NCBI GenBank assembly: GCA_937975855.1
Contig: CALJTT010000004.1
Span: forward strand, 5,583 to 69,582
Source of the DNA: Minisyncoccota bacterium
GTDB lineage: Bacteria; Patescibacteriota; Minisyncoccia; Phycocordibacterales; UBA918
Direction of reading: 5' to 3'
DNA: 64,000 nt
The notes under the pieces are model-generated. The model saw only the letters and a list, made by a program, of their open reading frames with translations. It made no database searches and was not told where the DNA came from. How positions within the stretch are numbered: position 1 is the first letter of the stretch; every line of letters starts with the position of its first letter. Below, piece by piece: positions 1 through 64,000 of the stretch. The translations under genes were made by a program, and so were the position numbers.

Positions 1-2506
1 TGTTGGCCAAACCAGAAGTCGCGTCTATGGAGCCAAACTCACTGATCGCCAAGCTGGTCAAAGTGTGACTGCCAACGTTTGAACTTAGGATGAATTGCCC
101 GCCTAAATAAATTGAAGAGACATCGGTATCAACAGTTGCAATAAGTGCGCCAGTTGAACTTGCTGTTATATCTGCATTAATGGTGACTTGCGGATACACG
201 TCGTATACACCCAGCTCGACTCCATTGTCAGTCAACCTAAAACAATATGTAGTCCCTTCAACGGCAAGTGCGGTAGCTTGGATCGAATATTCTAGCTCCA
301 AAAACTGAGTGACCGTCATAGTAGTCGCCGCCACAGTGTCGCTAATATCTTTTGTGGCCGCATTAGGTGTGAGGAAAGAAACGTTCTCGTCGGTCACACC
401 ACCTATCGCCACAGCGATATTTGTAGTGTCTGTACCGTCAGTCAGATTTACTGAATCAAACATTTCAAACTCGTCACCTACAGTATCAATTGCCGACCAG
501 CCAGAGCTAAGTTCACAGGTGGCACCAGCGACAGCAAATTCCAATTGGTAAGCCATGGGATCAGATGTAGTAGAACCTTCCACCGAAACACCCAGACGTA
601 ACCGCTTAGGGGAAAGTATCTGCAAGGCATCTATAGACGTGTCTTCTGCGCCACCGGTTGCAGAAGTGGCTGCGGACTCTAAACCATCGTCGTTTCGCCA
701 ATGATAATGGGTCAAAGTCACGTCAGGACTGACAATCGTAGTTGAACCAGCCAAGGCGACAGGCGCGTCAGGAAAAGGATCAGTTCCTGTGATTCCAATA
801 TCGATCAATGGGTTGGCTATCTGTAGGTCGAATGTAGATCCGTCTGCAGCCATGTTAGTAGCATCAAACACAACGTACCCACAAAACGTTGTCGTTGGAT
901 TCAATACAACAGCGGCCCCAGAGAACGTACTTGTTCCGTTAGCCGAACTGAACCCGTCTGAATCCGTTGCGCCAAATTGTAATTCTCCGCCAGCGTACGT
1001 TTCAGAATCACAGTCATAAGGCGACGTTGTATCCAGATCGTAAAACACTTTTACGTTTTCAATGCCAGCATTAGCGTCCAAAGTACCAGTCTCGGTTAAT
1101 GTCAAAGACGACAATGTGTTTGGGACGAGAGATTCAATCACAAATGTACCACCTGCATAATTGTCGGAAGTGTTAGCTTTTACAACGGCTGCTTGCGTAC
1201 CTGTAGCGCTCACCTTAATGTCAGGCCCGATGTTGTCCAGAGTCTCGCCAAAACGATCGTCAGTAGCGGCCTCCCACCAGGTGACGTAAAGACGCTCGAA
1301 ATTACTTGGGTCAAGGGCGGGTTTGCGAATATCGCCCGGCGAAGCGTTAACAGGGCCAATCTCACTTCCCCATGATGTCATGCCATCCGTAGATTGTTTG
1401 TAGTAAATATTTGCCGTTGAAACATCGCCAGCCGTGTCCTGGATAGCATAAGCGGCGTAAACATGGCCGTTGTTTTGGTCAATTGCAACTGCTACATCCA
1501 ACAATCCTCGGCCAACTTGGTTGGTAATGGCGTCTGACATTGTTGTCCAGGCTGATCCATCGTAAACAGCACTTTGGACATCATCATTATCGTCAGTCAG
1601 AATGTCATTGTCAGCCGCATATATTAAATAAATGTAACCAGTAGACTGGTCAATGGTGGCAGACATGCCGCCGTCGTACTCTGCGCTCTCAGACACACTT
1701 GTGTCGACATTGCTCCAACTAGCAGACCAACTTACACCATTCCAAATTTTACTTCGAATGAGGTTTGCTGAAATGTCACGATTGATCGCCATTACATCAC
1801 CACCAGCAAGAGGCATCAAGATGGTGTGGTCGTTTCGTAAGTCGAACGGGCTGACGCCTACTTCGTTCCAATTCGCTACATTGTTGCAAGTTGCACTACA
1901 AGAAACAGCATATGAGTCGCTGTTGTCGTTTGCGGCGGCGTACAGCGTGCCATCGGTCGCTTTAGTAAACGCCAAAGTGTTTATTGAGGCAGAGAAAGTT
2001 GGAACCTGCAGCGAGTTACTGCTGATATTCGTCGGAGCTGCACCTGAGAGCAAAGTGTCTGTAGTTGTGTCGAGCCGGTTGTAGAACAAGTCGTCGTCGC
2101 TAGTGTCCATTGTAACGATATGAATATTCACACCAGCATCACCAGGCGTCCACTTGTCGTACCAGACACCGATTCGTATGCAGTCCGTCTGACTGTCCAC
2201 CAACACCGTAGTACCCCATGTGGCGCCGGCATCTGTGGATTTTCTGTATACACATTGCCCTGTGCTATCGCGATAAAACGAGTACCCTATCTGGTCAGTT
2301 ACAAAAACGGTTTGCGTACCGGTATTGTTGTTAGTCCGAGCGTTAGTGCTACTTGTAGTGTCTATAGTAACAACAGCGGCCTCGGCGCTGGTCGGCGAAA
2401 AAAGTGGATTCAATAATTGCGTCCCAAGTAAATCAAACACTAGCAAAAACACCAGCCAAGAACTGAGTCCATTTTGTAGAATAGTAAAACCTCGCAGTTG
2501 TTTCAT
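1..2506 (-). CDS. Secreted BNR/Asp-box-repeat (sialidase-like beta-propeller) protein, 3'-partial (stop lies beyond window start). Absent from supplied ORF track. The C-terminal part carries a W-R-N-D-D-G ... C-F-R-L-T-D-N-G domain also present in the giant protein.
   Basis: Manual minus-strand translation from ATG at 2506 (MKQLRGFTILQNGLSSWLVFLLV..., signal/TM) reads open to position 1. No competing ORF of 60 aa or more exists except short plus-strand ones. Perfect Asp-boxes S-T-D-A-G-A-T-W (~2215-2250) and S-T-D-G-M-T-S-W (~1370-1400). Motifs HYHWRNDDG and YCFRLTDNG parallel FRWRNDDG / LCFRVTDQG in the giant protein. Confidence 0.55.
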   Translation of the reverse strand, partial: MKQLRGFTILQNGLSSWLVFLLVFDLLGTQLLNPLFSPTSAEAAVVTIDTTSSTNARTNNNTGTQTVFVTDQIGYSFYRDSTGQCVYRKSTDAGATWGTTVLVDSQTDCIRIGVWYDKWTPGDAGVNIHIVTMDTSDDDLFYNRLDTTTDTLLSGAAPTNISSNSLQVPTFSASINTLAFTKATDGTLYAAANDNSDSYAVSCSATCNNVANWNEVGVSPFDLRNDHTILMPLAGGDVMAINRDISANLIRSKIWNGVSWSASWSNVDTSVSESAEYDGGMSATIDQSTGYIYLIYAADNDILTDDNDDVQSAVYDGSAWTTMSDAITNQVGRGLLDVAVAIDQNNGHVYAAYAIQDTAGDVSTANIYYKQSTDGMTSWGSEIGPVNASPGDIRKPALDPSNFERLYVTWWEAATDDRFGETLDNIGPDIKVSATGTQAAVVKANTSDNYAGGTFVIESLVPNTLSSLTLTETGTLDANAGIENVKVFYDLDTTSPYDCDSETYAGGELQFGATDSDGFSSANGTSTFSGAAVVLNPTTTFCGYVVFDATNMAADGSTFDLQIANPLIDIGITGTDPFPDAPVALAGSTTIVSPDVTLTHYHWRNDDGLESAATSATGGAEDTSIDALQILSPKRLRLGVSVEGSTTSDPMAYQLEFAVAGATCELSSGWSAIDTVGDEFEMFDSVNLTDGTDTTNIAVAIGGVTDENVSFLTPNAATKDISDTVAATTMTVTQFLELEYSIQATALAVEGTTYCFRLTDNGVELGVYDVYPQVTINADITASSTGALIATVDTDVSSIYLGGQFILSSNVGSHTLTSLAISEFGSIDATSGLAN

Positions 2507-2546
2507 GACTCCGTCCTTATATAGTAACGTACTGTTGCCGTTAACT

Positions 2547-4466
2547 TTATTGGCTCTGTGAACTGGTAGAAGTGGTGGTTGAAGAATCCAAAATCAACGT
2601 ATCATCATCGCTATACAGTTCTTCCACCACGGGGATATTTGGGGTACTTAGGTCAAGATCAAAATCTTCGCCTAGCGCACTGGTAGATGTTGTAGCAGCA
2701 GAAGTGGCGGAAGTGCTCAAGTCTAATGTTCCAACAGCCGGGTCTTCATTTTCAAAATTTGTATCAATGGTCGGGTCTGGGCCAGCAACCTCTTCAGTTT
2801 CATCCTGAACGACCTTAGGTGCAGAAGGTGCAACTAGTGCTCTTGTTTCCCCTGTGGACTCTGGCTCAGGCAATTTGTCAGGCAACTCCACCGGCAACTG
2901 ACCCAAAGGAATGATTTCACCCGTCACAAGGTCAAAACCTTTTGTAGCAGTGTCGCCGTTTCCGTATATGGCGTCGTACACAACAACCATTCGAGGGTTC
3001 GAGACAGCCACTCCGTCGGAGTCAGAAATTTCGTTATAAGTTTTGCTTACAGTGTCATAAGTCATCAAAGACTGAGAACCGTCACTAGCCCGAACGTTCC
3101 AAATTACCAAACTCCCTCGTACATGTGGAGCGATGTCGTGCTCTGGAGATTCAGTAAGCCTGCTTAGCGAGCCTGACTCGAGGAGCATAATTTCCCAGTT
3201 ATTGTCAATCCAGCGTTGCCAAACGGTAGTATTGCCAGCACGAGTTGGCTGCATGTTGTTTACGCTTGTTGTAGTCAAAACTTGCTCTTCACCACTATCC
3301 ACATCATAAGCAACAATTTGGTAACGATCGTCTATCAAACGATGCCATACAATCGTATGTGAAACTGCGTCGTAATAAGGTGAAGAATCATCGACCAAGT
3401 TATCGGTTATCTTTTGTTCAATATTATTTCTGCGTAAGAAAAGTTCAAGATCTCCATCCGAGTCTGGTGCAGCAAAAAGATCGTCTTTCAAGAAAGAACT
3501 GTCAGAAGAATTCTTTTTACAATAAAAGCTGCCGTCGTCCACGGTTGTACATTCTGTCTCGTTGAAACTAAATGGAGACGAACGCTCGATAAACTGCACT
3601 ACTGTCGGATCGACATTATCAGGTGTGGAACTTGCAGTCGATGTGGCTATCTCTTGAATTGTTGAAGTAGAAACTTCCACACTTTCAGATTCAGGCTCAG
3701 GCTCCTTCTTACTGCTGGAAAAATCTTGCTTCACTTCCGACACTGTAGTGGTCGAGAGAGTTGTTGTAGCTACATCATTATTATCATTGTCGCTTACAGC
3801 TACAGCTTCGGATGTCGTTGCATTACTCGAGGAAGATATTTGAGATTCTGGGGTGTGATCCAAAACTTCCGATACCAAAACTGGTTCGCTGGTGCTGGCC
3901 AAAGTGGTCGTGGCGCTGTCAAGAGAATCCACAGTGGCTTCAGAAGCTGACGATGTAGCAGTGCCTGAAACAGCGGGCTTATCAGGTGGCACCTCATCCA
4001 ATGAAACTGCTGTTACAACTGTATCGGAGACAGAGTCAGTTTCGGTCTGGAACTCTGATAATTCACCGTCCAAAGCAGATTCATCTGGAGCAGCTAGTTC
4101 TTCTACTGAAATAGCGGTTTCATCTGTCACTTCACTATCCTGCTCTTCTTCTATTTCTATTGTATCCAGCAAATCTAAAGTGATTTCATCTTCTGTATCA
4201 ACAATATCTATAACTTCTGCTGTAGCAATGGCGGGCAATTCATCTTCGTTTGCATGCACAAACAGAGGCTGCATCAGCAAAGAAAGCAGCAAGAAAACTG
4301 CACAGAGTGTATACACAACGTTGAAACGAGAATTAGAACTGGCAGGTATTGAAGATGCCATATCCGCGGAAAAGTTTTCTAATTTGGTGAGTCGTGTAGA
4401 AGTATTGTTATATAAGGTTATTTTGTTTCTTTTGAGTGCCATAAATTTGACGTGGCAAAATGCCAT
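2547..4466 (-). CDS. Secreted acidic Ser/Thr-rich protein with C-terminal beta-propeller-like (TolB/DPP-IV-like) region. Probable true start is at the internal Met (MASSIPASS..., ~4361), giving a signal peptide.
   Basis: 639-aa ORF. Hydrophobic segment VVYTLCAVFLLLSLLMQPLFVHA then a D/E/S/T-rich low-complexity half. The C-terminal half has repeated hydrophobic/W-containing strands. Confidence 0.5.
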   Translation of the reverse strand: MAFCHVKFMALKRNKITLYNNTSTRLTKLENFSADMASSIPASSNSRFNVVYTLCAVFLLLSLLMQPLFVHANEDELPAIATAEVIDIVDTEDEITLDLLDTIEIEEEQDSEVTDETAISVEELAAPDESALDGELSEFQTETDSVSDTVVTAVSLDEVPPDKPAVSGTATSSASEATVDSLDSATTTLASTSEPVLVSEVLDHTPESQISSSSNATTSEAVAVSDNDNNDVATTTLSTTTVSEVKQDFSSSKKEPEPESESVEVSTSTIQEIATSTASSTPDNVDPTVVQFIERSSPFSFNETECTTVDDGSFYCKKNSSDSSFLKDDLFAAPDSDGDLELFLRRNNIEQKITDNLVDDSSPYYDAVSHTIVWHRLIDDRYQIVAYDVDSGEEQVLTTTSVNNMQPTRAGNTTVWQRWIDNNWEIMLLESGSLSRLTESPEHDIAPHVRGSLVIWNVRASDGSQSLMTYDTVSKTYNEISDSDGVAVSNPRMVVVYDAIYGNGDTATKGFDLVTGEIIPLGQLPVELPDKLPEPESTGETRALVAPSAPKVVQDETEEVAGPDPTIDTNFENEDPAVGTLDLSTSATSAATTSTSALGEDFDLDLSTPNIPVVEELYSDDDTLILDSSTTTSTSSQSQ

Positions 4467-4548
4467 GTCTAAACACTATTCCCATCACACAATAATTTTA
4501 GCAACCTATATACGGTAATGCAGGTGTTATCAACAGAAAATCAACAGT

Positions 4549-5307
4549 TTATTGGTTGAAAAAGTCTGCAAGGATAATCGAAAAATCTCGGAAGCTCATT
4601 CTTCCATCACCGTTGAAATCCATTGTTTGCGATCTGCTGCTCCAGGCACCCATAAATGCACTTATGTCCTTCAGAGTTATCTTCCCATCGCCATTGACGT
4701 CTGTTTTTGCAAAATCTTTAACAGCAAAATTAATACTAGAAAAATCAGTGTTTTCGTCAAAATTAAGTAAAGAAAGCCGCATTCTGTCATCATCCATGGA
4801 AAGCACCTCAGTACCCTCTCCATCTCCCGCAACAAAATTGACATCTTTAACCTCTATGGTGTATTGCCCTGGTTCCAAGGCTCTGAAATTCAAAGTTGCG
4901 ATCTGATGTTTACCCAAAAAACCTCTTTTAAAGGTTCCTCCACTAAGCTTTACCGATGTGGTGTCTATTTCTGGATCTGCAGTCCAGATAGTGAGTACTG
5001 ATTGACCACGGTCAACTCCAAACACATCGACTTTACTTTTGGTGAATTCTACAGTTATTTCTACTGCATTAACTGGTGTAGTAACATCAGCATAAACAAC
5101 CACGGGAAAAACTGAACCCACTTCGATGGTGTTGGTTGCTGTCTCAAAATATACAGATGACATGTTGGACGAACCGGTTAAGGCGAGCAAGCTAGCAGTT
5201 GCAAGGCCGGTTAGAATTGCTGGGAACATAAACTTCACAGTAGAACTCGCTCGTCGTCTGTACATCAAGTTTTGAAAATATCTTTTGGTTTTAGCCCAGA
5301 AAAACAT
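4549..5307 (-). CDS. Secreted protein with cohesin-like domain plus C-terminal dockerin (adaptor-type cohesin+dockerin protein)
   Basis: Signal/TM (FPAILTGLATASLLALTG). The central ~130 aa match the cohesin-like pattern shared with 5999..7768 and 35159..36697 (VNAVEITVEF...SVLTIWTADP). C-terminal duplicated Ca-binding dockerin repeats DVNGDGKITLKDISAF / DFNGDGRMSFRDFSIIL. Confidence 0.5.
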   Translation of the reverse strand: MFFWAKTKRYFQNLMYRRRASSTVKFMFPAILTGLATASLLALTGSSNMSSVYFETATNTIEVGSVFPVVVYADVTTPVNAVEITVEFTKSKVDVFGVDRGQSVLTIWTADPEIDTTSVKLSGGTFKRGFLGKHQIATLNFRALEPGQYTIEVKDVNFVAGDGEGTEVLSMDDDRMRLSLLNFDENTDFSSINFAVKDFAKTDVNGDGKITLKDISAFMGAWSSRSQTMDFNGDGRMSFRDFSIILADFFNQ

Positions 5308-5313
5308 ATTCGA

Positions 5314-5988
5314 TTACAGTGCGGTTAGTTCTGCCCTAAGTTTATCTGCTTGTGTTTTAGAAAGAATCAAAGCTTCTTTAGTTTCTCTAACCTGAGAAAG
5401 AATAACGCCAATTTCCTCAGAGTCAGCTGCTCTTCCCTCTAACAAAGTGTCGATGATTTTCTTTTGTGAGCGCACAAGAGTCGAAAACAAATCGCTCTGA
5501 ACTTCTTCGTTGGCAATAAGAGATTTCCACTGGTCAAGAGAGTAGTTGTCGTTCTGCTTTTTACCAGTTAGTGACGAAAGTTGTTCTACGTAAGATCCGT
5601 AAACACCAATCTCGCGTGCAAATCTAGAAACCATCACAGCTTTTCGTTCTGAATAAAAATTTCCGCAAAGTACAAAGAGCTGCTCTAACTCAATCAATTC
5701 GTAACGCGGTAACACACTGTCGAGCGAGCCCAAGAGTTTGTTAAACCTACTTCTGTCATCAATGGCACAATCACGCACGATTGATTCTGTGATGCTGTCC
5801 GCGCCATTTCTAGCTGTCGTTTCTGCAATGGTCGATAGAAGAGCCTGTTGTTCGGCCAACTGTATTCTGATTGTAGATTCTAGATCTTCAGTCCGCTGGT
5901 TGACGATGTACGAGCTGAGTAAGGCTACTAATAATAAGAAAAGGATTCCCAATAAGAACCATTTATATTTGTGAGCACTTTCGATCAT
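5314..5988 (-). CDS. N-terminally membrane-anchored helical/coiled-coil protein of unknown function
   Basis: 224-aa ORF with single N-terminal TM (WFLLGILFLLLVALLSSYIV). The remainder is predicted helical. Tight spacing with flanking genes. Confidence 0.45.
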   Translation of the reverse strand: MIESAHKYKWFLLGILFLLLVALLSSYIVNQRTEDLESTIRIQLAEQQALLSTIAETTARNGADSITESIVRDCAIDDRSRFNKLLGSLDSVLPRYELIELEQLFVLCGNFYSERKAVMVSRFAREIGVYGSYVEQLSSLTGKKQNDNYSLDQWKSLIANEEVQSDLFSTLVRSQKKIIDTLLEGRAADSEEIGVILSQVRETKEALILSKTQADKLRAELTAL

Positions 5989-5998
5989 ACTGAATTGT

Positions 5999-7768
5999 TT
6001 AGTCTTTTTCGGCTAGTTTTGTAACATCTTGGATTTCCTTTTCGACTGCTCGCTGTGAATTTTGAAGCGCCTTGTCGAATGTTTCTATCATAGCAGCTTC
6101 TGCCTTGGTTAGCTTGTTGGTTTTACGAGATTTGCGCAGGTTTGCCTCTTGCGACTGCAGGTCGGTTTGCAGGCTTGCGAATTCACGATGCAGAATATCC
6201 AAGGCTTCAGAAGATTCTCGCCCCACAGCTCCACGGAATTTTTGAAAAACGAAGAGGAGATACCAAATTCCGAAGAACAATAACATCGTTAACAGAAGTA
6301 ACGGAACAAGAATAGACATTGCGTTAACCACCTGACTTCCTAACCTGATGTACCCGGGCTCTTGAACAGCGATACGCTTAATTTCTGAAATTTCGCTTTG
6401 CGCACCGTGCTGGTCGATAGACTGTGCAGATACTTCGTATACGCCAGAATACAGAACTCCTTCTGGAATAAAGGCAAATTCTCCGGCTTCGTTCGCTGTG
6501 ATCTCGTAGACATTGGGTTCACTACCAACGCGTTTGAAAAAAATCGTTATCGTAGAGTTCGGCCTAGAAATTCCTTTAATCACTGGTATCACGTCACCAC
6601 TCATCTCTGTTGGAACATCGGTGAAGGCGGGCTTTTCAAAAGACTCGATAGTGAAAGAATGGGTCGCAATCAGACTATTGCCAGCGTGGTCAAAAGCCTC
6701 GATGATAACTGTGTGGTAACCAGGATCTAACCTGGGCAAAGTAAGAGTGCCAGATGCAGTTTTATCCGTAAATTCATAAGGTTCTTCGTTATCCAGCTTT
6801 ACAAGATAACGGTTAATTCCAGATGTAGAATCCTTAGCGACGAGATTTAGTGTCTGTTCTGGCGCAGACATGTCAGCGTCTTGTGGCGAAAGAATTTCAA
6901 AACTAGCAGGTGCCATAGTGTCAACTGCCAAGCGATAGCTCGACACCTTACCCCAACCATCTGCATTCTTGAACTGGATATGGAAATAAGAAATTCCCTC
7001 TTCGAGTTCTGTTAGTGTGATTGTTCTGATAGGATTTTCGTAAACCTTGGTTGGAACAGTTGACGGTGAACCATTGAGCAGCGTACGAACTGCAGTAACG
7101 CCTGTGGGTAACGACCACGACAGCAGAGCTGTATTAGTCGCATGCCAAGCTGCTGGATTATCATGAGTCTTAGAGACAATCTTTGGGGCTGCAGGAGTGT
7201 TGGCCGGGGCGATATATTCAATAATCCGTTCTGGCTCGGGCGCAGTTGTCGGTGCTTGGATTGTAAAAGATCCACCATTCATGGCCGTCAGAACGTTAGT
7301 GCCGCGGCCGTCATTGGCCAGAACAGAGCCGTTGCTAAACGTGACTCTTGGGGATCCTGCATTTTTTGCCCTAAATGTTATAGACAAAACTGTTCCCACA
7401 CTGCCAGAGTAACCGGCAGGAACACCGCCGCTAAAGGTAACCGTACCAGCCGCGTTAGAAAAGGCTGGTTCAGCCACCCAAAGATTAAAAATCGAACCAG
7501 AGCGATTGATAGAAACGACCGAAAGCTCGTTTGGATTAAAATTTATCGTACCTTCTGCTGCGTTAACCGGATCACCATTGGTAACAACCTGGACTCTAGC
7601 CGTAAAAGTTGCACCGGCATTATAAACACCAGTGTCAGGATTTAAACGCAAAGACGCAGCTTCTGCTGTGTTCGCAAAAAAACTGAATGCAGCTAAAACT
7701 GCGGCGAAAAATATGTGCGGCGTGGTTTTATTGGATATTGTCATAGTGGCGATCGTTAGGGTCTTCAA
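5999..7768 (-). CDS. Type-I membrane protein: signal peptide, N-terminal cohesin-like domain, Ig/FN3-like domains, C-terminal TM helix and conserved cytoplasmic coiled-coil tail (cohesin-bearing cell-surface anchor)
   Basis: Signal (FFAAVLAAFSFFANTAEA). Cohesin-like block LRLNPDTGVYNAGATFTARVQVV...VNAAEGTINFNPNELSVVSI..SIFNLWVAEP...TVTFSGGVPAGYSG. TM (AMSILVPLLLLTMLLFFGIWYLLFVF) followed by a charged helical tail. Paralog of 35159..36697 and 7728..8792. Confidence 0.55.
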   Translation of the reverse strand: MKTLTIATMTISNKTTPHIFFAAVLAAFSFFANTAEAASLRLNPDTGVYNAGATFTARVQVVTNGDPVNAAEGTINFNPNELSVVSINRSGSIFNLWVAEPAFSNAAGTVTFSGGVPAGYSGSVGTVLSITFRAKNAGSPRVTFSNGSVLANDGRGTNVLTAMNGGSFTIQAPTTAPEPERIIEYIAPANTPAAPKIVSKTHDNPAAWHATNTALLSWSLPTGVTAVRTLLNGSPSTVPTKVYENPIRTITLTELEEGISYFHIQFKNADGWGKVSSYRLAVDTMAPASFEILSPQDADMSAPEQTLNLVAKDSTSGINRYLVKLDNEEPYEFTDKTASGTLTLPRLDPGYHTVIIEAFDHAGNSLIATHSFTIESFEKPAFTDVPTEMSGDVIPVIKGISRPNSTITIFFKRVGSEPNVYEITANEAGEFAFIPEGVLYSGVYEVSAQSIDQHGAQSEISEIKRIAVQEPGYIRLGSQVVNAMSILVPLLLLTMLLFFGIWYLLFVFQKFRGAVGRESSEALDILHREFASLQTDLQSQEANLRKSRKTNKLTKAEAAMIETFDKALQNSQRAVEKEIQDVTKLAEKD

Positions 7769-8792
7769 AAGACTGGGCTGCTGCTTCTGGCTGTGTTCTA
7801 AGTGACTCGATTTCTTTGTCTACACGGCGCTTTTTGTAACGCTTAAATACAGTAAACGCGAACACGAAAGCCATCAGGAATAATCCAAGGTAAAGTATGT
7901 AACTAAGGATTTGGTAAGGTGTAATTGTTCGAAGTTCTGGATCGGGAATGTAATTTGCGATGTACTCGTTCCCCGCTTTATCTATCGCCTTGACACGAAC
8001 TACACTGTTAAGTGATTGATCTTCCAGCACATAAGGGCTTCTAGACTCGATCCAAGGTGCGTCAGCTCTCCCCCACAAAAACGCGCTAGTTTGTGACAAC
8101 GGTTCCTCCATAACCTCGTAGTGGTCGATTCCAGTTTCTTTGTCAGTCGTGTTGAAACTAATATAGTACTTGCCGCTAAAGGCTTTTTCTTCTTTATCTA
8201 GAATGATACCAAAGGCTTGAGGATCGTTATCATCAGCCGAAATTCTGTCAGTCCATGGGTCGGAAACAACCGCACTGGCGCCAGCCAGTATCGTTAACGT
8301 GGTAGGCAGCAATGTTGTTTTGGCGACAGTGCCAAAACCGTCGTTCAAATAAACCATAGTGTCCTTTGAAAAATCAACGACTGCAGCTTCCTCTTGTCCA
8401 GACTCCACATCAGAACGAACAACTATTTCGAATAACGTATTGGTTAAACTTGGATCGCCGTCAATTCTGCCACAATAGCCGTTTGGTATACCTCCAGCAA
8501 AAGAAATCTGATTTGATTCCGGGTTCAAAGTTGGTGGCTCCACCCACATTGAAAAAATTGACTCGCCAGAAGACACATCAACCGCGTTTATAGGGCCATC
8601 CAGGGAAAGCACACCTGAAGCGGCGTTGATACATTCATTCACAGACTCGTCAGTGTCGATTCTGACCTTAAGTATGAGCGCATCCCCTCTTCCTAAAGTT
8701 TTGGTCGCAGGGTCGATATACAAAGTAGCCGCCTCAACCTGCGCAGCAAGAAAAAAAGGCAGTACAAAAAACGGAACCAAACGACGTAGCAT
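7728..8792 (-). CDS. Type-I membrane protein with N-terminal cohesin-like domain and C-terminal TM anchor (shorter paralog)
   Basis: Signal (LVPFFVLPFFLAAQVEAA). LYIDPATKTLGRGDALILKVRID...INAVDVSSGESIFSMWVEPP...ISFAGGIPNGYCG aligns with the other cohesin-like domains. C-terminal TM (ILSYILYLGLFLMAFVFAFTVF) plus basic tail. Confidence 0.5.
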   Translation of the reverse strand: MLRRLVPFFVLPFFLAAQVEAATLYIDPATKTLGRGDALILKVRIDTDESVNECINAASGVLSLDGPINAVDVSSGESIFSMWVEPPTLNPESNQISFAGGIPNGYCGRIDGDPSLTNTLFEIVVRSDVESGQEEAAVVDFSKDTMVYLNDGFGTVAKTTLLPTTLTILAGASAVVSDPWTDRISADDNDPQAFGIILDKEEKAFSGKYYISFNTTDKETGIDHYEVMEEPLSQTSAFLWGRADAPWIESRSPYVLEDQSLNSVVRVKAIDKAGNEYIANYIPDPELRTITPYQILSYILYLGLFLMAFVFAFTVFKRYKKRRVDKEIESLRTQPEAAAQSFEDPNDRHYDNIQ

Positions 8793-8840
8793 GGCAAAAT
8801 TATAACAACTTTTTGCACTGAAAATCCCTCATATGCACAA

Positions 8841-8866
8841 ACAAAAAACCCACCTCGTGGTGGGAG
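8841..8866 (-). terminator. Rho-independent terminator downstream of the WxL-like gene 8912..10042 (minus-strand sense: cccacc-acga-ggtggg then UUUUUUGU)
   Basis: Plus strand aaaaaacccacctcgtggtgggagatagg. The revcomp gives the hairpin followed directly by a T6 run. Confidence 0.7.
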
Positions 8867-8911
8867 ATAGGATTTTTTGTTTGTAACTCCAAGCTTAGAG
8901 TCCAGTTTCGG

Positions 8912-10042
8912 CTAAAAAACTGGTGTTGCTACGTATGTCAGCGTAGCGGTGTAGTCGTCTGCAGCCTCCTGCAGAGCAGTAACTTCTACTTTGTAGATGA
9001 CATTGGCTGTCCCTTCACCAGCAACAGACCCGTCTGTTGGTCCGTCGTGTCGAAACACTTCAACTGGTGACGATGAGGCCGAAACGAAGTTCGCTCCTCC
9101 AGCGTATAGGTCAGTCAAACCTGATGTAAGAGTTGTGTCATCTGATGATAGTCCCCAGTGACCAGCTTCGTTTTCAAGTCCGGGCGTAGCACCTGGAGCT
9201 GCCCACGCAGTTGGTGTTCCTGTGTAACTACCATCAACGAATCCGTCAATATCAGCACCTGTTGCTGATGACAGCTGTTGATCTGCAGCGACTGTTACCA
9301 CAAAACCATTTGAAGCGTTTGTAGACACTTCTAGACTTTGAGCAGCAGTACTGGCAGTATCGGCAGCCAATTCACCAAACGGAATAGTTGTAGACGAAGT
9401 GTCACCACCAGTGGTGTCACTTCCTACAACCGTTCCAGCTGCAACTCCGTTGATTGTGAAAGTGAAAATCGTATCAACTGTAGCAGTAACTGTTACTGAA
9501 TTTACAATTGCTACTCTAGTTTCACCCGTATCAGCAGAGCCAGAAGTAACGTTAATCTCGTATGAACCTTCTGTAGCTGGATTTGTGATCTGGTTTACGC
9601 CAGCGTCTGCATTTGTACCGATTTGAATTGTCACTGTAGCGTTAGCTGCAATAACACCGGTTCCAGATGTCAGAGTAATGACTTGACCAGCTGCGCCTAC
9701 TCCCCATGTAGCTGCTGCTGGAGCGGCTGCAAGAGTTTCGTCGACGCCGTCGACCGCAAGGTCGACATCACCGAACGCGATACCTGCAACACCAGTGAAC
9801 GCTGGATCAAGTGTAACTGTAATAGTTTCACCTGCTGCTACACCGGTTGGTGCAACGAATTCAATGGTGTGATCTGAGACTACGCTGGGCGCAGAATCAG
9901 TAAGGGTATCGCTAAAAGTTGTGACATTTGCCGCTTCTGCGAACTGCAGAACTGGGAAGCCTAGTGACCATAGGATCACAGCAAGACTTGCCACTGCGGC
10001 GATTGCTTGGAGTACTGAGAACGCATGATTTTTGCGCGTCAT
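8912..10042 (-). CDS. Secreted Thr/Ala/Gly-rich surface protein with WxL-like C-terminal domain (G-H-W-G-L ... T-L-T-Y-V-A-T-P) and conserved N-terminal T-x-F-S-D-T-L-T-D-S motif. Likely an abundant, monocistronic structural/surface protein.
   Basis: 376-aa ORF with N-terminal hydrophobic signal/anchor. C-terminus has GHWGL then a terminal YTATLTYVATPVF resembling the two-motif WxL cell-wall-binding domain. Strong intrinsic terminator immediately downstream (8841..8866) and a 240-nt leader upstream. Paralog at 40864..41991. Confidence 0.5.
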   Translation of the reverse strand: MTRKNHAFSVLQAIAAVASLAVILWSLGFPVLQFAEAANVTTFSDTLTDSAPSVVSDHTIEFVAPTGVAAGETITVTLDPAFTGVAGIAFGDVDLAVDGVDETLAAAPAAATWGVGAAGQVITLTSGTGVIAANATVTIQIGTNADAGVNQITNPATEGSYEINVTSGSADTGETRVAIVNSVTVTATVDTIFTFTINGVAAGTVVGSDTTGGDTSSTTIPFGELAADTASTAAQSLEVSTNASNGFVVTVAADQQLSSATGADIDGFVDGSYTGTPTAWAAPGATPGLENEAGHWGLSSDDTTLTSGLTDLYAGGANFVSASSSPVEVFRHDGPTDGSVAGEGTANVIYKVEVTALQEAADDYTATLTYVATPVF

Positions 10043-10283
10043 AGTACTCTACGTTGTATTAGTTCATAGTTGTCGCGTGTGTGGTACACGCATGTGACAA
10101 TTTCTCCAACAAGGTCTCCACTCCGAATCGGAGAAAACCACGAACGCATTCACAGAGCCACACCGGCTGAAGTGCTCGCGCAAAAAGCGCTTAGTACCAC
10201 TAATTGAGTACTACCTCCATGAATACTCCCCTATTGTACTTTGGTCAGTTAAGACAAACTTCGATTATGCACAAAAACTGCTG

Positions 10284-11423
10284 CTATCCAGTCCAGTTAA
10301 ACAACAAAATTGAGAAGTCTTCAAGTCCCACGTTGCCGTTTTGGTTTATGTCAGCCGGAGGATCAGAATCTCCACCGTTTGATTGCCACCAGAAAATTAA
10401 AATCGAGAAGTCTATCAGGTTTATAAAAGTGTCTCTGTTGAGGTCAGACGGCTGTGTTGCTTGACCATCAACCCCTACAAACAACTGTAGCGATGTGCTG
10501 AAGCCACTCTCCAGGGTCAAAGGCGGGTTTCCAACCAATGAGCGCGCTCGTAGAATATGCTCTGCAATAGCAAGCGTTCCTGTATCGAGCAAAAACGACC
10601 AATCACCATCTGCATTTGTTTGTACAGTTTCAACAACATCACTATCGTCTATGTGAATTTCTATTTGTGCGTCGGGTGGACCCTGTCCTTCAATCAGAAC
10701 CTGGCTGCCAGGGTCTGCGTTCTGATTTTCCGCACGCAACGTAGGAGGCAGTATGATTCCTGACAAATTCGTGATCGCGCCTTGTGTGACGTCAAAAGTG
10801 TTATTTTGGGTGATCGATCTAACGTTTTCGTTGTCAGTAGACCAAACACCAACCGTTGCAGTTCCTGGTTCAGCTTCAACAGAGAACTCAAATTCGCCGT
10901 CATTGTCAGCCCTTACTGTTCCGACACTTTCTGTATCCAAAAGAAAGTTTATGGTGCTGCCTGGATACCCGGTACCACGGATATTAATAATAGTATCTCC
11001 CAGTTCGACTTCGGAACCACCGCCTGAAGAACCGCCGCCTGAAGAACCACCACCACCAGTACCAGCAGGCTCTACCGTACAAGACGAGGAACAGAAATCG
11101 CCGTCATCGTTATTGCCGTCGTCACATTCCTCCGCAAAGACAGTTTGTAAAATACCATCCCCACAGTACGGGCCGAATTCGCACATAGAGTCACATTGTC
11201 GGCCAGCGATTGTCTGGCTGTATGCGCCAATTTCTGCTGGCACGACATCACACTCTTCATTACTGTCGACAACACCGTCACCACAAATACTAATTTCCAA
11301 AGTGGTAGTTGCCACCCGTTGAGCCGCTACAATGTGCGGGAAAATTATGAATAGAATGATTGTAAATAAAAAGTAACGACTCATGTTAACGACCTTTCTG
11401 TTTTCGACGCACGAACACGACAT
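10284..11423 (-). CDS. Secreted protein with Cys-rich CGDG...EECDDGN repeats (Myxococcus-type cysteine-rich repeat), Gly/Ser linker, Ig-like region and C-terminal dockerin. Probable start at the internal Met (MSRYFLF..., ~11384).
   Basis: Signal peptide FLFTIILFIIFPHIVAAQ. Repeats CGDGVVDSNEECD and CGDGILQTVFAEECDDGNNDDGDFCSSSCT. Linker GGGGSSGGGSSGGGS. Dockerin repeats DLNRDTFINLIDFSILIF / DINQNGNVGLEDFSILLFNWTG. Confidence 0.55.
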   Translation of the reverse strand: MSCSCVENRKVVNMSRYFLFTIILFIIFPHIVAAQRVATTTLEISICGDGVVDSNEECDVVPAEIGAYSQTIAGRQCDSMCEFGPYCGDGILQTVFAEECDDGNNDDGDFCSSSCTVEPAGTGGGGSSGGGSSGGGSEVELGDTIINIRGTGYPGSTINFLLDTESVGTVRADNDGEFEFSVEAEPGTATVGVWSTDNENVRSITQNNTFDVTQGAITNLSGIILPPTLRAENQNADPGSQVLIEGQGPPDAQIEIHIDDSDVVETVQTNADGDWSFLLDTGTLAIAEHILRARSLVGNPPLTLESGFSTSLQLFVGVDGQATQPSDLNRDTFINLIDFSILIFWWQSNGGDSDPPADINQNGNVGLEDFSILLFNWTG

Positions 11424-12333
11424 AAAGTATCGCGATCAAAATGGCAAACACCGGGAGCAAAATCGAAATCTTGTGTGCCAAAGACAAACCAACAAATCCA
11501 AAGTTAGCCGCCTGTACTGTGCCAGCAGGTAAAACAGTCAACGACAGGTCACCCTCCTGCTTAAGCTCGTCGCTGTTGAACACCCTATATCTGGCAATAT
11601 AACTACCGGCCGGCAATCGTGTCGGCAAAGATGCTGATACAGTTTCTGTGTTGTACGGTGAGATCTTGGTAATCTTCCCCACATTAGAAGTCTCCTCCAG
11701 TAAGACTTCGCCAGTTTTATCATAAATTCTGAACTCAACATCTGAAGGTGAGATTTCTACGTTACCAGTGTTCTCTATCAACATGTCGAAAACGATTTTT
11801 CCAGGGAAGAACAACCAAGCAAGTTTGGAACCTTCGTTCAGATCCGATACAGAAATTTTTCTGACTCTAAAATCTTCAATCTTTTTATCTATAACGGAAA
11901 GATTTATATCGACCCGCGCTCCTAATGAAATGTTAACTGCACCCTGTGTAACAACCCCGTCGGATGGCACAGTTCTGATTCTAATGGCACCTCCATACTC
12001 GGTAAATCCTGCGTCAGGCGGAACGCTGACACGAACCGTCATCGGCACTTTTTGAACACCGGCGGGTAATATGATCTCTTCGCCTTCAGCAATCTGAAGC
12101 CAACCTTCGAGGTCAGGGGCATCAATGGTTATCTCTGCCTTCTGCTCATCAGACGGATCGCTTCGGACCAATAGAATCTGTTGTTCGTAAATGGAGTTTC
12201 TGGTCAAGCTAGTGTTGCGCACGTACGGAGGAGTAATACCGAAGCCCGCTTGAACTACACTAATTTCAAGCGCAAGAAAAGCGACAAAGGTAAACACCAA
12301 AAAAAGCCAACTCTTCCGCTTCGATAAAATCAT
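11386..12333 (-). CDS. Cell-surface protein with signal peptide and C-terminal TM anchor plus basic tail, DUF916/CscA-like (partner of WxL-like proteins)
   Basis: 315-aa ORF with signal (LFLVFTFVAFLALEISVVQA). The ectodomain has the alternating-hydrophobic pattern typical of DUF916 (GFGITPPYV...ILLV.SDPS...ITIDAPD..W). C-terminal TM ILLPVFAILIAILYVVFV followed by RRKQKGR. Paralog at 39685..40749. Confidence 0.4.
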   Translation of the reverse strand: MILSKRKSWLFLVFTFVAFLALEISVVQAGFGITPPYVRNTSLTRNSIYEQQILLVRSDPSDEQKAEITIDAPDLEGWLQIAEGEEIILPAGVQKVPMTVRVSVPPDAGFTEYGGAIRIRTVPSDGVVTQGAVNISLGARVDINLSVIDKKIEDFRVRKISVSDLNEGSKLAWLFFPGKIVFDMLIENTGNVEISPSDVEFRIYDKTGEVLLEETSNVGKITKISPYNTETVSASLPTRLPAGSYIARYRVFNSDELKQEGDLSLTVLPAGTVQAANFGFVGLSLAHKISILLPVFAILIAILYVVFVRRKQKGR

Positions 12334-12426
12334 GACAGTGTATCTATTATCGTTAATATGACCTTAAAACGCAACAACCACTGCTGGATAACAGTGGTTG
12401 TTGAAAAACATGTTTAGGTGCGTGAA

Positions 12427-14328
12427 CTACCAGTCAACAGCTTCTGCAATAACGGCTGTAAATGTGTTCAATCCTTCGTAGCTACCAGCTACTGTAATCG
12501 GAGTCGGGTCAGCGCCACCAGGAACATAGATACCCCAGTAAGTTGTTCCCCTAGATGCTGTTGTGGTAGCCGTTGTTGTTGACTTCAGAACATCAAGTTC
12601 AAGTTCTTGGTTTGTAGTTGATGACAATACAAGTCCAGTTGTATTATATGCAACAGTTGTGTCAGAGAACTCCTGGTAAGTGGAGTCTATCGTCGAAGAG
12701 GAAGCTCCTCCACAAGGTGTTCCGACACTGAAGTTTGGACACATTGATTCACCTCTTACTTCTTGGTCAATACCGGTATTTCCGATGTTAATTATTTCAG
12801 AAGTAGTCGTGCCCGCGTCGCCACCTAGCAATGTATATCCATCACCTGGAGCGAGTGCGCCGTAAGGAATTTCAGCTGTTGCAAGGTCAAGGGCTGCAAA
12901 TTGAAGTACTTCGACACCGATGTTTGAAGCCACTAGACTACTAGTTGCAAAGTTGTCATCACTAGGAGCTACTGCTGCAAGCCAGTTTTCTGCCTCAAAC
13001 GGTGAAGCGACAGATCCGTTATCAGTTGCGTCAGCGACAAACCAAAGTGGGAATGTACAGTTAAACTCTTGCGTGTCATCAGTGATCCCAGTACAGCTAG
13101 TTGTAGAGGCTGTACATGTCAGATTCCAAGTAGAAGTTGCAACTCCGCTGGTGTAACAATTGTTTGGGTCGTAATCAGGAGTACCTGAGTTACAGCTGGT
13201 TGTCCCTATACCTGAACGATATACAGATACTTCAAAGCCAACAATTTCACTAGATGTGGCACCTGAACTGTTAATGCAGCTGTTTCCATCAGACGCAGTG
13301 AAGTCAAGCGAGAAGCCAGGGGTCTGATCACCAGGAACAGTCAGTGCTATATCAGCACCACCGTTAAGGTTAATGTTAGCCCCCAGAATCGTTGGAGCAA
13401 CGTTGTTGATGTCAAAAGAACCAACAATTGGAGCAGATGCTTCGTGTCCATGTTCGTCAACCAAGAAACCGACTGCGGGGTATGTTCCGTCACGGACCGG
13501 CGAACTAACTGCATAAGAAGAGGTGGCGTTAATTATGCCGTTGAAGGTTGAACTTCCAAGGGAGTTCGTAACACAGCTGTTAGTAGTAGTGCTGTAGTCG
13601 ATAGCTTGCTGACAAACTACAAGTGTTAGTGTGTCCGAAGCATCCACAATGTCAGGGTCAGTCGAAGTAGAGAAGAAGTTTAGAGTAGCTCCTGGATCAA
13701 CCGGTCCATCGTTGTAGAAGTCAGTTAGAACTGGTCGGCTGTTCATGTGGAAAGGAGGAGCTGTATCATCGGTAGTCGTACCTTGTGTTGCTATAGTTGT
13801 ACATTCAGGTTGTACCAAATCACCATCACAAACCCAAGCGAACCAGTCGTTTGATTCTGAGAATTGTGTACCAGGATCGTCAGCAAGCTCAACTGTGGTT
13901 GTTGAAACTAGTGCTACTGTGTCAGATGGTGTCGCTGTGGATACTCCCCACTGAACTCCTCCACCACAAGTTGGCGCCGCCCCGATCTGTGGTGTAGGCG
14001 AAGCGTTGGTGCTACATATCAATAAATAGTAGTCAGCCCCGTTGGCGTCGCTACCAACTGCTGTCCATTGAATTTCCTCACCAGAGTTAGTGGGAGTTGA
14101 AGTTGAAGACCCTCCGATTTCAAAAGGCTGAACAACAAAAGTTGGAGGAGTGTTCAAAACAGTCAAACTGGTGGTAGCGGTTTGCGCCGACACTCGCTGT
14201 AATTCTTGGTTACCCACATCCACCATCAAGGCAAACATGAAAACACAAACTCCTACTACGGCAGAAAGAATCGATATTCTTCCGGCTGTTTTGGCAAAAC
14301 GTGGCAATTCATCTAAGTTGTACGACAT
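12427..14328 (-). CDS. Secreted/N-anchored Thr/Ser-rich surface protein. It ends with the same Y-W-G-I...N-x-F-T-A C-terminal tag as the giant protein.
   Basis: 633-aa ORF with N-terminal TM (ISILSAVVGVCVFMFALMV). The C-terminus ...LELDVLKSTTTATTT..TTYWGIYVPGGADPTPITVAGSYEGLNTFTAVIAEAVDW parallels the giant protein end ...LELDLSKPTTTTPGVTDNLYWGIEVPFGSASRPHTGINSFTAIGD. Confidence 0.5.
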   Translation of the reverse strand: MSYNLDELPRFAKTAGRISILSAVVGVCVFMFALMVDVGNQELQRVSAQTATTSLTVLNTPPTFVVQPFEIGGSSTSTPTNSGEEIQWTAVGSDANGADYYLLICSTNASPTPQIGAAPTCGGGVQWGVSTATPSDTVALVSTTTVELADDPGTQFSESNDWFAWVCDGDLVQPECTTIATQGTTTDDTAPPFHMNSRPVLTDFYNDGPVDPGATLNFFSTSTDPDIVDASDTLTLVVCQQAIDYSTTTNSCVTNSLGSSTFNGIINATSSYAVSSPVRDGTYPAVGFLVDEHGHEASAPIVGSFDINNVAPTILGANINLNGGADIALTVPGDQTPGFSLDFTASDGNSCINSSGATSSEIVGFEVSVYRSGIGTTSCNSGTPDYDPNNCYTSGVATSTWNLTCTASTTSCTGITDDTQEFNCTFPLWFVADATDNGSVASPFEAENWLAAVAPSDDNFATSSLVASNIGVEVLQFAALDLATAEIPYGALAPGDGYTLLGGDAGTTTSEIINIGNTGIDQEVRGESMCPNFSVGTPCGGASSSTIDSTYQEFSDTTVAYNTTGLVLSSTTNQELELDVLKSTTTATTTASRGTTYWGIYVPGGADPTPITVAGSYEGLNTFTAVIAEAVDW

Positions 14329-14423
14329 ACGTATAAAATATTACTAATTTTCCTACTTATTGTAACGTTATTAACTGGGTAAATCACAGGTTATACACAG
14401 CTAATACACAGGATTTACATTGG

Positions 14424-15638
14424 TTATTCGTACCTAATCGCATCCAGTGGGTTCAAAGTAGAAGCTCGTCTTGCGGGAAATATTCCTGTTAGGTACCCAA
14501 CGGCAGCTGAGAATATAGCAATGAAAGCTAGGAAGTCCAAAGGAAAAGCAAATAATGAAACTGCCTGTCCACCATACTGACCCGCAATAAAGTTGAGGAA
14601 CAGGTTAACCGTTACCCCCAATATAACTCCCATCAAAATACCAGTCACTCCCCCTAGGAAACCTACAACGATTGATTCTGAAACAAAGAGATACTTCACG
14701 TCGTTTGGAGAGGCGCCAATTGTACGCATGATACCGATTTCTTTGGTCCGCTCTAGCAAGGTAACAGTCATGGTGTTGAACATACCGATAGCTGACACAA
14801 TAAGTGCAATTCCTCCAAATGTGGCCAAAACAGCCTGAATACCTTTGAAGATCTGCGTTGCTTGCTCAACAGTTTTTGATAAAGCGGTCACACGGTAACC
14901 TTCTTCAACTAGCCAAGCTTCCACCAAGGGTAGATTTTCGTTGTCCACAACATTAACCTGCACTCTTTCATATTCGTCGATGCCTACGTATTCACGCAAC
15001 TCTGGCAACATCATCAATGCGTTAAGAACGCCCTCTTCTTTGGTGATACCTTTTACTATGTATTCTTTGTCCAGAATAATCTCGTTGACCAAATCAGTTC
15101 CGTCATCCGCCGGTACCAGTAGACGAAAAGACACTCTTTCTCCAATAAAAGATTCGGCATCTTCGTCTTCAATTCCAAATAGTTTAAGCACCGCCGGTGA
15201 AAGCATGATCGACGAAGCGTCATTGATATCTTCTTCTACAAAAGCCTCTCCGGCACTAGGGGTAATACCGGCATATCGCAGATAGGCTGGCTCGGCACCT
15301 TGAACAAAAACGTTACCTGTCAGGCCTTTGTATGTGACCAAAGCTGGGAATCGCGCCAGCGGCGCTGCATCAACCACAGCCTCGTTTGCTTCAAATTTTT
15401 GAACAATTTCAGGTGTAAGGGTAAGACCTTGTGCGCCTGTAGCAGAAACACCTAATGACAACAAAGAGTCACCAAATACAATCTGCTCTAAGATAATTTG
15501 CTGCAAACCAAACCCTAGACCCACCAAAATAACCACTGCACCAGTTCCTACACCCATACCCAAAATCGTCAACCATGTACGCAACGGGTTGGTTTTAAAC
15601 ATTCGAGTGGATAGTTGCGCTAGGTCTTGAACTCGCAT
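14424..15638 (-). CDS. ABC transporter permease, MacB/FtsX family (N-terminal TM, large extracytoplasmic domain, C-terminal FtsX 3-TM bundle)
   Basis: 404-aa ORF. N-terminal TM LTILGMGVGTGAVVILVGLGFG. The C-terminus has FtsX-like helices (LATFGGIALIVSAIGMFNTMTVTLLERTKEIGIMRTIGA...). Placed 1 nt from the upstream ATPase gene. Confidence 0.7.
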   Translation of the reverse strand: MRVQDLAQLSTRMFKTNPLRTWLTILGMGVGTGAVVILVGLGFGLQQIILEQIVFGDSLLSLGVSATGAQGLTLTPEIVQKFEANEAVVDAAPLARFPALVTYKGLTGNVFVQGAEPAYLRYAGITPSAGEAFVEEDINDASSIMLSPAVLKLFGIEDEDAESFIGERVSFRLLVPADDGTDLVNEIILDKEYIVKGITKEEGVLNALMMLPELREYVGIDEYERVQVNVVDNENLPLVEAWLVEEGYRVTALSKTVEQATQIFKGIQAVLATFGGIALIVSAIGMFNTMTVTLLERTKEIGIMRTIGASPNDVKYLFVSESIVVGFLGGVTGILMGVILGVTVNLFLNFIAGQYGGQAVSLFAFPLDFLAFIAIFSAAVGYLTGIFPARRASTLNPLDAIRYE

Positions 15639-15639
15639 A

Positions 15640-16962
15640 TTACAGTTTGTAGCTTACGTCTACTCCTTGGGCAATAATTTTTTCGAAATATCTGGTCATG
15701 TCGTCGGCTTCGTTTTCTGAAAGCGCTAATCCTTTAGATCTGATCCCTTTCATTAACCTACTGTTGAACTCTTCGTCATTCGCTACACCAGTTACACGAT
15801 CAGCAATCAACTCGGTCATGTTTTCGTTTTGCTGTTTACTGAGCTTGATTCTGTGGTGATTTGCCAAGTGTTCACTCATGCGCTCGGCTAACTTGTCTTG
15901 CGAGAAGAAAATCGCGTCATTGTCTTTCCGCGCTCGGAAACGGCGAATATCATCAGAGTTTTTGATGATTCTTTCTGCCACTTTTGCCATACGCTTTGCT
16001 TCGTCTTCTGGAACCTCCACTCCCCCTCTTTCGCTTGGCTGCATAAGGCTTTTAATGAAAGAATCCCGATTGATTTTACCTTCGATGAACAAACCAACGG
16101 CGTGCTCCAGTCTGGCAATTTGTGAAAAAGTGTAGTCTTGTGTCAAAAAGTTGATCATACTTTTAACTCGCCAAGTTTCCACAGAGTCATATGGATACAA
16201 GCGTGCCAGCTGTTCTAGCTCAGTCACAATAGTCTCACCTTCACGAACAGGTTTGATCTGTTTTCGTTGTGGGTTAACCACTTCACGTAGGATTTTTCCG
16301 TCTTTGAGGTAATACACGCGGTGGGCGTAACTAAGGTGAGCCGCGTTATGTGACACCATAATAATAGTTCGTCGGTCGAACGTGTTAATTTCGTCAATCT
16401 TGTCCATCACCTGCTGGGTAGACACCGAGTCGAGGTTACCAGTCGGCTCGTCGGCCAGAAGAATCTTGGGATCGTTAACCATGCTGCGCGACACCGATAC
16501 ACGCTGCTGCTGACCTCCAGAAAGCATAGCGGGAATTTTGCCTGAGACGTGACCTACACCAAAGCGATCAAGCAGAGACTGGGCCCGGCGATCTCTGGTA
16601 GTTTTGTCAGCATCACAAAAAATCATCGGCAAAGCCACATTGTCGAGAACAGACAACGACATAATGAGGTTGAAGGACTGGAAAATAATACCCATCACGT
16701 GGCGCTGGAAGTAAACTCGCTCAGATGGAGGGTAAGAATAAACGTCATCCCCTTTTACCAACAAAGTGCCTTCACCTGGCGGTAGTGACCCCTGGATCGA
16801 ATACATGAGCGTGGATTTACCACACCCAGACGGACCAAAAAGAATGATGTATTCACCTTCGAAGATATCAGTGTTCACACCAGAAAGAGCCTTGAATTCA
16901 TTGCTTTTTCCTTGGTTATAGATGATCGATAGATCACGCGCTACGATAAGAGGCTTCGCCAT
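15640..16962 (-). CDS. ABC transporter ATP-binding protein (MacB/LolD-like) with an unusual ~200-aa C-terminal helical extension
   Basis: Walker A GPSGCGKST, signature LSGGQQQRVSVSRS, Walker B ILLADEPTGNLD, H-loop VSHN. After ~residue 235 there is an extra charged helical domain not typical of LolD/MacB ATPases. Confidence 0.75.
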   Translation of the reverse strand: MAKPLIVARDLSIIYNQGKSNEFKALSGVNTDIFEGEYIILFGPSGCGKSTLMYSIQGSLPPGEGTLLVKGDDVYSYPPSERVYFQRHVMGIIFQSFNLIMSLSVLDNVALPMIFCDADKTTRDRRAQSLLDRFGVGHVSGKIPAMLSGGQQQRVSVSRSMVNDPKILLADEPTGNLDSVSTQQVMDKIDEINTFDRRTIIMVSHNAAHLSYAHRVYYLKDGKILREVVNPQRKQIKPVREGETIVTELEQLARLYPYDSVETWRVKSMINFLTQDYTFSQIARLEHAVGLFIEGKINRDSFIKSLMQPSERGGVEVPEDEAKRMAKVAERIIKNSDDIRRFRARKDNDAIFFSQDKLAERMSEHLANHHRIKLSKQQNENMTELIADRVTGVANDEEFNSRLMKGIRSKGLALSENEADDMTRYFEKIIAQGVDVSYKL

Positions 16963-16965
16963 AAA

Positions 16966-18507
16966 CTATGCGCCAATCTTATTAACCCAACCAAACGTCG
17001 ATTCAAAGTTCTCGATAATCAAGTCGATGATGTTCTTTTCTTGGATCGGAGTGAACAGTACGAACTTTTCACTCTGAACTTGGTTACTCGCTTCGTCAAA
17101 ACAATTTAGCCAGAAAGTGTATACAGTTGCTGGAGCGAAGTCGATTATTACCTCGACATGTGTAGTGTTGTATTCGACCAACTCTTTCTCGATTTCGAAT
17201 TGCTCAGACGCACCAGAGGCTCCTTCTTCATACGTCATGATACAGCTAGCCGGTTCGTCAGTGACCCATTCAACAATCGTTTGAATACGCGATTCGCTAC
17301 CAGGGAACAAGGTCGAATCGTTAGTTACGTTAGTGATGATTGGTGGCTGTACGTCACGAACTGTAATGAACTGAATCGGCTGACTACGCACGCGGTCTCC
17401 GCCTGAGTTCTCGACGTTTACAAAAGCGACGTATCGGGTACCGAGCGTCAGGTCGGCAAGTCGCATTTGGTGAGTGGTAGCAAGGGTTGGCCGCCCAACA
17501 GAGTTCTGTGCCCCGGTGGTTTGGTCCTGGAAATCAATTAGGGCTTTGGTAGGAACGTTTGTGTCCCAAGCTAGAGTAGCGGCGTTTTCTTCAACTTTAA
17601 CTACACGAAGATTGCGGATTTCCGGTGCAGTGGCTTTGGTTTGAAAATCGTACACTCGACTTTCGCCAGTAATACCAAATTCGTCAGTTGAAAGTACCTT
17701 GAAACTATACTGGACAAAGGGATTTAGTCCGATGAGGCGGATTTCGTGGTCAGTAGTTTGCCCCTGTGTAGACGACTGGGAAAACTCAAAGTTCGTACCA
17801 TCAAACTGTGCTGTCGGTGAAAATAGTACTTCTGAACTGGCAGGCCGATCTGTTATCCATTTTACTAACGCAGTGTTGGTCTCAGGAATAACCGTCGGAG
17901 GACCAACAATAGTCAGATCCTCGGTGATACCCTTAATAGCCTTGACCGTTTCGTTGACAATTTCTTGCAAAACCTGAGGATTGGTAATTTCTTTGATTTC
18001 TTCGATGATTTCTTCAGATTTGATTTGTTCGTTGAATTTACCTGGCCCAATACCTGAACCGCTGCCGTCAGCCTCACCTGACTTTGGCGCTCCTGTTGTG
18101 TCGATGCGGTAGTCAGCAGAAATACCCTGGTTACCAAACTCGTCCGACGACACAACGCGGAAAAAGTAAGTACGACCAGGCTCCAAATCGTCTAAAGTTA
18201 TGGAGTGTTGCGTCTTATCAGCGACGGGAACACGGCTGATCCCATAGTTTGGCTGCAACCCGTAGTTAATTGCAGAGTCAGCTTCTTCGTCAGTTTCCCA
18301 AGTTATTTGCAGAGTTGATTCATCCACATTAATGATCTGCAGATTGGAGATTTCTGGCGGATCACGATCGTCTGATTGTGCAATAGCAAGACTTGGCATA
18401 CTCACTTGCAAAAGCAGCAAGAAAATTAAGAAGGTGTCTATAAAGAACCGGGATCTCATTGTTCTAATCCTAGCATGTGCTTGGTTGTGATTTAATAAGT
18501 AATTCAT
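16966..18507 (-). CDS. Secreted protein with ~4 fibronectin type III-like domains
   Basis: Signal (FLIFLLLLQVSMPSLAIAQS). Repeated FN3-like modules (PPEISNLQIINVDESTLQITWETD..., APEIRNLRVVKVEENAATLAWDT..., PPIITNVTNDS...IVEWVTDEP). Confidence 0.55.
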   Translation of the reverse strand: MNYLLNHNQAHARIRTMRSRFFIDTFLIFLLLLQVSMPSLAIAQSDDRDPPEISNLQIINVDESTLQITWETDEEADSAINYGLQPNYGISRVPVADKTQHSITLDDLEPGRTYFFRVVSSDEFGNQGISADYRIDTTGAPKSGEADGSGSGIGPGKFNEQIKSEEIIEEIKEITNPQVLQEIVNETVKAIKGITEDLTIVGPPTVIPETNTALVKWITDRPASSEVLFSPTAQFDGTNFEFSQSSTQGQTTDHEIRLIGLNPFVQYSFKVLSTDEFGITGESRVYDFQTKATAPEIRNLRVVKVEENAATLAWDTNVPTKALIDFQDQTTGAQNSVGRPTLATTHQMRLADLTLGTRYVAFVNVENSGGDRVRSQPIQFITVRDVQPPIITNVTNDSTLFPGSESRIQTIVEWVTDEPASCIMTYEEGASGASEQFEIEKELVEYNTTHVEVIIDFAPATVYTFWLNCFDEASNQVQSEKFVLFTPIQEKNIIDLIIENFESTFGWVNKIGA

Positions 18508-18510
18508 AGG

Positions 18511-21500
18511 TTAATCGCCGATTGCGGTAAATGAGTTGATGCCCGTATGGGGCCTGCTGGCTGAGCCGAACGGTACTTCAATACCCCAATATAAATTGTC
18601 AGTTACGCCAGGAGTTGTCGTTGTTGGCTTACTGAGATCAAGTTCAAGATTGGCTGGAGTTACAGTAAGTGCGCTACATCCCACACATGCTGCGTAGTTA
18701 AATGTACTAGTGGCGTACCTCTGCTGGGCTGCTGCGATCACAGAACTGGCGCCATCAGACATGTCAGTTCCTGCTATTTGTACGTCGATGGACTCGTTTC
18801 CGATGTTATGTAGGGTTACTGCCGGGTTGAAAGCCCCAGTGTTATTGGTCACCTCGACAACACCGTAGGCAATGCTGTTTTGTATATCTAGCGCTCGCAA
18901 CGTCAGCAACTCAACGCCGGTTGATGTCACAAAGTCTACCGCGCCAGTGGTGTCCTCGACCTCCATAAACGCAAACCATTCTTCTGCGCCATCTAGGTCA
19001 GTTGGATCGGCGTGGTAGACAATCGGCGCACTACACTGCAACGAACAAGCGTTAGTTGTACAGTTGGTGTAAGTACAGCTGCTGGTGGCCACATAACAAT
19101 TATTGTCATCTGGCGAACAAGCGGCTCCCACAGAAGTTTTGTAGAAAGTTGTTGTGGCGCTCACGATGTCCGCAATCCCGTTTAGATCAGTAACAGTTGT
19201 AGAGGCGATGATTTCTGTTGTAGTCCCGGCAGATAGTGAAATATCCAGTCCGTCGTTAAGAGAGAGTGAGCCGAGAACCGGATCGAAGCGCAATGTCAGT
19301 TCTGCAACCTCTAGATAAGTATCAAGTTCTGTACCTTGGTCGGTAACTCTGAAGCATAAATTCTGGTCGTCAACATTAATAGTTGGTGTGATTACATACT
19401 CGATTTCGGTGTACTCGAACATAGCGATATCCAAATCCCCAGTCTCATTTGACGGATCTTCCCTAAGCTCGCCAGCGGTGAATTGACCAGACACGTCGTT
19501 TAGCAGGTCGACAGTGGTTTCTCCATTAGTAACTTCGGTTGAAGTTTGCATACAGACTGGCGACAAGCCACAACTACTTTGAACAGGAACGTCCAAATAA
19601 CCAGCGGTCGACACAGCTTCACAACTTGGCGCTGACCCCTTTGGCACATATTCAAGTGCGAAGCGCTGAGCGGTGATCGCTCCACCGCTGTTTTCGACGG
19701 CCAATCGTAGCCTGGCAGTGTCGCCAGCCTCAAAGGTAGCGGCGGTATTTTGTTCAGCAGCCCATGTTGCTCCCCCGTCTGACTGCTCTGCACCAAAGCG
19801 AACGTTTGGCTTGCTAGTCATTGTCGGTCGTGAACTAAAGCTGTCCCAACCTCCGTTATGGAACCAGAATGTAAATCCATACCCACCAGTTGTGTAAGTA
19901 GAGTCCGAGGCTGAAAATGAAGTCACTTGTGTGCCGGCGTCGTTATACAATCGAAGGTCGAATGTGTCGTTCGTCCGCCAGTCAACTTCCACCTCGTACC
20001 AACCTGTTGTGTACGTAACAGTAGAAGAGCCAATGATGGTTCCTGACGCATCGTTCTCGACCGCGTCACGCACCAATGTGATACGGTCTGTTCCAAATTG
20101 CTCGATACACACAGCATAATTTTCGTTGGTGGATCCAGGAGACTGCACACCAAACAAGACACAGGTTTCGTCACTAGTACCTGCGCTGGTGTCGACATAC
20201 TGCTGGTAGCGGATTGTCTCACCTTGACTGACACTCTGGTCAAAGCGGTACATACCACCCAAAGTTGCCCGACTACTCTCATTGCCTGCGTTCCCAAGTC
20301 CGTACGTACCATCAAATGCGAAAGAAGCATCTGTAGCAAACAAAGCAGTTTGGCCAGTGTATTCTGCAATATCGTTGTCTTCAAAATCGTCAGCCGCGAC
20401 AAAAACTTGCTCGAGGTCGCTAGAGGACGTGGCAGACGGATTGTTGTAGTACATGTACAAAACGGTGTCAGACTCCGCTGGCATTGTTGGAACTTGAACC
20501 CATACTTCTACAATCGTGCTATCGGTTGAAGATCCGATCCAGTATGGAACCGTCGTGGTTCCGGTGTTGTCGGTGAAGCGCAAGTCGTCAAAGTCAGAGC
20601 GCATATCAGAATCGTAAGGAACTGTTACCTGAACAGCTACATCGGTATAGGTTGCCGCGTCAGCGTTGGTTAGGCGAACCGGCTGACGAGCGGCCCAATC
20701 TGTGTTCATCCATTCAATATCTGGTACCTGGGCGTTACCATCGTCGTTACGCCAACGGAAATCCGTCTGCTGAGTAATCAGACAAGAACTGTCGCCCCAC
20801 CGAACGGATCCACAATCTGTGGCGCCGTCGATATCGTACACTTCACCATCGAGATTTCCGACATGACTGGCAAATGTCCAAACATTACCCGTAACACCCG
20901 ACAGAGTAATGTTGTTACCCGTAATAGACGCCGACGTGGCGAACCGCGAGCCCGTGATAATCAATGACGCGTTGGCGTTAACTGTAGACGAAGACAAAGT
21001 CATCAGCGACCCGCCATCGACAGCCAGCTCGAAGTCACCGTAAGACAGCGAAGAAATAGTTGGCACTCCAGACAACTGCCAGCCGGCGGCATCAGTATTA
21101 CGCACCGAGTAATATAAGGCATTGAGTGCACCTGAGCTTACTGCAAATGAGTAAGTTCCAGATCCTTGATTGGTAATGTTTGTTTCGTTGCCTGCCTCAC
21201 CGACAATCTGTAACGATCCGCCGTCGACAGTTGCACTACTGTTGTCAGCCAACCGCACAGTCACGACACGCTCGCTGCCCGATAGGTCAGTACCATCAAA
21301 GTCAGTGGCGTAGCTCCAATATTCAGTTGTTGTAGAAATATGATAATCACCGTAAATATTCAAGTCTCCGTCAGCGCCAGCGTGGTCTTGGGAATACCAC
21401 GATGATGAACTTGGCACACTGACAGTTGTCGCGCTGCTGTTCCAGCTGGAGATGTCCGTATTTTCTCCCAAAACGAGTGTGTCATAAGCTTCGGTCGGGA

Positions 21501-24500
21501 TGGTCTTGTCGTTTGTTTCGTACTCGTTTGAACCGTCAAGTACTAATGTTGTGCTTGTCCAGGTTGTAGCTGCTCCACCGACGTCGTTGCTGAACACGCC
21601 ACCAACATACAGCACGCTGCCTGGAACCACTGTAAACGAACCAGCGTTACTCAAACTAAAGTTGTTAGTTGTGGTCGCGCTATCAGTCAAAGTCCAGCCA
21701 CCAGTACCAGCAATTACAACATTATAAAGGTCGTTAGCGCCAGGATCGATAAACTCGCCAGCGTCATTGGAATTAAATAATAGTGTGCCGGACGCGTGAC
21801 TGTACGTCCCGCCCGACACATCAAACGATCCGCCGATTGCCAACGTGCCGGTACCAACCGTAAATGTGCCACCGGTCAAAGTTAGGGAATCTAACAAACT
21901 AGCTGACATGTCAATCAGAGTGTAGTCACCGGCTGCAGCGGCGATCGTTAGACTGTTTAGGTCATTCCCAGAAAGCGTTACAAGGTTACCTCCGGTCGTA
22001 CTTGTTAACACAACCTCGCCGCCGGCGTGTGCAATTGTGCCATCGACCACAAAATCACCAGCCACAGTCAGCGTACCTGTAGGCAGCGTAACTGTTCCAT
22101 CGACAACTATAAACGAAGCTGTTGCTGTGGCTGTCGTGTCAGACATCGTCCAGGTCCCAGGACCCGAGAACAACACTTCGTTAGCGTCAGACCCACCAAA
22201 AGTTACGGTTTTACCGGCGACGGCCGAGTCAAAAAGTAAAGTTCCGCTGTTAGCGTCAAAGGCTCCGCCACTGTTTACAAACGACCCGCTGACAGTTGTC
22301 GTAGAGCTTGGCAGAGTCACAGTACCGTCAGTGATCAAGAAATTGTTATTGATGTCACCGTCAAGCATTGTCCAGTCACCACTGCCAGCGAATGCCAAAT
22401 TGTAGAAACCACTGTCGTTAGTGTCTACAGTCCGTCCCGCAGATGACGACGTAAAGGTTGTGCTAGAAGTTTGTGCATCAAAAGTTGCATCGGTTTCAGA
22501 AATAAGACTACCACCCAGGCTGTATACCTCGGCTGCCCCGCCGTCAAAGGTAGAGCCAGAGAGCAGTTTAAGAGTACCGTCGTAGTCCAGAGCACTGCCG
22601 CCGGTTACGGTCATGTCTCCTTGTGGTGCAAATGTTTTGTCTGTCCAGACTATCAATCCAAAGCCACTATCAACCGTCAACGTGTCTGGAGCAGAGTCAA
22701 CCGCTGTAAACGGAATAGCGGCGTCGTCTGAAGAGTCCCACACTGACATATCAGCAATCGTTAACGGGTCAGTTGCTTCGTGGCGCACAATTACGCGGTT
22801 TTGGTAAATATCGAAGTTGCTTATGTTCGAAACCGGGTCGGCTGTGACTGTAGCCCCTTCTTCGCCGGTAGCTGGCAGGAGATACGCAATGATTGAGTCC
22901 CCGGGTGAATATGTCACACCTGTCACGCTGTAAACACCACTACCGTCACAGGTAGAGCTATAAGTCGTCAAGCCAGCGACGACAACATTCACCGCTGTAG
23001 TTGCGCCATCACACACAGACGCGCCGGCGGTGGTTACACCTTCATCAGAGTACACCGTACCGGAAATAGTAATGTTTGCTGCCGAGTCGTCCCACGAAAC
23101 GTAACCTGGGTCGCCGTCAGGGTCTACGTCAAATCCTTCTCCAGCGATATCGCCGTAGTGGTTTGTGAAGCGCCATGAACTGACACTCGTGCCGGTCGCT
23201 GTTGCGCCAAAGCCACTAGCTGCGCCGTCGAGATACAGCTGATTAAGCGTAAACGCTTTGGCCGGATTGGCAGTAATAGCTGTTCCACCCACTGTCACCG
23301 CGCTACCTCCAGTTTGTGACACTCCGATAGAACCATGCGACAAAGAGCCGATCGACGCCGAGCCAGTGATAACTAAACCATCAATGTTCAAATCGCTTAA
23401 TGTGTAGTAGTCAAAAGTACTAGACGCCGTCCCGCCGATCGTCAATGCGTACGTGCCAGAACCTTGATTTTCTACAGTACTTGATGCACTTGCAGATCCT
23501 AGTACAGACAGCTGTCCGCCGGTGATGGTCACGCTACCGTTGTCAGCTATGTAAACCGAGGCTATGCGCTCACTGCCAGCTAGGCTGGTTCCGTCAAAGT
23601 CAGTAGCGTAGCTCCAGTGATCGTTAGCTGCTGTCTGGTTATACGATCCCCAGATGTACAGGTCGCCATCTACATTAGAGTGATCCTGAGAATACAACGA
23701 GGCTGTTGTGTCGACAGTATAACTAAGAGCGTCACTATTCCACATCCTGACCTGAGTTGTGCCGTCCACCTCAAGTGTCGCGTACGAGTCAGCGGTGGTA
23801 GATGCGTTAATGGCGTAATTGTTGCCTCCGTATAGTCGCAATGTGGAACCTGTCCACGTTGTGGGTGCTCCACCAATGTCGTTAAAGAACGTTCCGCCAA
23901 CAGACAGCGTTTGCCCGGAATTCAAAGTAAATGTATTTGCGTCGGTTAACAACCAGCTGTCTGTGGCTGTGGCATGTTCAGTTACTGTTACGTCGCCCGT
24001 AGCGTCGATAACAACATTTGCGAAATCACTGCTACCAGCAGCAACAGAGATCGCGCCCGACCCATCAAAAGTCAAAGTTCCTGTGCCGGCGGTTAGTACG
24101 CCATTATTGTCATAACTGCCAGCAATAGTGGTCGTGGCTAAGTCACTAAGTACCCAAACGCCATTTGATTCTATTGTCACGTCGCCATTTATGTCGAACT
24201 GCGGATCGTTGGTAGTTTGATCAAAAGTCGTGGCGGCCACACCTGCAATCACCAAATCGTTGTCGACAATAATACCTGGTGTACCCGTAGTGTATGTTGC
24301 CGGCGCGCCACTGGCTGCCAACGTCAGATTGTAATATTCGGTAGCGAGAACTTCCGAGCCGGGCCCGCTGTAGACAACTGTGCTGGTATCCGCCAAGAAC
24401 GTCCCCTCCTCCACAAAGACTACACCCGTGCCAGCCAAATCCCAGATAGTCGACCCGGCGTCAAGGAAGTGAGCCATCTCGATAGTCAAGACCCCACCGA

Positions 24501-27500
24501 TTGTGGTGGTGCTTGTAAACAGCGGTGTTGTTGTGCCGACTGACAAGGTGTCACCCAACTGCAAATTATGGAAAGTCCACGAACCAGCCCCACCAAGATT
24601 ATTGGCTACGGCCATTGTAGTTGTGCCGCCATTTAGCAACACCGTTCCTGCACCAGCAAAGTCGCCACTTTCAACATAGATATCACCATTGCCGGACAAT
24701 ACACCGTCAGTCATAAGTACATCACCGAGCACGCGAATATCAGCCGTCAAAGCCCAACCGCCGCCTGCACCATCAAACGTAAGATTGTTGAAAGTGACCT
24801 CATCGCCAGCCGTGATAAGTTTGCCAGTGGTCGAAGCGTTCATTAATACTGTGGTGCTGGCAGCATTGAATGTACTGCTCGCACCAAGAGTAAACCGCCC
24901 ACCGATAGCCAAAGTTGATGTAGCAAAAGCATTGAATGTAGCATTGTCGGCCAAAGTTAGTGAACCATCGTAACTGGTGCCAGCACCTTCGCCGGCCAGG
25001 GTCACTTCTCCGCCTGGAGTAAAGGTAGTGGAAGCCCAAACATACAACTCGTTTCCAGACAGCACAGTCAAGGTGTCAGAGTCTGTGTTCGTGGCAGCGA
25101 CAAATTGCAAATCGACATCTTCACTATTGTCGCGCACGGCCAGTTGATTAATTGTCAATGCTGCCAAATCTTCGTGACGGACAATCACACGGTTCGCATA
25201 AATATCGGCATCAAGAATGTTGGCCGTCGGTGTGCGAGTGATGATGCTTCCCTGTTCGCCGCCTGCCGCGTTGTTTAGATAGATGGTCAAGGCGGGGTCT
25301 CCAACAATGGTAATACCGCTGATACTGTAAGCCCCGGTGCCGGCATCACACGATCCTGTGTAGGGTGCTGGATTTCCTTCCACATAGACATTTACAACCG
25401 CGGTAGCCCCGTCACAGGTAGGTCCTCCCAAAGGTGTAACGCCCGCGTCAGCATAAACAGTTCCTGCCATGGTGATCACCAACAAACTGTCGTCGAAGCG
25501 TATAGACCCCGGGTCACCTGTGTCGCTGTCGTTTGATTCACCATACAAGTTTCCGGCGCCACTTCTGAACCACCAATATGACAAAGGTGTTCCGTCCGTC
25601 TGGGACACGTTGGTAGCAAATATCGCCGAAGTTGTGGAGAAGGAAATTTCGTATAGTTGATTAGCCGGATTTGCATCAATAGTAGTCGAAGAAAGCGTAA
25701 GCGCCGTCCCAGCCACGGCGTCGACTTGGTAAGAACCATTTTCGAATACCCCAACTGAGACCGCGTCCAGTAGTGACAGACCCGTGCTACCCAGGTTACT
25801 AAACGTATGATATTGCGCGTCGAATGTACCGCCAGAAACAGTGACGTTGTAAGTTCCACTTCCTTGATTGGCAACAGTTGTCGATGCCGCAAAGTCGCCG
25901 ATGATTTCGAAAGTCACAGAGTCGAAATCTGCGCTGGCGCCATCGGCAAATCGCACGTTCGCTTGCCTTTGTGCCGAAAGTGCTGCGAGATCAGTTCCGT
26001 CAAAGTCAGTAGCGTAGCTCCAGTACTCATTGCCGCCGGCTATGTTGTAATTTCCAAATATATATAAGTCACCATCGATCGCACCGTGGTCTTGTGAATA
26101 AAGCGAGCCAGTAGCGTCAACGTCATAGACAACAGCATCTGAGTTCCACATTTTGATGTCAGTGTCGTTTGCCACCCTTATCGTGCCATAGGTATCTCCA
26201 GGGTCTGTTTCGTTGTTTATGCTATAGGCACCAGCCTCGAGAGACAACGTGCTGCCTGTCCAGGTCGTAGAAGCTCCGCCCACATAGTTGTGAAATTCCC
26301 CTGCTACCGAAAGTGATTCCCCTGACTGCATCGTGAAGTCGCTGCTGCTAGCGAGGGTAAATGTGCCAGTTGTAGTTGCCGACGACACAACAGTCCAGCC
26401 GCCAGTCTCACTGGCGATCAGCACGTCATGGAGTGGATCTGCGCCAAAGTCGATAGTCTCTCCATTGTCGAGCGAGTCAAAGACTACCAAGCTTGTACCT
26501 GCACTCACGGTTGCCTGGTTGTCGTACGACCCACCGATTGTGAATGTGTCAGGTAAAGTCAGCGCACCGCCGTAAACAAACAGATCGCCAGTCGCCAGAG
26601 CGTTGGTGTCAGAGAAACTCCAGCTGCCAATTCCGTCAAACACCACGTTGTTGAAACTAGAGCCACTGGTGGTCAAGACTTCTGCGACACTACTATAGAA
26701 ACGTGTAGTTCCGGTTCCGCCATCAAAACTGCCCGAGTCCGCCACCAATGACCCACCAATAGCAAACACGCCGCTTGGGAACAAGACACTGCCCTGGAGA
26801 ATATTTACATCATTGGTGGAAGTAGCGTTTGTATCGGTCATAGTCCAGGTACCAGCACCTTCGAAAGTCATGTTGTGAGCCACATTTGTAAACTCGGCAC
26901 CGTCGAATGTGATGTTTTCTGGGCCGTCGGACGTAAAGTACAGTACGCCGTTATTATGCAAAAACGCACCGCCGGTTGAGTCAAACGAACCGTCAATTGT
27001 AGTGGTAGCAGTCGGTAGGGTCACCGTTCCAGTTGCAATGGTGAGATTATTGTTAACGAACACTTCCGTTTCAGCAAAGGACCATGAGCCCCCAACCCCA
27101 GTGAAAGACAGATCATAAAACGCGTCGGCTGCCGAAATGATCACATGACTGGTCGTCGTTGCAACAAAGAACACCTCACCTTGCCTAGCTACAAAAGCGT
27201 TATTGTTAGTCCAGTCGCCGTACACGTACAGATCGTAGTTGTTTGATGACGCGTCTAGAGTGTCGTCAATACCAATGGTTATCGACTGCGCAGCAACATC
27301 ACTGCCCAAGGAGATTATTTTTGAACTACCGTCAATCACAACATGTCCGATATTTTGTAGCGTTACATTTTTGTCTGACCAAATAGATGCAGAGTTTCCA
27401 TCCAGAGTGGTCGTGCCAATACCTGTCCAAAAACCAGTTGCGCCAGTAGTTATGTCTCCCACAACATTAATGCTGGTTGTAGCCCGAGCAAGGGTTCCAG

Positions 27501-30500
27501 TTTCAACGGTCAGATTACCATTAACGTCAAGCAAGGGTGACACTGTCCAAATCGCACTACTGGTAGTCGAACCAAAGGTCAGGCTGCCAAACGTAGTCGT
27601 TGCGCCAGTGTTGTCAATCACCTCATTTCCGACCAAGGCGCTAAATAAAACTGTCGAGTCGCTTAGGCTTGTTGTTGCACTATTTTCCCATGAACCAGAA
27701 ACTTCCATCGAATGCGTTTCCAGCGTGAAGGAGCCGTTATTTTCAAAGTCATGAGTGATAATGTCACCCTCTGGCTGATAAAGCGCGCCAGACTTTATAT
27801 AAAGTTCAGCATCAGTACAACCGGCGTCAGCACAAGTATTTAATACACTACCAGAGAGGGACAAGAACACGTCTTCATCGTTAGTAAAGGTGTAGCTGCC
27901 AATATCAAGGTTGGTAAGCGGTGTCGAAGTTGCGTCGTTAGAGCCAATACTGACATGCCTTTCATATAACTCGAATCCGTCTATGTCGCCAATTCCGTCA
28001 TATAAAGTAACACCAACAGCCTCAGCTGCGTCTGCAGCCCCAGAGACAAATACTGTAACGATGTCACCGGGGAAAACTGTGACATTGTCGATTGACCAGA
28101 CTCCCGCGGAAATAGTCCCGACCTTACCAGCCTGCAGCACACCATTAACAGCCACGACGACGTTACCGCTAGTCACGTTGGTGGATTGATCGTAACCTTG
28201 GGCAGTTCCTGAAATCGTCAATCCTGCCGCCCAGGTTACAGCCCAGTCGTACATTTCTGGACAGTTACCCGAACCATCACAAGCCAGCTCTGCAAATGGA
28301 CGAACTACGTTGTATGTAAATCGGTCTAGACCCGACAAGTCAATTGGGCTAGTGGTGGTTCCAAGCTCGTTAACCGGCAGGTCGCTTGGTGGGATCATCT
28401 GCCAGCTATTGGTAGCGGACAAATATTGTACAAAGTAGCGTATTTCACTTGTGCCGGGCTGGAAATCGTTCCAGGCAAATTCTTGCCAGTACGGACCGGT
28501 TCCGTCTTCAAAATAAACTGGCGGACTGACAATCGTGCTACCTGTGCTACCTGGCTGACGAGCACCTATATCGTACGGACGACCGTACGGGCTAGTGTCT
28601 ACAGACACATTTGTAACCAGATCAACAGTCGTGCTCCAGCTAGATCCATTCCAAGTAGAGAAGCGCAACGTGTCGTTAGCGTTGTCCAAAAATGCACCAA
28701 GAATGAGACCTTCGCCCATACGCTCTAGCTGCATAGTGGCGGTATTAATGATTGTGTTCACTTGAGTCTCGGCACTCCAGGCTGTATTGTTGTACGTTTG
28801 GTAGTTAGTGGCCGTAGCATCGCTGTACGTCAACATGATGTGATTGTCGCGGCCGGAAGTTGTCTCGAAAGAACAGTCAAAGCTGGGCTCAGTCTTTACA
28901 CTGGCTGTTTCTAGATTATCGTCGAGCGTCCAGGCTGCTCCATCCCACCTTACGACCGCAATATCACTAGTATCATCAACCAGACAAAGGGCCATGTCGT
29001 CAGAACCTTCGTCTCGTACGAGCGACCCCCACTCAAAGTCGTTACCAATAGTTTGATTCGCCGCAGCGCTCCAAGCGGTGCCGTTCCAACTACTCCAGGT
29101 GAAGCGGGCTGGATTACCATCAGAAGCAACTATCACAGCCTGGCCACCACTCTCTTCGTATTCCAAAGCCATACCGGCATACGCCGATTCAGTAATTCGA
29201 CCAAGCGTAGTTGGGTTACCCCAAGCAGACCCATCCCACACCTGAGCTTCAAATGGGTTCCCGTCTGACCCACGCACCATAATCACCATTTCGTCAGATG
29301 TTGGATTGGCGGCCAGTTCTATCCAGGTACAGTTGGTTGTCTCGGCTACATTTATAGTCCCACCACTGGTCCAGGTCGTGCCGTCCCACACATAATAAGA
29401 TGGATCAGCGTCACCATCACAATATACGGCAATTGCATCACCCGATAATGTTTCGTACTCGACATCAAACCCACGGGCACTGATGTCGCTAACACTGGTT
29501 GTGAGTTCTTGTTGGCTGCGCCATTCTCCAATTGTGTAAGTTTGAGCATTGATGTCAGCGTCAGTTCCAAGTGTTACAGCAATATACTCTTCCCGTGTAG
29601 GAGCAGCTTTCACTACAGACCATTTTAGTGGTGCTGAGATGTCTAACAATGTCCCCTCCTCAGACAAAACTGTACCTGTCCACAACCGATAACGCGGTTC
29701 GGTTTCAATTCCTTCACCATAGACAATCATCGCCTCGGTAGCGGTGGTCGCCACGGTCAAATACCCAGCTTCAGTCGAAATAGTACCGGAAAGAATATCA
29801 GTATCGAATTGATCTTTTGTGGTTTGGAACCAGGTCGAGACGTCAGTTCCGGGAATAACGGTCAGGCTGCGCTCAACCGTCCAAAATGAATAGACATTGT
29901 CACCAGTTGGATCTTTGGCTCGGACGCGCCACCAATATGTGGTCGTACCAGTCAAAGCATCAGCTGGTTGGATCTCAAAGCGAATGCGCTCGTTAGCGTT
30001 GAAAGGGCTGGTGTCAGCGCCAGTTACGATATTGGTAAACCCACCGTCGACATCTGATGTGCGGGTAGTTGATGCTGCAAAATCACGGTCTGTTGACCAG
30101 GAAATTTGGTAAGTCAAATCTTCGCTTTGCGGATCGTCTGCCACAAACTCAAAGGTTGGAGTTGTCGTTCCTACCTGCTCGTTGGCAAACAAACTGAAAA
30201 TAGTTGGTGTCTCTACTTTGTAACCCCAATTAATAGTCCAGTCTTGCAAAGTTGGAGAACCGCCACTGTTAGTGAAAGTGGCGACCACTCGCAAGGTGTC
30301 GTACTCGCCGGTATCAACATCCAGTAAGGGCACGGGCGAGGTGCCGAACCCGCTACTATTTCCAGGCAGTGCAGAATCAGGAACTAGGGACCAGGCGCTG
30401 CCGTCGTAATATTCGATTTGATAAGAAATGCTGCCCGTGGTTTCAACGTCGGTAAAAACAAAGTCCTCCCAAACTGTTCCGTTAACGCCGTCAAAGAACA

Positions 30501-33500
30501 CAATTGATTCACTAGTTAAAGTTCCAGTTGTTGATCCAGTTATCAATTGAACAGAATCGCCAGACACCTCTACACCATCAAGAGCACCAGCTTGGAACTG
30601 CTCGTTTTCTGTCTGGAACCAAGCAGTGGCCAGTAATGTCGCATCTACAGTAAAGTTATAGATCTCTGACCAGTTACCCCAACTATTTGAACCTTCTGGG
30701 TCGCGAGCTTGAATGCGCCAGTAGTACGTAGTGCCGTCTGTAAAAGAGACTACTGGGGTGAACTTCATCTGCTCGCCATGCCTGAATGGAGCTTTGTCAG
30801 CCACAAGCACCTGGTTCTCGAACTGTGAAGAGTTTGAAATGGTATTTTTGGCAACCAGCGGAGAACCAAACGCAGGATCATCGTCGATCTCAATAGAGTA
30901 ATGTACGTTGTCACCCTCGTCATCAAACGCAGTGAAGTAGAACTCTTGGGTAGTGCTGGCGGTCTTTTCACTTATAAATGGCTTATCCAGAGTTAAAGTG
31001 TCTGGCGAAAAATTCGTTAACAGTTGCGGGTAGTGATTATAGGAAAAGAAAACTGTTCCGTCAGCTTGAACCAGCCGAAAACAATACTGCGTACCGGCCG
31101 AGGCACCATTGTGCTCTAATACAAAGTCCCATTCCCCTACGTCGCTAACTGCTATTTCGTTTGGCGTTGACGAAGCAAGCGCGTCCTCTTCATAGGTCGC
31201 CACCACCGTAGAAGAAGACAATAACGTCGATGGTAAAGTTGCGCCGTCAGCAATACCGCCAACGTTGTATCCACGCCAAATCGCTGCAGAGGCCACATCT
31301 CCCACATCAGTCCAGGTTGCAGCAAAACTACAAACGCTAGCTTCAGCAAATTGTAATTTAAAGTCAGACCCAATAGTAGAAGTGGCGTTTGTGACCTCGG
31401 TGTTTAAACGCAAGCGAACCACATCGCCATCTGCCACAGGTGTGCTGGTGGCAGTGATCGGCTCGCGCTCTATTAGATCTACTCCCCCGCCATCATTTGG
31501 CCAAGGTTCAGTCGGAGTCAAACTGGCTGCATTTGCATACCATCGTGAAGATAACTGCGTGTAAACCGGATCAACTCCCTGACGTTTTCCGAATCGCACC
31601 GTTACATACGGCGGCAGATGGTCGTCAGTTGAGAAGTCGGTAGCGTCAACCTGGTGAGTATGTGCACCAGCCGAACCAGAACTGCCCGAACGAGCATTGA
31701 TCGTCGCACTTGGGCCCGACGATGTTATTCCCAGCGCGTCAGCATGTGTATGACTTTGAACGTCACCAGTTGCGCCATATGTAGCAGCCGCTTTGATAAA
31801 CCGATTTGAAAACGCGTCGCCGTCATCAGAAACAGACACCCAGCCTCCATCGACATCTTCATCCCACATGGCAATCAGTCCGTTTGGTGGTGCGTCGTCA
31901 GCACTTAGTTCAGCCAGTAGAATCTCGATGAACGGAGGCTGATTATCAACACTGTCACTGTTCGAGTTAACGGTGTGATTGTGGGTGTCAGTTGCCCCTG
32001 ACTGTTGTGACCCACCACCTCGAATTCTGGTTCCTGCGCCGGCTGCGTTAGCTGTAGTCCCTGTAATACCATGCGTGTGAGTGTTGGATCCAGCAGTGGT
32101 ACCTGGAGTATCTTCGCCGTAGACGTACTTGCCGTCTTGTGCCGCGTAGCGATTCCAGCCAGCAGGCAGGCTAGAGGAAGCCGTGTCGAACATAGCAATT
32201 GCGCCGGCTGGAATAGTTGTTGGTTCACCAGCAGCCACATCGTAGCGAATAACCCGCAGCTGTCTATATTCGGGAAGGTTTGATTCTGAACTGATGGTTG
32301 GTGTGTACGTATGAGTATGACTGACAGGCGCAACCGCTCCAGAACCACTTTCTGTAGACGCTGCTGCAGAACCCAAAACCGAACCAACGGCAGTGTGCGT
32401 GTGAGTAGCAGCGCCACCAGTGTTGTTGTAAGTGGAGCTGGCGACAATAAAGCGCTGGTAAAAAGGATCAGCCGGGGCACAAGATACACACACCCAGTCG
32501 GTCGGGATACTGGCGCCAGAGTCCCAGAAAAGCAACATCTTACCAACTGCATCTGATGCGATTTGCCATTGCCGATGCTCTACAAACGAGATGTTAGAAG
32601 AACCTGTGGTACTGGCAGTGCGAACAACATCACCCTGCAACTCTGCTGCTCCCAGCACAAACAGGAATGGAGATATGTCAGGGGCGTCAAACTGATAAGA
32701 GACCTCAATCGATTCCCCTGCAGACACAGACACGTCCCAGGTCAAAACCTGATCGTCATTGTCGATAGTAATTGAAGCGTCCGTATCGAATATTTCAAAA
32801 TCTTTGGGGACTCGTTCGGTTAATGTTCCATCAAAACCCGCGCTACTGTCGACAGTTAGAATCATCGGGTACGCAGCTGGTGGATAAATACGAGTAGGCC
32901 CTTCTCGCGAAATAGACACATCTTGCGTTTCAACCACCCTAAAGGTGTCGCTGGTGAAACTAAGAACCTCACCATCGTCGCTTAGTCGTTCTAGATAAAG
33001 TTTATATTCGCCGGGTATACCAGCAGTTGAACTAGCCAGGAAATCTGGCACGTCGATTACGTTATTGCCATCACACAAGCCAGATTCGACTACCGGCAGA
33101 CGCTCGATCACACCCGCAGGATCAGTTACATACAAGTCGATGTTCGCTGAACAGATGGTGTGTCCAGTAGGGGTAATTGCACCAACAGAGAAATTGACAG
33201 ACTCGCCGGTAGCGTATTCTGTCTTGTTAGAGTTGATTGTCAAAATTCCCCACTGAAAACTGAAAGTGTCGATTGTCTGCTTGCCTCCTTCGTTCAGGGT
33301 CAGTTCGATTTCGTATTCACCAGGACGTAAATTTACGAGTTGCGCATCAGGAATTTTTATATCGAACTTACCATCTGGTGTCACCGACACCTCTGGTTGT
33401 AGTGGCATCGGTCCATAAGACTTGTGACTAACCAGAACATTCTCCACTTCTACCATGTCTGACCTGAGTATTGATCTGAACCCTCGCACTAGCGCGTTGC

Positions 33501-35061
33501 GCTGTGAAATGTATTGCAAGGTGAACTCGGGAGCCTCACTTCTAGTAAAGTTTAATTTTTTACTGATCATTGACGCTGCTTCGGGAATTTTCAGGTGCTG
33601 CAAATTTTCTGGTGAACCACGCCGTTCGATATCTTCATTTGTGACAACCTTGGTTTGCAGCTCTATCCAAGCCGCGTCCAAGAACATACCATCTAGCAGA
33701 TCAACATCCCCGCGATATACAACCGAAATAGAGATATCTTCCAGATCGGTGAGCGAAGTTACGTCCGGTAGTGCAAACAAGAAATAACCACCATTGAGAG
33801 CGTTTGAAATTTCTTCCTCCAAAAGAACCACACCAACAGTTTGTTGTGTGGTTGAAGCGCCATAGAGAACTTCGATATAAGGAGCTTCACCGTCTGCTGC
33901 AGGAGTTTTGAGTTTGGCCGCCATAGAAACGCGCAACTGGGCGTCGGTGATGAACTGGCCAGGTTGAAGTTTAGGTAGATCAAAATCAGTCACAACCAAT
34001 TCGCTCTCAACAGGGTCAATCCGCTCGTCAGATTCACCTGTATTTATGTTGGTTGTTTGCGAATCTAATGATTCAGTCGGTAGCACTTCGGTAGTTGTGG
34101 CTGCTTGAGATGAAGTTGTTGATCCTAACGGTTCTTCAGGAACAAAATCCACCACATTATCAACCAGTTCTGAATCAACAGCATTCGCGACTGAGACCTC
34201 TTCTTCAGGAACAACATCGGTTGAAGTGGCAGAAGTGACATCATTAGCTGCAACTTCTTCAGGTAAAGATTCATTGTCTGTCTCTATCACCGCAATCTCT
34301 GGCGTTGAAGTTTCCGAATCCTGCACTTCCTCTTGTTCAAGGGTTTCTTCGTCAACTACCAGATCGTCTGTTGTTGATGTTGCAATATCAACCAACAAAG
34401 GATATTTGCCAACCGATGGTCTAATTGTTTGCGACAAGTACCATGGTGTCTGATAAAGCGCCTGGGAAGTTGTGGCGGAAAAATCTTCGATCTCAGTCTT
34501 ATCCTCCTGAACTTGTTCGTCTGTAACTTCAACAGTCTGTACTTCTTCAGGAATCGCGGCAGTGTTTGAAACAGTTTCTTGTAGCTGCTCTTGTAGGCCA
34601 GAATCAGAGGACGAAGAGACGACGGGCTCTATCTCTAAATCGTTTACAACTGTCGAAGGTTCGACAGTATCTCGCTTTTTAGCTGTTGGAATGACAATTC
34701 GTTCTTGAGCTATAAACGATGAATTTTTTGCAGTGAAGTTTTGATAAAGACTGTCATTATCAAGATCGCGCACCAGCGCACGCTTGGAAGAAGCCCATGA
34801 ATCTGCCTCGGTTTCTGTTGGGTAAACCTCAACCGCAACATCAGAACCAAAGCTGATCGGTTCGCGCTTTGAGTACGCAGCTTCGGGTTCAAGAATAGAT
34901 ATTAAAAATACAACAACCAGAGTAAGAGCCAGCGATTTTGCAAAATAGTGACCAACACTAAAAGGCGAAATTAAACCATTTCGCGCTGTATTAACAGTAT
35001 TTATTTGTACTTCGTTTCTTTGGTTGTCGAGTTTATTCGTACCCACAAAGATAATGGCCAA
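18511..35061 (-). CDS. Giant (5516 aa) membrane-anchored surface protein/adhesin. Layout: N-terminal TM, acidic S/T/E/V-rich stalk, two FN3-like modules, six-bladed W-D/N-G-x-x-W beta-propeller, three tandem ~770-800-aa super-repeats of beta-helix-like units, DUF2341/LamG-like domain, Cys-containing C-terminal region ending in a Y-W-G-I tag.
   Basis: Uninterrupted 16,551-nt ORF. TM LALTLVVVFLISIL. FN3-like TTYYWRIQARDPEG (~30691-30740) and TTYWWRVRAKDP (~29911-29950). Blades VWDGTTW (29371-29420) to TWNGSSW (~28631-28665). Repeated ...SLYSQDH..DGDLYI.G.Y...WSYATDFDGT at ~26090, ~23690, ~21400. RWRNDDGN at 20711-20760 followed by D-F-D-D-L-R-F...Y-W...VWVQVP...YMYYNN (DUF2341 signature, ~20330-20700). 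Confidence 0.8.
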   Translation of the reverse strand: MAIIFVGTNKLDNQRNEVQINTVNTARNGLISPFSVGHYFAKSLALTLVVVFLISILEPEAAYSKREPISFGSDVAVEVYPTETEADSWASSKRALVRDLDNDSLYQNFTAKNSSFIAQERIVIPTAKKRDTVEPSTVVNDLEIEPVVSSSSDSGLQEQLQETVSNTAAIPEEVQTVEVTDEQVQEDKTEIEDFSATTSQALYQTPWYLSQTIRPSVGKYPLLVDIATSTTDDLVVDEETLEQEEVQDSETSTPEIAVIETDNESLPEEVAANDVTSATSTDVVPEEEVSVANAVDSELVDNVVDFVPEEPLGSTTSSQAATTTEVLPTESLDSQTTNINTGESDERIDPVESELVVTDFDLPKLQPGQFITDAQLRVSMAAKLKTPAADGEAPYIEVLYGASTTQQTVGVVLLEEEISNALNGGYFLFALPDVTSLTDLEDISISVVYRGDVDLLDGMFLDAAWIELQTKVVTNEDIERRGSPENLQHLKIPEAASMISKKLNFTRSEAPEFTLQYISQRNALVRGFRSILRSDMVEVENVLVSHKSYGPMPLQPEVSVTPDGKFDIKIPDAQLVNLRPGEYEIELTLNEGGKQTIDTFSFQWGILTINSNKTEYATGESVNFSVGAITPTGHTICSANIDLYVTDPAGVIERLPVVESGLCDGNNVIDVPDFLASSTAGIPGEYKLYLERLSDDGEVLSFTSDTFRVVETQDVSISREGPTRIYPPAAYPMILTVDSSAGFDGTLTERVPKDFEIFDTDASITIDNDDQVLTWDVSVSAGESIEVSYQFDAPDISPFLFVLGAAELQGDVVRTASTTGSSNISFVEHRQWQIASDAVGKMLLFWDSGASIPTDWVCVSCAPADPFYQRFIVASSTYNNTGGAATHTHTAVGSVLGSAAASTESGSGAVAPVSHTHTYTPTISSESNLPEYRQLRVIRYDVAAGEPTTIPAGAIAMFDTASSSLPAGWNRYAAQDGKYVYGEDTPGTTAGSNTHTHGITGTTANAAGAGTRIRGGGSQQSGATDTHNHTVNSNSDSVDNQPPFIEILLAELSADDAPPNGLIAMWDEDVDGGWVSVSDDGDAFSNRFIKAAATYGATGDVQSHTHADALGITSSGPSATINARSGSSGSAGAHTHQVDATDFSTDDHLPPYVTVRFGKRQGVDPVYTQLSSRWYANAASLTPTEPWPNDGGGVDLIEREPITATSTPVADGDVVRLRLNTEVTNATSTIGSDFKLQFAEASVCSFAATWTDVGDVASAAIWRGYNVGGIADGATLPSTLLSSSTVVATYEEDALASSTPNEIAVSDVGEWDFVLEHNGASAGTQYCFRLVQADGTVFFSYNHYPQLLTNFSPDTLTLDKPFISEKTASTTQEFYFTAFDDEGDNVHYSIEIDDDPAFGSPLVAKNTISNSSQFENQVLVADKAPFRHGEQMKFTPVVSFTDGTTYYWRIQARDPEGSNSWGNWSEIYNFTVDATLLATAWFQTENEQFQAGALDGVEVSGDSVQLITGSTTGTLTSESIVFFDGVNGTVWEDFVFTDVETTGSISYQIEYYDGSAWSLVPDSALPGNSSGFGTSPVPLLDVDTGEYDTLRVVATFTNSGGSPTLQDWTINWGYKVETPTIFSLFANEQVGTTTPTFEFVADDPQSEDLTYQISWSTDRDFAASTTRTSDVDGGFTNIVTGADTSPFNANERIRFEIQPADALTGTTTYWWRVRAKDPTGDNVYSFWTVERSLTVIPGTDVSTWFQTTKDQFDTDILSGTISTEAGYLTVATTATEAMIVYGEGIETEPRYRLWTGTVLSEEGTLLDISAPLKWSVVKAAPTREEYIAVTLGTDADINAQTYTIGEWRSQQELTTSVSDISARGFDVEYETLSGDAIAVYCDGDADPSYYVWDGTTWTSGGTINVAETTNCTWIELAANPTSDEMVIMVRGSDGNPFEAQVWDGSAWGNPTTLGRITESAYAGMALEYEESGGQAVIVASDGNPARFTWSSWNGTAWSAAANQTIGNDFEWGSLVRDEGSDDMALCLVDDTSDIAVVRWDGAAWTLDDNLETASVKTEPSFDCSFETTSGRDNHIMLTYSDATATNYQTYNNTAWSAETQVNTIINTATMQLERMGEGLILGAFLDNANDTLRFSTWNGSSWSTTVDLVTNVSVDTSPYGRPYDIGARQPGSTGSTIVSPPVYFEDGTGPYWQEFAWNDFQPGTSEIRYFVQYLSATNSWQMIPPSDLPVNELGTTTSPIDLSGLDRFTYNVVRPFAELACDGSGNCPEMYDWAVTWAAGLTISGTAQGYDQSTNVTSGNVVVAVNGVLQAGKVGTISAGVWSIDNVTVFPGDIVTVFVSGAADAAEAVGVTLYDGIGDIDGFELYERHVSIGSNDATSTPLTNLDIGSYTFTNDEDVFLSLSGSVLNTCADAGCTDAELYIKSGALYQPEGDIITHDFENNGSFTLETHSMEVSGSWENSATTSLSDSTVLFSALVGNEVIDNTGATTTFGSLTFGSTTSSAIWTVSPLLDVNGNLTVETGTLARATTSINVVGDITTGATGFWTGIGTTTLDGNSASIWSDKNVTLQNIGHVVIDGSSKIISLGSDVAAQSITIGIDDTLDASSNNYDLYVYGDWTNNNAFVARQGEVFFVATTTSHVIISAADAFYDLSFTGVGGSWSFAETEVFVNNNLTIATGTVTLPTATTTIDGSFDSTGGAFLHNNGVLYFTSDGPENITFDGAEFTNVAHNMTFEGAGTWTMTDTNATSTNDVNILQGSVLFPSGVFAIGGSLVADSGSFDGGTGTTRFYSSVAEVLTTSGSSFNNVVFDGIGSWSFSDTNALATGDLFVYGGALTLPDTFTIGGSYDNQATVSAGTSLVVFDSLDNGETIDFGADPLHDVLIASETGGWTVVSSATTTGTFTLASSSDFTMQSGESLSVAGEFHNYVGGASTTWTGSTLSLEAGAYSINNETDPGDTYGTIRVANDTDIKMWNSDAVVYDVDATGSLYSQDHGAIDGDLYIFGNYNIAGGNEYWSYATDFDGTDLAALSAQRQANVRFADGASADFDSVTFEIIGDFAASTTVANQGSGTYNVTVSGGTFDAQYHTFSNLGSTGLSLLDAVSVGVFENGSYQVDAVAGTALTLSSTTIDANPANQLYEISFSTTSAIFATNVSQTDGTPLSYWWFRSGAGNLYGESNDSDTGDPGSIRFDDSLLVITMAGTVYADAGVTPLGGPTCDGATAVVNVYVEGNPAPYTGSCDAGTGAYSISGITIVGDPALTIYLNNAAGGEQGSIITRTPTANILDADIYANRVIVRHEDLAALTINQLAVRDNSEDVDLQFVAATNTDSDTLTVLSGNELYVWASTTFTPGGEVTLAGEGAGTSYDGSLTLADNATFNAFATSTLAIGGRFTLGASSTFNAASTTVLMNASTTGKLITAGDEVTFNNLTFDGAGGGWALTADIRVLGDVLMTDGVLSGNGDIYVESGDFAGAGTVLLNGGTTTMAVANNLGGAGSWTFHNLQLGDTLSVGTTTPLFTSTTTIGGVLTIEMAHFLDAGSTIWDLAGTGVVFVEEGTFLADTSTVVYSGPGSEVLATEYYNLTLAASGAPATYTTGTPGIIVDNDLVIAGVAATTFDQTTNDPQFDINGDVTIESNGVWVLSDLATTTIAGSYDNNGVLTAGTGTLTFDGSGAISVAAGSSDFANVVIDATGDVTVTEHATATDSWLLTDANTFTLNSGQTLSVGGTFFNDIGGAPTTWTGSTLRLYGGNNYAINASTTADSYATLEVDGTTQVRMWNSDALSYTVDTTASLYSQDHSNVDGDLYIWGSYNQTAANDHWSYATDFDGTSLAGSERIASVYIADNGSVTITGGQLSVLGSASASSTVENQGSGTYALTIGGTASSTFDYYTLSDLNIDGLVITGSASIGSLSHGSIGVSQTGGSAVTVGGTAITANPAKAFTLNQLYLDGAASGFGATATGTSVSSWRFTNHYGDIAGEGFDVDPDGDPGYVSWDDSAANITISGTVYSDEGVTTAGASVCDGATTAVNVVVAGLTTYSSTCDGSGVYSVTGVTYSPGDSIIAYLLPATGEEGATVTADPVSNISNFDIYQNRVIVRHEATDPLTIADMSVWDSSDDAAIPFTAVDSAPDTLTVDSGFGLIVWTDKTFAPQGDMTVTGGSALDYDGTLKLLSGSTFDGGAAEVYSLGGSLISETDATFDAQTSSTTFTSSSAGRTVDTNDSGFYNLAFAGSGDWTMLDGDINNNFLITDGTVTLPSSTTTVSGSFVNSGGAFDANSGTLLFDSAVAGKTVTFGGSDANEVLFSGPGTWTMSDTTATATASFIVVDGTVTLPTGTLTVAGDFVVDGTIAHAGGEVVLTSTTGGNLVTLSGNDLNSLTIAAAAGDYTLIDMSASLLDSLTLTGGTFTVGTGTLAIGGSFDVSGGTYSHASGTLLFNSNDAGEFIDPGANDLYNVVIAGTGGWTLTDSATTTNNFSLSNAGSFTVVPGSVLYVGGVFSNDVGGAATTWTSTTLVLDGSNEYETNDKTIPTEAYDTLVLGENTDISSWNSSATTVSVPSSSSWYSQDHAGADGDLNIYGDYHISTTTEYWSYATDFDGTDLSGSERVVTVRLADNSSATVDGGSLQIVGEAGNETNITNQGSGTYSFAVSSGALNALYYSVRNTDAAGWQLSGVPTISSLSYGDFELAVDGGSLMTLSSSTVNANASLIITGSRFATSASITGNNITLSGVTGNVWTFASHVGNLDGEVYDIDGATDCGSVRWGDSSCLITQQTDFRWRNDDGNAQVPDIEWMNTDWAARQPVRLTNADAATYTDVAVQVTVPYDSDMRSDFDDLRFTDNTGTTTVPYWIGSSTDSTIVEVWVQVPTMPAESDTVLYMYYNNPSATSSSDLEQVFVAADDFEDNDIAEYTGQTALFATDASFAFDGTYGLGNAGNESSRATLGGMYRFDQSVSQGETIRYQQYVDTSAGTSDETCVLFGVQSPGSTNENYAVCIEQFGTDRITLVRDAVENDASGTIIGSSTVTYTTGWYEVEVDWRTNDTFDLRLYNDAGTQVTSFSASDSTYTTGGYGFTFWFHNGGWDSFSSRPTMTSKPNVRFGAEQSDGGATWAAEQNTAATFEAGDTARLRLAVENSGGAITAQRFALEYVPKGSAPSCEAVSTAGYLDVPVQSSCGLSPVCMQTSTEVTNGETTVDLLNDVSGQFTAGELREDPSNETGDLDIAMFEYTEIEYVITPTINVDDQNLCFRVTDQGTELDTYLEVAELTLRFDPVLGSLSLNDGLDISLSAGTTTEIIASTTVTDLNGIADIVSATTTFYKTSVGAACSPDDNNCYVATSSCTYTNCTTNACSLQCSAPIVYHADPTDLDGAEEWFAFMEVEDTTGAVDFVTSTGVELLTLRALDIQNSIAYGVVEVTNNTGAFNPAVTLHNIGNESIDVQIAGTDMSDGASSVIAAAQQRYATSTFNYAACVGCSALTVTPANLELDLSKPTTTTPGVTDNLYWGIEVPFGSASRPHTGINSFTAIGD
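20700..28500 (-). repeat. Three tandem in-frame super-repeats (~2.3-2.4 kb each, ~770-800 aa) inside the giant gene, each composed of shorter ~45-50-aa beta-helix-like sub-repeats
   Basis: Anchor motif (S/W)LYSQDH..(V/I)DGDL(Y/N)I.G.Y.......(Y/H)WSYATDFDGT(D/S)L recurs at ~26090, ~23690, ~21400. Flanking segments align over hundreds of residues (e.g., SGTVY(A/S)D.GVT..G..CDGAT.AVNV.V and IYANRVIVRHE(D/A)). Confidence 0.75.
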
Positions 35062-35094
35062 GCCTCATAAGATAGAGACGTGAGCCATTCTAAA

Positions 35095-35131
35095 GTATAA
35101 CGCGCGACTCCAAAGGAATCGCGCGTTATAC
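35095..35131 (-). promoter_or_regulatory. Perfect 13-bp inverted repeat hairpin (gtataacgcgcga / tcgcgcgttatac, 11-nt loop) between the cohesin-anchor gene end and the giant gene start. Either a terminator/insulator or a 5'-leader structure.
   Basis: Read directly. Located 34 nt upstream of the giant gene start codon and 28 nt downstream of the 35159 gene stop. Confidence 0.4.
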
Positions 35132-35158
35132 TCAGTTTTGTTGATTACTAGGCCTGCT

Positions 35159-36697
35159 TTACTTCAGAATCGCCTTTACATCACTGATTTCTTTTTCAAT
35201 CAAGGTTTCAGATACCTCTAGTGCTTGAGTCAAGCCTTGGACCGCTTCTCTTTCCTTTTCGGTTAGACGCTTGCGTTTTGTAATATGATTAACCTGATCG
35301 TAAATTTCGTCTCGTAAGGCAGAGAAAATTTTCTCCATCTGGTCTTGTATTTCGCGGGTTTCTCTGCGTAGTTTTTCTTCTTTGATACGCAGTTGCTTGT
35401 GTTCGTACCAAACGTAGATCAGCAGTAAGAGTATTGTAAGGAATAGGAAGAAGATCAGCAGGTTAATGAAGGTGAAGTAATCCCAGAACGACCATTCTTC
35501 AACTAGTTCTACTGGCTTAGTCCACCCAGCGGTAATCAAAGCTGCAGCGGTTGTCTCCCTGGAATTGCCCGCCATATCGTAGGCAGTTACGTATACAGAG
35601 TATGTACCGTCTTCCAACTCGCCCAGTAAGTAACCCAGCTCTGCCTGCTGTGGAGTCACAGTGATTGGCTCCCCTCCATCAATAACTAATTTATAGTAGT
35701 CGATGCCGGAAGTAGAATCATTCGCAGCAAAGGTGAGGGTCGGGAACGAGTCTCGGGAAGGGCCCGGGTTTACACCAATGGTAAATGGTTCCGGTTCGGT
35801 TGTATCAATTTTCAACTGACGATTGGTCGTTGCACCCCAACCAACCTGGTTCTTAAAGTTGATACTGACATACTGAATCCCGTCAGTCGTGTTATCTGAA
35901 CTGACAACAAATTCATCAGTTGGTGGATCGATGATCGCTTCAAAGTTGTCTTGAGGAATGTTCTCAGGATCAGTACTAACTTCAACTGCAACCGCACTAA
36001 CATCAAACGGAAGTGTCCAGGCAAAGACACCGTCTGTGCTGTTGTACCAAATTTCAGAGTCGAGGAATATAGGTGATCCGATTTCTGGTGGTCGTGGAGG
36101 GTCACCGAAGATAATTGCTTCTTCAGAATCTTGGGCAGGCTGTGCAGCCGGTGCAGGTGCTTCTGCAGGTTCAGGTGTAGGGGCAGGCGGAGGTGTTGCC
36201 GCACCGCTCAGGGAATAATTACCACCAGTTCCGTTCTCAAAAACATCTGTACCACGACCGTCAGCTGCTAGTACAGAAGCTTCACCAAAATCCACTACAG
36301 CGTCACCTTCCCCAACGACTCTGAATGTCACATTAACCAGGTTAGATGTGGTAGTAAAAGGAGTTGGGCTACCGCCACCAAAGGTCACAGTTCCAGCGCT
36401 ATTAGAAAAGGTTGGCTCTGTAGTCCAAAGTGAGAAAACTGAACCTGACTTACTAACACTAACGACAGAAAGTTTACTAGCATCAAATGAAAGAGTTGAT
36501 TCGACAGCATTAACACTATCTCCACCTGGAACCGCACGAACAGTCACGGTAAAAGTTTGTCCGGAGGAATAAGAGCCTGTACTAGGTGAGACCACTAGAT
36601 CAGCCGCCAAAGAAAAATGGGCGCTCAGGAAAAATAATAAAATCGCTATTAGGGATAAGACGATTTGTTTTGGAAAGAACTGCTTTTGTTGAATCAT
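35159..36697 (-). CDS. Type-I membrane protein: signal peptide, N-terminal cohesin-like domain, Pro/Ala-rich linker, Ig-like domains, C-terminal TM helix and conserved cytoplasmic coiled-coil tail (paralog of 5999..7768)
   Basis: Signal (LSLIAILLFFLSAHFSLAA). Cohesin-like block LVVSPSTGSYSSGQTFTVTVRAV...VNAVESTLSFDASKLSVVSV..SVFSLWTTEP...TVTFGGGSP. Linker PPPAPTPEPAEAPAPAAQPAQ. TM FINLLIFFLFLTILLLLIYVWY. The tail ends ...TLIEKEISDVKAILK (compare ...AVEKEIQDVTKLAEKD in the paralog). Confidence 0.55.
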   Translation of the reverse strand: MIQQKQFFPKQIVLSLIAILLFFLSAHFSLAADLVVSPSTGSYSSGQTFTVTVRAVPGGDSVNAVESTLSFDASKLSVVSVSKSGSVFSLWTTEPTFSNSAGTVTFGGGSPTPFTTTSNLVNVTFRVVGEGDAVVDFGEASVLAADGRGTDVFENGTGGNYSLSGAATPPPAPTPEPAEAPAPAAQPAQDSEEAIIFGDPPRPPEIGSPIFLDSEIWYNSTDGVFAWTLPFDVSAVAVEVSTDPENIPQDNFEAIIDPPTDEFVVSSDNTTDGIQYVSINFKNQVGWGATTNRQLKIDTTEPEPFTIGVNPGPSRDSFPTLTFAANDSTSGIDYYKLVIDGGEPITVTPQQAELGYLLGELEDGTYSVYVTAYDMAGNSRETTAAALITAGWTKPVELVEEWSFWDYFTFINLLIFFLFLTILLLLIYVWYEHKQLRIKEEKLRRETREIQDQMEKIFSALRDEIYDQVNHITKRKRLTEKEREAVQGLTQALEVSETLIEKEISDVKAILK

Positions 36698-36700
36698 AAA

Positions 36701-37231
36701 TTAATCTTTAGCTCTTTTAGTACTCTTTTTCCTAACCACCCTTCTCTTTACTTTAGCTTTTGCGTTTGAACCTTGTGCTCTGCGGCCACCGCTTACTTTA
36801 AGAGTAACCTTTTCCTTTTCACTAGGTTTCAAGAGTGGCAACATTAGTATAAGTACACCATTTTTTATTTTAGCGTCAGCCTTTTCTATGTTTACACTTT
36901 CTGGGAGAATGATCCGTCGGTAAAAATCTCCCCAGACGCATTCTTCCGCCACAAAAGAGCCCTGCACTTTTTTGCCTGGAAAAGCTATGTATTCTGGCCT
37001 GATCCTTTTTCCTTCTATCAAGACTATATCTGCATCACCCTCAATTGAGACACGTACGTCATTCATATCCGCCCCCGCTGACTGGGCGTAGACCACAATC
37101 ATGCGTTCGGTTTGGTACACGTCAACGTGCAACTGAGCAACTTTGTCCGCAGCAGTTTCTTCAGCGTCTGACAACAACCCCTGATCCTGGTTACGAACAC
37201 CCCTACCTTTAAGTCTCTGTAGAAAGGACAT
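36701..37231 (-). CDS. Small heat-shock protein, Hsp20/alpha-crystallin family, with Lys/Arg-rich C-terminal tail
   Basis: ACD-like core LHVDVYQTERMIVVYAQSAGADMNDVRVSIEGD.DIVLIEGKR and ...NIEKADAKIKNGVLILMLPL. C-terminal KAKVKRRVVRKKSTKRAKD. Confidence 0.65.
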   Translation of the reverse strand: MSFLQRLKGRGVRNQDQGLLSDAEETAADKVAQLHVDVYQTERMIVVYAQSAGADMNDVRVSIEGDADIVLIEGKRIRPEYIAFPGKKVQGSFVAEECVWGDFYRRIILPESVNIEKADAKIKNGVLILMLPLLKPSEKEKVTLKVSGGRRAQGSNAKAKVKRRVVRKKSTKRAKD

Positions 37232-37282
37232 ATACGACTATTATACTTAATTACAGGAAGCGCGTTTGTGGTTTACCCACAA

Positions 37283-39238
37283 CTAGCCAGTCCAGTTAAA
37301 CAAGAGAATCGAGAAGTCTGTCAGACTGACTCTGCCATCTTGGTTTATATCTGCCGGTGGATCTGAATCCCCACCATCAGTTTCCCACCAAAATAACATG
37401 ATGGAAAAGTCTATCAAGTTAACAAACCCGTCACGGTTCAGGTCAGGATGAAGTGGTAGGTCGGCGCTCTGTCCAATTCCATAAAATTCATAATCCGAAA
37501 AGTTAGTAAAGGCAGCACCTTCTTGTTGTGCTTTTGCTCGAACTCTATATGTATCGCGTGCAAAACCAGTAGTTGTCAGTGTTGTACTGTACGACCCACT
37601 ACTGTCAGAAACTGCTACCAACTGAACAGTATTGGCACCGCTACTACGACCCGTTTCTAGTGTAATTGTTGCGTTGGGCAATGCGTACCCAGAAATAGTG
37701 ACAACCTCCCCCGCTTCCGCCGGATCAGGATCGACGTTGATTGATGGTGTGATATTAATATTGGAAAGTCTGGATGCTCTAGCTCCACTTATGGTAAATG
37801 ATGTGCTGTATGTACCTGAAAAATCACCAGTCCGATCCGTCGCGTACACGCCAAAAGTGTAGGCTCCACGTGCAATTTCGTCGATTATAATCGAGTACGA
37901 CCCGTCTGCTTTGGCGGTTACTGTATCGGCAATCTGTCCATCTACTAATATAGTGACCTCTGAGCCAGGAAAAGCCATACCAGAGAGAATAAGTCTACCG
38001 TCGCCACTTTCGTACGGACCGTCGCCGTCCTCAAAACCACCACCTGAGCCACCACCTGAGCCACCGCCTGAGCCACCGCCACCACCGGAGGACCCACCAC
38101 TAGAACCTGTAGAGCCGCCCACGTTTCCAGGGTCAGTTCCGTCACCGGCACCGGTACCATCTGTATTACCGCTACCGGTATCCCCACTTCCTGTACCGCC
38201 ATCTCCCAACCCTGCTCCTGGACCTCCAATTTCACCGTCTTCGTTAGGGGTTCCTGTGTTATTAGTGTCCGCCACTATGAACTGAATCAAATAGTCGTCG
38301 ATGTTCTCATTACCTTCATCATCGATACATCTGACGTACACCTGCACTACGGAAGCTGGAGTAATAGGAACGACGGCTGTGTGGGTAATCAGACCTGTGT
38401 TGTCAAACGAATTTGGTTGTGAAAAATATGGTGTACCAGATGCACTACTCCATCGACAGATGGCAAATTCGTCTGTTTCCAAAGAAACTTCAATAGACAA
38501 ACTGGTGCCAGGGAAAACCGCCAGCGTGCCCGAGGCTGTCGTTGTAGGCTGACCGTTAAAACGAAGTGGTGGGATCGTTTCTGTGGTGTCTGCGTTGACA
38601 GAAATTTTTTGATTCAAAAAAACCAGAAACCGAGCATCTGCGATACTTGTGCCGTCAACAATTTTTAAAGGAATCGAATGCGAACCTAGTACCGAACTGT
38701 TTTTAATTGGCTCAATATCTGTAACAGTTGTGGTTCCAGCAGAAAATCCATGAAGGGAACCTGACGTATGCTCACCGACCCGAAGTTCGACGCGAGCGCC
38801 TGGCGAAATTGTTAAATCGCTTGCCAATGTGTATCGCACAACACCGCCTGCACCCCTTGTAATATCAACGCGATCCACTCCGACACCAAGCACACTGTCG
38901 GCAGCCCGGGCAGAACCGTTTACATACAACTCGACGTTTCGGGCAGAAAAAGCACTGGTCGAGGCTGTTACTTCAAAGGTTGCCGGAAAGGTTGCTTCAA
39001 TATATGAACCAGGATTAATGGTCACATCTGGAACAAAGGAGAATGTATGGTTTGAAAATTGGCCCGGCCCTGAGTCAGACAGCGTGTCAGAGTATTGGGT
39101 AATATTAACAGCCAAAGCCTCAGTACCAGTTAAGGCCCAAAGACACAGTGTTACAAAAAATAAGATACGAACAGGCCGCAACATACGTGAATATGTATAT
39201 TGTACCGTGCGATACTCAAAAAAAACTGTGCTACCCAC
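37283..39238 (-). CDS. Secreted dockerin-bearing protein. Its N-terminal module has the same Y-S-D-T-L-S-D-S motif as the WxL-like proteins. Then a Gly/Ser/Asp/Thr-rich linker, Ig-like domains and a C-terminal dockerin. Probable start at the internal Met (~39184).
   Basis: Signal (ILFFVTLCLWALTGTEALA). AVNITQYSDTLSDSGPGQFSNHTFSF parallels ANVTTFSDTLTDSAPSVVSDHTIEF of 8912..10042. Low-complexity GTGSGDTGSGNTDGTGAGDG...GGSGGGSGGG. Dockerin DLNRDGFVNLIDFSIMLFWWETDGGDSDPPADINQDGRVSLTDFSILLFNWTG. Confidence 0.55.
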   Translation of the reverse strand: MGSTVFFEYRTVQYTYSRMLRPVRILFFVTLCLWALTGTEALAVNITQYSDTLSDSGPGQFSNHTFSFVPDVTINPGSYIEATFPATFEVTASTSAFSARNVELYVNGSARAADSVLGVGVDRVDITRGAGGVVRYTLASDLTISPGARVELRVGEHTSGSLHGFSAGTTTVTDIEPIKNSSVLGSHSIPLKIVDGTSIADARFLVFLNQKISVNADTTETIPPLRFNGQPTTTASGTLAVFPGTSLSIEVSLETDEFAICRWSSASGTPYFSQPNSFDNTGLITHTAVVPITPASVVQVYVRCIDDEGNENIDDYLIQFIVADTNNTGTPNEDGEIGGPGAGLGDGGTGSGDTGSGNTDGTGAGDGTDPGNVGGSTGSSGGSSGGGGGSGGGSGGGSGGGFEDGDGPYESGDGRLILSGMAFPGSEVTILVDGQIADTVTAKADGSYSIIIDEIARGAYTFGVYATDRTGDFSGTYSTSFTISGARASRLSNINITPSINVDPDPAEAGEVVTISGYALPNATITLETGRSSGANTVQLVAVSDSSGSYSTTLTTTGFARDTYRVRAKAQQEGAAFTNFSDYEFYGIGQSADLPLHPDLNRDGFVNLIDFSIMLFWWETDGGDSDPPADINQDGRVSLTDFSILLFNWTG

Positions 39239-39662
39239 TGGAAAGTGCAGATTCTACACTGGGGCGCGCCTGGCCTCGCGATCGAAGATAATCCAAGGCG
39301 TAATTTAGTACGATCAATATCAGTTGAACAAACAAAACGGCGGCCAGTAAATAGGTAGTTCTATTGTTACTATTTTCGTCCGCCGGTTGAGTTTCTAAGT
39401 TGAGGAAAATTTCTCGATCTTCGATTGTTGCCTCGCGCTGGTCAAGTAACAACTTTTGACGGGTCAACTCAGCAGTTATTGCATTGTATTCGGTTGGAGC
39501 TACAGAAACTGACATGCCTACATTGGCAGCCAAATAGTCGGTGGTTGTATTGAACAGTGCGGTGCTGCGCTCATCTATAAAACCACTCTGAAACATCAGA
39601 ACAGCCCCCATAACAACTGCGGATATACGTAGCACGCGTCTATATGTTTCCTGGGGTCCCAT
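39231..39662 (-). CDS. Small bitopic/2-TM membrane protein of unknown function
   Basis: 143-aa ORF with hydrophobic segments ISAVVMGAVLMF and YLLAAVLFVQLILIVLNYAL. Sits between the dockerin gene and the DUF916-like gene. Confidence 0.35.
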   Translation of the reverse strand: MGPQETYRRVLRISAVVMGAVLMFQSGFIDERSTALFNTTTDYLAANVGMSVSVAPTEYNAITAELTRQKLLLDQREATIEDREIFLNLETQPADENSNNRTTYLLAAVLFVQLILIVLNYALDYLRSRGQARPSVESALSSG

Positions 39663-39684
39663 GTCTGTATTATATCAGTACAGC

Positions 39685-40749
39685 CTAGGCAAAGAGTACC
39701 AACATAACCAACAAGAACAGAGCCAAGACAATGAGGACAGAAACAATGACCAATAAAGTAGCTGAAGATCCACCTTGCCCTTTCCTTCTTATCATTCGTC
39801 GTCCAGCGTTAACCTGTGCCAAAGCCCGCCTGACGTACAACTTAACCCCGATAATAGTCACTAGCAAAATAAACGCCAGAGCTCCCAAGGCAGGACCGAG
39901 TATGTTTAGCGGTAGAATCCAGAAAGTAACTGTGTTACTCATGGTTTTGTAGGCTCCTTGATCGCCATACACTGGACTAAGGATAGCTTCGTAGCGCCCA
40001 AAACCTGCTCCGTCTCCAATCCAGTTAACATCAGCAAACTCACGAGTCTTGCCTGGAAATACACCAGCGCGAGATTCATTAAAAGTAAGCTCGCCTACTC
40101 GTTTTCCAAGTGAGTTGTGAATAACCAGTGGCCCAGCCGGTCGAACCAATACATTACCGTTGTTTTCAATTTTAACGTTAAAGTCAACGTCCTGAGCACT
40201 ATAAATAAATTTACCGGTTGAAAATTGACGAATGCTAGCTTGTTCAACCACGTCACCAGTCACACGAATGCTAAGAATGTTGGCAACCTGATAGCCAACC
40301 GCGGCGCCACTGTTTTCCATCTCAGGAGGATCGGCAGATACAAACACTCCACCGAAGTGACTACCGGGGGATGCGCCTTTTGGGACCTCGAGAGTAAATT
40401 TCACCACCTCTGTTTCACCACCCTGCAGAAAAACACTGTCAGTCGACAAGTTAATCCAGGCAGCTAATTCATAGCCTGTCTCTTCCCAATCGTCGGCAAA
40501 TATAGGAACTCCGCCATCCCCTACTGATCTAATATTACGCGTGAATAAGAAATACTGCTGCGGAGCTGAATGTAAGTTCTGGATTTCAATTTCGAAGTTA
40601 TGAAGCGTGCCAGCATCAAGAGTTTCTTCTATTACCCCCGGAGAAATAGAAACACCAGCTTCTTGTGCCGAGGCAATCGACTGTGCAAATAACAAGAACA
40701 TCAAACAAGCAATTGTGGCAATGGTTTTATAGGGAACGATACGCAGCAT
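39685..40749 (-). CDS. DUF916/CscA-like cell-surface protein with signal peptide and C-terminal TM anchor(s) (paralog of 11386..12333)
   Basis: Signal (IACLMFLLFAQSIASAQEA). VSISPGVIEETLDAGTLHNFEIEIQN... has the same pattern as 11386..12333. C-terminal TM ALGALAFILLVTIIGVKLYV, a basic stretch, then a second hydrophobic helix. Confidence 0.4.
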   Translation of the reverse strand: MLRIVPYKTIATIACLMFLLFAQSIASAQEAGVSISPGVIEETLDAGTLHNFEIEIQNLHSAPQQYFLFTRNIRSVGDGGVPIFADDWEETGYELAAWINLSTDSVFLQGGETEVVKFTLEVPKGASPGSHFGGVFVSADPPEMENSGAAVGYQVANILSIRVTGDVVEQASIRQFSTGKFIYSAQDVDFNVKIENNGNVLVRPAGPLVIHNSLGKRVGELTFNESRAGVFPGKTREFADVNWIGDGAGFGRYEAILSPVYGDQGAYKTMSNTVTFWILPLNILGPALGALAFILLVTIIGVKLYVRRALAQVNAGRRMIRRKGQGGSSATLLVIVSVLIVLALFLLVMLVLFA

Positions 40750-40810
40750 AAATTAATCAATTATATTCAGTCCAGTGTAACAGCTACTTCGTCAAATTAT
40801 TTTTGTTCTC

Positions 40811-40840
40811 AACAACAAAACCTCCCAAAGGGAGGTTTTG
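40811..40840 (-). terminator. Rho-independent terminator downstream of the WxL-like gene 40864..41991 (stem aacctccc/gggaggtt, loop aaa)
   Basis: aacaacaaaacctcccaaagggaggttttgtg read directly. Confidence 0.65.
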
Positions 40841-40863
40841 TGTCAACTTCTAATTAAGGTCAA

Positions 40864-41991
40864 TTAGAAAGTTGGTGTTGCGATGTATGTCAGGATTGTA
40901 TTGTAATCATCACCAGCTTCTTGGAATGATGTAATCTCAATTTTGTACGCTACTTCAGTTTCACCAACGTCTGCAGTTACTCCGTCAGTTGGACCATCGT
41001 GTGAGAAGATCTGACGAGGAGTTGTACTAGCGGCTACGAATAGCTGTGTGCCAAACTCGTCAGTGTTAAGGTCTGAGTCCTCAGATGTGAGTCCCCAGTG
41101 ACCCCATTCGTTTTCACCACCTGCAAGTGTTCCTGTAGGTGGAACCCAGGCTGTTGGTGTGTCAACGTAGGTCCCGTCTGTGAAGCCATCAATATCTGCT
41201 CCAGTTGACGATAGAAGGTTTTGATCTTGTTCAACCGTTACCACAAATCCGTTAATAGCATTGGTTGTAACGTTTAGCTTTTGACCTAAAACTTCTGGTA
41301 CACCAGCTACTAGCTGTGCGTAGTCGATGGTAGTTGCTGTAGTTGAACCAGTTGTTGTTTCCCCGTTAACATCAGTTGATGTTGCCAGTCCAGTTACAAC
41401 GAATTCAAATACTGTGTCTACAATCGCAGTAACGAGTACGTTATCTACGATCGCAACACGTGTACGACCTAAGTCTGCATCAGCGTTAGCTACAGCGACT
41501 TCAATTTCGTATGAGTCTCCGACACCAGCGGCATTAACTTTAGCTGGGTTAGTAATTACTCCGTCCGCGACCACAATCTCTACTACCTGCCCCGCGACCG
41601 CTGTTGCGCCGTCTACCACGATGGTGTCAGCTGTAGCGCTAACGAAAGCTCCACTGGCTACACCATCGACTGTTACTGTCACATCCCCCGCAAGAACGTT
41701 GGCAACGTCTACAAATGACTGTCCGACTGTTCCGTCGTCTTGACTGTCAAACGTAACGGTAATGTTATCAGCTGGTGCGATTCCTACACTACCTACTGGT
41801 ACTGTGAATTGAATCGTGTGACCTGACGTCTCTGATGGTGCAGAGTCTGTCAGTGTGTCGCTGATATTAGTGAGGTTAGCTGCTTGTGCGATTTGGTGAA
41901 AGCCGATAGTAGCTGTCACAACTGCACATGCAACAAGTGTCGTGACCACTCGTTGCGTAACGCCAACTTCTAAAGTTGATTTTACGAACAT
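40864..41991 (-). CDS. Secreted Thr-rich surface protein with WxL-like C-terminal domain (paralog of 8912..10042)
   Basis: N-terminal hydrophobic anchor/signal. ANLTNISDTLTDSAPSETSGHTIQF. C-terminus ...ENEWGHWGLTSEDSDL...DDYNTILTYIATPTF. Strong terminator immediately downstream (40811..40840) and a 330-nt leader upstream. Confidence 0.5.
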   Translation of the reverse strand: MFVKSTLEVGVTQRVVTTLVACAVVTATIGFHQIAQAANLTNISDTLTDSAPSETSGHTIQFTVPVGSVGIAPADNITVTFDSQDDGTVGQSFVDVANVLAGDVTVTVDGVASGAFVSATADTIVVDGATAVAGQVVEIVVADGVITNPAKVNAAGVGDSYEIEVAVANADADLGRTRVAIVDNVLVTAIVDTVFEFVVTGLATSTDVNGETTTGSTTATTIDYAQLVAGVPEVLGQKLNVTTNAINGFVVTVEQDQNLLSSTGADIDGFTDGTYVDTPTAWVPPTGTLAGGENEWGHWGLTSEDSDLNTDEFGTQLFVAASTTPRQIFSHDGPTDGVTADVGETEVAYKIEITSFQEAGDDYNTILTYIATPTF

Positions 41992-42320
41992 GTTTGTTTG
42001 TATTTATTTTTTAAATAACTACGCTCTAGTGGCCGTTGTACTGAACACTTGAACTAACTCGGTAGAGCGTTTATGGAGATGACTACTAGTTTCAAATTAT
42101 GAGAAAAACTCAGCCTGTGAAATTTAGTTGCCCGCTTCTACCGATCTGTCTTTAGTATATTCTGTCTTTATTAAACTGTCCTAAATGTGCTGTTGATAAC
42201 TCTTATTGTGTGACCTTGTGTCGGATAAAATCCTTTGTTTATGAACAGTTTGTGGGCATCTTGTCGGACGTGGCGGATATAACACTTCAAGTACAAATGT
42301 CTGATATTTACTTTAACTGC

Positions 42321-43577
42321 TTAGCTAGCAGTCACAACCGGCACTTCTGACCACTGTGTCGTATAAGAATTACTACGCGCGGCAGACTTGGATTGCCAGA
42401 GAGGTTGCTTTAGGCGCGATCCAACTTGTACCAATTCCCTATCCGCATTTTTGTTTAGTTTATCGAGTGCTGCAAACAAAGGGTCGTTGTCATTTGGAAG
42501 GTCCTTCAGAAAGAGTGAGTTCTGGGTCAAGTCCGTAGACTGAATACCTGAAACTATAACTCCTACGCTCTGATATGGAACCTCTGACTCGTACAGTTCT
42601 ATAAACAATGTTTCCGCGGCTTTTATTATCTCAAAAGTGTCGTTGGTGGAATGCTGCAGGACCAGTTCCTTAGTGCCGCCGCGCAAGAAAAAATCACCAT
42701 GACGACTGGTTTTAAGGGAAACTCTCACTACTGCACTTTTCGCGTTCATAGCGCGCAAATCCAGCGCTACAGAACGTGCATGGTGCGCTAAGGCGTCCAG
42801 TATAATATCCTTATTTTCCGTACTTTTAGAGAAAGAACGTGTACTCATCAGACTCTTCTGCAACGGACGCTTACTACCCACCTGGTGTATATATTCACCG
42901 AGGAGCTCAGCATGCAGACGAGCGCCCACCACGCCATAAATTTGCTGAATTATCGCTTTGTCAGTATTACAAAAGTCAGCAACGGACTTCAGGTCATCTT
43001 GAGCAAATTTTTGAGCTAACTGTCGGCCAACACCCCAAACTGTTGAAAGTTGTAAATCTTCACTTAGGGCAACCCATCCCGACTCTTGTAATACATTTAC
43101 TCCAGAAGCTTTCTTGGCTAGGTCGGTACTAATCTTTGCCAGTGTCTTTGAGGAGGCAACGCCAAGAGACACAGGCACACCGACCTCTCTCAATACTCGA
43201 TCCCTGACATTTTTAAGTGAGCTCAAAGTTTCGTTATTGTTCTCGATCAAGAAGAATGCTTCATCAACAGAGTACTGTTCTACAACAGAAAACTCGTCTC
43301 TCACAATATCAAAAACCCGACGTGAGATATCTCGATACAAAGTTAGATTGCCAGAAAACGTTTGTATACCTTTGTCTTTTATAATGTCCTTGATCTTAAA
43401 GTAAGGGACACCCATTGGTATTCCAATGTCCTTTACTTCCTGAGACCTGGCGACGACACACCCGTCGTTTGACGAAAGTACGAGTGTCGGGTGATTTAGT
43501 AAATCTGGTCGGAACAGTCGTTCGCAAGAAACGAAGAAATTATTACAGTCCACTAATCCAACCGAAACCTTCTTCAT
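42321..43577 (-). CDS. umuC: Y-family translesion DNA polymerase (UmuC/DNA pol V catalytic subunit)
   Basis: MKKVSVGLVDCNNFFVSCERLFRPDLLNHPTLVLSSNDGCVVARSQEVKDIGIPMG... is the canonical Y-family N-terminus. Start chosen at MKKVS (43577), overlapping the umuD stop by 4 nt. Confidence 0.8.
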   Translation of the reverse strand: MKKVSVGLVDCNNFFVSCERLFRPDLLNHPTLVLSSNDGCVVARSQEVKDIGIPMGVPYFKIKDIIKDKGIQTFSGNLTLYRDISRRVFDIVRDEFSVVEQYSVDEAFFLIENNNETLSSLKNVRDRVLREVGVPVSLGVASSKTLAKISTDLAKKASGVNVLQESGWVALSEDLQLSTVWGVGRQLAQKFAQDDLKSVADFCNTDKAIIQQIYGVVGARLHAELLGEYIHQVGSKRPLQKSLMSTRSFSKSTENKDIILDALAHHARSVALDLRAMNAKSAVVRVSLKTSRHGDFFLRGGTKELVLQHSTNDTFEIIKAAETLFIELYESEVPYQSVGVIVSGIQSTDLTQNSLFLKDLPNDNDPLFAALDKLNKNADRELVQVGSRLKQPLWQSKSAARSNSYTTQWSEVPVVTAS

Positions 43578-44014
43578 ACCAAACGCCGCAGAGTGCCAGT
43601 AACCACACCCCATACGTGAACATCATCAGCGTCACCAATGGGAATCGGTGCGTAACCTTCTTTGGCTGAAACCAGCTTACTCTGTGATGAAGTTTTATAT
43701 AACTGCTTAACGACAAGTTCACCGTAGACTGCCGCCACAACTATGGACAGATGTTCCGCTGGAACTGAACGATCTACTACCAAAACATCTCCGTCAAAGA
43801 TTCGCTTTCCTTCCATAGAGTCACCGCTGACACGCACAAAGAAAGTCGCAGTCTCGTTATCGATCATTAGATCATTTAAATTCAAAGGTCTTTCAACCAC
43901 ATCGTCGCCAGGAGTTGGAAAGCCAGCCGCTGGCTGTACGTCGTACAAAGGGGCTTCCACACCATCCACCTCCGCCTTGTTTACCTTTGTGACATTCGAG
44001 TCAGTTACTTTCAT
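43574..44014 (-). CDS. umuD: UmuD-like S24 LexA-family self-cleaving peptidase subunit
   Basis: MKVTDSNVTK... with an A-G cleavage site context (QPAAGFP), the catalytic Ser motif (VSGDSMEG) and a Lys (VVKQLYK). ~146 aa, so UmuD-sized rather than LexA. ATGA overlap with umuC. Confidence 0.7.
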   Translation of the reverse strand: MKVTDSNVTKVNKAEVDGVEAPLYDVQPAAGFPTPGDDVVERPLNLNDLMIDNETATFFVRVSGDSMEGKRIFDGDVLVVDRSVPAEHLSIVVAAVYGELVVKQLYKTSSQSKLVSAKEGYAPIPIGDADDVHVWGVVTGTLRRLV

Positions 44015-44043
44015 TCTTATGAGTATATATGAGTATATAAAAA

Positions 44044-44058
44044 CTGCACTTTGTGCAG
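44044..44058 (-). promoter_or_regulatory. Perfect palindrome CTGCAC-N3-GTGCAG ~30 nt upstream of umuD start. Candidate SOS/LexA-type operator overlapping the promoter. Adjacent tandem direct repeat GAGTATATAT x2 (44021..44040) gives a duplicated TATA-like -10.
   Basis: Read directly: ctgcactttgtgcag. Lies between umuD ATG (44014) and the upstream gene end (44082). Confidence 0.4.
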
Positions 44059-44081
44059 CATCAACACCCACGTAAATTTGA

Positions 44082-45239
44082 CTAGATCACTATTGCCCCG
44101 CTGGTCAAAGTTGTGTGTACAAACCACAGTCCCCCAACCCCGGCCAGCAACGCCAGACTGTAGGCTGCCTGGACATAGTGTAGTCGTCTCACTTCACCAA
44201 CCAACGCTGCGCACAACAGTAGTAAGATCACACCAATAAGGCCAGAGTAGACAACATCCAGCACCAGATTAGGCCTGGTTGCAACTGAAGCTATTGTTGC
44301 TCCAGGGTAACGCTCTTCTATTTTAATTTCCTCGGTGAACATAGCTACCGCTAGTCCCGACGAAGTTGCCAGCTGTGACTGAATGACCAGCACGTCATTA
44401 GCTGGCTTAGGGCGGGCTGGCTCTGTGGCTGGTGGGGCTGGTTCAACAACAGGAAGTTCTGGTTTTATTGTGTCTTCTGCAGACAAAACTACTGTCTCTG
44501 GGGCTGGTTCATTTGCTGGCAGCGTTGGCGTAGATTGCTCTAATTGAACAACTGCCTGTTGCAGTCCTTCCAGCTGAGTCCGAAGTAGTGCTAATTCATC
44601 AGGTGAGGCAGGTGACTGTCCTTGTTGTTGTGGGGCATCTATCGCAGTTGGCAATATTGTCGGCTGAGGTTCTTGCACATTGTCAGCGAGCGCACCAACT
44701 GCAGGCGTACCAAACAGCTGCACAACAAACACTGTGTCATATCCGTCAAATTTTCCCTTGGCAGTTCCAACACCGATCTCTGTGTAATTAGCGTTTACAA
44801 TGTTCTCTTTATGGGCCGGTGAGTCCATCCAAGCGCCGACCAACTCGGCCGAGTCAGTAAAATGGATCGCCAAGTTTTCGCCTGCATGAGCATATTGATA
44901 GCCAACTCCTTCAAAAAAATACCAAGGGGAAGTCCCATCTGGAGCAAAATGCGCAAAGTAGCCTTGTTTTACCATATGTTCAGCCTTTGCTTGGGCGGCG
45001 GCGTCGAGACTAGAATTACGCCGTAAAGGTGCGGCAGCATAACCACCTCGCTCACTATTAGTGAGATCCACCACCACAGCCGGCAAAACTGTACCGACCA
45101 GCCAATCTGAGGATTGCCACAAAAGAGCCTGGATGTTCGTACCGACAAAAGTCAGCACGACAAGCGCCGCCATCAGCGTCACTGCAGCCTTTTCTAACCT
45201 ATCAAGGCTGTGACTATAATCTGGTTCAAACCACTGCAT
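44082..45239 (-). CDS. Membrane-anchored CAP/SCP/PR-1-like (YkwD-type) domain protein with Pro-rich linker and C-terminal TM
   Basis: N-terminal TM (VTLMAALVVLTFVGTNIQALLW). CAP-like core ...AQAKAEHMVKQGYFAH.APDGTSPW......GENLA......ELVGAWMDSPAHKENIVNANYTEIGVG. C-terminal hydrophobic helix. Confidence 0.55.
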   Translation of the reverse strand: MQWFEPDYSHSLDRLEKAAVTLMAALVVLTFVGTNIQALLWQSSDWLVGTVLPAVVVDLTNSERGGYAAAPLRRNSSLDAAAQAKAEHMVKQGYFAHFAPDGTSPWYFFEGVGYQYAHAGENLAIHFTDSAELVGAWMDSPAHKENIVNANYTEIGVGTAKGKFDGYDTVFVVQLFGTPAVGALADNVQEPQPTILPTAIDAPQQQGQSPASPDELALLRTQLEGLQQAVVQLEQSTPTLPANEPAPETVVLSAEDTIKPELPVVEPAPPATEPARPKPANDVLVIQSQLATSSGLAVAMFTEEIKIEERYPGATIASVATRPNLVLDVVYSGLIGVILLLLCAALVGEVRRLHYVQAAYSLALLAGVGGLWFVHTTLTSGAIVI

Positions 45240-45264
45240 ATTGTTGCTATACTAGCACTATTGT

Positions 45265-46638
<1,374 letters not shown>

Positions 46639-46694
46639 TACAAACAAAAACAGCCAGTGACCTTTTGGCCACTGGCTGTTTTTGTTATTTATAG

Positions 46695-49600
46695 TTAGTT
46701 CGCAACTAGCTGTGCGTTGTCAATTTCTAGGAATCCGACTGCTGCTAGGTTGTTGAAGATTGTTACAGTTACAACATCTTCGGGAGTAATAAAGATGTAC
46801 GATGTTTCGTTCCATCCGGCAGATACAGCCAATTGTCCAAGAGTGTCGTAGACAAAGCTTCCATCGTTCATTGTGTATCGCACCACTACGTCAGCCGCCA
46901 CATCGTTTTGGTGTCCGATTGTGAAAGTGTAGCTCGTGCTAGCTGTCACGTTAACGTCTCCAAAGTACCATTTAGCATCACCGCTAGTGTAGTCAGTAAA
47001 CTCAACTCGGGCAGCGTCAGATCCGTCAGGACCGGCTACTGGGTAAGTGAAGACTGCGTCATTGACTCCCCATCCGCCCTGGAGCCAGTTTGTTGGGTTG
47101 TTGGCAGAGCCGGCTTCAAGGTCGCCGTTGACAATCAGGTTCCCTCCCGTTGGTGGAGTAGTTGTACCATTGTCAACTATCAGAGTAATCTCGGTACTTT
47201 GTCCGATATTTCCAGCTTCGTCTTCTGCTTCCACTATTAGTTGGTGTGGACCATTTGTCAGTTCTGTTGTGTCGAGCACAAAGTCATAAGGCGCCACTCC
47301 GTCCGTGTCAGTCACCGCACCGTTCACTAGTAGTCTAGTTTGATCTACTCCGACATTATCAGTCACAGTCGCGTCGATATTCAGTACGCCGCCACGTGTC
47401 TCACCATCTGATAGATTTGTAAGAGTCACAACTGGCGCTTGTGTGTCGTTCGACGTTGTCGTTGTGCCTGTTGTCCCAGTCAGTACCCAATTGTCGATTT
47501 CTAGGAATCCAACTGCTGTCAGGTTGTGGAAGATTGTTACAGATTCTGTGTTTGTCGGCGTTGTGAAAGTACCATTGTTTGTAGTCCACGCAGCTGCAGG
47601 AGCGAGAGAATCTAGGAATCCATACTGGAATGTACCGTCAGTCATTGTGTACTGTGCAACTACTTCGGTTGCCACATCTGACCGGTACTGGTGAGAATAG
47701 CTGTACGCGTCTCCACTGACAACCGCAACTGGCGCAAAGTACCACTTCGCATCACCACTGTTGTAAGCTGTCATTTCGATTCGAGCAACGTCACCACCTT
47801 GTCCGTCAACTGGATAGATGAAGTTTGCAGTATTATCTCCCCATCCGCCCTGGAACCAACCATTTGGCGTTCCGACACCTGCTTCAATGTCGCCGTTGAC
47901 AATCAAGTTGTCGCCAGTTGGAGGGTCGACTGGATCAGTAGTTGTTCCAGTATCGTTCTCAACCACTATTGTCAGCTGATCGGCAGCAGCGTTTGCATTG
48001 GCTGATGCGTCGATAGCTTCAGCTCGCAGTGTATATGTGCCGTTTGCCAGTGAAGTCACATCCACTGCAAATGCATAAGGTGCAGTTGTGTCGGTGTAGA
48101 AAAGCGAAGTTCCAACAATACTAAGAGTTGTTTCTGTGATACCGCTTGCGTCCTCGGCGTCTAGTCGCACTTCAAACGCACCTGACAAGGTTTGTCCATT
48201 TCCGATGTTGGCAATCGCAACATCAGGAGCAACATTGTCGTCATCCACTGGAGTTCCTGCGTCACCAACCAGACTCACATTGTCGATCTCTAGGAAACCA
48301 ACTGCTGCCAGGTTGTGGAAGATTGTTGCCGCAGTAGCGTTTGCTGGTGCAGTAAACTGGAATGTGTTTTCTGTCCATGTTGCTACAGGTGCTTTACTGT
48401 CGATGAATTCGTATTGGAATGTTCCATCAGTCAGAGTGTAAGCAACGACTGTTTCGGTCGTAACGTCAGAACGATAGAAGTTTGTGAACTCGTACACTTC
48501 GTTTGGCGTGATTGCCACTGGAGCAAAGAACCACTTTCCGTCTCCGCTTGTGTATGAAATCATTTCTACTCGCGCTGCGTCTCCGTTTTGTCCTGCAACT
48601 GGATACGTGAATACACGATCGTTAGTTCCCCATCCTCCTTGTGCCCAGTTTGTTGGGTTGTTAGCAGAGCCTGCTTCCAGGTCGCCGTTAGCGATTAGAT
48701 TATCGCCAGTTGGAGGGTCCACAGGATCACCAGTCACTTGTACTAGCGACACGTTGTCGATGTAGCCATAAGAAGGCTGAGTAACATCTACCACTAATGG
48801 TGTGTGGAAGACTGTTACTGTCGCTGCGTTTTCTACTGCTACAAAATCTACTTCGTAACTAGTTAGGTCATTAGGACTATTCGTGTCGTAGGCCGGAGAA
48901 TATCCAAGCAACTCAGCTTGAGTTGTGCCATCAGCCAATGTGTAGAATGCTACAACCTCGTTACTGTTTTTGCTTGAGTAATCAACGCTAAATCGATATG
49001 TCTCGCCAGCAGTTACAGCCACGTCGTCGAATACCCATTTTGCATCGCCCGAAGTGTAGTTAAAGATTTCTACGTAGCCAACATTGTTGCCGGTAGTATC
49101 TTGGAAGACATTGTAGTTGTTGTCGTTGATACCGTAACCACCTTCTCGCCATCCTACTGGATCGCCAGCTGCGTCGAGCACTTCGAATCCGCCGTTATTT
49201 ACCAAGTTATCACCTGGTACAACAACTTGGTTGTCGATCACAATCGAAATTTCTACTGCATCGTTGTTTCCAAATGGATCGTATGAAGTTGCTTTTAGTA
49301 CGTTAGTACCGTTCACAAAGTCAGTTGTGTCAACCACTACTTCGTATGGTGCCGTTGCGTCTTCTACGCCAATTGCATTTCCGTTAAGTGCGAAGAACAC
49401 ACCAACCACTTCAGTTTCGTCGGTAGCAGTCGCTTCAAAAGTTACTGTCCCCGAAACTGTTTCGCCGTCTGTGTGACTCACGATGTTTACTACTGGAGGA
49501 TTTGTTTCTGACTGGTTTCCAGTTGAAGATGCCGTAATAACCACGTCATCGATAGTCAATGTTCCCACTGCACTAATAAGGTGGAATGGTGTCATCGTCA

Positions 49601-52600
49601 CTGCGTTTTCTGGTGCAATGAATGATCCTTCTTCTAATGTCCAGTCTGTTGCTTGTAGAATTTCTTTCCCAATTCCTTGGTAGAAGAATGAGCCGTCAGT
49701 CATTGTGTACTGTGCGATCACGTCTGAAATTGTGTCTGACTTGTAGTACGTACTGAAATTGTACTCAGTTCCCGGTGTCACCGGAATCGGTGTGTGTGCC
49801 CACTTTGAGTCACCACTGTCTGTTACTTCGTATTCGGTAATTACTACCTGCGCAGCATTTCCGCCATTTCGTCCTGGTACTGGGAAGACGTGGTTTCGGG
49901 TGTGAGTTCCCCATCCGCTTGGAGTCCAGTTTTGCGGTGTACCGTCACCGTTTACAAGCTCGAAGTCTCCGTTAAATACTAGATTCGGTTCAGGTTCGAC
50001 TACAATTTCTTTCAAAGAAAGAGAGTACTCGTCAACCTTTACTGTTCCGTTTTGAGCCAAGTCGTGGAAGACTGTCATACTCTGCATACCCTCTGGTACA
50101 ACAATGTCGTAGTTTGTAGTTGTCGGGTCCGCTGCTGGCGGCAATAGGCCTAAACTCTGGTATAGGTACGAACCATCTGGGCGAGCATACTGAATAGTCA
50201 GCTCAGTGTTTACATTAGCTGTATAGAGGTGGCTGAACTCGTAAGTGTTACCTGGCACCACAAACACTGGCGCAAAGTACCATCGAGCAGCACCGGCGCT
50301 GTAGTCGGCCACAGTAAGTTCTGCTGCAGTGTTGCCGCTTAGTCCAATAACTGGATAAGTAAACGTCGGCGTCATACTTCCAAACCAACCAGGAATCCAG
50401 TTCAAGGGCTGAGAAGGAATTATTGGGTCACCAATTTCCATTGAAGGGTTATTGATCAGGTTGCCAGTTCCCCCACCATTGTTTAGGTACATGTTGATAC
50501 TAGTTGTATCAGTCAGGCCGTTCGCGTCGGTGACAGTAAGTTCGATTTCCATGTAAACGTCACTATCGTTATGGTCGTCTGCTACAAAAGTAATTTGTTT
50601 AGTGTCAGAAAACTGCTGCACTGTGTGAGTGTGCACGTTGTGATGCAGGATTACAGTCCAGTCAAACGCACTGGCTGGCAAATTACCGTCCTCAGGATCA
50701 ATAGCGTCACCATTAACAGTAACGTTCTCAAGTGGGAAATACAGAGATCCGCTAGTAGGACTAATGATAGAAGCTGCTGGCTTTTGGTTACCAACTGTAA
50801 CGTCGATACTTTCTGACGCAGATGCGCCAAAACTATCTGTTACTGTAAGGGCTGCAGTGTAAACACCGTTAACGTTGTATGTGTGAGTCGGGTTAGCAAT
50901 ATTTGCCGTTACGCCATCGTCAAAATCCCAAAGGAAATCAACCGCGTCGGCGTCAGGGTCAAATGTGCCAGTACTGTCAAACTGAACAGTCAACGGAGAC
51001 AGACCAGACGTAACATCAGCTGAAGCAGAAACGACCGGTCGTCGATTACCATCAGTGTGAGTTAGTCGGTTAAGTGAACCAAAAGCGATATCAATATAAT
51101 GAACATTACCATCTGCACCAGTGTTGAACTCAACTGGGAAAACAAAGTCGCTCTGGAAGTCTTCAACTGAAGCAACGCTTCCGTCAGCATTTAGAACCAT
51201 TCGCTTGATCCATTGCTGAGCATAGTCACCAATAAACAAACTGCTGTCATACTGGTCTGGATATGCGTCATTAGTACCAAACGATCCGACAATAATAGAT
51301 CCAGCGCCCGAAGCGTTATGCGGATAGTCATAAATGGGGTCGGTGTCAGCTGTCGGATTTGTACAGTTGTAAGGAGAATTATTTGCTCCTTCGCGACATG
51401 GCCATCCGTAGTTGTTACCAGGGTTGATTTCGTTTACTTCTTCCCAGTCACTCCATCCTACGTCTCCACCATAAAGTCGACCTGTTGTTTCGTTGAAGCT
51501 CAGTCGGAACATGTTACGGAATCCGTACGCGTAGACCTTTGAACGGTTTGAGTTTACGTCACCGTCAAAGAAAGGGTTGTCAGTTGGAGCTGTTCCGTCA
51601 GTATTAATTCGAAGCACCTTACCTGCTAGCGAGTCGATATCTTGAGCACGAAAAGCTCGTGGGTCGATCGCTGCAAAGTCAGCGCCGTCTCCAAGAGAAG
51701 CGTATAGCTTTCCATCAGGTCCAAATTTTAGTGCACCAACACTATGACTGTTAGAGTCAGACGCAATACAGTCAGCTGTTACGGCAAAGTCTTCACAAGA
51801 CATGTTGGTTGCATCGCCGCCAACAGTACCAACTAGTACAAATTTACTAGATTCACTAGCAACATCTCCTATCACTGTGACTCTTACAATACGACCAGTT
51901 TTTGGCCCAGAAGGATTTAGACCAGGAGTGTTTTCATAAGAGTACGAAAGATACAAATATCCGTTACTGGAGAAGTTTGGATCAAGCGTCATTCCAATCA
52001 AACCACGGTCACCAAAAGTGTTGATGTCGGTCAACGTGATAACCGGCGTCGGAAGAACCGCGCCGTTTTTTACCACCTTAACTACTCCGTTCTTTTCAGC
52101 AACAAAGATTCGTCCGTCGGCTGCAAAAGCAGTCGCTGTAGGTAGAGAAAATCCACCAGCGATTACTTCACTTTCAAAACCTGGCTCGACGATCTGTGCA
52201 CCTGCAACAGCTGGGATAGCGAGCAGAGTTCCACCCAACACAACAACCATCAGAAGACGTGATACTCCGATAAAGGCAAGTAACGCTGCAGTAGTGCCGC
52301 TTACATACTGTATAGCAGGAGCGAAGAGTCGTGACTTCAACGGATTGTACAGAACAAACGTGATCAGAGCAGCCAAACCAACGCCAACTGGCACAAAGAA
52401 TGTTTCGTTAAAGACTACACTGGACATCGCTGTAAAAAATAGTCCAACTGCCCACTTTAGAGCAATGATCTGTGGCTCGTCAGCTCCGTACTGGAAGCCA
52501 AGGTAGACAGAAAATCCAAATACCGTAAACACGTAGGTCGCCAACACAATAACAATTGCGTAAGAAGCGATCGTGTTCATAATTTTACTTTTGAACCAAC

Positions 52601-52727
52601 CGCCGTGCTTGCCGTGTGTTTGGAAAGCTGAAAGATGTGCGTTGCCTTTAAGTTTGTTCGACAATGCCGCCAGCCCAATAACTGTGAGGTGGAACAACAG
52701 TGAGAATCCAAGAAATGAAAGAAACAT
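46695..52727 (-). CDS. 2010-aa polytopic membrane protein: N-terminal multi-TM region, PQQ-type glucose/sorbosone dehydrogenase (GSDH)-like beta-propeller, PKD domain, ~8 CBM4/9-like ~190-aa repeats interleaved with bacterial Ig-like domains
   Basis: TM helices within the first ~170 aa. GSDH-like GFSLPTATAFAADGRIFVAEKNGVVKVV ... YAYGFRNMFRLSF..GRLYGGDVGWSDWEEVNEI.PGNNYGWP. PKD LTVQFDSTGTFDPDADAVDFLWDFDDGV...NPTHTYNVNGVYTAALTVTDSFG (~50780-51040). Repeated NGD(L/F)E.G....P..W.QGGWG.N...F.YPV.G..GD.ARVE...Y.SGD.KW.FAPV......Y.F...Y.SDV..E.V..YT..DGT..Y.....AVGFLEIDN. Confidence 0.75.
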   Translation of the reverse strand: MFLSFLGFSLLFHLTVIGLAALSNKLKGNAHLSAFQTHGKHGGWFKSKIMNTIASYAIVIVLATYVFTVFGFSVYLGFQYGADEPQIIALKWAVGLFFTAMSSVVFNETFFVPVGVGLAALITFVLYNPLKSRLFAPAIQYVSGTTAALLAFIGVSRLLMVVVLGGTLLAIPAVAGAQIVEPGFESEVIAGGFSLPTATAFAADGRIFVAEKNGVVKVVKNGAVLPTPVITLTDINTFGDRGLIGMTLDPNFSSNGYLYLSYSYENTPGLNPSGPKTGRIVRVTVIGDVASESSKFVLVGTVGGDATNMSCEDFAVTADCIASDSNSHSVGALKFGPDGKLYASLGDGADFAAIDPRAFRAQDIDSLAGKVLRINTDGTAPTDNPFFDGDVNSNRSKVYAYGFRNMFRLSFNETTGRLYGGDVGWSDWEEVNEINPGNNYGWPCREGANNSPYNCTNPTADTDPIYDYPHNASGAGSIIVGSFGTNDAYPDQYDSSLFIGDYAQQWIKRMVLNADGSVASVEDFQSDFVFPVEFNTGADGNVHYIDIAFGSLNRLTHTDGNRRPVVSASADVTSGLSPLTVQFDSTGTFDPDADAVDFLWDFDDGVTANIANPTHTYNVNGVYTAALTVTDSFGASASESIDVTVGNQKPAASIISPTSGSLYFPLENVTVNGDAIDPEDGNLPASAFDWTVILHHNVHTHTVQQFSDTKQITFVADDHNDSDVYMEIELTVTDANGLTDTTSINMYLNNGGGTGNLINNPSMEIGDPIIPSQPLNWIPGWFGSMTPTFTYPVIGLSGNTAAELTVADYSAGAARWYFAPVFVVPGNTYEFSHLYTANVNTELTIQYARPDGSYLYQSLGLLPPAADPTTTNYDIVVPEGMQSMTVFHDLAQNGTVKVDEYSLSLKEIVVEPEPNLVFNGDFELVNGDGTPQNWTPSGWGTHTRNHVFPVPGRNGGNAAQVVITEYEVTDSGDSKWAHTPIPVTPGTEYNFSTYYKSDTISDVIAQYTMTDGSFFYQGIGKEILQATDWTLEEGSFIAPENAVTMTPFHLISAVGTLTIDDVVITASSTGNQSETNPPVVNIVSHTDGETVSGTVTFEATATDETEVVGVFFALNGNAIGVEDATAPYEVVVDTTDFVNGTNVLKATSYDPFGNNDAVEISIVIDNQVVVPGDNLVNNGGFEVLDAAGDPVGWREGGYGINDNNYNVFQDTTGNNVGYVEIFNYTSGDAKWVFDDVAVTAGETYRFSVDYSSKNSNEVVAFYTLADGTTQAELLGYSPAYDTNSPNDLTSYEVDFVAVENAATVTVFHTPLVVDVTQPSYGYIDNVSLVQVTGDPVDPPTGDNLIANGDLEAGSANNPTNWAQGGWGTNDRVFTYPVAGQNGDAARVEMISYTSGDGKWFFAPVAITPNEVYEFTNFYRSDVTTETVVAYTLTDGTFQYEFIDSKAPVATWTENTFQFTAPANATAATIFHNLAAVGFLEIDNVSLVGDAGTPVDDDNVAPDVAIANIGNGQTLSGAFEVRLDAEDASGITETTLSIVGTSLFYTDTTAPYAFAVDVTSLANGTYTLRAEAIDASANANAAADQLTIVVENDTGTTTDPVDPPTGDNLIVNGDIEAGVGTPNGWFQGGWGDNTANFIYPVDGQGGDVARIEMTAYNSGDAKWYFAPVAVVSGDAYSYSHQYRSDVATEVVAQYTMTDGTFQYGFLDSLAPAAAWTTNNGTFTTPTNTESVTIFHNLTAVGFLEIDNWVLTGTTGTTTTSNDTQAPVVTLTNLSDGETRGGVLNIDATVTDNVGVDQTRLLVNGAVTDTDGVAPYDFVLDTTELTNGPHQLIVEAEDEAGNIGQSTEITLIVDNGTTTPPTGGNLIVNGDLEAGSANNPTNWLQGGWGVNDAVFTYPVAGPDGSDAARVEFTDYTSGDAKWYFGDVNVTASTSYTFTIGHQNDVAADVVVRYTMNDGSFVYDTLGQLAVSAGWNETSYIFITPEDVVTVTIFNNLAAVGFLEIDNAQLVAN
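46700..50500 (-). repeat. Intragenic tandem repeats of ~780 nt (CBM-like units). The three 3'-most copies (~46721, ~47497, ~48283) are ~85% identical at the DNA level.
   Basis: Near-identical strings tcgatttctaggaatccaactgctg.caggttgtggaagattgtta at 46721, 47497 and 48283. A second conserved block ccctggagccagtttgttgggttg...gtcgccgttgacaatca recurs at ~47080, ~47860 and ~48640. Confidence 0.8.
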
Positions 52728-52729
52728 AT

Positions 52730-53764
52730 TTAGGTTGTTACAGACTTATTAATAAACCGTTCAGGTTTGAACCACGTCAGGTTCTTACGTCGAAGGAAAA
52801 CTTCAATCACCATTTGTTCTAGGAAAATGTATGAATTGATTACTGCGATGAAAAGATATGGTATCGGCACCAAAATCAACTCCCAACGTTTTTCTCTCCA
52901 CGCAGCGTAGATCGCTAGAATAAAAGCAACTGGAAGATAAGTCAAAAGGAAGTACAAGAAGACCTTCAGGCTCAAGATCGGCAGAATAAATACCATCAGA
53001 GCGAACACTAGACCTTCTGTGTAAAGGATCGTAAGCACAAGACTACTCTTTGGCAAACGACCAGCAAGGCTATGGTGCTTCATGAGACACTGCCATCCAC
53101 CAGCAAGCCATCGGCGCATCTGGTTGATGTAAGAGTGAAGTGTAGCTGGATCCTGGGTGTACACGATCATACGACGGTCATACTGGATCTTTAGATCAAG
53201 TGTGTGCAGTCGGTAAGTAAAATCAAGATCCTCAGTCAAAGTATCGTGTTCAAATGGAATGTAGTTTCGAAAATCTTCAGTTTTGAACACCGCCGCAGCG
53301 CCAGGAATCACAAACAAGAATCCTAGGTGATGTTGCGATAGCTTGTGTAGGTTTTGCCCCACACTGTACTCAAAAGCACGACACGCTGTGATCCAGTTGT
53401 GACGCATGCTGCGCACGTAACCACTAACCGCTGATAGCTCAGGGTCTTTGTTTACGTTTTCCTCAAGATACATAAGGAAATCCTTGTCGAGGACTGTGTC
53501 ACCGTCAGTTGCCACAAAGTAGTCTGAGGTAACGAACTTTAGACCAATTTCTTGGGCGAAGCTTTTGTTCCCAGTTGCCTTAGGCATCGTCAGAACTGTG
53601 ATCTGATCACCGAACTCACGAAGAAGCTCGCCACTACGGTCATTACTACCATCATTAACAATGATGATTTGATCAGCAGGGCGTGTTTGAGCCAAGCATG
53701 AACGAACGCAGTCGGCGATACCAACTTCTTCGTTATAGCATGGGATTAAAATTGAGATTGTCAT
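52730..53764 (-). CDS. Processive family-2 glycosyltransferase (polysaccharide synthase; IcaA/PgaC/NodC/cellulose-synthase-like) with C-terminal TM helices
   Basis: ISILIPCYNEE, DGSNDRS, DGD (DxD), TED and the processive-GT2 signature QMRRW (QxxRW). 3 C-terminal TM segments. Stop is 2 nt from the start of the 2010-aa gene. Confidence 0.7.
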   Translation of the reverse strand: MTISILIPCYNEEVGIADCVRSCLAQTRPADQIIIVNDGSNDRSGELLREFGDQITVLTMPKATGNKSFAQEIGLKFVTSDYFVATDGDTVLDKDFLMYLEENVNKDPELSAVSGYVRSMRHNWITACRAFEYSVGQNLHKLSQHHLGFLFVIPGAAAVFKTEDFRNYIPFEHDTLTEDLDFTYRLHTLDLKIQYDRRMIVYTQDPATLHSYINQMRRWLAGGWQCLMKHHSLAGRLPKSSLVLTILYTEGLVFALMVFILPILSLKVFLYFLLTYLPVAFILAIYAAWREKRWELILVPIPYLFIAVINSYIFLEQMVIEVFLRRKNLTWFKPERFINKSVTT

Positions 53765-53982
53765 ACTTTTTATAATAATTTATTTTCCGAAGCTACTCTC
53801 CTTCACGTAACAAAATGCCCGCCAAAGTGCCGGCGAACTACTCTTTGCTACACAGAGGAGAACAGCTCTACGTCCCAATATATATACTATATAACCACTT
53901 TTGTCAAGGGCTAGAGGTATTATTGTATCGGCTTACTGGAAACCTCTTTATGAGACGTAAAATAACCTTTATTTGTCACCAA

Positions 53983-54612
53983 CTATTCGACCTTTAACTT
54001 AGCAAAAACAACGCGATTGTGCGAATAGCGACTAGTGTCAGAATCGTACCATCCAGAGCAAGTTACGAGGCGTAAACCTGCGTGATCGATGTCGCCATAT
54101 ACTAAACTAGTCGGGAAAGAAGATTGCTCGTATTTCTCGCTGCCAGTTACTTTAAACGTGGCTTCAGAGCCGTCCGACAGGCCTATAACGATGTCGTCAC
54201 CCTTATCTAACTGTCCTAGAGCGTAAAACACTGCGGGTCCGTCCAGGGAGTCCACATGGCCCAAAATCACGGCCGGCCCTAGTTCCCCTGGTACAGGACT
54301 GTGCTTATACCAACCAACTGTCTCATATTCAGCAGGAACCTCCACCTCTTGATTAGATTGCAACCCAAGCGGATTCGTAAAATCAGCCGTCAGACCCAAG
54401 TCTGGGATGCGCAAGGTTGTGGGCAGCAACTCGTCACCAGGCTGAGATACATTATGTTCAGTTTGAACCTGCACCCGATCAGTTGGAGTATGTGACAAAA
54501 CAGCAGATGGAGCGTTTTCGCCAATAGCTATCACCAATGCCACACAAGCCAAAAAAACGCCCAAGGGGGCGTATTTTTTGTAAACGTCAATTAGATTAAG
54601 ACGATTAGACAT
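53983..54612 (-). CDS. Sortase-family transpeptidase (membrane-anchored)
   Basis: N-terminal TM (LGVFLACVALVIAI). Catalytic-triad-like context AVILGHVDS (His), LRLVTCSGW (TLxTC Cys), SRYSHNRVVF (Arg). Overlaps the upstream substrate gene by 8 nt. Confidence 0.6.
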   Translation of the reverse strand: MSNRLNLIDVYKKYAPLGVFLACVALVIAIGENAPSAVLSHTPTDRVQVQTEHNVSQPGDELLPTTLRIPDLGLTADFTNPLGLQSNQEVEVPAEYETVGWYKHSPVPGELGPAVILGHVDSLDGPAVFYALGQLDKGDDIVIGLSDGSEATFKVTGSEKYEQSSFPTSLVYGDIDHAGLRLVTCSGWYDSDTSRYSHNRVVFAKLKVE

Positions 54613-56608
54613 TGACCTTTAGTCGACGAGCACCTAGCACTGCTGCTACAGCAGCTACAAGCATCGCAAACGTCCCAGCTGCTGGAATAGTTGGTGCTGT
54701 GCTACCAGCACCTGCATTTACTCCACCAAATGGTACAGCTGATACTTGTTCTCCAAGCACCATTCCTTGTGGGGCTGAAGCTGAAGAATCTGAGATACCA
54801 GCAACTGTTGGCTGCGCAGTACCAGTACTTAGTCCATCACGGGCACCAACTCGTGTTCCTGAAGATGAGCTTCCGCCGTTACCGTTGTCATCATTGTTAG
54901 CAGATGAACCTCCACCGCTTCCGCCGTTAGATCCACCTGAACCACCGTTTGAAGTAGTTGTTCCATTACCTGAACCGTCTCCTGTTGCAGTCATTGTGTT
55001 GTAGAAGTCAACGCTATATTCAGCATCGTTGATAACAAATCCGTTTGCTTCTCCTACCATTACTTGAGCATCAGTGTCAGACACTGAAAGTTGTGCTTCA
55101 GTAGCTGCAGCTCCGTCTCGCATTGCTGATACGAATTCCCAGCCTGTTTGCATTGATTCTGCTACACGGTACTCGAAAGTGTAAGCATCAGTTGGCTGTA
55201 CGTAAGCTGGTGTCCACTCTGTTCCATCTGTCCAACGTAGGCAGTAGTATCCGCCTGCGTCTGTAGTGTCAGTGTCGATCACGTATGTAAGTACTGTTCC
55301 GTCAGTGTTTGTAATAACCTTACGTAGACTCATATCCCAACCTGAAAGTGGATTTCCGTCAGCGTCATATTTGTAACCTTGGTATTCGCAACCTTCTTCT
55401 GGACTCGCTACTGCTGTGTCCGAACCTCCACCTGTTGTTGAGTCAGTTGTTGTGCCTGATCCATCTTCAGTTGTAGTTCCATTGTCTGTATCTGTCCCGT
55501 CAGGAGTTGTAGTTCCTGTGTCTGTACCGTCGTCACTTGATGATGCAGTGTTATCAGTCGAGGTTGCTGAGTTGTCAGTTGAAGTAGCTGAGTTGTCTGT
55601 GGTAGTTGAATTATCAGTTGTTCCGTCATCAGAAGATGATGCAGAATTGTCAGTTGAAGTTGCAGAGTCTACTGTTGAAGTAGCTGAGTCGTCTGTGGTA
55701 GTTGCCGTCTCGTCTGTTGATGTTGCTGTGTCTTCAGTTGAAGTAGCAGTTTCATCTACCACAACAACGTCGCTAACAGTTACCGTTAGGTCTACTGGAG
55801 CGCCAACAACCGCCCCACCAGTCTCTTCAAGCAAAGTGACAGTTAGTGTGTACTCGCCAGCAACATCGTTGCTGTAGCAAATTCCCTTTTCTGCACCGAT
55901 AACAAACTCGTTGTCAGCGTCTACAACAGGGTTGTTACAAGCACCACCAATTGTGCCGTTGTAGAAAGATCCTGCAGCGCCATTGTCAGAAACAGTTACA
56001 ACTGTTGTTGAGCCGTCAAAACCGTCTTCTGCAGTCACCCCAGCGACAAAGTTAACCAACGCGCCAGTGTCTACTGTAAGAGTCTGTGGTGTTGCGCTTA
56101 GTGTCGCAGTTGGCGGCACTGTTACTACGTCGCTTCCGTCGTCGTATGTTGCAGTAGCGTTAACTACAACACCTGGTTCTGCGTCGAAGTTTCCTGTAGC
56201 AACAACCTCAGCGCCTGCTGCGGTGTTCAATGTGATGCTTTCAGTAGTGTTTCCTAGTGACTCAGCTCCCCAGTCTTCGTCACATCCGAGTCCACCGTTT
56301 AGTGCTTCGTCGTCGTTACGACAAACTGTAAAAGTGTCTCCATCAGCCAAAACTGCAGAGCCGATAACATGGATTCTTCCAGCGTTATCTAGGATCTCCC
56401 AGCCTGTGATGTCAACTTGTTCTGTACCATCATATGAAATAGATACATATTCACCCACTTCCTCTGACAATGGGTCAGGGTCTGCAACTACTGCCAGGGT
56501 AAATGTTCCAGCCGCCGCGTGAAGCGGTTGCATAGGTAACAATACTGCTAAGAGCGATAGGGTTGTGAGCACTGCCCATACGCGTGCAAAAGAAATTCGC
56601 TGAGTCAT
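54605..56608 (-). CDS. Secreted Thr/Ser/Asp-repeat surface protein with C-terminal cell-wall-sorting-like signal (hydrophobic helix plus RRLKVNV tail). Putative sortase substrate.
   Basis: Signal (VLTTLSLLAVLLPMQPLHAAAG). Long A-T-S-T-D-N/E hexapeptide-like repeats (nt ~55430-55760). Gly/Ser/Asn-rich segment. C-terminus ...STAPTIPAAGTFAMLVAAVAAVLGARRLKVNV. Confidence 0.6.
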   Translation of the reverse strand: MTQRISFARVWAVLTTLSLLAVLLPMQPLHAAAGTFTLAVVADPDPLSEEVGEYVSISYDGTEQVDITGWEILDNAGRIHVIGSAVLADGDTFTVCRNDDEALNGGLGCDEDWGAESLGNTTESITLNTAAGAEVVATGNFDAEPGVVVNATATYDDGSDVVTVPPTATLSATPQTLTVDTGALVNFVAGVTAEDGFDGSTTVVTVSDNGAAGSFYNGTIGGACNNPVVDADNEFVIGAEKGICYSNDVAGEYTLTVTLLEETGGAVVGAPVDLTVTVSDVVVVDETATSTEDTATSTDETATTTDDSATSTVDSATSTDNSASSSDDGTTDNSTTTDNSATSTDNSATSTDNTASSSDDGTDTGTTTPDGTDTDNGTTTEDGSGTTTDSTTGGGSDTAVASPEEGCEYQGYKYDADGNPLSGWDMSLRKVITNTDGTVLTYVIDTDTTDAGGYYCLRWTDGTEWTPAYVQPTDAYTFEYRVAESMQTGWEFVSAMRDGAAATEAQLSVSDTDAQVMVGEANGFVINDAEYSVDFYNTMTATGDGSGNGTTTSNGGSGGSNGGSGGGSSANNDDNGNGGSSSSGTRVGARDGLSTGTAQPTVAGISDSSASAPQGMVLGEQVSAVPFGGVNAGAGSTAPTIPAAGTFAMLVAAVAAVLGARRLKVNV

Positions 56609-56742
56609 AAAAACGTTGTTAAATAAGGATATTACTAATATTTTACCACACCACAGACTATAAGAGTTGTTGTGTTACTCGCATCGTACACAATTATGAA
56701 AAAATTGCAAGTCATGCCACTGAATAGCGACTTTGGCAAGAG

Positions 56743-57690
56743 CTACGGATGCAACTGTTCATGCACTCTGCGCACTGCTGCCAGGCCGTGGCACGGACTG
56801 GTTGACGCGATAACTTCTTGCGCACTACTTACCTCCCTTTCAATAGCAATTCGCCTCGCTTCTGCGTCTTCGTGATGTTTGTACATACGGTCAACAAAAA
56901 TTTGCCTCTCTTCACTTATTTGAGCCATTTTTGTTGGTTGGTCAAACATCCACGGGAACACTCCACATCCGTGAAAACTTTTACTTGAAGAGGAAGTTCG
57001 TTGGCCGAGCAATCTAACCTGTAGACCTTTAGATAGAAAGCCCAGGTCTTGTTCAGACAAGTCTGTTGATACGATTTGCCATTGTGCTCCATCAATGTCA
57101 GTAAATTGTATACGGATTGGCGATGTGCTCGCGACACGCACTTGCCTTCCTATGAGACGTCCCTCGTTCGGGTTTTGCCACATCTTGCGTTCCATAGCTG
57201 CCTGCGATGCATACATTGGCGCCACTTGGCCTAACCAGTTGTCCAAAGTCCAGCCAAATCCACCCACATGAAATAGTCCACCCAGGACCAGGCTGAATAC
57301 AAAACTGGACCCGGCCAGAACCGATACAGACTGACGATAGCCGCGCCTGGTGTTGCGCAACTGCCAAACAGCTAGCAACAGCATCCCACCAAAGACCACG
57401 AACCACACGTATGGCAAGGCTTCTAATATAAAAGTGTAGAAATTTTCGTGTGTTGCTTCATAAATATCATAATACCGGTGTGTCGACACAAAGGTCACAA
57501 CCGCAACCGCCAGTCCTCCGAACAAGACCGACAAAGCCCACAATCCCCAAACCAGCCAGTTTAGACACAGGAAATAGTATTTTGAGCGAGGCTGCACATT
57601 AGACTCATCCAGCGCAGCAAAGACGCGATCCTTGACCGAATCTTCAAAATGTTCTGATTGTTGATCTTGTTGTGTCATATCTGGTTTCAT
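56743..57690 (-). CDS. Polytopic membrane protein; putative anti-sigma factor cognate to the upstream ECF sigma
   Basis: Immediately follows the ECF sigma gene (3-nt spacing). Multiple TM helices (LNWLVWGLWALSVLFGGLAVAVVTFV; VWFVVFGGMLLLAVW; FVFSLVLGGLFHVGGFGW), a cytoplasmic N-terminus, and a C-terminal soluble domain. No recognisable anti-sigma motif, so the call is contextual. Confidence 0.35.
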   Translation of the reverse strand: MKPDMTQQDQQSEHFEDSVKDRVFAALDESNVQPRSKYYFLCLNWLVWGLWALSVLFGGLAVAVVTFVSTHRYYDIYEATHENFYTFILEALPYVWFVVFGGMLLLAVWQLRNTRRGYRQSVSVLAGSSFVFSLVLGGLFHVGGFGWTLDNWLGQVAPMYASQAAMERKMWQNPNEGRLIGRQVRVASTSPIRIQFTDIDGAQWQIVSTDLSEQDLGFLSKGLQVRLLGQRTSSSSKSFHGCGVFPWMFDQPTKMAQISEERQIFVDRMYKHHEDAEARRIAIEREVSSAQEVIASTSPCHGLAAVRRVHEQLHP

Positions 57691-57692
57691 AA

Positions 57693-58274
57693 CTATGTAC
57701 GTATTTCGTCACTATTTATGGCACTTGCTAATTGTTTCTTGCCTCGGTGGATGAGTGTACCGACCGAGCCGATGGGAATTTTTAAAATATCGGATATTTC
57801 TTCGTACTCTTTGTGCTCAAAAAATCGCAACAAAAGAACCTCGCAATATTTCTTATCAAGCGACAACAATGCTGTATTCACAACACCAGCATTTAGCTGT
57901 TCGTCAAACTGCACATCGGCCCCCTCGGTCGAAGACGCCAAAAACCCAATGATTTCCTCACTATCGCCGACCAAGTGACCTTCGGGCCGAACGTTCTTTT
58001 TGCGGTACCAGCTAATGGCTTCGTTGTGGGCAATCCGATAAATCCACGACGAAAACTTTAACTTTGGGTCAAAGCCGTTGAGATTTCGGTAGACCTTGAG
58101 GAAAACTTCTTGCAGCACGTCCAGCTGGTCATCAGGATTGTGAACACCTAGTCGGGCGATGTACCGACCGAGTTTTGCTTCATAGCGCTCCATCAACAAG
58201 CCGAATCTTTCTTTGTCGATCAGGGTTTGCCTAACGAGTTCCTCGTCTGTTACTTGTGGTGCATCGTCAATCAC
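57693..58274 (-). CDS. ECF-type sigma-70 family RNA polymerase sigma factor
   Basis: Region 2 DVLQEVFLKVYRNLNGFDPKLKFSSWIYRIAHNEAISWYRKK. Region 4 HTH EYEEISDILKIPIGSVGTLIHRGKKQL. Confidence 0.75.
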   Translation of the reverse strand: MIDDAPQVTDEELVRQTLIDKERFGLLMERYEAKLGRYIARLGVHNPDDQLDVLQEVFLKVYRNLNGFDPKLKFSSWIYRIAHNEAISWYRKKNVRPEGHLVGDSEEIIGFLASSTEGADVQFDEQLNAGVVNTALLSLDKKYCEVLLLRFFEHKEYEEISDILKIPIGSVGTLIHRGKKQLASAINSDEIRT

Positions 58275-58330
58275 CCTACAATAGTGCCATGACTAACAAC
58301 GTAGATGCAACCAACAACTCTGAATTCCCC

Positions 58331-59029
58331 ATGCGCTTAAATAAATTCTTAGCGCATAGCAAAGTAGCCTCCAGACGTGAAGCAGACGAACTGATCGCCA
58401 AGGGCAAAGTTCTCGTCAACGATGTCAAAGCCACCATGGGCCAAAAGGTGGAAGAGACTGACGAAGTGCGAGTGCTCGGCAAGACCAAACCAAAATCGTA
58501 CTATGCGTATTACAAAGGACGCGGTGTGATTACTCACTCGCCGGCTGAAGGCGAGGTTGATATTGCAACTCGTCTAGCCAAAGACTACGGACTGACGCAC
58601 GTAGCGCCGGTGGGGCGACTGGACAAAGACTCGGAAGGGCTGATCATACTCAGCAACGACGGCCGCATCACTGGACCGCTACTAGACCCTGAACACGACC
58701 ACGAAAAAGAATACGAGGTGCTGGTAGACAAAACCATCAACAACATGTTCATCCGCGCCATGGGCACTGGCGTTGATATCGAAGGTTATCGCACCAAGCA
58801 AGCAGTAGTAGAAAAAAATCCCAAGAACGATCGGCGATTCAGCATCATTCTGACCGAGGGCAAAAAACACCAAATTCGGCGCATGTGTGCGGCTCTTGGG
58901 TATCAGATACAATCCCTCAAGCGAGTACGGATAATGAACGTAGAACTCGGGTCACTAAAGCCCAACCAGTACCGCAAGGTCGTCGGGCAGGAATTACACT
59001 CTTTGCTAAAGAAACTGGAAGTAGATTAA
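58331..59029 (+). CDS. Pseudouridine synthase, RsuA/RluB family (S4 domain plus catalytic domain). Start placed at MRLNKFLA; the track ORF starts at 58256 but would overlap the divergent sigma gene.
   Basis: S4-like MRLNKFLAHSKVASRREADELIAKGKVLVND. Catalytic motif VGRLDKDSEGLIILSNDGRIT. C-terminal KHQIRRMCAALGYQI. Confidence 0.7.
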   Translation: MRLNKFLAHSKVASRREADELIAKGKVLVNDVKATMGQKVEETDEVRVLGKTKPKSYYAYYKGRGVITHSPAEGEVDIATRLAKDYGLTHVAPVGRLDKDSEGLIILSNDGRITGPLLDPEHDHEKEYEVLVDKTINNMFIRAMGTGVDIEGYRTKQAVVEKNPKNDRRFSIILTEGKKHQIRRMCAALGYQIQSLKRVRIMNVELGSLKPNQYRKVVGQELHSLLKKLEVD

Positions 59030-59049
59030 AACCTGTGCTGCTAGTGGTA

Positions 59050-59847
59050 CTAGACTCCGGACTGCAGTTGCAGAATTCGCTGTTTTAACAATAGTATTTG
59101 CAATTGCAAACGCAGCTGAGCTATTTGTTGCATAAGCACATCACGATCGACAGTAGGCACCTCTTCTTCAGGTTCGTAGTCCATAAGTTTTTCAATCGCG
59201 CGCGGTAGATCTATATCTTCATCTACAGCCTGTTTGAATACCTCTGGGAACGCATTCAGTAGCAGCTGCGCGTATTCAGCATCATCTCTTCGATCGCGAA
59301 AGATGTCGTCTAGGAAATCCATCTTGTCTTCCAGACTGAACTCTTTGGTCATGCGTGGATAGGGATCATTTGCAACGTCATGCTTGTCTATGGTTTCAAA
59401 ATGCAAATGGTACGAGCCGGGCGCAGCGTTTCCAGTGTCGCCGACTGTGCCGATATAATCGCCGACGTCCAGACGATCGCCGACCTCAATATCGGCCCAT
59501 TCGTCTAGATGAAGATATGCGAACGTCTCACCGCCCGGGTTCGCTGTGTAAACATGTTTACCTGCACTTTCCCACGTGCCAACCCGAGTAACGATGGCTT
59601 TGGTTGGGCTGACAACCGGTGTACCTTTGGGTACCAAAAAGTCTTGCCCTTCGTGAAGACGAGTTCCCCCTCCGCGCGGGTCGCCAAAGTCTGACCGTAC
59701 GTTACTGATATCAACTCCAAACAAAACTGGCACAGCAAATTCTTCTACAATGTCGTCTCCAAGGTTCTCTTTGTCGTTATGGCTAGCAGAGACAAAGACA
59801 GGTGAGAGTAAAAGCAATAGACACGGTAAATATTTCATACCTAACAT
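59050..59847 (-). CDS. Secreted M23-family (LytM-type) metallopeptidase
   Basis: Signal (LPCLLLLLSPVFVSASH). HEGQDF, GTPVVSP..AIVTRVG, YLHLDEW, GTVGDTGNAAPGSYHLHFE (HxH zinc site). Confidence 0.75.
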   Translation of the reverse strand: MLGMKYLPCLLLLLSPVFVSASHNDKENLGDDIVEEFAVPVLFGVDISNVRSDFGDPRGGGTRLHEGQDFLVPKGTPVVSPTKAIVTRVGTWESAGKHVYTANPGGETFAYLHLDEWADIEVGDRLDVGDYIGTVGDTGNAAPGSYHLHFETIDKHDVANDPYPRMTKEFSLEDKMDFLDDIFRDRRDDAEYAQLLLNAFPEVFKQAVDEDIDLPRAIEKLMDYEPEEEVPTVDRDVLMQQIAQLRLQLQILLLKQRILQLQSGV

Positions 59848-59856
59848 TATACAAAG

Positions 59857-60996
59857 CTATTCAACCAAGTCGAAAGGTAGTTTGGGATATGTCTGGCCGT
59901 TGATCTGCAGTTCGATCTCGTGTTTGCCTTGGTGCAACGCTCTGGTCGTCATCGGTCGCAATGGTTGGCGTTTATTGAAACTCAAAGTTTCACCAGGTTG
60001 AATGACGGTCTTAGTAATCTTGAAAGTCTTTGGCGCGCGTTTGCCATTGGCTTTATTAAAATACAGGTGATAGTCGACCAGCAGATTTTGTTTAACAGAC
60101 GCCGTCGACGTAATCTCGAACGAGAACTCTAACGCCTGGCCGACCCGAACAGTTTTATTAGCGATAACAAACTTTGCGAGCTTAACTTCCCCGCTGGCGT
60201 AACCAAGCAATTTTAGAGCACCAGCATGACCTTGCTTCTCCAGTGTGCGCAGGCTGTGTTTAGTGATGAAGTCTAATTCTTTAGCAGTTTGCTTCTTTTC
60301 CTTCTGCCAACGCTCAAGAGTCTTCACCACAATATCTGGATCGACTTTCGAAATATCGTTCATATGGTTCGCCACCGACCGAGTAACATAACGTGTCGAA
60401 TCAGCATGTAGCAAGTCGAGGAACGGCAACGGGTCTCGATAATCAATAATGACGTTCTTGGCCCAAGGCAAGCTCGGCCTGGTTCCCTCACTGACAAGCC
60501 GTCTAACGTGATAGTTATTGTCCGTTGCCCACTTGCTCAGCTCGGCCATTGTTCCTTTAGGAAAAGCATTCAGGAAAGACCGAATCGGAAATTCAACCGA
60601 GAATCGCTTCGTCATTTCTTTTAACGCAGCCAACGAGAAAGATAGATCTTTCTTTGTGCAACCATACTCAGCCACAAACGCCCCGTACGGACCATAAATA
60701 AAATCCCCAAAGTCATCGTCAGACAAAGTTGGGTCTGCGGGTGGCGGTAAAGATTCCAGCAGAATCTTTGCCGCCACCCGATATTCCTCAGGCAAAAACT
60801 CCCGCAAACAATCACGGATCCACAGCAGTCGGTCCATTAGTTCCAATTCAGGAAACTTGCCGACAACTTTGTTAACAAATTTTGTCTTATGAAACTCTGG
60901 ATAAACAGCTTCTATCTCAGCCGCAACAACAGACACCTTCTGTTTGTTGAACAAAGAGTCTTTCAGCGAAAACGTTGGTTCGGCTTTCACCGCCAT
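59857..60996 (-). CDS. Helical-repeat protein, possibly DNA alkylation repair (AlkD-like HEAT) family
   Basis: 379-aa ORF. NYHVRRLVSEGTRPSLPW-type segment and overall helical repeat character. Assignment by weak motif memory only. Confidence 0.3.
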   Translation of the reverse strand: MAVKAEPTFSLKDSLFNKQKVSVVAAEIEAVYPEFHKTKFVNKVVGKFPELELMDRLLWIRDCLREFLPEEYRVAAKILLESLPPPADPTLSDDDFGDFIYGPYGAFVAEYGCTKKDLSFSLAALKEMTKRFSVEFPIRSFLNAFPKGTMAELSKWATDNNYHVRRLVSEGTRPSLPWAKNVIIDYRDPLPFLDLLHADSTRYVTRSVANHMNDISKVDPDIVVKTLERWQKEKKQTAKELDFITKHSLRTLEKQGHAGALKLLGYASGEVKLAKFVIANKTVRVGQALEFSFEITSTASVKQNLLVDYHLYFNKANGKRAPKTFKITKTVIQPGETLSFNKRQPLRPMTTRALHQGKHEIELQINGQTYPKLPFDLVE

Positions 60997-60999
60997 ACG

Positions 61000-61533
61000 C
61001 TATGCCGCTGACCAGTCTTTCTCAAAGTTCTCCATCCAAGCCTTCTTTTCTTCGTCGGAGGCATTTGGAATAACGTCTGGGTGCACTTCCATATAATGGG
61101 CGTACACCTCACCTAGCAACGTGTTGCGACCACCGCTAGTAAACGACACCTCGCACCCGTCGACATAACAAGTAATGGTCTTTTCCGGCAATTCTGGAGC
61201 GTCGTTAAAAGCCTTATTAAAGTCCTCCATCCAGGCCTGGTGCTTTTCTGGCGTGGCAGATTGCATCACATCAGCATGTACTTCTTTGTAGTGCGGCATC
61301 ATCGCCTGCATAACATCCGCTACAACATTTCCTTCGTACATAGTGTCGACGCTCGCGTCGCAATCTGGGCATTTCAATTGTTTCATATATTTACAGTGTA
61401 GCAGACCACTTGCGTTTTTACAGAGAAGCCGTAAAGTTGAATGTATACGAGTCCTTTTCTGTTCATCTTTTTTGCTAGGAGGCAACCGTGGCAGGACCAA
61501 TTCCTCACACTTCTCTTTCGAACGTAACCTCAT
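61000..61533 (-). CDS. Small soluble protein with two tandem DUF1059-like Cys/His-containing modules. Likely start at the internal Met MKQLKCPDCD (~61386).
   Basis: Internal duplication: KCPDCDAS...MPHYKEVHADVM...EKHQAWMEDFNKAF versus CYVDGCEVS...YAHYMEVHPDVI...EEKKAWMENFEKDW. Confidence 0.4.
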   Translation of the reverse strand: MRLRSKEKCEELVLPRLPPSKKDEQKRTRIHSTLRLLCKNASGLLHCKYMKQLKCPDCDASVDTMYEGNVVADVMQAMMPHYKEVHADVMQSATPEKHQAWMEDFNKAFNDAPELPEKTITCYVDGCEVSFTSGGRNTLLGEVYAHYMEVHPDVIPNASDEEKKAWMENFEKDWSAA

Positions 61534-62180
61534 CTGGCAGTGCTACAACTGCAAATTTCCTCAATACCCTGCGTGACAAAAAAACGACACACGCAAGATA
61601 TCGAAGAGCTATGGAGATCCTTGGAGAAAAACTGATCTACGAAATGTTGGATCGAACTCAAACGCACGAAATACAGATCGACACAGCCGTCGCAGAAGCC
61701 GTCAAAGTATCTGTACTGAAGTTCAAAACAGTTGCGATGGTCAGGGTTCTTGGAGCAGGTGAAGGGTTTGCTGCTGGCATATCAAAGATTTTTGAACTCT
61801 TCTTTGAAGTCGAAGATTTGCTACTTGCTATGCATCGTGACGAGACCAACCCTGAGAACCCAACTCCAGTTACCGATTACGAACGAAAGTTGGCAAACTC
61901 CGCGGAAATGGATTTCACTGTACTCTGCGAGCCAATGATTGCGACTGGCCTTAGCTGCATCGAAGCCGTCACTAAACTGAAGAAAGAGGGTGCCAAAAAC
62001 ATCCATATCGTCAGTGTTATCGCCTCAGAAGAAGGTCTTGCGGAGCTATGTGAGGCACATCCCGACGTTGTTATCCATGCGGCGGCAATTGACAAAGAAT
62101 TGAACCTGTATAAATACATTATCCCAGGACTGGGCGATGCGGGTGACAATTTCCTAAACCGTCGCAAGATTGCCGCCTGA
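61488..62180 (+). CDS. upp: Uracil phosphoribosyltransferase
   Basis: LRDKKTTHARYRRAMEILGEKLIYE (PRPP-binding region context), CEPMIATGLSCIEAV (PRTase motif), IIPGLGDAGDNFLN (UPRT signature GLGDAGDR-like). The start may lie slightly downstream of the first ATG. Confidence 0.8.
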   Translation: MAGPIPHTSLSNVTSSGSATTANFLNTLRDKKTTHARYRRAMEILGEKLIYEMLDRTQTHEIQIDTAVAEAVKVSVLKFKTVAMVRVLGAGEGFAAGISKIFELFFEVEDLLLAMHRDETNPENPTPVTDYERKLANSAEMDFTVLCEPMIATGLSCIEAVTKLKKEGAKNIHIVSVIASEEGLAELCEAHPDVVIHAAAIDKELNLYKYIIPGLGDAGDNFLNRRKIAA

Positions 62181-62204
62181 CAAACTAAATCCGAACACAT
62201 GAAA

Positions 62205-62240
62205 AGGGTGCCTCTCGGGGCGCCCTTAACCTTTTTTATA
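62205..62240 (+). terminator. Rho-independent terminator after upp (stem gggtgcc/ggcgccc with one G-U, then T-run)
   Basis: agggtgcctctcggggcgcccttaaccttttttatattt read directly. Confidence 0.6.
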
Positions 62241-62255
62241 TTTAAAACGAAACAA

Positions 62256-62291
62256 GGGCCGGAACAATTATTGCTCCGGCCCTTTTATTTT
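62256..62291. terminator. Bidirectional rho-independent terminator (8-bp GC stem gggccgga/tccggccc, TTTTATTTT tail, A-rich 5' flank)
   Basis: aacaagggccggaacaattattgctccggcccttttattttg read directly. Lies between convergent upp (+) and the 62309..62629 gene (-). Confidence 0.7.
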
Positions 62292-62308
62292 GCACATTAC
62301 GAAACTTT

Positions 62309-62629
62309 TTAGGAAAGAGCTGCCTGCAGAAAAATCGCTTTGACTGCAATTCCGATCATCCAAGTGCAAATAAACGTGGGTATGGAGAACAGCACAACTA
62401 TCCTGAAGGCTGCGTTCTCCTGCACGACATTTCTTTCCGGCGCTCTAGAACCCGGCCTTTGTTTAGTTTTAGAGATCAGGTTTCTCAGTTTTAGGATAAA
62501 CGGCACCCCAAAACCAATAACTCCGGTCAGCCAAATAAACCAATAGTTGATCGAAAGATCAATGAAGAACTCAAACATCGCCTCGAACATTGTGATTCCT
62601 TTCAATTGTTCAAGTTTCTTATAACACAA
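62309..62629 (-). CDS. Small 2-TM membrane protein of unknown function
   Basis: 106-aa ORF. Hydrophobic helices YWFIWLTGVIGFGVPFIL and FRIVVLFSIPTFICTWMIGIAV. Flanked by terminators on both sides. Confidence 0.4.
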   Translation of the reverse strand: MCYKKLEQLKGITMFEAMFEFFIDLSINYWFIWLTGVIGFGVPFILKLRNLISKTKQRPGSRAPERNVVQENAAFRIVVLFSIPTFICTWMIGIAVKAIFLQAALS

Positions 62630-62727
62630 AAATACAATAAATCAATAACCCTCTGACGCACTGAGATTGTCGGCTATGAGCGAATTCTATATTTTATGCA
62701 GGTGTGGCTTAGGAAGTCGCAAAATTA

Positions 62728-62760
62728 TAAAAGCCGAGATATTGAATCTCGGCTTTTATC
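62728..62760. terminator. Bidirectional rho-independent terminator (9-bp stem agccgagat/atctcggct, loop attga) downstream of typA
   Basis: aaaattataaaagccgagatattgaatctcggcttttatcgtt read directly. Confidence 0.7.
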
Positions 62761-62761
62761 G

Positions 62762-64000
62762 TTACCCCTTCTTCCTCTCTCCTTCCTTCAACTTTTGCTT
62801 CCGTAAACGAATACTTTGTGGGCAGACTTCTAGGTACTCGTCGATTAGCATGATTTCTAGTCCAAGTTCGATTGTCAGTGCCTTGTGTGGGACGAGGTTG
62901 ATTGCGTCGTCTGTTCCAGACGATCGGACGTTGGTCAGGTTCTTTCCCTTAGTTGGGTTCACAACCATCTCTTCACCCTTGCTTGTGTTTCCGATGACCA
63001 TTCCTTCGTAGACTTCCTCAGATGCGCCGATGTATAGCTCGCCACGGTCCTGTAGACCAAACAGAGAGAAGCCAAGAGCCTTGCCCGTAACCATTGACGT
63101 CATTGACGCTGTCTTTCGTTTCTTGATCTCGCCTGCGTATGGACGGAACTCTAGGAAGCGTGACGCTAGGATACCTTCACCCTTGGTATCAACCACGAAC
63201 TGGTTCTTGTAGCCCAAGAGTCCTCGTGTCGGACCTTCGAACAATAGTCGAACTTGGTTCTCGTGTGGGATCATGTTTTGCATGATGAAGCCACGGTTTG
63301 ATAGACGCTCGATTACCGCACCTTGGAATTCTGCTGGCACGTCGATGGTTGCCTCTTCAAACGGCTCTGACTTTACTCCGTCGATTTCTTTAACAATTAC
63401 TTCTGGCTGAGAGACAGAAAGTTCGTATCCTTCACGACGCATGTTTTCAAGCAGTACAGCGATGTGCATTTCTCCACGGCCCTTTACGTCAAACGTGTCG
63501 CCATTGCTTTCAACCTGCAGACCAACGTTGATCTCTAGCTCTTTCTGCAGTCGGTCGCCGATCTGTCGTGATGTGACGTACTTCCCTTCACGCCCGGCAA
63601 ACGGACTCGAGTTCACCAGAAACTTCATTGCCACAGTTGGCTCGTCTACCGCAATCGCTGGCAATAGCTCTGCGTCTTCTGACGTCGTCAGCGTTTCTCC
63701 AATATTAATATCTTCTAGTCCGGCAATCAGAACAATGTCGCCTGCAAAGGCTTCGTCCAGCTCGATCTGTGCAACTCCCTTGTAGCCAGACATTTTTACA
63801 ACCTTGCCCTTCTTAGTTTCTTCGCCTTCGGCTCGGATCAATAGTTGCTGACCCTTGCTCATTTTTCCGTTGTAAATTCGCGCAACTGCTAGACGTCCGA
63901 GGAAGTTGTCGTAACCTAGGTTAAACACCTGAGCCCGCAGCTCCTCACCTTCAACATAACCATGTGCTGCTGGTACGTGTTCAAGAATAGTGTCGAGGAC
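62762..64000 (-). CDS. typA: Translational GTPase TypA/BipA, C-terminal portion (5' end beyond window)
   Basis: EF-G/LepA/BipA-like domains. Characteristic BipA C-terminus ...EVCPQSIRLRKQKLKEGERKKG. The reading frame stays open to the window edge. Confidence 0.7.
   Translation of the reverse strand, partial: VLDTILEHVPAAHGYVEGEELRAQVFNLGYDNFLGRLAVARIYNGKMSKGQQLLIRAEGEETKKGKVVKMSGYKGVAQIELDEAFAGDIVLIAGLEDINIGETLTTSEDAELLPAIAVDEPTVAMKFLVNSSPFAGREGKYVTSRQIGDRLQKELEINVGLQVESNGDTFDVKGRGEMHIAVLLENMRREGYELSVSQPEVIVKEIDGVKSEPFEEATIDVPAEFQGAVIERLSNRGFIMQNMIPHENQVRLLFEGPTRGLLGYKNQFVVDTKGEGILASRFLEFRPYAGEIKKRKTASMTSMVTGKALGFSLFGLQDRGELYIGASEEVYEGMVIGNTSKGEEMVVNPTKGKNLTNVRSSGTDDAINLVPHKALTIELGLEIMLIDEYLEVCPQSIRLRKQKLKEGERKKG

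What the first reader, a model, noticed from the sequence alone, without database searches (positions are those of the whole stretch)
1..2506. Large unlisted minus-strand gene (BNR protein) sharing a W-R-N-D-D-G ... C-F-R-(L/V)-T-D-(N/Q)-G domain with the giant protein
The six-frame track has no long ORF here because the stop lies off-window, yet the minus strand translates cleanly from 2506 to 1. Besides Asp-box repeats, its C-terminal part (HYHWRNDDGLESAAT...RLRLGVSVEGSTT...YQLEFAVAGATCE...YCFRLTDNGVELGVYDV) is colinear with a domain in the giant protein's C-terminal region (RWRNDDGN...; ...TARLRLAVENSGG...RFALEYVPKGSAPSCE...LCFRVTDQGTELDTYLEV). This indicates a shared, unnamed domain among this organism's surface proteins.
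Basis: seen in the sequence. Interest (0 to 1): 0.55.

Follow-up and report, generated by a model that had tools for sequence, protein, structure and literature searches.

The report
Unnamed surface-protein domain with detachable strand
The left edge of the window holds a real, cut-off gene for a large secreted surface protein of an ultrasmall (CPR/Patescibacteria-type) bacterium, and the domain it shares with the neighbouring giant protein is a widespread, still unnamed beta-sandwich whose first strand can sit hundreds of residues away from, or apparently even on a different protein than, the rest of the domain.

Summary
The minus strand 2506..1 is an open frame of 835 codons with no stop. 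An independent assembly extends it to at least 1055 codons.

The protein has a Sec signal and a weak BNR-like propeller. Then two uncharacterised modules alternate: unit X (about 160 aa) and a 180-aa beta-sandwich (WRNDDG...RLR...YCFR).

The giant protein carries this sandwich twice, well above chance (shuffle z 15 and 10; profile E 1e-45 to 1e-63). Pfam, NCBIfam and PDB sequences do not cover it, and Foldseek finds only generic Ig-like folds. A profile finds 2177 protein clusters, in Patescibacteria, Bacteroidota and other phyla.

In the giant protein WRNDDG and CFRVTD lie 466 residues apart, with DUF2341 plus a concanavalin-A-like lectin module between them. Related proteins show this is a rule: an isolated WRNDDG strand is followed by a strand-less sandwich body in 78 of 87 cases, around at least 18 unrelated guest modules. 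So the sandwich most likely acts as a host scaffold that displays inserted binding modules.

In related type IV pilus operons, minor-pilin-like genes end exactly in this strand and flank a protein with a strand-less body. That suggests strand complementation between proteins. This step is inferred, not shown.

The parts
1..2506 (-). Gene A: the 5' 835 codons of a gene of at least 1055 codons for a secreted multi-domain surface protein. The stop codon lies off-window.
   Evidence: Open frame with no stop. ATG with an RBS-like AAGGA..GGAG upstream. The same gene on L001 is still open at codon 1055. Best homologue is P0001, Candidatus Kaiserbacteria, 45% identity, 1445 aa and itself partial.
2378..2506 (-). 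N-terminal signal or anchor, aa 1-43 (hydrophobic LSSWLVFLLVFDLLG, then SAEA|AVV).
   Evidence: Read from the sequence. Homologues have equivalent hydrophobic N-termini ending in A-x-A before the conserved VTID. It is not a prepilin signal: there is no Glu at +5 and homologues lack the motif.
1217..2374 (-). BNR/sialidase-like beta-propeller region, aa 45-430. The assignment is weak.
   Evidence: Pfam BNR_2 E=0.01, 15.7 bits, below the cut-off of 31.4. Homologues P0006, P0010, P0019 and P0022 pass the cut-off. One strict and one degenerate Asp-box. No PDB sequence hit.
719..1210 (-). Unit X copy 1, aa 433-596: an uncharacterised module of about 160 aa that precedes each sandwich.
   Evidence: Local jackhmmer finds 85 copies in 59 related sequences. 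They include two copies in A, two in P0001, and the pilus-operon proteins of L056 and L133. There is none in the giant protein. No Pfam hit.
170..718 (-). WRNDDG...CFR beta-sandwich, contiguous copy, aa 597-779.
   Evidence: AlphaFold2 with a 41-sequence alignment: pLDDT 95.1, pTM 0.90, 8 strands. HMM E=1e-63. Cys at profile columns 69 and 161 covary: 86 both Cys, 37 neither, 5 discordant.
674..718 (-). Strand element M of that copy (TLTHYHWRNDDGLES), which is beta-strand 1.
   Evidence: Strand 2-10 of the model, in a block with pLDDT 97. The Q, Y-R-W and D positions are among the most informative profile columns.
2..160 (-). Unit X copy 2, first 53 residues (aa 783-835). It continues off-window.
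   Evidence: jackhmmer hit to profile positions 1-52. L001 shows the rest of X2, followed by a second sandwich starting HWRDDNDSE.
31003..31554 (-). Giant protein, sandwich copy 1. It is contiguous and of the 'RWYxNxx' subtype (...SSRWYANAAS...RLRL...YCFRL...).
   Evidence: BLASTP to A, E=1e-4. HMM E=3e-55. Coordinates checked.
20734..20775 (-). Giant protein, isolated strand element M (TQQTDFRWRNDDGN).
   Evidence: The element is invariant in 12 giant-protein homologues.
19807..20733 (-). Guest insert of 309 aa: DUF2341 followed by a concanavalin-A-like lectin/CBM-like module.
   Evidence: Pfam DUF2341 E=5e-18 at 20368..20595. Foldseek of the AlphaFold2 model gives CBM66 (E=1e-5, TMt 0.56-0.64), CBM40 and galectins.
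19276..19806 (-). Giant protein, strand-less sandwich body C (NVRFGAEQSDGGATW...RLRL...LCFRVTD...).
   Evidence: BLASTP to A, E=1e-7. The HMM match starts only at profile position 13, E=4e-45. All 12 homologues show the same arrangement, with the body starting at profile position 13-20.

Best explanation
Gene A encodes a Sec-exported surface protein of a Patescibacteria (Kaiserbacteria-like) bacterium. Its layout is signal peptide, BNR-like propeller, then alternating units of module X and a disulfide-braced, Ig-like beta-sandwich of about 180 aa that has no family name in the libraries searched.

The sandwich has two separable parts. One is a highly conserved first strand M, '(L)xQxHYRWRNDDG(G/S)E'. 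The other is a body C, '(G)ATWxAxEDT...RLR...LEYA..C..W...ExEY...YCFR...Y.YP'.

In protein A and in copy 1 of the giant protein, M and C are contiguous. There the domain most likely serves as a rigid stalk or spacer module.

In the giant protein's C-terminal copy, M and C are separated by DUF2341 plus a lectin-like module, inserted in the loop after strand 1. The sandwich then works as a host scaffold. M folds back onto C, closes the loop, and displays the guest binding module.

Shown here: the gene, the domain, its fold confidence, how widespread it is, the lack of a name, and the M-guest-C pattern. Inferred: that the distant M really docks onto C, and that the role is adhesion or display.
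For: Gene and architecture.

Domain shared above chance.

Fold: AlphaFold2 pLDDT 95.1, pTM 0.90, with strand 1 in a pLDDT-97 block.

Extracellular character: covarying Cys pair, 86 both / 37 neither / 5 discordant; signal peptide; Bacteroidota members carry T9SS sorting tails.

No name: Pfam, NCBIfam and PDB sequence searches are negative. Foldseek best TMq is 0.38-0.41, with nothing at E<=1e-3. Source names are uninformative.

Spread: 2177 clusters at E<=1e-3, 1200 at E<=1e-10, up to 21 copies per protein; many phyla.

Host/guest rule, counted in 177 proteins plus 153 loci:
- 445 contiguous copies, 192 strand-less bodies, 153 isolated M.
- The next sandwich element after an isolated M is a strand-less body in 78 cases and a 'complete' copy in 9. 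Most of those 9 are bodies whose HMM match starts at position 7-10. It is never another M.
- By contrast, only 30% of all bodies are strand-less.
- The M-to-C gap is 171-682 aa, median 324.

Guests fall into at least 18 unrelated families. All 12 giant-protein homologues share M - DUF2341/lectin - C. Apart from M, DUF2341 shows no similarity to the sandwich: hhalign 94.9% with M, 3.5% without.
Against: - No coordinates or contact map were available, so docking of the distant M onto C in the giant protein is not shown. In the 510-residue model M is a 10-residue strand but with pLDDT only 53-61 (alignment of 13 sequences). A short local strand, VRFG, lies just before the body and could replace strand 1.
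- A few proteins have M plus DUF2341 with no detectable body downstream, for example L109.
- Isolated M was detected with a strict regular expression, and the protein set is partly redundant and dominated by the giant-protein family (53 of 84 guests). The counts are therefore not independent events.
- No ligand or binding function is shown for the sandwich. Structural neighbours are only generic.
Confidence: 0.75

Rival explanations
1. The WRNDDG strand at giant-protein aa 4770 belongs to the DUF2341 module: a generic N-terminal cap strand reused by several module types. The C-terminal CFR body is then a complete domain on its own, using the local VRFGAEQSDGG segment as strand 1. On this reading there is no nested or discontinuous domain.
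For: - The AlphaFold2 model has a short strand at residues 331-334 (VRFG) directly before the body.
- hhalign aligns M plus the following R-x-R-V strand of the DUF2341 module with the first 53 columns of the sandwich, probability 94.9%.
- L109 has M plus DUF2341 and no body within 616 residues.
- In Bacteroidota, M directly starts mature proteins.
Against: - Isolated M is followed by a strand-less body in 78 of 87 cases, across at least 18 unrelated guest families.
- Body matches after guests start at profile position 13-23, exactly where M ends.
- Without M, the DUF2341 module has no similarity to the sandwich (3.5%).
- A cap strand belonging to each guest would not explain why a body always follows.
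Confidence: 0.17
2. The WRNDDG element is not mainly structural. It is a recognition or processing signal (cleavage, modification, sorting, or a calcium site), conserved for an enzyme or receptor. That would explain why it is far better conserved than the rest of the domain and why it occurs at extreme C-termini.
For: - Near-invariant HYRWRNDDGGE at the C-terminus of many proteins.
- Only 26% of contiguous copies keep the strict motif.
- The acidic N-D-D-G turn could bind a cation (inference).
Against: - In the confident model the element is an integral nine-residue beta-strand with pLDDT about 97.
- No transmembrane or hydrophobic segment follows it, unlike known C-terminal sorting signals.
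- No candidate processing enzyme is conserved next to it in the operons examined.
- The motif is absent from the literature searched.
Confidence: 0.06
3. The similarity between protein A and the giant protein is a chance or compositional match between Thr/Ser/Ala-rich surface proteins.
For: Pairwise identity is only 26% and both proteins are compositionally biased.
Against: Shuffle z-scores are 15.2 and 9.8, with 0 of 1000 shuffles reaching the observed score. An independent profile gives E=1e-45 to 1e-63. There are 1200 database clusters at E<=1e-10.
Confidence: 0.01

Closest known systems
Ig-like / E-set beta-sandwich stalk domains of bacterial surface proteins (Big, PKD, fn3, CLIPPER, macroglobulin MG domains)
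   Same: Size, all-beta sandwich, tandem arrays in very large secreted proteins, and occurrence beside PKD, Big and fn3 domains. Foldseek's best matches are of this kind: ECAM MG domain, the GH66 accessory domain, CLIPPER, cohesin and RhoGDI.
   Different: No sequence family matches. TM-scores are only 0.34-0.41, with nothing at E<=1e-3. It also has a loop region of about 50 residues (88-138), a conserved RLR / ExEY / YCFR signature, and a strand 1 that can be detached.
Nested-domain ('Russian doll') adhesins such as the pneumococcal pilus tip adhesin RrgA, where an Ig-like domain is split by an inserted binding domain (from my own knowledge, not tested here)
   Same: A beta-sandwich host whose sequence is interrupted by a functional guest module, in a surface or pilus-associated adhesin. 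M - guest - C pattern.
   Different: Different fold family and no isopeptide-bond signature. Here the insertion point is always the loop after strand 1. The same host accepts at least 18 guest families. The host strand also occurs alone at protein C-termini.
DUF2341 (PF10102) with LamG/ConA-like modules in giant Patescibacteria proteins
   Same: The giant protein's insert matches DUF2341 and has a ConA-like fold. Giant Patescibacteria proteins rich in DUF2341 have been reported and linked to type IV pili-like systems and adhesion (PMC11809585).
   Different: That report does not describe the flanking WRNDDG strand or the CFR body. Here DUF2341 is a guest inside another domain.
Beta-strand complementation at the type IV pilus tip: the C-terminal peptide of PilC/PilY1 completes the sheet of a PilK-family minor pilin (PMC12918778, bioRxiv 2026)
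   Same: Related operons encode minor-pilin-like proteins and a non-pilin protein in the gene position typical of PilY1. One partner ends in a short conserved beta-strand and the other has a sheet lacking one strand.
   Different: The polarity is reversed: the pilins carry the strand and the non-pilin protein has the incomplete sandwich. The families are different. There are two or three strand-bearing pilins per acceptor. No complex has been modelled or measured. None of these genes is in the window.
BNR/sialidase-type propellers (Pfam BNR_2, PF13088)
   Same: Homologues of the N-terminal region pass BNR_2. There is one canonical Asp-box.
   Different: Protein A itself is below threshold. There is no PDB sequence relative. 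Catalytic residues were not assessed.

Membership tests
Pfam BNR_2 (PF13088) / sialidase-like propeller | Score at or above the Pfam gathering threshold (31.4 bits) | tested here: not met
   Protein A scores 15.7 bits, E=0.01. Homologues P0006 (32.9), P0010 (32.2), P0019 (45.4) and P0022 (33.7) do pass.
Pfam BNR_2 (PF13088) / sialidase-like propeller | Repeated Asp-boxes, S-x-D-x-G-x-T-W, one per blade | tested here: inconclusive
   One strict box (aa 90) and one degenerate box (aa 372) in 386 residues.
Pfam BNR_2 (PF13088) / sialidase-like propeller | Sialidase catalytic residues (Arg triad, Tyr/Glu nucleophile pair) | not tested
   No alignment to a solved sialidase could be obtained.
Any named family covering the WRNDDG...CFR sandwich (Pfam-A, NCBIfam, PDB chains) | A significant profile or sequence match over the 180-aa module | tested here: not met
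   No hit over the module in A, G, or proteins with 4 to 13 copies, or in Bacteroidota members. A PDB profile search gives a best E of 0.67.
Ig-like / E-set beta-sandwich fold | Structural superposition on solved members with TM-score above about 0.5 | tested here: inconclusive
   An all-beta model with 8 strands. The best TMq is 0.38-0.41 at E about 3e-3, and BFVD hits are weaker.
DUF2341 (PF10102), for the giant protein's insert | Score above the Pfam gathering threshold (23.4 bits) | tested here: met
   65.7 bits, E=5e-18, window 20368..20595.
Concanavalin-A-like lectin / LamG, for the giant protein's insert | Pfam Laminin_G_3 match, or ConA-like jelly-roll fold | tested here: inconclusive
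   No Pfam Laminin_G hit at E<=0.1. Foldseek of a medium-confidence model (pLDDT 70) gives CBM66 at E=1e-5 and TMt 0.56-0.64, plus CBM40 and galectins.
Type IV pilin (for protein A itself) | Class III signal: G | F/M-x-x-x-E followed by a hydrophobic helix | tested here: not met
   RG-FTILQ has Gln at +5. Homologues lack the motif and have A-x-A cleavage sites. No pilin-like gene is in the window.
Nested (discontinuous) host domain | Two sequence segments of one domain flank an unrelated guest module | tested here: met
   M at aa 4763-4776 and the body from profile position 13 at aa 5086-5262 flank DUF2341 plus the lectin module. M is followed by C in 78 of 87 cases across at least 18 guest families.
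Nested (discontinuous) host domain | The two host segments pack into one fold | not testable with these tools
   The tool returns no coordinates or contacts. M has pLDDT 53-61 in the model.
Pilus-tip beta-strand complementation (PilY1-PilK type) | A short terminal beta-strand peptide on one partner, an incomplete sheet on the other, encoded in a minor-pilin operon | tested here: met
   This applies to related loci only. Pilin-like genes end in ...QxHYRWRNDDGxE-stop beside a protein with a strand-less body. Seen in L056, L128, L133, L138 and L152, and in 6 of 6 operons fetched from the acceptor side.
Pilus-tip beta-strand complementation (PilY1-PilK type) | A physical complex in which the donated strand completes the partner's sheet | not testable with these tools

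The most novel reading that the evidence does not exclude
The WRNDDG strand is a detachable 'plug' that lets these bacteria build adhesins from parts.
- In cis, it closes the sandwich around any of many guest binding modules.
- In trans, minor pilins of a Patescibacteria type IV pilus that end in ...HYRWRNDDGGE donate the strand to a membrane-anchored, PilY1-positioned protein whose C-terminal sandwich lacks it.

That would mount the adhesin on the pilus tip, a reversed-polarity counterpart of PilY1-PilK strand complementation. Strand-less bodies in giant surface proteins could be further docking sites.
Probability: 0.4. Interest if true: 0.8.

Novelty: new variant of a known kind. Interest (0 to 1): 0.62.

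Why it matters
Patescibacteria (CPR) live attached to host cells. Their giant surface proteins and type IV pili are the prime suspects for host recognition, yet most of these proteins consist of unannotated sequence.

Three things follow from this work:
- It defines a widespread module (over 2000 protein clusters) and shows that it acts as a host for inserted lectin-like and propeller modules. That gives a rule for parsing these giant proteins into scaffold and candidate binding parts.
- If the strand also works between proteins, it offers a concrete and testable answer to how adhesins are mounted on Patescibacteria pili.
- It would extend the recently described tip strand-complementation principle to a new family with reversed polarity.

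Tried and rejected
Searches that led nowhere:
- jackhmmer with A's domain alone against the window ORFs found only itself.
- A narrow HMM from A's close homologues missed the giant protein. A profile of the three window copies was needed.
- The search for related loci with the 41-sequence alignment failed because no conserved stretch was long enough. A degenerate DNA pattern for YRWRNDDG was used instead.
- The PDB sequence search and the Foldseek searches against PDB and BFVD gave no informative relative for the sandwich.
- The PDB sequence search for the propeller region gave nothing.
- The motif is absent from the literature searched.

Ideas tested and rejected:
- Protein A as a pilin, because of RGFTILQ. 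Rejected: no Glu at +5, and homologues have ordinary signal peptides.
- DUF2341 as a diverged copy of the sandwich. Rejected: without the strand, hhalign probability is 3.5%.
- Strand-terminated genes plus the downstream gene as one gene with read-through. Rejected: the downstream proteins have their own ATG, a membrane anchor and a conserved GW(L/I)FSGWPQIWQ motif.

Left open:
- The AlphaFold2 model of the split region is inconclusive about where the strand docks.
- For the fn3-type large proteins that end in the strand, no strand-less partner was found in the conserved downstream gene.
Full report
OBSERVATION

The reverse strand from 2506 to 1 translates into 835 codons without a stop. The ATG at 2506 is preceded by AAGGA..GGAG. 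The ORF list omits this gene only because it runs off the window.

The neighbouring 639-aa protein (2547..4466) was looked up by exact sequence. It sits on an independent Logan contig, L001, where the same gene is called. L001 is identical over the 835 codons and still open at codon 1055. The closest database relative is P0001, a partial 1445-aa protein of a Candidatus Kaiserbacteria MAG with 45% identity. The window therefore comes from a Patescibacteria/CPR-type bacterium with 47% G+C. The full gene is probably longer than 1400 codons.

WRNDDG lies at aa 603 and CFRLT at aa 755 in protein A. RWRNDDG lies at aa 4770 and CFRVT at aa 5236 in the 5516-aa giant protein G (18511..35061, minus strand).

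IS THE SIMILARITY REAL?

Yes, on three independent measures:
- BLASTP aligns A608-779 with G5090-5260 (E=1e-7) and A635-777 with a second region, G1216-1350 (E=1e-4).
- Smith-Waterman scores are 15.2 and 9.8 standard deviations above 1000 shuffles.
- A profile of the three window copies, searched against 1.84 billion representative proteins, found 2177 proteins at E<=1e-3, 1200 at E<=1e-10 and 278 at E<=1e-30, with up to 21 copies per protein.

An HMM rebuilt from 503 of those database copies scores the window copies at E=1e-63 (A), 3e-55 and 4e-45 (G). It finds no other copy in the window.

WHAT THE DOMAIN IS

AlphaFold2 with a 41-sequence alignment gives a confident all-beta model: pLDDT 95.1, pTM 0.90, eight strands. 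The WRNDDG segment forms strand 1, residues 2-10, in a block with pLDDT 97.

Two cysteines, after LEYA and in YCFR, covary across 128 non-redundant copies: 86 have both, 37 have neither and 5 are discordant. This is the signature of a disulfide and of an extracellular domain.

No named family covers the module:
- Pfam-A, NCBIfam and a profile search of PDB sequences find nothing over it, in A, in G, in proteins with 4 to 13 copies, or in Bacteroidota members.
- Foldseek against PDB and BFVD gives only generic Ig-like sandwiches, with TM-score about 0.4 and nothing at E<=1e-3.
- Source annotations are 'hypothetical protein', or name another domain such as the T9SS sorting domain.
- The motif does not occur in the literature searched.

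A degenerate DNA pattern for YRWRNDDG hit at least 120 places in one-genome-per-species contigs. Nearly all are true instances in the conserved context. They come from Parcubacteria, Saccharibacteria and other Patescibacteria, and also from Bacteroidota (as the N-terminal domain of T9SS cargo proteins), Gammaproteobacteria, Acidobacteriota, Planctomycetota, Kiritimatiellia, Cloacimonadota and a Micrarchaeota MAG. A few hits are chance matches.

ARCHITECTURE OF PROTEIN A

- Sec-type signal, aa 1-43. Homologues end in A-x-A before a conserved VTID. It is not a prepilin signal.
- A region of about 390 aa that is BNR/sialidase-like only by proxy. A itself scores 15.7 bits against a cut-off of 31.4, while four homologues pass. 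There is one canonical Asp-box and one degenerate one.
- In homologues this N-terminal module is combined with other C-terminal modules: Peptidase_C25, LamG, and by the precomputed Pfam labels a peptidoglycan-binding domain (PF01471) and M23 (PF01551).
- Then unit X (aa 433-596) - sandwich (597-779) - unit X (783-946) - sandwich (from about 949). This is the same 351-aa periodicity as in P0001.
- Unit X is a second uncharacterised module, with 85 copies in 59 related sequences in the local set. It is absent from the giant protein.

THE CORRECTION, AND WHAT IT LED TO

In G the two motifs are 466 residues apart, not 152 as in A. Between them lie a DUF2341 match (E=5e-18) and a module whose model resembles CBM66, CBM40 and galectins. 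That is a concanavalin-A-like lectin fold (Foldseek E=1e-5, TMt 0.56-0.64).

The HMM match to the C-terminal copy starts only at profile position 13, just after the WRNDDG strand. All 12 giant-protein homologues have the same layout: an invariant YRWRNDDG, then about 316 residues, then a body starting at profile position 13-20.

I name the strand M, '(L)xQxHYRWRNDDG(G/S)E', and the rest C, '(G)ATWxAxEDT...RLR...YCFR...'. Elements were counted in the 177 fetched proteins, the window and 153 loci:

| Element | Count |
|---|---|
| Contiguous MC | 445 |
| Strand-less C | 192 |
| Isolated M | 153 |

What follows an isolated M:

| Next sandwich element | Count |
|---|---|
| A strand-less C | 78 |
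| A 'complete' copy | 9 |
| Another M | 0 |
| None: M lies at the very end of an ORF | 43 |
| None: 15 or more residues follow (truncated ORFs, missed divergent copies, a few chance matches) | 23 |

Most of the 9 'complete' cases are bodies whose HMM match starts at position 7-10. Only 30% of all bodies are strand-less, so the pairing is far from random. The M-to-C gap is 171-682 aa, with a median of 324.

The inserted sequences fall into at least 18 unrelated families at BLASTP 1e-6. They include DUF2341/lectin, several propeller- or Kelch-like repeats, and others. Apart from M itself, the DUF2341 module has no detectable similarity to the sandwich: hhalign gives 94.9% with M and 3.5% without.

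The simplest reading is that the sandwich is a host domain. Guests are inserted in the loop after strand 1, between DDG(G/S)E and ATW.

What is not shown is the physical docking of the distant strand. The tool gives no contacts. M has pLDDT 53-61 in the 510-residue model, which rests on 13 sequences. A short local strand, VRFG, could be an alternative strand 1. A rare M + DUF2341 without a body also exists, in L109.

THE STRAND AT PROTEIN C-TERMINI (RELATED LOCI, NOT THE WINDOW)

In several genomes the motif is followed directly by a stop codon. A metagenome scan for WRNDDGGE plus a stop found 33 more loci. The proteins are of three kinds:
- type IV pilin-like proteins of 160-200 aa, with a GFTLIELL-type N-terminus;
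- large proteins with fn3-like arrays, judged from the sequence, that end in the strand;
- proteins that end in a complete sandwich followed by an extra strand.

In L056 the operon reads: pilin(M-end) - pilin(M-end) - a 513-aa protein - pilin(M-end) - pilin - PilM-like - major pilin (roles read from the sequences). The 513-aa protein is unit X followed by a body that lacks exactly the strand (...TTLQVPVVPP|ATWKASEDT...).

The same pairing recurs:
- in L128, L133, L138 and L152;
- in L116, L134, L142 and L144, where the gene after the M-ended pilin has the same N-terminus as the 513-aa protein;
- in L130, L132, L146 and L150, where a large M-ended protein is followed at once by a protein carrying an unpaired body.

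The acceptor proteins have their own start codon, a membrane anchor and a conserved GW(L/I)FSGWPQIWQ motif. This is therefore not read-through of one gene.

A reciprocal test started from the acceptor side. Homologues of the 513-aa protein mostly end in a strand-less body and contain no M. Six independent contigs fetched through such proteins are all type IV pilus operons, by the Pfam hits on the called genes: PilB (T2SSE) - PilC (T2SSF) - pilin - pilin - acceptor - pilin - PilX_N-like - PilM_2 - major pilin, with a response-regulator gene upstream in three. In 6 of 6, one to three flanking pilin-like genes end in ...QxHYRWRND(D/N)Gxx-stop.

This is strong neighbourhood evidence that the strand and the strand-less body work together between proteins. 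A precedent exists with opposite polarity: the C-terminal peptide of PilC/PilY1 completes the sheet of PilK-type minor pilins (PMC12918778).

Against a simple one-to-one model:
- there are two or three strand-bearing pilins per acceptor;
- the fn3-type M-ended proteins have no identified acceptor;
- no complex could be modelled.

CONTEXT IN THE WINDOW

Almost every predicted gene lies on the minus strand. They include cohesin- and dockerin-bearing proteins, Big/fn3 proteins, an ABC/FtsX pair, a Y-family polymerase, a CAP-domain protein, GH26, a sortase, and a 2010-aa GSDH/PKD/CBM protein. There are no type IV pilus genes and no other copy of the strand in the window. The trans mechanism is thus a property of the family, not something demonstrated for this locus.

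VERDICT

- The finding is real and its interpretation is supported.
- The gene is an ordinary kind of object: a truncated large surface-protein gene.
- The shared domain is a widespread family with no name in the libraries searched, and it has an unusual property. Its first strand is separable. It hosts nested guests, including the giant protein's DUF2341/lectin module. It recurs as the C-terminal tail of minor pilins next to strand-less acceptors.
- I class it as a new variant of known kinds: Ig-like stalk domains, nested-domain adhesins, and pilus-tip strand complementation.
- Confidence is about 0.95 that the domain is real and shared, about 0.75 that it acts as a host for nested guests, and about 0.4 that it works in trans.

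Noticed in passing
L056 2665-7852 (minus strand); likewise L155, L157-L161, L116, L128, L133, L138: A conserved Patescibacteria type IV pilus operon. One to three minor-pilin-like genes end exactly in ...QxHYRWRNDDGxE-stop. They flank a membrane-anchored protein whose C-terminal sandwich lacks that strand.
   Followed up: yes
L130 5552-8968, L132 3-2549, L150 1-1797, L128 495-1607, L138 1001-2221; P0186, P0219, P0228: The acceptor proteins share a conserved N-terminal motif, GW(L/I)FSGWPQIWQNPP, right after their membrane anchor. This holds whatever lies between it and the C-terminal strand-less sandwich. Its role is unknown.
   Followed up: partly
L122, L124, L137, L140, L145, L149, L154, L061, L087, L019, L121: Large proteins (at least 570 and up to 2282 aa in the stretches held) that by eye carry fn3-like arrays and end in ...FYQV(R/K)xxxxxQxHYRWRNDDGGE-stop. 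Each is followed by a conserved large gene starting ...GFELxL...EFxFKKQR..W...FVDEYK. No strand-less sandwich was detected in that gene.
   Followed up: partly
P0030 (2536 aa, Chloroflexota MAG, MFC1925596.1): A protein with a prepilin-type N-terminal methylation motif (N_methyl / ComGE-like), followed by 13 copies of the sandwich. It looks like a giant modular pilin.
   Followed up: no
window 4549-5307, 5999-7768, 10284-11423, 35159-36697, 37283-39238 (all minus strand): Several neighbouring genes carry cohesin or dockerin type I modules together with Big_13/Big_6 domains. This suggests a cohesin-dockerin surface assembly in this small-genome bacterium.
   Followed up: no
window 46695-52727 (-) and 45265-46638 (+): A 2010-aa protein that combines a glucose/sorbosone dehydrogenase propeller, PKD, CBM_4_9 and Big_7 domains. 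Next to it is one of the few predicted plus-strand genes, with a weak GH26 match.
   Followed up: no
window 53983-54612 (-): A sortase gene lies next to a 667-aa protein with a lamin-tail-domain match. Neither protein A (incomplete) nor the giant protein (which ends ...SFTAIGD) shows an LPXTG signal in the sequence available.
   Followed up: no
L028, L045, L048 (Woeseiaceae): HYRWRNDDGA also occurs inside a conserved, apparently unrelated protein (...VVGGSTDDVRHYRWRNDDGAEILLTDVPGIGGTE...) that has no sandwich body. It looks like a chance or convergent occurrence of the peptide.
   Followed up: no
L022 (JANLIJ010000161.1, Candidatus Kaiserbacteria, 38398 bp): This contig carries a giant-protein homologue with the layout M - DUF2341 - C. 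Its length equals that of the longest contig recorded for P0001, the best homologue of protein A. The two genes may therefore be neighbours in that relative too.
   Followed up: no

What the first reader, a model, noticed from the sequence alone, without database searches (positions are those of the whole stretch)
4549..8792. Cohesin-dockerin system apparently used for cell-surface display rather than cellulolysis
There are four cohesin-like domains: 4549..5307, 5999..7768, 7728..8792 and 35159..36697. There are three dockerins with canonical duplicated D-x-N-x-D-G-x-(V/I/M)-(N/S/T)-x-x-D-F-S-I-(L/M) Ca-binding repeats: 4549..5307, 10284..11423 and 37283..39238. None is attached to a recognisable glycoside hydrolase. 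Three cohesin proteins are type-I membrane anchors. One protein (4549..5307) carries both a cohesin and a dockerin, i.e. an adaptor. Together this looks like a membrane-anchored cohesin-dockerin scaffold for assembling surface proteins.
Basis: partly seen in the sequence, partly recalled or inferred. Interest (0 to 1): 0.7.

Follow-up and report, generated by a model that had tools for sequence, protein, structure and literature searches.

The report
Membrane cohesin-dockerin anchors in CPR pilus locus
An ultra-small, uncultured (Paceibacteria/CPR) bacterium carries real cohesin and dockerin "plug-and-socket" modules, not on plant-fibre-degrading enzymes but inside a gene cluster for a pilus-like surface fibre that is conserved in hundreds of species, where they most likely fasten fibre parts to the cell membrane.

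Summary
The window has exactly four cohesin domains and three dockerins, at the stated coordinates. None is on a glycoside hydrolase. Three cohesin proteins are type-I membrane proteins, and one 252-aa protein carries cohesin plus dockerin.

Evidence: Pfam scores above threshold for 2 of 4 cohesins and 2 of 3 dockerins. The rest are recovered through orthologues, profile-profile comparison (E 8e-29 and 3e-16) and an AlphaFold model whose top 35 PDB matches are all cohesins.

New context: the genes form the core of a 13-gene locus: fn3, MacB-type ABC transporter, 633-aa protein, membrane-anchored chaperone-like protein, dockerin protein, 376-aa pilin-like protein, two cohesin anchors, 224-aa protein, adaptor, 639-aa protein, ~2050-aa protein. 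Its order is kept in about 70 of 80 loci examined, and 310 species genomes encode the 589-aa anchor. All are Paceibacteria.

The 376-aa protein is a distant relative of the recently described CPR "Pam" donor-strand pilins. The second dockerin protein (651 aa) begins with a pilin-type N-domain and linker but lacks the acceptor domain.

Best reading: cohesin-dockerin joints tether a Pam-like fibre, or its accessory heads, to the membrane. Binding and pairing are untested. Verdict: a new variant of non-cellulosomal cohesin-dockerin use.

The parts
4549..5307 (-). 252-aa adaptor-type protein. It has an N-terminal hydrophobic helix (aa 24-44, signal or signal-anchor), a cohesin (aa ~48-175, nt 4783-5166) and a dockerin D1 (aa ~196-252, nt 4552-4722).
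   Evidence: Pfam Dockerin_1 30.5 bits. hhalign of the cohesin part to the COH589 family gives 98.7%. AF2 model with Foldseek top hits all cohesins. Orthologues carry PF00963 and PF00404.
5314..5988 (-). 224-aa protein with an N-terminal TM helix, then a region with no family match. Conserved between COH589 and the adaptor. Function unknown.
   Evidence: No Pfam or NCBIfam hit. Conserved position in about 60 loci. TM segment.
5999..7768 (-). 589-aa type-I membrane cohesin anchor (COH589). Order of parts: signal, cohesin (aa 36-175, nt 7244-7663), Ig-like domains (OmpL47-type, Big_13), TM (aa ~485-508), conserved ~80-aa cytoplasmic tail.
   Evidence: Pfam Cohesin 25.8 bits and Big_13. More than 944 homologues at 56-74% identity. 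310 species genomes. TM and K/R flank.
7728..8792 (-). 354-aa type-I membrane cohesin anchor (COH354). Order of parts: signal, divergent cohesin (aa 20-170, nt 8283-8735, near-invariant Cys pair), one Ig-like domain, TM (aa 295-316), short basic tail. Its stop overlaps the start of COH589.
   Evidence: BLASTP E=1e-15 to COH589. hhalign 99.8%, E=8e-29. 9 of 70 orthologues hit PF00963. 3753 representative proteins in the family.
8849..8871 (-). Terminator-like hairpin plus T-run in the gap between the pilin-like gene and COH354.
   Evidence: Consensus scan. The overall count of such sites is not above chance, so only its position is suggestive.
8912..10042 (-). 376-aa pilin-like protein: conserved signal peptide, N-terminal beta-sandwich (aa 41-179), linker (aa 180-192), C-terminal Ig-like domain (aa 193-376).
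10284..11423 (-). 379-aa dockerin protein (DOCK379). Order of parts: signal, conserved N-terminal strand ATTTLxxSICG, Cys-rich repeats (DUF4215), Gly/Ser linker, two Ig domains (Big_6), dockerin D2 (aa 326-379, nt 10287-10448).
   Evidence: Pfam. 50 of 51 family members hit Dockerin_1. The D2 dockerin has 82% mean identity across 24 genomes.
11386..12333 (-). 315-aa chaperone-like candidate: signal, two beta-rich domains, C-terminal TM with a basic tail.
   Evidence: Topology. Only weak CopC/E-set hits. It directly precedes the dockerin gene in nearly every locus where both were found. The chaperone role is inferred by analogy to PamC/D.
12427..14328 (-). 633-aa surface protein with an N-terminal TM (weak TadE/G-like match). 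Conserved locus member.
   Evidence: Pfam Tad 19.7 bits, below the cutoff. Synteny.
14424..16962 (-). MacB-type ABC transporter: FtsX/MacB_PCD permease (14424-15638) and ATPase (15640-16962).
   Evidence: Pfam. About 80% identity across genomes and conserved position.
16966..18507 (-). 513-aa secreted fn3 / Pur_ac_phosph_N-domain protein. First gene of the conserved block.
   Evidence: Pfam. Synteny.
2547..4466 (-). 639-aa Ser/Thr/Asp-rich surface protein. Conserved locus member after the adaptor.
   Evidence: Synteny. No family hit.
1..2509 (-). 5' part of the ~2047-aa last gene of the conserved block. It runs off the window.
   Evidence: The 99%-identical contig L003 carries the full 2047-aa ORF.
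35159..36697 (-). 512-aa type-I membrane cohesin anchor (COH512), a paralogue of COH589, in the second cassette.
   Evidence: Pfam Cohesin 27.5 bits. BLASTP E=8e-67 to COH589. Family HMM E=1e-34 although it was not in the training set.
36701..37231 (-). HSP20-family gene between the dockerin and cohesin genes of the second cassette. Role unknown.
   Evidence: Pfam HSP20. Same position in L084-L086.
37283..39238 (-). 651-aa dockerin protein (DOCK651). Order of parts: signal, pilin-type N-domain and linker motif (aa ~40-220), no pilin C-domain, Gly-rich linker, Ig domains, dockerin D3 (aa 597-651, nt 37286-37450).
   Evidence: Pfam Dockerin_1 28.7 bits. hhalign of aa 14-193 to the pilin family gives 97.6%, E=4e-12. 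Alignment A7 shows the linker motif retained. Orthologues have the same architecture and neighbours.
39685..41991 (-). Second cassette: 375-aa pilin paralogue (40864-41991) and 354-aa chaperone-like membrane protein (39685-40749).
   Evidence: 47% identity to the 376-aa pilin. Weak similarity to the 315-aa protein and to WxLIP_PGBD. Conserved in L085 and L086.

Best explanation
The region is the docking core of a cell-surface fibre apparatus that is conserved across Paceibacteria (Parcubacteria, CPR).

Proposed arrangement:
- Two type-I membrane proteins (354 and 589 aa, plus the paralogue of 512 aa) hold a cohesin domain outside the cytoplasmic membrane on short Ig-like stalks.
- Secreted stalk proteins (379 and 651 aa) end in a very conserved two-repeat, Ca-binding dockerin. 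These plug non-covalently into the membrane cohesins.
- The 252-aa cohesin+dockerin protein adds a further link.
- The fibre itself is built from the 376/375-aa Pam-like pilins. A membrane-anchored chaperone-like protein encoded next to the dockerin gene probably helps.
- The 651-aa protein has a pilin N-domain and linker strand but no acceptor domain. It could donate a strand to the last pilin and, through its dockerin, tie the fibre base to the membrane. That is the job PamR does in Saccharibacteria.

What is shown: the domain identities, the membrane topology, the conservation of the locus, and the pilin homology of the 651-aa N-domain.

What is inferred: that these cohesins bind these dockerins, which pairs with which, that the 376-aa protein polymerises, and the terminator/anchor role.
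For: - Cohesin and dockerin identities.
- Type-I topology.
- The 13-gene order is kept in about 70 of 80 species loci. Distant lineages keep the core chaperone-like / dockerin / COH354 / COH589.
- The binding modules are the best-conserved parts of their proteins. D2 dockerin is 82% identical versus 63% for the rest of the protein; the COH589 cohesin is 66% versus 52%.
- Pilin link: 57 of 67 family members hit only CPR_Pam_pilin_C. The model has two domains with a low-confidence linker. The Pam architecture is described in bioRxiv 10.64898/2026.03.03.709456.
- DOCK651 N-domain is homologous to the pilin N-domain (97.6%, E=4e-12). The linker motif is retained and the C-domain is absent.
- The second cassette (pilin / chaperone-like / DOCK651 / HSP20 / COH512) recurs in independent metagenome contigs.
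- A terminator-like hairpin sits directly after the pilin gene.
Against: - No binding or complex prediction could be run, so every cohesin-dockerin pairing is conjecture. A mirror-tree test gave no clear pairs.
- The pilin family scores far below the NCBIfam cutoff (21.8 vs 55 bits). Structure searches return only generic Ig-like adhesins and pilins.
- The chaperone-like proteins have no PapD/FimC signal.
- DOCK379, the dockerin protein of the main cassette, has no pilin domain. Its conserved N-terminal strand is not statistically similar to the pilin linker.
- The Pam paper does not mention cohesin or dockerin.
Confidence: 0.5

Rival explanations
1. A generic membrane-anchored display scaffold. 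The cohesin anchors present whatever dockerin-tagged proteins the genome encodes, and the neighbouring pilin-like genes are functionally separate.
For: The dockerin proteins share one design: a variable N-terminal head, a Gly-rich linker, an Ig stalk and a dockerin. The heads differ between lineages: Cys-rich repeats, a pilin N-domain, or other beta-rich modules.
Against: Only three dockerins are in the window, and all are inside the two cassettes. The dockerin gene directly follows the chaperone-like gene in nearly every locus where both were found, and lies next to or near the pilin-like gene wherever that gene is present. One dockerin protein is itself pilin-derived. A whole-genome dockerin census was not possible.
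Confidence: 0.25
2. The 376-aa protein forms an S-layer or sheath rather than a pilus, and the cohesin-dockerin pairs anchor that layer to the membrane.
For: The 376-aa family is large (more than 1,898 protein clusters recovered) and highly conserved. Structure matches are only generic Ig-like folds.
Against: The only family signal is to the Pam pilin C-domain. The two-domain-plus-linker layout and the adjacent membrane-anchored chaperone-like gene match the Pam system.
Confidence: 0.1
3. The modules do not pair with each other. The 'dockerins' are structural EF-hand Ca-binding tails and the 'cohesins' are ordinary beta-sandwich spacer domains.
For: EF-hand Pfam models score almost as well as Dockerin_1 on the adaptor. 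In the PDB profile search the best hits to the tail are EF-hand proteins, ahead of dockerin 2y3n_B at E=0.006.
Against: The tails show duplicated loop-helix repeats at the extreme C-terminus, and Dockerin_1 hits 50 of 51 family members. Cohesin and dockerin co-occur in one operon in hundreds of genomes. The modules are more conserved than their host proteins.
Confidence: 0.1
4. A cellulosome-like complex for polysaccharide breakdown.
For: Cohesin and dockerin are the hallmark cellulosome modules. A GH26-like gene lies at 45265-46638.
Against: No GH, CE, PL or CBM is present on any dockerin or cohesin protein, here or in 51 orthologues. Each protein has a single cohesin. Anchoring is by a TM helix. 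The host is a CPR bacterium of about 1 Mb. The GH26-like protein has no dockerin.
Confidence: 0.02

Closest known systems
Non-cellulosomal cohesin-dockerin modules. Examples: Archaeoglobus fulgidus cohesin PDB 2xdh; Clostridium perfringens cohesin-like modules 2jh2 and 2vo8; the survey by Peer et al. 2009, FEMS Microbiol Lett 291:1, cited from my own knowledge and from PMC6030884.
   Same: Cohesin and dockerin occur outside cellulolysis. The adaptor's cohesin model matches 2xdh and 2jh2 best. Single cohesins per protein are typical of this group.
   Different: Here the cohesins sit on type-I transmembrane proteins with cytoplasmic tails. The system is embedded in a conserved pilus-like operon of CPR bacteria, and one dockerin is fused to a pilin-type domain. 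No paper in the held library describes this.
Cellulosomal anchoring and adaptor scaffoldins, for example C. thermocellum OlpA/OlpC (PDB 3ul4, 4dh2) and Acetivibrio cellulolyticus ScaA/ScaB.
   Same: The logic is the same: a cell-bound cohesin receives a dockerin-bearing partner, and a cohesin+dockerin protein acts as adaptor. The fold matches.
   Different: Anchoring is by a TM helix, not by SLH domains or sortase. There are no enzymes and no CBM. Each protein has one cohesin. Sequence identity to the PDB cohesins is about 10-15%.
Pam pilus system of Ca. Mycosynbacter amalyticus (Troman et al. 2026, bioRxiv 10.64898/2026.03.03.709456).
   Same: It is CPR-specific. The pilin of about 38 kDa has an N-terminal sandwich, a linker and a C-terminal Ig-like domain. 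The putative chaperones are membrane-anchored through a C-terminal TM. No usher or sortase is involved, and the locus holds several paralogous subunits.
   Different: Sequence similarity is only sub-threshold. No PamR-like FnIII anchor was detected. Instead there are cohesin-TM proteins and dockerin proteins, which that paper does not mention. [quoted passage not shown]
TMEM132 / coherin-type proteins (PMC6030884).
   Same: The architecture is the same: an extracellular cohesin homologue, Ig-like domains, a single TM helix and a cytoplasmic tail.
   Different: These are eukaryotic, with no dockerin partner known and no relation to pili.

Membership tests
Cohesin domain (Pfam PF00963) | Sequence match to the family profile at or above the gathering score. 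| tested here: met
   5999..7768 scores 25.8 bits and 35159..36697 scores 27.5 bits against a cutoff of 24.1. The window's own 7728..8792 and 4549..5307 sequences do not reach it. Their families join by hhalign (E=8e-29 and 2.6e-16), and their orthologues hit PF00963.
Cohesin domain (Pfam PF00963) | Nine-stranded beta-sandwich (jelly-roll) fold. | tested here: met
   The AF2 model of 4549..5307 has pLDDT 92-96 in the domain. Foldseek top 35 PDB hits are all cohesins, with TM up to 0.81.
Cohesin domain (Pfam PF00963) | Binds a cognate dockerin. | not testable with these tools
   No multimer prediction or experiment was available.
Dockerin (Pfam PF00404) | Two tandem ~22-residue repeats, each a 12-residue Ca-binding loop (D-x-N/D-x-D/N-G-x-hydrophobic-x-x-x-D) followed by a helix. 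| tested here: met
   Six loops in three C-terminal pairs were found by six-frame regex. Helices follow each loop in the adaptor model, with pLDDT about 79.
Dockerin (Pfam PF00404) | Profile match at or above the gathering score (22.9 bits). | tested here: met
   30.5 bits (4549..5307) and 28.7 bits (37283..39238). 10284..11423 scores 20.1, below the cutoff, but 50 of 51 family members hit the model, the best at E=9e-10.
Cellulosome | Dockerins are carried by carbohydrate-active enzymes, and the scaffoldin has several cohesins plus a CBM. | tested here: not met
   The dockerin proteins carry only DUF4215, Ig-like or pilin-like modules. Each cohesin protein has one cohesin and no CBM.
Cellulosome | Cell anchoring through SLH domains or a sortase signal. 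| tested here: not met
   Anchoring is by a C-terminal TM helix with a basic flank. No SLH or LPXTG hit was found.
Pam pilus system (NCBIfam NF058581 CPR_Pam_pilin_C; Troman et al. 2026) | The pilin matches the curated Pam pilin C-domain model at its cutoff (55 bits). | tested here: not met
   The window protein scores 21.8 bits. 57 of 67 family members match at E<=0.01, the best at 1e-7, and it is the only family hit. The relationship is therefore distant, not membership by the curated rule.
Pam pilus system (NCBIfam NF058581 CPR_Pam_pilin_C; Troman et al. 2026) | [quoted passage not shown] | tested here: inconclusive
   The AF2 model shows two beta domains joined by a low-confidence linker at aa 180-192. 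Whether the C-domain has an open groove could not be inspected.
Pam pilus system (NCBIfam NF058581 CPR_Pam_pilin_C; Troman et al. 2026) | Membrane-anchored PapD/FimC-like chaperones (PamC/D). | tested here: inconclusive
   The 315- and 354-aa proteins have a signal and a C-terminal TM. No PapD-like sequence signal was found, and the fold was not modelled.
Pam pilus system (NCBIfam NF058581 CPR_Pam_pilin_C; Troman et al. 2026) | Assembly by donor-strand exchange. | not testable with these tools
   This needs complex prediction or cryo-EM.
Sortase-dependent Gram-positive pilus | The pilin has a C-terminal LPXTG sorting signal and a pilin motif. | tested here: not met
   The pilin-like proteins end in ...LTYVATPVF with no LPXTG or TM tail. 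The sortase in the window (53983-54612) belongs to a different gene neighbourhood.

The most novel reading that the evidence does not exclude
Paceibacteria tether a donor-strand-exchange (Pam-like) pilus to the cytoplasmic membrane through a cohesin-dockerin joint. A terminator subunit, made of a pilin N-domain and linker followed by an Ig stalk and a dockerin (the 651-aa protein, with the 379-aa protein as its counterpart in the main cassette), caps the fibre base. It plugs into type-I membrane cohesins whose conserved cytoplasmic tails couple the fibre to the cell interior. This would be the first pilus anchored by cohesin-dockerin. It would also be the first assigned role for these modules in CPR bacteria, in an apparatus present in hundreds of uncultured species.
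Probability: 0.3. Interest if true: 0.8.

Novelty: new variant of a known kind. Interest (0 to 1): 0.62.

Why it matters
Paceibacteria are among the most abundant uncultured bacteria in groundwater and freshwater, and how they attach to hosts or surfaces is unknown. This locus is one of their best-conserved surface gene clusters: 310 species genomes carry the 589-aa anchor, and its orthologues are 56-74% identical.

The analysis ties three things together: a recently discovered CPR pilus type, a MacB-type ABC transporter, and cohesin-dockerin modules. It yields a concrete, testable model for how a monoderm cell without a sortase signal or usher holds a fibre. The model uses a strong but reversible Ca-dependent joint. 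That would fit the report that Pam pili detach easily.

For cohesin-dockerin research it adds a large family of transmembrane-anchored cohesins and an extremely conserved dockerin. These could be tested for specificity and reused as orthogonal binding pairs.

Tried and rejected
- **Single-sequence PDB searches.** The pilin and COH589 gave nothing useful. Profile searches gave only weak cohesin and dockerin hits, E=0.006-0.4.
- **Mirror-tree test.** Partial correlation of domain distance matrices over 24 genomes, meant to assign cohesin-dockerin pairs, showed no clear pairs.
- **Donor-strand test for DOCK379.** An HMM of the pilin linker was scanned over all locus ORFs to see whether the conserved N-terminal strand of DOCK379 mimics a donor strand. 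There was no significant hit, so this idea is kept only as a conjecture.
- **Chaperone identity.** The PDB profile and Pfam scans over 35 orthologues gave only weak CopC/E-set signals.
- **Exact-match look-ups.** Searches for the window's own proteins found no record. The nearest record is an ENA contig that is 99.2% identical over 9.5 kb.
- **Literature.** Peer et al. 2009 is not held. Searches for cohesin or dockerin together with CPR, Parcubacteria or donor-strand pili found nothing relevant.
- **Cellulosome reading.** Considered and rejected, because no enzyme modules are present.

Full report
**1. What is in the sequence**

All genes of interest are on the minus strand.

Cohesins:
- Pfam recovers Cohesin (PF00963) above its gathering score in 5999..7768 (589 aa, 25.8 bits) and 35159..36697 (512 aa, 27.5 bits).
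- Pfam does not recover cohesin in the window's own 7728..8792 (354 aa) or in the N-terminal half of 4549..5307. Both are clearly homologous to the 589-aa cohesin all the same.
- BLASTP gives E=1e-15 and 2e-11. Profile-profile comparison of orthologue alignments gives 99.8% (E=8e-29) and 98.7% (E=2.6e-16).
- Orthologues of both proteins hit PF00963 themselves.
- An AlphaFold2 model of the 252-aa protein has pLDDT 92-96 across the domain. Its top 35 PDB matches are all cohesins. The best are the non-cellulosomal cohesins of Archaeoglobus fulgidus (2xdh) and Clostridium perfringens (2jh2).
- A family HMM finds exactly these four domains in the six-frame translation of the window.

Dockerins:
- Dockerin_1 (PF00404) scores above its gathering score in 4549..5307 (252 aa, 30.5 bits) and 37283..39238 (651 aa, 28.7 bits).
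- The dockerin of 10284..11423 scores 20.1 bits, just under the 22.9-bit cutoff. It is nearly identical to the one in 37283..39238, and 50 of 51 family members hit Dockerin_1.
- A regex for the Ca-binding loop finds exactly six loops, as three C-terminal pairs.

Other claims:
- No glycoside hydrolase, esterase, lyase or CBM is present on any of these proteins or their orthologues.
- The 354-, 589- and 512-aa proteins each have an N-terminal signal and a single C-terminal TM helix followed by a K/R-rich flank. This is type-I topology.

**2. Where it comes from and how conserved it is**

- The 589-aa protein has more than 944 homologues at 56-74% identity and of the same length. Those that carry names are Candidatus Paceibacteria, Kaiserbacteria or Nomurabacteria.
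- A scan of one genome per GTDB species found relatives in 310 genomes.
- In the 80 loci fetched, I called ORFs and matched them to the window's proteins.
- The order is: fn3 protein, ABC ATPase, FtsX/MacB permease, 633-aa protein, 315-aa membrane protein, dockerin protein, 376-aa protein, 354-aa cohesin anchor, 589-aa cohesin anchor, 224-aa protein, 252-aa cohesin+dockerin protein, 639-aa protein, ~2050-aa protein.
- This order is kept wherever the contig is long enough. That includes the complete 0.99-Mb chromosome CP060229.1.
- Distant lineages, such as Jorgensenbacteria, Portnoybacteria and GWA2_47_21, keep a core of (pilin-like) / chaperone-like / dockerin protein / COH354 / COH589.
- The 354-aa family alone has 3753 representatives at 50% clustering.
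- Within 24 genomes the dockerin of the 379-aa protein is 82% identical on average. That is as conserved as the ABC ATPase (79%) and more than the rest of its own protein (63%).
- Each cohesin domain is likewise more conserved than the rest of its protein. This is the pattern expected of binding interfaces under selection.

**3. The neighbours point to a pilus-like fibre**

- The 376-aa protein and its 375-aa paralogue at 40864..41991 are 47% identical. They have no Pfam match.
- 57 of 67 family members give a weak hit, best E=1e-7, to NCBIfam CPR_Pam_pilin_C. It is the only family hit, and all scores are below the curated cutoff.
- That model comes from the Pam pilus of the CPR bacterium Mycosynbacter amalyticus. 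In that system two-domain pilins polymerise by donor-strand exchange of the inter-domain linker. They are helped by chaperones anchored through a C-terminal TM helix, and a membrane protein (PamR) anchors the fibre at its base (bioRxiv 10.64898/2026.03.03.709456).
- The AlphaFold2 model of the 376-aa protein (pLDDT 86) has an N-terminal sandwich (aa 41-179), a low-confidence linker (aa 180-192) and a C-terminal beta domain.
- Fold searches return Ig-like adhesins and Gram-positive pilins. This is compatible with a pilin but not specific.
- The 315- and 354-aa proteins next to the dockerin genes have a signal and a C-terminal TM, like PamC/D. They carry no diagnostic sequence signal.
- The pilin-like proteins have no LPXTG motif.
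- A terminator-like hairpin follows the pilin gene.

**4. The link between pilin and dockerin**

- The 651-aa dockerin protein starts with a domain homologous to the pilin N-domain (hhalign 97.6%, E=4e-12, aa 14-193).
- The alignment continues through the linker motif: pilin RVAIVDxVxVTAxVDT against DOCK651 family (K/R)YAIV(D/E)KVxIxD(V/I)DT. The pilin C-domain is then replaced by other modules, a Gly-rich linker, Ig domains and the dockerin.
- This architecture recurs in independent metagenome contigs, together with the neighbours pilin, chaperone-like protein, HSP20, 512-aa cohesin anchor and a giant protein.
- In the Pam scheme, a subunit that can donate a strand but cannot accept one sits at the cell-proximal end. 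A dockerin on such a subunit, encoded next to a membrane-anchored cohesin, suggests that the cohesin-dockerin pair tethers the fibre base.
- The 379-aa dockerin protein of the main cassette has no pilin domain. It has a conserved mature N-terminal strand (ATTTLxLSICG) ahead of Cys-rich repeats. A pilin-linker HMM does not match that strand significantly, so any donor-strand role for it is conjecture.

**5. Pairing**

- D2 and D3, the dockerins of the 379- and 651-aa proteins, are nearly identical. The dockerin of the adaptor (D1) is a different type.
- The second cassette contains only a D3 dockerin and a COH589-type cohesin. The parsimonious pairing is therefore D2/D3 with COH589/COH512.
- D1 and the cohesins of COH354 and the adaptor remain unassigned.
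- A mirror-tree analysis was inconclusive.

**6. Comparison with what is known**

- Non-cellulosomal cohesins and dockerins are well known. Examples are the survey by Peer et al. 2009 and structures 2xdh, 2jh2 and 2vo8. The bare idea of cohesin-dockerin outside cellulolysis is therefore not new.
- Three things seem undescribed. First, transmembrane-helix-anchored cohesins with conserved cytoplasmic tails form a large CPR family. Second, they are fixed inside a pilus-like operon. Third, a pilin-domain-dockerin fusion exists.
- The Pam paper does not mention cohesin or dockerin. Full-text searches found no paper linking these modules to CPR or Parcubacteria in any relevant way, or to donor-strand pili.
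- A eukaryotic architectural analogue, cohesin plus Ig domains plus TM plus tail, is TMEM132.
- By the membership tests, the modules are cohesins and dockerins. The system is not a cellulosome. The pilin is a distant relative of Pam pilins, not a curated member.

**7. Verdict**

The anatomy is right. The context indicates a dedicated apparatus rather than a general display scaffold.
- The mechanism is inferred, not shown: membrane cohesins hold dockerin-bearing stalk or terminator proteins of a Pam-like fibre. I give it a confidence of about 0.5.
- This is a new variant of a known kind.

Noticed in passing
window 36701-37231 (-); L084-L086: An HSP20-family small heat-shock gene sits between the dockerin gene and the cohesin-anchor gene of the second cassette. 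It keeps that position, at 68-76% identity, in three independent metagenome contigs. A cytoplasmic chaperone inside a surface-protein operon is unexplained.
   Followed up: partly
window 8912-10042 and 40864-41991 (-), aa 1-38; alignment A5: The signal peptide of the pilin-like family is itself conserved (FSVLQA...LW.LG; Q12 invariant, W25 nearly so). The 651-aa dockerin protein aligns through it. This hints at dedicated targeting or processing.
   Followed up: no
window 7728-7768; L001 10001-10017: The stop of the 354-aa cohesin gene overlaps the start of the 589-aa cohesin gene, and the same overlap occurs in a Nomurabacteria genome. This suggests translational coupling of the two anchors.
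   Followed up: partly
window 5999-6244 (-), aa 509-589 of the 589-aa protein; also aa ~430-512 of 35159-36697: The membrane cohesin anchors carry a cytoplasmic tail of about 80 aa with several invariant residues across 24 species. The paralogue has a similar tail. The conservation suggests an intracellular partner.
   Followed up: no
window 18511-35061 (-): A 5516-aa ORF lies directly downstream of the second cassette. It has an N-terminal TM segment and almost no recognisable domains; only DUF2341 scores above threshold. A related giant gene follows the 512-aa cohesin anchor in L085 and L086.
   Followed up: partly
window 14424-16962 (-): A MacB-type ABC transporter (ATPase plus FtsX/MacB_PCD permease) is a fixed member of the conserved locus and its most conserved part, at about 80% identity. 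It may energise assembly or release, but this was not examined.
   Followed up: no
window 42321-44071 (-): A UmuD-like S24 peptidase and a UmuC/DinB-type translesion polymerase pair lie directly upstream of the surface-protein region.
   Followed up: no
window 45265-46638 (+): This is one of very few plus-strand ORFs in the window and the only one with a confident family match. It is a 457-aa protein with a GH26-like region (29 bits). It has no dockerin.
   Followed up: partly
window 46695-52727 (-): A 2010-aa surface protein combines a glucose/sorbosone-dehydrogenase-type beta-propeller with PKD, CBM_4_9 and Big_7 domains.
   Followed up: no
window 53983-56608 (-): A sortase gene overlaps the end of a 667-aa lamin-tail-domain protein. 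This separate, sortase-type surface system was not linked to the cohesin-dockerin locus.
   Followed up: no
window 7728-8792 (-), aa 54 and 107; alignment A3: The divergent cohesin of the 354-aa anchor has a near-invariant cysteine pair (ECINA ... GYCGR), probably a disulfide. The other cohesins in the locus lack it.
   Followed up: no

What the first reader, a model, noticed from the sequence alone, without database searches (positions are those of the whole stretch)
8912..12333. csc/WxL-like surface module (WxL-like protein plus DUF916-like anchored protein) fused with dockerin/cohesin components, present twice
The same gene order recurs on both sides of the giant gene. Copy 1 is 10284..11423 (dockerin protein), 11386..12333 (DUF916-like, C-terminal TM) and 8912..10042 (WxL-like, terminator-flanked), with cohesin anchors at 5999..8792. 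Copy 2 is 35159..36697 (cohesin anchor), 37283..39238 (dockerin protein), 39685..40749 (DUF916-like) and 40864..41991 (WxL-like). In Lactobacillales and Enterococcus the DUF916 (CscA) and WxL (CscB/C) proteins form cell-surface complexes. Here that pairing is combined with cohesin-dockerin parts, which I have not seen described as a unit. The segmental duplication with divergence (paralogs ~40-50% identical by eye) suggests functional diversification of a surface-display system.
Basis: partly seen in the sequence, partly recalled or inferred. Interest (0 to 1): 0.8.

Follow-up and report, generated by a model that had tools for sequence, protein, structure and literature searches.

The report
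Pam-like pilus locus with cohesin-dockerin anchors

Summary
All ORFs are at the stated coordinates. The component set (two-domain secreted protein, membrane-anchored two-Ig protein, dockerin protein, cohesin anchor) occurs on both sides of the 5516-aa gene. Gene order differs between the copies. Only the "WxL-like" pair is 40-50% identical (47%); the "DUF916-like" pair is 19%.

WxL is not supported: 0 of 39 members hit Pfam WxL, and profile comparison is non-significant. That family instead gives consistent sub-threshold hits to NCBIfam CPR_Pam_pilin_C. It also has the Pam pilin layout: nine-strand N-domain, conserved linker, C-terminal domain.

Cohesin and dockerin calls hold. One protein (37283..39238) fuses a pilin N-domain and linker to a dockerin.

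Both arrangements recur in 80 loci from Paceibacteria genomes, so this is an old, fixed locus and not a recent duplication.

Best reading: a Pam-type donor-strand pilus with WxLIP-type chaperones, possibly anchored by dockerin-cohesin. It is a new variant of a known kind.

The parts
40864..41991 (-). Pilin-like protein 2 (375 aa): signal peptide, N-terminal beta-sandwich, conserved linker, C-terminal beta domain ending at the protein's C-terminus.
   Evidence: 47% identical to 8912..10042. Matches the pilin N- and C-domain HMMs at 9.5e-28 and 1.2e-82.
40811..40839 (-). Terminator-like hairpin plus U-rich tail directly after pilin gene 2.
   Evidence: Sequence read. Folding gives -20.3 kcal/mol, z -5.1, 0 of 200 shuffles as good.
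39685..40749 (-). Chaperone-like WxLIP/DUF916-family protein 2 (354 aa): signal peptide, two Ig-like domains, two C-terminal hydrophobic segments.
   Evidence: PF06030 hits 42 of 42 orthologues. The window protein itself scores 16.9 bits, below the Pfam gathering threshold (GA) of 27.3. hhalign against Firmicute WxLIP gives 97.7%, E 1.4e-12. The only PDB hits are EfmWxLIP1, E 6e-4. TM scan.
39231..39662 (-). 143-aa membrane protein of unknown role, always between chaperone 2 and the dockerin protein.
   Evidence: Synteny in about 28 loci. No Pfam or NCBIfam hit.
37283..39238 (-). Fusion protein (651 aa): signal peptide, pilin N-domain plus linker strand, Gly-rich spacer, Ig domains, C-terminal dockerin. 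Proposed pilus-base terminator or adaptor.
   Evidence: Dockerin_1 scores 28.7 bits, above GA. The N-terminus against the pilin profile gives hhalign 99.4%, E 3e-21, 217 columns including the linker. HMM E 8.9e-14.
36701..37231 (-). Hsp20-family protein with a basic tail, a fixed member of the upstream module.
   Evidence: PF00011 E 1e-9. Synteny.
35159..36697 (-). Membrane-anchored cohesin protein (512 aa): signal peptide, cohesin, Pro-rich linker, Ig, TM, coiled-coil tail.
   Evidence: Cohesin PF00963 scores 27.5 bits, above GA. TM at 411-429.
18511..35061 (-). Giant 5516-aa surface protein between the two modules. Its C-terminal domain is shared with 12427..14328.
   Evidence: ORF. DUF2341. 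C-terminal homology by BLASTP E 1e-14 and hhalign 99.7%. Both of its ends are syntenic in relatives.
16966..18507 (-). Secreted FN3-repeat protein (513 aa), a conserved locus member.
   Evidence: fn3 and Pur_ac_phosph_N hits. Synteny.
14424..16962 (-). MacB/FtsX-type ABC transporter pair: ATPase 15640..16962 and permease 14424..15638.
   Evidence: ABC_tran 1e-30; MacB_PCD and FtsX hits. Synteny.
12427..14328 (-). 633-aa secreted or anchored protein that shares the giant protein's C-terminal domain.
   Evidence: Weak Tad-like N-terminal hit.
11386..12333 (-). Chaperone-like protein 1 (315 aa): signal peptide, two beta-sandwich domains, one C-terminal TM helix.
10284..11423 (-). Dockerin protein 1 (379 aa): signal peptide, Cys-rich repeats, Gly/Ser spacer, Ig domains, dockerin.
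   Evidence: DUF4215 and Big_6 pass GA. Dockerin_1 scores 20.1 bits, below GA 22.9. It is 38% identical to the C-terminal 252 aa of 37283..39238, including the dockerin.
8912..10042 (-). Pilin-like protein 1 (376 aa), the flagged 'WxL-like' gene.
   Evidence: AF2 model with pLDDT 82.8: nine N-domain strands (41-179), unstructured linker (181-192), C-terminal beta domain (193-374). NF058581 CPR_Pam_pilin_C scores 21.8 bits, below GA 55; 33 of 39 and 45 of 68 family members also hit it. More than 1898 homologues, all in CPR.
8849..8871 (-). Terminator-like hairpin plus U-run directly after pilin gene 1.
7728..8792 (-). Membrane-anchored cohesin-like protein (354 aa).
   Evidence: No Pfam hit. 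BLASTP to the cohesin regions of 5999..7768 gives E 1.8e-14 and to 35159..36697 gives 1.8e-7. TM at 295-313.
5999..7768 (-). Membrane-anchored cohesin protein (589 aa).
   Evidence: Cohesin scores 25.8 bits, above GA; Big_13 also hits. TM and coiled-coil tail.
5314..5988 (-). 224-aa N-terminally anchored protein of unknown role that is part of the conserved block.
   Evidence: Synteny. No Pfam family hit; one NCBIfam hit far below its curated cutoff (HpsJ_fam, 15.8 vs 60 bits).
4549..5307 (-). Small cohesin-like plus dockerin adaptor protein (252 aa).
   Evidence: Dockerin_1 scores 30.5 bits, above GA. The cohesin-like region matches 5999..7768 at E 7.6e-10.
2547..4466 (-). 639-aa protein of unknown function, the last conserved gene of the downstream block.
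   Evidence: Synteny. No family hit.

Best explanation
The window carries the conserved surface-appendage locus of a Paceibacteria (Parcubacteria-type CPR) bacterium.

Core components. There are two pilin and chaperone pairs. The pilins are 8912..10042 and 40864..41991. [quoted passage not shown] The chaperones are 11386..12333 and 39685..40749. Each is a membrane-anchored, two-Ig-domain protein of the WxLIP (DUF916/DUF3324) kind with a PapD-like fold.

Proposed mechanism (inferred, by analogy with the Pam pilus of Ca. Mycosynbacter amalyticus and with the predicted WxLIP-WxL complex). The anchored chaperone completes the incomplete C-terminal domain of a newly secreted pilin with one of its own strands. 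That strand is then exchanged for the linker strand of the next pilin. The result is a linear, usher-less filament on a cell with no outer membrane.

Proposed anchoring (inferred). Protein 37283..39238 keeps the pilin N-domain and linker but replaces the acceptor domain with Ig domains and a dockerin. It would therefore cap the filament base and plug it into the membrane-anchored cohesin proteins (35159..36697, 5999..7768, 7728..8792). The other dockerin proteins (10284..11423, 4549..5307) would hang on the same sockets.

Shown: domain and family relationships, model architecture, conservation pattern, synteny.
Inferred: polymerisation, strand exchange, the dockerin-cohesin anchoring role, and any link to the giant protein and the MacB-type ABC transporter that sit between the two modules.
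For: Pilin side:
- NCBIfam CPR_Pam_pilin_C is the only recurrent family hit. It matches 33 of 39 close members and 45 of 68 distant members, best E 1.5e-10.
- The AF2 model (pLDDT 82.8) has exactly nine N-domain strands, an unstructured linker and a C-terminal beta domain. This is the layout described for PamA and PamB (paper).
- The size is close to PamB's 38.7 kDa.
- The C-domain and linker are the most conserved parts. Linker 176-187 is the fifth most conserved 12-residue window and the most conserved one outside the C-domain. The Pam paper reports the same pattern.
- The C-domain lies at the extreme C-terminus in almost all of the 150 best of 798 family representatives.

Chaperone side:
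- PF06030 hits 42 of 42 orthologues.
- hhalign to Firmicute WxLIP gives 97.7%.
- C-terminal TM helices are present, as described for PamC and PamD.
- The WxLIP paper predicts that a WxLIP strand completes the WxL sandwich (PMC10599100).

Locus level:
- There are two pilins and two chaperones, as in the pam operon.
- There are terminator-like hairpins after both pilin genes.
- The pilin N-domain plus linker is fused to a dockerin in 37283..39238.
- Three cohesin proteins have TM anchors.
- Both gene arrangements are invariant in 80 loci of Paceibacteria, Kaiserbacteria and Nomurabacteria MAGs. Five genomes have both arrangements on one contig, 40-45 kb apart.
Against: - All Pam-pilin hits are below the curated cutoff of 55 bits. 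For the window protein the hit covers only the first ~40 of 148 model positions.
- No PamA or PamB sequence or structure was available for direct comparison, and PDB sequence searches with pilin profiles found nothing.
- Fold searches with the pilin model give only generic Ig-like matches such as YweA, sortase pilins and MSCRAMMs.
- No multimer or chaperone-pilin complex could be modelled.
- No PamT-like protein (acceptor domain only) or PamR-like protein was found in the window.
- The pilins lack the Cys pairs reported for PamA and PamB.
- The ATP-synthase neighbourhood reported for pam operons is absent.
- The C-termini of the giant and 633-aa proteins are not detectably pilin-like, so the filament tip is unidentified.
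- The linker of 37283..39238 is recognised only in the context of the whole N-domain alignment, not by a linker-only HMM.
Confidence: 0.6

Rival explanations
1. Non-polymerising Csc/WxL-type surface complex. The membrane-anchored WxLIP-like protein holds one copy of the two-domain protein on the cell surface by strand complementation, as proposed for WxLIP-WxL in Firmicutes. The cohesin-dockerin parts display further proteins. No filament is made.
For: The anchored proteins belong to the WxLIP family by sequence and by fold. The WxLIP-WxL interaction model is strand insertion without polymerisation (PMC10599100). Like WxL, the C-domain is always C-terminal (PMC9772566). There is a faint collinear motif resemblance: the FG block, 'TNAxNGFVVTV' against 'tN..gW.L.v', and 'YTATLTY' against 'YTTTLTW'.
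Against: The partner proteins fail every WxL test run here. They do hit the Pam pilin model. The strongly conserved inter-domain linker with alternating hydrophobic residues has no obvious role in a monomeric complex. The same applies to the existence of a protein with only the N-domain and linker.
Confidence: 0.25
2. Generic cellulosome-like or S-layer-like display system. The two-domain proteins and the two-Ig anchored proteins are ordinary Ig-fold surface proteins with no chaperone-subunit relationship. The locus is organised around cohesin-dockerin display of the giant protein and enzymes.
For: Cohesin and dockerin domains are the only above-threshold Pfam calls in these genes. Fold searches of the pilin model return many unrelated Ig-like proteins, including cohesins.
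Against: The giant protein has no detected dockerin. Neither does any enzyme-like protein in the locus. The pilin-chaperone adjacency is fixed in 80 loci. The chaperone family is specifically WxLIP and PapD-like. Identity of 60-70% across genera is unusually high for a mere decorative surface protein.
Confidence: 0.1
3. Recent segmental duplication that is now diverging.
For: The same four component types lie on both sides of the giant gene.
Against: The two modules have different gene orders and extra genes. The chaperone pair is only 19% identical. Each module is an orthologous block conserved in many genomes. M. amalyticus likewise has two pilins and two chaperones.
Confidence: 0.03

Closest known systems
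Pam pilus of CPR bacteria (PamA/PamB pilins, PamC/PamD membrane-anchored chaperones; Troman et al., bioRxiv 10.64898/2026.03.03.709456)
   Same: It is a CPR lineage. [quoted passage not shown] There is recurrent similarity to the NCBIfam Pam pilin C model. The chaperones have a PapD-like two-Ig fold and C-terminal TM helices. There are two pilins and two chaperones per genome. There is no usher and no outer membrane.
   Different: The sequence match is below the curated cutoff. The host class is Paceibacteria, whereas the paper reports mainly Saccharimonadia and Microgenomatia. The module is split in two around a giant gene. No PamT, PamR or PamE equivalents were recognised. The pilins have no Cys pairs. 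There is no ATP-synthase neighbourhood. Cohesin and dockerin proteins and a pilin-dockerin fusion are present, and the paper never mentions these.
Csc/WxL clusters of Lactobacillales (small and large WxL proteins plus WxLIP = DUF916+DUF3324+TM; PMC1534035, PMC9772566, PMC10599100; PDB 9i1y, 9i25)
   Same: The anchored proteins are WxLIP homologues over both domains (hhalign 97.7%). They sit next to a secreted protein whose conserved domain is at the extreme C-terminus. The predicted interaction is by strand completion.
   Different: The partner protein is not a recognisable WxL domain: there is no Pfam hit, only one W-x-L motif, and hhalign is non-significant. There is no LPXTG partner in the module. 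The host is CPR, not Firmicutes. Cohesin-dockerin parts are added.
Chaperone-usher pili of Gram-negative bacteria (Pap, Fim, Csu)
   Different: There is no usher and no outer membrane. The chaperone is membrane-anchored. The donor strand is an internal linker, not an N-terminal extension. The subunit has an extra N-domain. There is no sequence similarity.
Cellulosome-type cohesin-dockerin assemblies, including non-cellulosomal ones
   Same: Type-I-like dockerins and cohesins pass Pfam thresholds. The cohesin carriers are anchored to the cell.
   Different: Anchoring is by TM helix, not by SLH domains or sortase. The dockerin carriers are Ig-repeat or Cys-rich proteins and a pilin fusion, with no enzymes. 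The assembly is embedded in a pilus-like locus.

Membership tests
WxLIP (DUF916/PF06030 + DUF3324/PF11797 + TM helix) | Sequence match to the DUF916 (PGBD) profile | tested here: met
   At family level, 42 of 42 orthologues of 39685..40749 hit PF06030, best 3.2e-9, and NCBI names some of them DUF916. The window protein itself scores 16.9 bits, below GA 27.3. The 11386..12333 family has no PF06030 hit.
WxLIP (DUF916/PF06030 + DUF3324/PF11797 + TM helix) | Two tandem Ig-like domains followed by a C-terminal TM helix, homologous over both domains | tested here: met
WxLIP (DUF916/PF06030 + DUF3324/PF11797 + TM helix) | Encoded in a cluster with at least two WxL-domain proteins | tested here: not met
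   No protein in the window or in 39 homologues matches Pfam WxL at E<=10.
WxL domain (PF13731) | Profile match to the WxL domain | tested here: not met
   0 of 39 members hit it. hhalign against small and large WxL alignments gives probability 1.8-8.5%, E 0.004-0.028.
WxL domain (PF13731) | Two conserved Trp-x-Leu motifs about 68 or 106 residues apart at the C-terminal end | tested here: not met
   Only one W-x-L is present (W296-G-L298). The C-terminal motif is Y370-V-A372, in 'DYTATLTYVATPVF'. The C-terminal location itself is met.
WxL domain (PF13731) | Fold similarity to a solved WxL domain (9i25_A) | tested here: inconclusive
Pam pilus system (CPR) | Pilin C-terminal domain matching NCBIfam NF058581 CPR_Pam_pilin_C | tested here: inconclusive
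   Hits are recurrent but below the cutoff. The window protein scores 21.8 bits against a cutoff of 55. 33 of 39 and 45 of 68 members hit it, best E 1.5e-10.
Pam pilus system (CPR) | [quoted passage not shown] | tested here: met
   The AF2 model has nine strands at 41-179, a linker at 181-192 without structure in the monomer, and a C-domain at 193-374. Whether the C-domain has an open groove could not be inspected.
Pam pilus system (CPR) | Membrane-anchored PapD/FimC-like chaperones encoded with the pilins | tested here: met
Pam pilus system (CPR) | Donor-strand exchange between subunits forming a helical filament | not testable with these tools
   This needs multimer modelling or cryo-EM. The only indirect support is conservation of the linker and C-domain.
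Pam pilus system (CPR) | Accessory PamT (acceptor-only tip) and PamR (strand plus FnIII plus TM anchor) | tested here: not met
   The pilin C-domain HMM hits only the two pilins in the window. 37283..39238 (N-domain, linker, dockerin) is a possible functional substitute for PamR.
Cohesin-dockerin | Pfam Cohesin (PF00963) and Dockerin_1 (PF00404) above gathering score | tested here: met
   Cohesin: 5999..7768 scores 25.8 and 35159..36697 scores 27.5, against GA 24.1. Dockerin: 37283..39238 scores 28.7 and 4549..5307 scores 30.5, against GA 22.9. 10284..11423 (20.1 bits) and 7728..8792 (no hit) qualify only through homology to those proteins.
Cohesin-dockerin | Specific binding between the locus dockerins and cohesins | not testable with these tools
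   This needs binding assays or complex modelling.

The most novel reading that the evidence does not exclude
The Pam pili of CPR bacteria and the WxL/WxLIP (Csc) clusters of lactic acid bacteria are two branches of one ancient, usher-less chaperone and donor-strand system of single-membrane bacteria. Under this reading, WxLIP is the membrane-anchored chaperone and the WxL domain is a diverged pilin acceptor domain. In Paceibacteria the resulting filament would be fixed to the cell not by a TM terminator but by a pilin-dockerin fusion that plugs into membrane cohesins, next to a giant adhesin. This would also imply that WxL clusters of Enterococcus, Listeria and Lactobacillus may assemble by strand exchange.
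Probability: 0.3. Interest if true: 0.85.

Novelty: new variant of a known kind. Interest (0 to 1): 0.62.

Why it matters
Paceibacteria (Parcubacteria) are among the most abundant and least understood CPR bacteria, and how they attach to hosts is largely unknown.

- **A candidate attachment apparatus.** This roughly 40-kb locus is conserved gene for gene in dozens of genomes. It contains two pilin-chaperone pairs, cohesin and dockerin parts, a giant surface protein and a MacB-type ABC transporter.
- **A wider Pam distribution.** It extends the just-described Pam pilus idea to another CPR class.
- **A testable anchoring principle.** A pilin-dockerin fusion docking onto membrane cohesins can be tested directly.
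- **A link to Firmicute WxL clusters.** It provides a sequence-level bridge between a pilin with Pam-like features and the WxLIP proteins of Firmicute WxL clusters, whose mechanism is still debated. I found no paper in the searchable library that makes that link.

Tried and rejected
1. PDB sequence searches with the pilin alone, the pilin profiles A1 and A5, chaperone 1 alone and its profile A2 gave nothing useful.
4. I tested the idea that the giant protein and the 633-aa protein carry a pilin-type acceptor domain and act as tip adhesins. Their C-termini are homologous to each other (99.7%) but not to the pilin C-domain (probability <=1.5%), nor to WxL. The idea is dropped to speculation.
5. 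A linker-only HMM did not find further donor-strand carriers in the window.
6. I tested WxL homology of the pilin C-domain with small and large WxL alignments built from ten Firmicute plasmid loci. The result was non-significant, with only a collinear motif resemblance.
7. Literature searches for WxL plus donor strand, DUF916 plus CPR, and dockerin plus Patescibacteria found nothing relevant. The Pam paper and its supplement do not mention WxL, DUF916, cohesin, dockerin or Paceibacteria.
9. No tRNA gene in the window helps with placement.

Full report
**1. What is in the sequence**

In transcription order the region reads:

- 41991-40864: two-domain secreted protein, "PIL2"
- 40749-39685: anchored two-Ig protein, "CHA2"
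- 39662-39231: 143-aa membrane protein
- 39238-37283: dockerin protein, 651 aa
- 37231-36701: Hsp20
- 36697-35159: cohesin with TM helix
- 35061-18511: giant protein, 5516 aa
- 18507-16966: FN3 protein
- 16962-14424: MacB/FtsX-type ABC pair
- 14328-12427: 633-aa protein
- 12333-11386: "CHA1"
- 11423-10284: dockerin protein, 379 aa
- 10042-8912: "PIL1"
- 8792-7728 and 7768-5999: two cohesin proteins with TM helices
- 5988-5314: 224-aa protein
- 5307-4549: small cohesin-plus-dockerin protein
- 4466-2547: 639-aa protein

A UmuD/UmuC pair bounds the locus upstream.

The component set therefore recurs on both sides of the giant gene, but the order is not the same. Pairwise identities are as follows:

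| Pair | Identity |
|---|---|
| PIL1 / PIL2 | 47% |
| Dockerin proteins | 38%, C-terminal 252 aa only |
| Cohesin anchors | 35% |
| CHA1 / CHA2 | 19%, E 0.003 |

CHA1 and CHA2 are related only at profile level (hhalign 96.8%). Each pilin-like gene is followed directly by a terminator-like hairpin and U-run (8871-8849 and 40839-40811). No such site was found upstream of PIL1.

**2. Organism and conservation**

PIL1 has more than 1898 homologues. All are unnamed or hypothetical, and those that carry names come from Kaiserbacteria, Nomurabacteria or Parcubacteria.

A scan of one genome per species returned 80 loci from Paceibacteria-type MAGs. Searching their ORFs with the window's proteins gives just two arrangements, repeated almost without variation:

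- giant C-terminus, FN3, ABC, permease, 633-aa protein, CHA1, dockerin-379, PIL1, cohesin-354, cohesin-589, 224-aa protein, cohesin/dockerin-252, 639-aa protein
- PIL2, CHA2, 143-aa protein, dockerin-651, Hsp20, cohesin-512, giant N-terminus

Five genomes have both arrangements on one contig, 40-45 kb apart and in the same orientation as here. The whole locus is therefore an old, fixed unit. The two modules are distinct orthologous groups, not a recent segmental duplication.

**3. The anchored proteins are WxLIP/DUF916 relatives with a PapD-like fold**

- CHA2 itself scores only 16.9 bits on PF06030, below the Pfam gathering threshold (GA) of 27.3. However, all 42 sampled orthologues hit it, best 3.2e-9, and NCBI names some of them "DUF916 domain-containing protein".
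- The CHA2 family profile finds only EfmWxLIP1 (9i1y, 9i25) in the PDB.
- Against ten WxLIP proteins taken from Firmicute plasmids, hhalign gives 97.7%, E 1.4e-12, over 254 columns, which spans both domains.
- CHA1 has no PF06030 hit. Its AF2 model (pLDDT 73) shows a signal peptide, two sandwiches and a TM helix.

**4. The "WxL-like" proteins are not recognisable WxL domains**

- No Pfam WxL hit appears in 39 family members even at E<=10.
- hhalign against small and large WxL alignments is non-significant, with probability 1.8-8.5%.
- Only one W-x-L motif is present.
- What recurs instead is NCBIfam NF058581, "CPR_Pam_pilin_C". It hits the window protein at 21.8 bits against a cutoff of 55. 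It also hits 33 of 39 close members and 45 of 68 distant members, best 1.5e-10.

That model stems from the Pam pilus of Ca. Mycosynbacter amalyticus (bioRxiv 10.64898/2026.03.03.709456). There the pilins have a nine-strand N-domain, a linker strand donated to the C-domain of the neighbouring subunit, and a truncated Ig-like C-domain. They are assembled by PapD/FimC-like chaperones (PamC, PamD) that carry a C-terminal TM helix.

The PIL1 model (pLDDT 82.8) has nine strands in residues 41-179, an unstructured linker at 181-192, and a C-terminal beta domain. Conservation is highest in the C-domain and in the linker "RVAIVNSVTVTA", as reported for Pam pilins. The C-domain sits at the very C-terminus in almost all of the 150 best of 798 family representatives, including proteins of 570-1022 aa with additional N-terminal sequence.

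The genome encodes two pilins and two chaperones, as M. amalyticus does.

**5. The cohesin-dockerin parts**

- Cohesin passes the Pfam threshold in 5999..7768 and 35159..36697.
- Dockerin passes it in 37283..39238 and 4549..5307.
- The remaining two proteins qualify only by homology to those.
- All three large cohesin proteins have a signal peptide and a TM helix.

The 651-aa dockerin protein begins with a pilin N-domain and linker (hhalign 99.4%, E 3e-21; HMM 8.9e-14), but it has no acceptor C-domain. By the logic of the Pam model, a subunit that can donate a strand but cannot accept one ends the filament at its base. Here it carries a dockerin, which suggests attachment to the membrane cohesins. 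This step is inference.

**6. Mechanism proposed**

The proposed sequence is:

1. The pilins are secreted through Sec.
2. The anchored WxLIP-type chaperone captures the pilin C-domain by strand complementation.
3. The chaperone strand is exchanged for the linker of the next pilin, which gives a linear filament.
4. The pilin-dockerin fusion terminates the filament and anchors it to the cohesin proteins.
5. The other dockerin proteins share those cohesin sockets.

Domain identities, architecture, conservation and synteny are shown. Polymerisation, strand exchange and anchoring are inferred. The roles of the giant protein, the 633-aa protein that shares its C-terminal domain, and the ABC transporter are unknown. 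Their C-termini do not resemble the pilin C-domain.

**7. Rivals**

- A non-polymerising WxL-like surface complex is the main alternative (0.25).
- A generic Ig-fold and cellulosome-like display system is less likely (0.1).
- A recent duplication is contradicted (0.03).

**8. Novelty**

The closest known systems are the Pam pilus and the Csc/WxL clusters. This locus combines a pilin with Pam-like features and a WxLIP-family chaperone. It adds cohesin-dockerin parts, including a pilin-dockerin fusion, and it lies in Paceibacteria.

The Pam paper and its supplement mention none of WxL, DUF916, cohesin, dockerin or Paceibacteria. I found no paper that links these topics.

I rate it a new variant of a known kind. 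The more novel reading is that Pam and WxL systems are one ancient chaperone and donor-strand family. The motif alignment is collinear with that idea, but nothing here demonstrates it.

Noticed in passing
window 18511-35061 and 12427-14328: The 5516-aa giant protein has a DUF2341 domain near its C-terminus. It shares its last ~315 aa with the 633-aa protein (30% identity; hhalign 99.7%). This shared C-terminal domain matches no family and is not pilin-like or WxL-like.
   Followed up: partly
window 14424-18507: A MacB/FtsX-type ABC pair and an FN3-repeat protein are invariant members of the conserved locus. The ATPase has a ~215-aa C-terminal extension. Their relation to the pilus-like parts is unknown.
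   Followed up: partly
window 36701-37231: An Hsp20-family protein with a Lys/Arg-rich tail always lies between the pilin-dockerin fusion gene and the cohesin-512 gene in related genomes. This is an odd, apparently cytoplasmic member of a surface locus.
   Followed up: partly
window 39685-40749 vs 11386-12333: Chaperone-like protein 2 ends in two hydrophobic segments separated by a basic loop. Chaperone-like protein 1 has a single TM helix.
   Followed up: no
window 46695-56608: This stretch holds a second large surface protein (2010 aa, with GSDH, PKD, CBM_4_9 and Big_7 domains), a GT2 glycosyltransferase, and a sortase (53983-54612) next to a 667-aa lamin-tail-domain protein. The pilin-like proteins have no LPXTG motif.
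   Followed up: no
window 42321-44071: A UmuC-like Y-family polymerase and a UmuD/LexA-like S24 peptidase lie directly upstream and mark the locus boundary.
   Followed up: yes
L075 and L079: Some related genomes carry extra tandem pilin and chaperone copies ahead of the upstream module.
   Followed up: no
L001, L005, L008, L012 and others: Many MAG records titled 'uncultured Candidatus Saccharibacteria bacterium' (TPA assemblies) carry exactly the same gene arrangement as records titled Kaiserbacteria, Nomurabacteria or Paceibacteria. The Saccharibacteria label is probably generic.
   Followed up: no
alignment A5 (distant pilin-family members): One distant family member hits the NCBIfam 'TafC family fimbrial protein' model (4.1e-11). 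Two long members carry a choice-of-anchor B domain.
   Followed up: no
PDB 9i25 / 9i1y: A solved complex of a WxL domain surface protein with EfmWxLIP1 was released in 2026. No paper describing it is in the searchable library. It would allow a direct structural test of the WxL-pilin idea.
   Followed up: partly
window 12427-14328, N-terminus: There is a weak, sub-threshold TadE/G-like hit (PF13400, E 0.0011) on the N-terminal membrane segment of the 633-aa protein.
   Followed up: no
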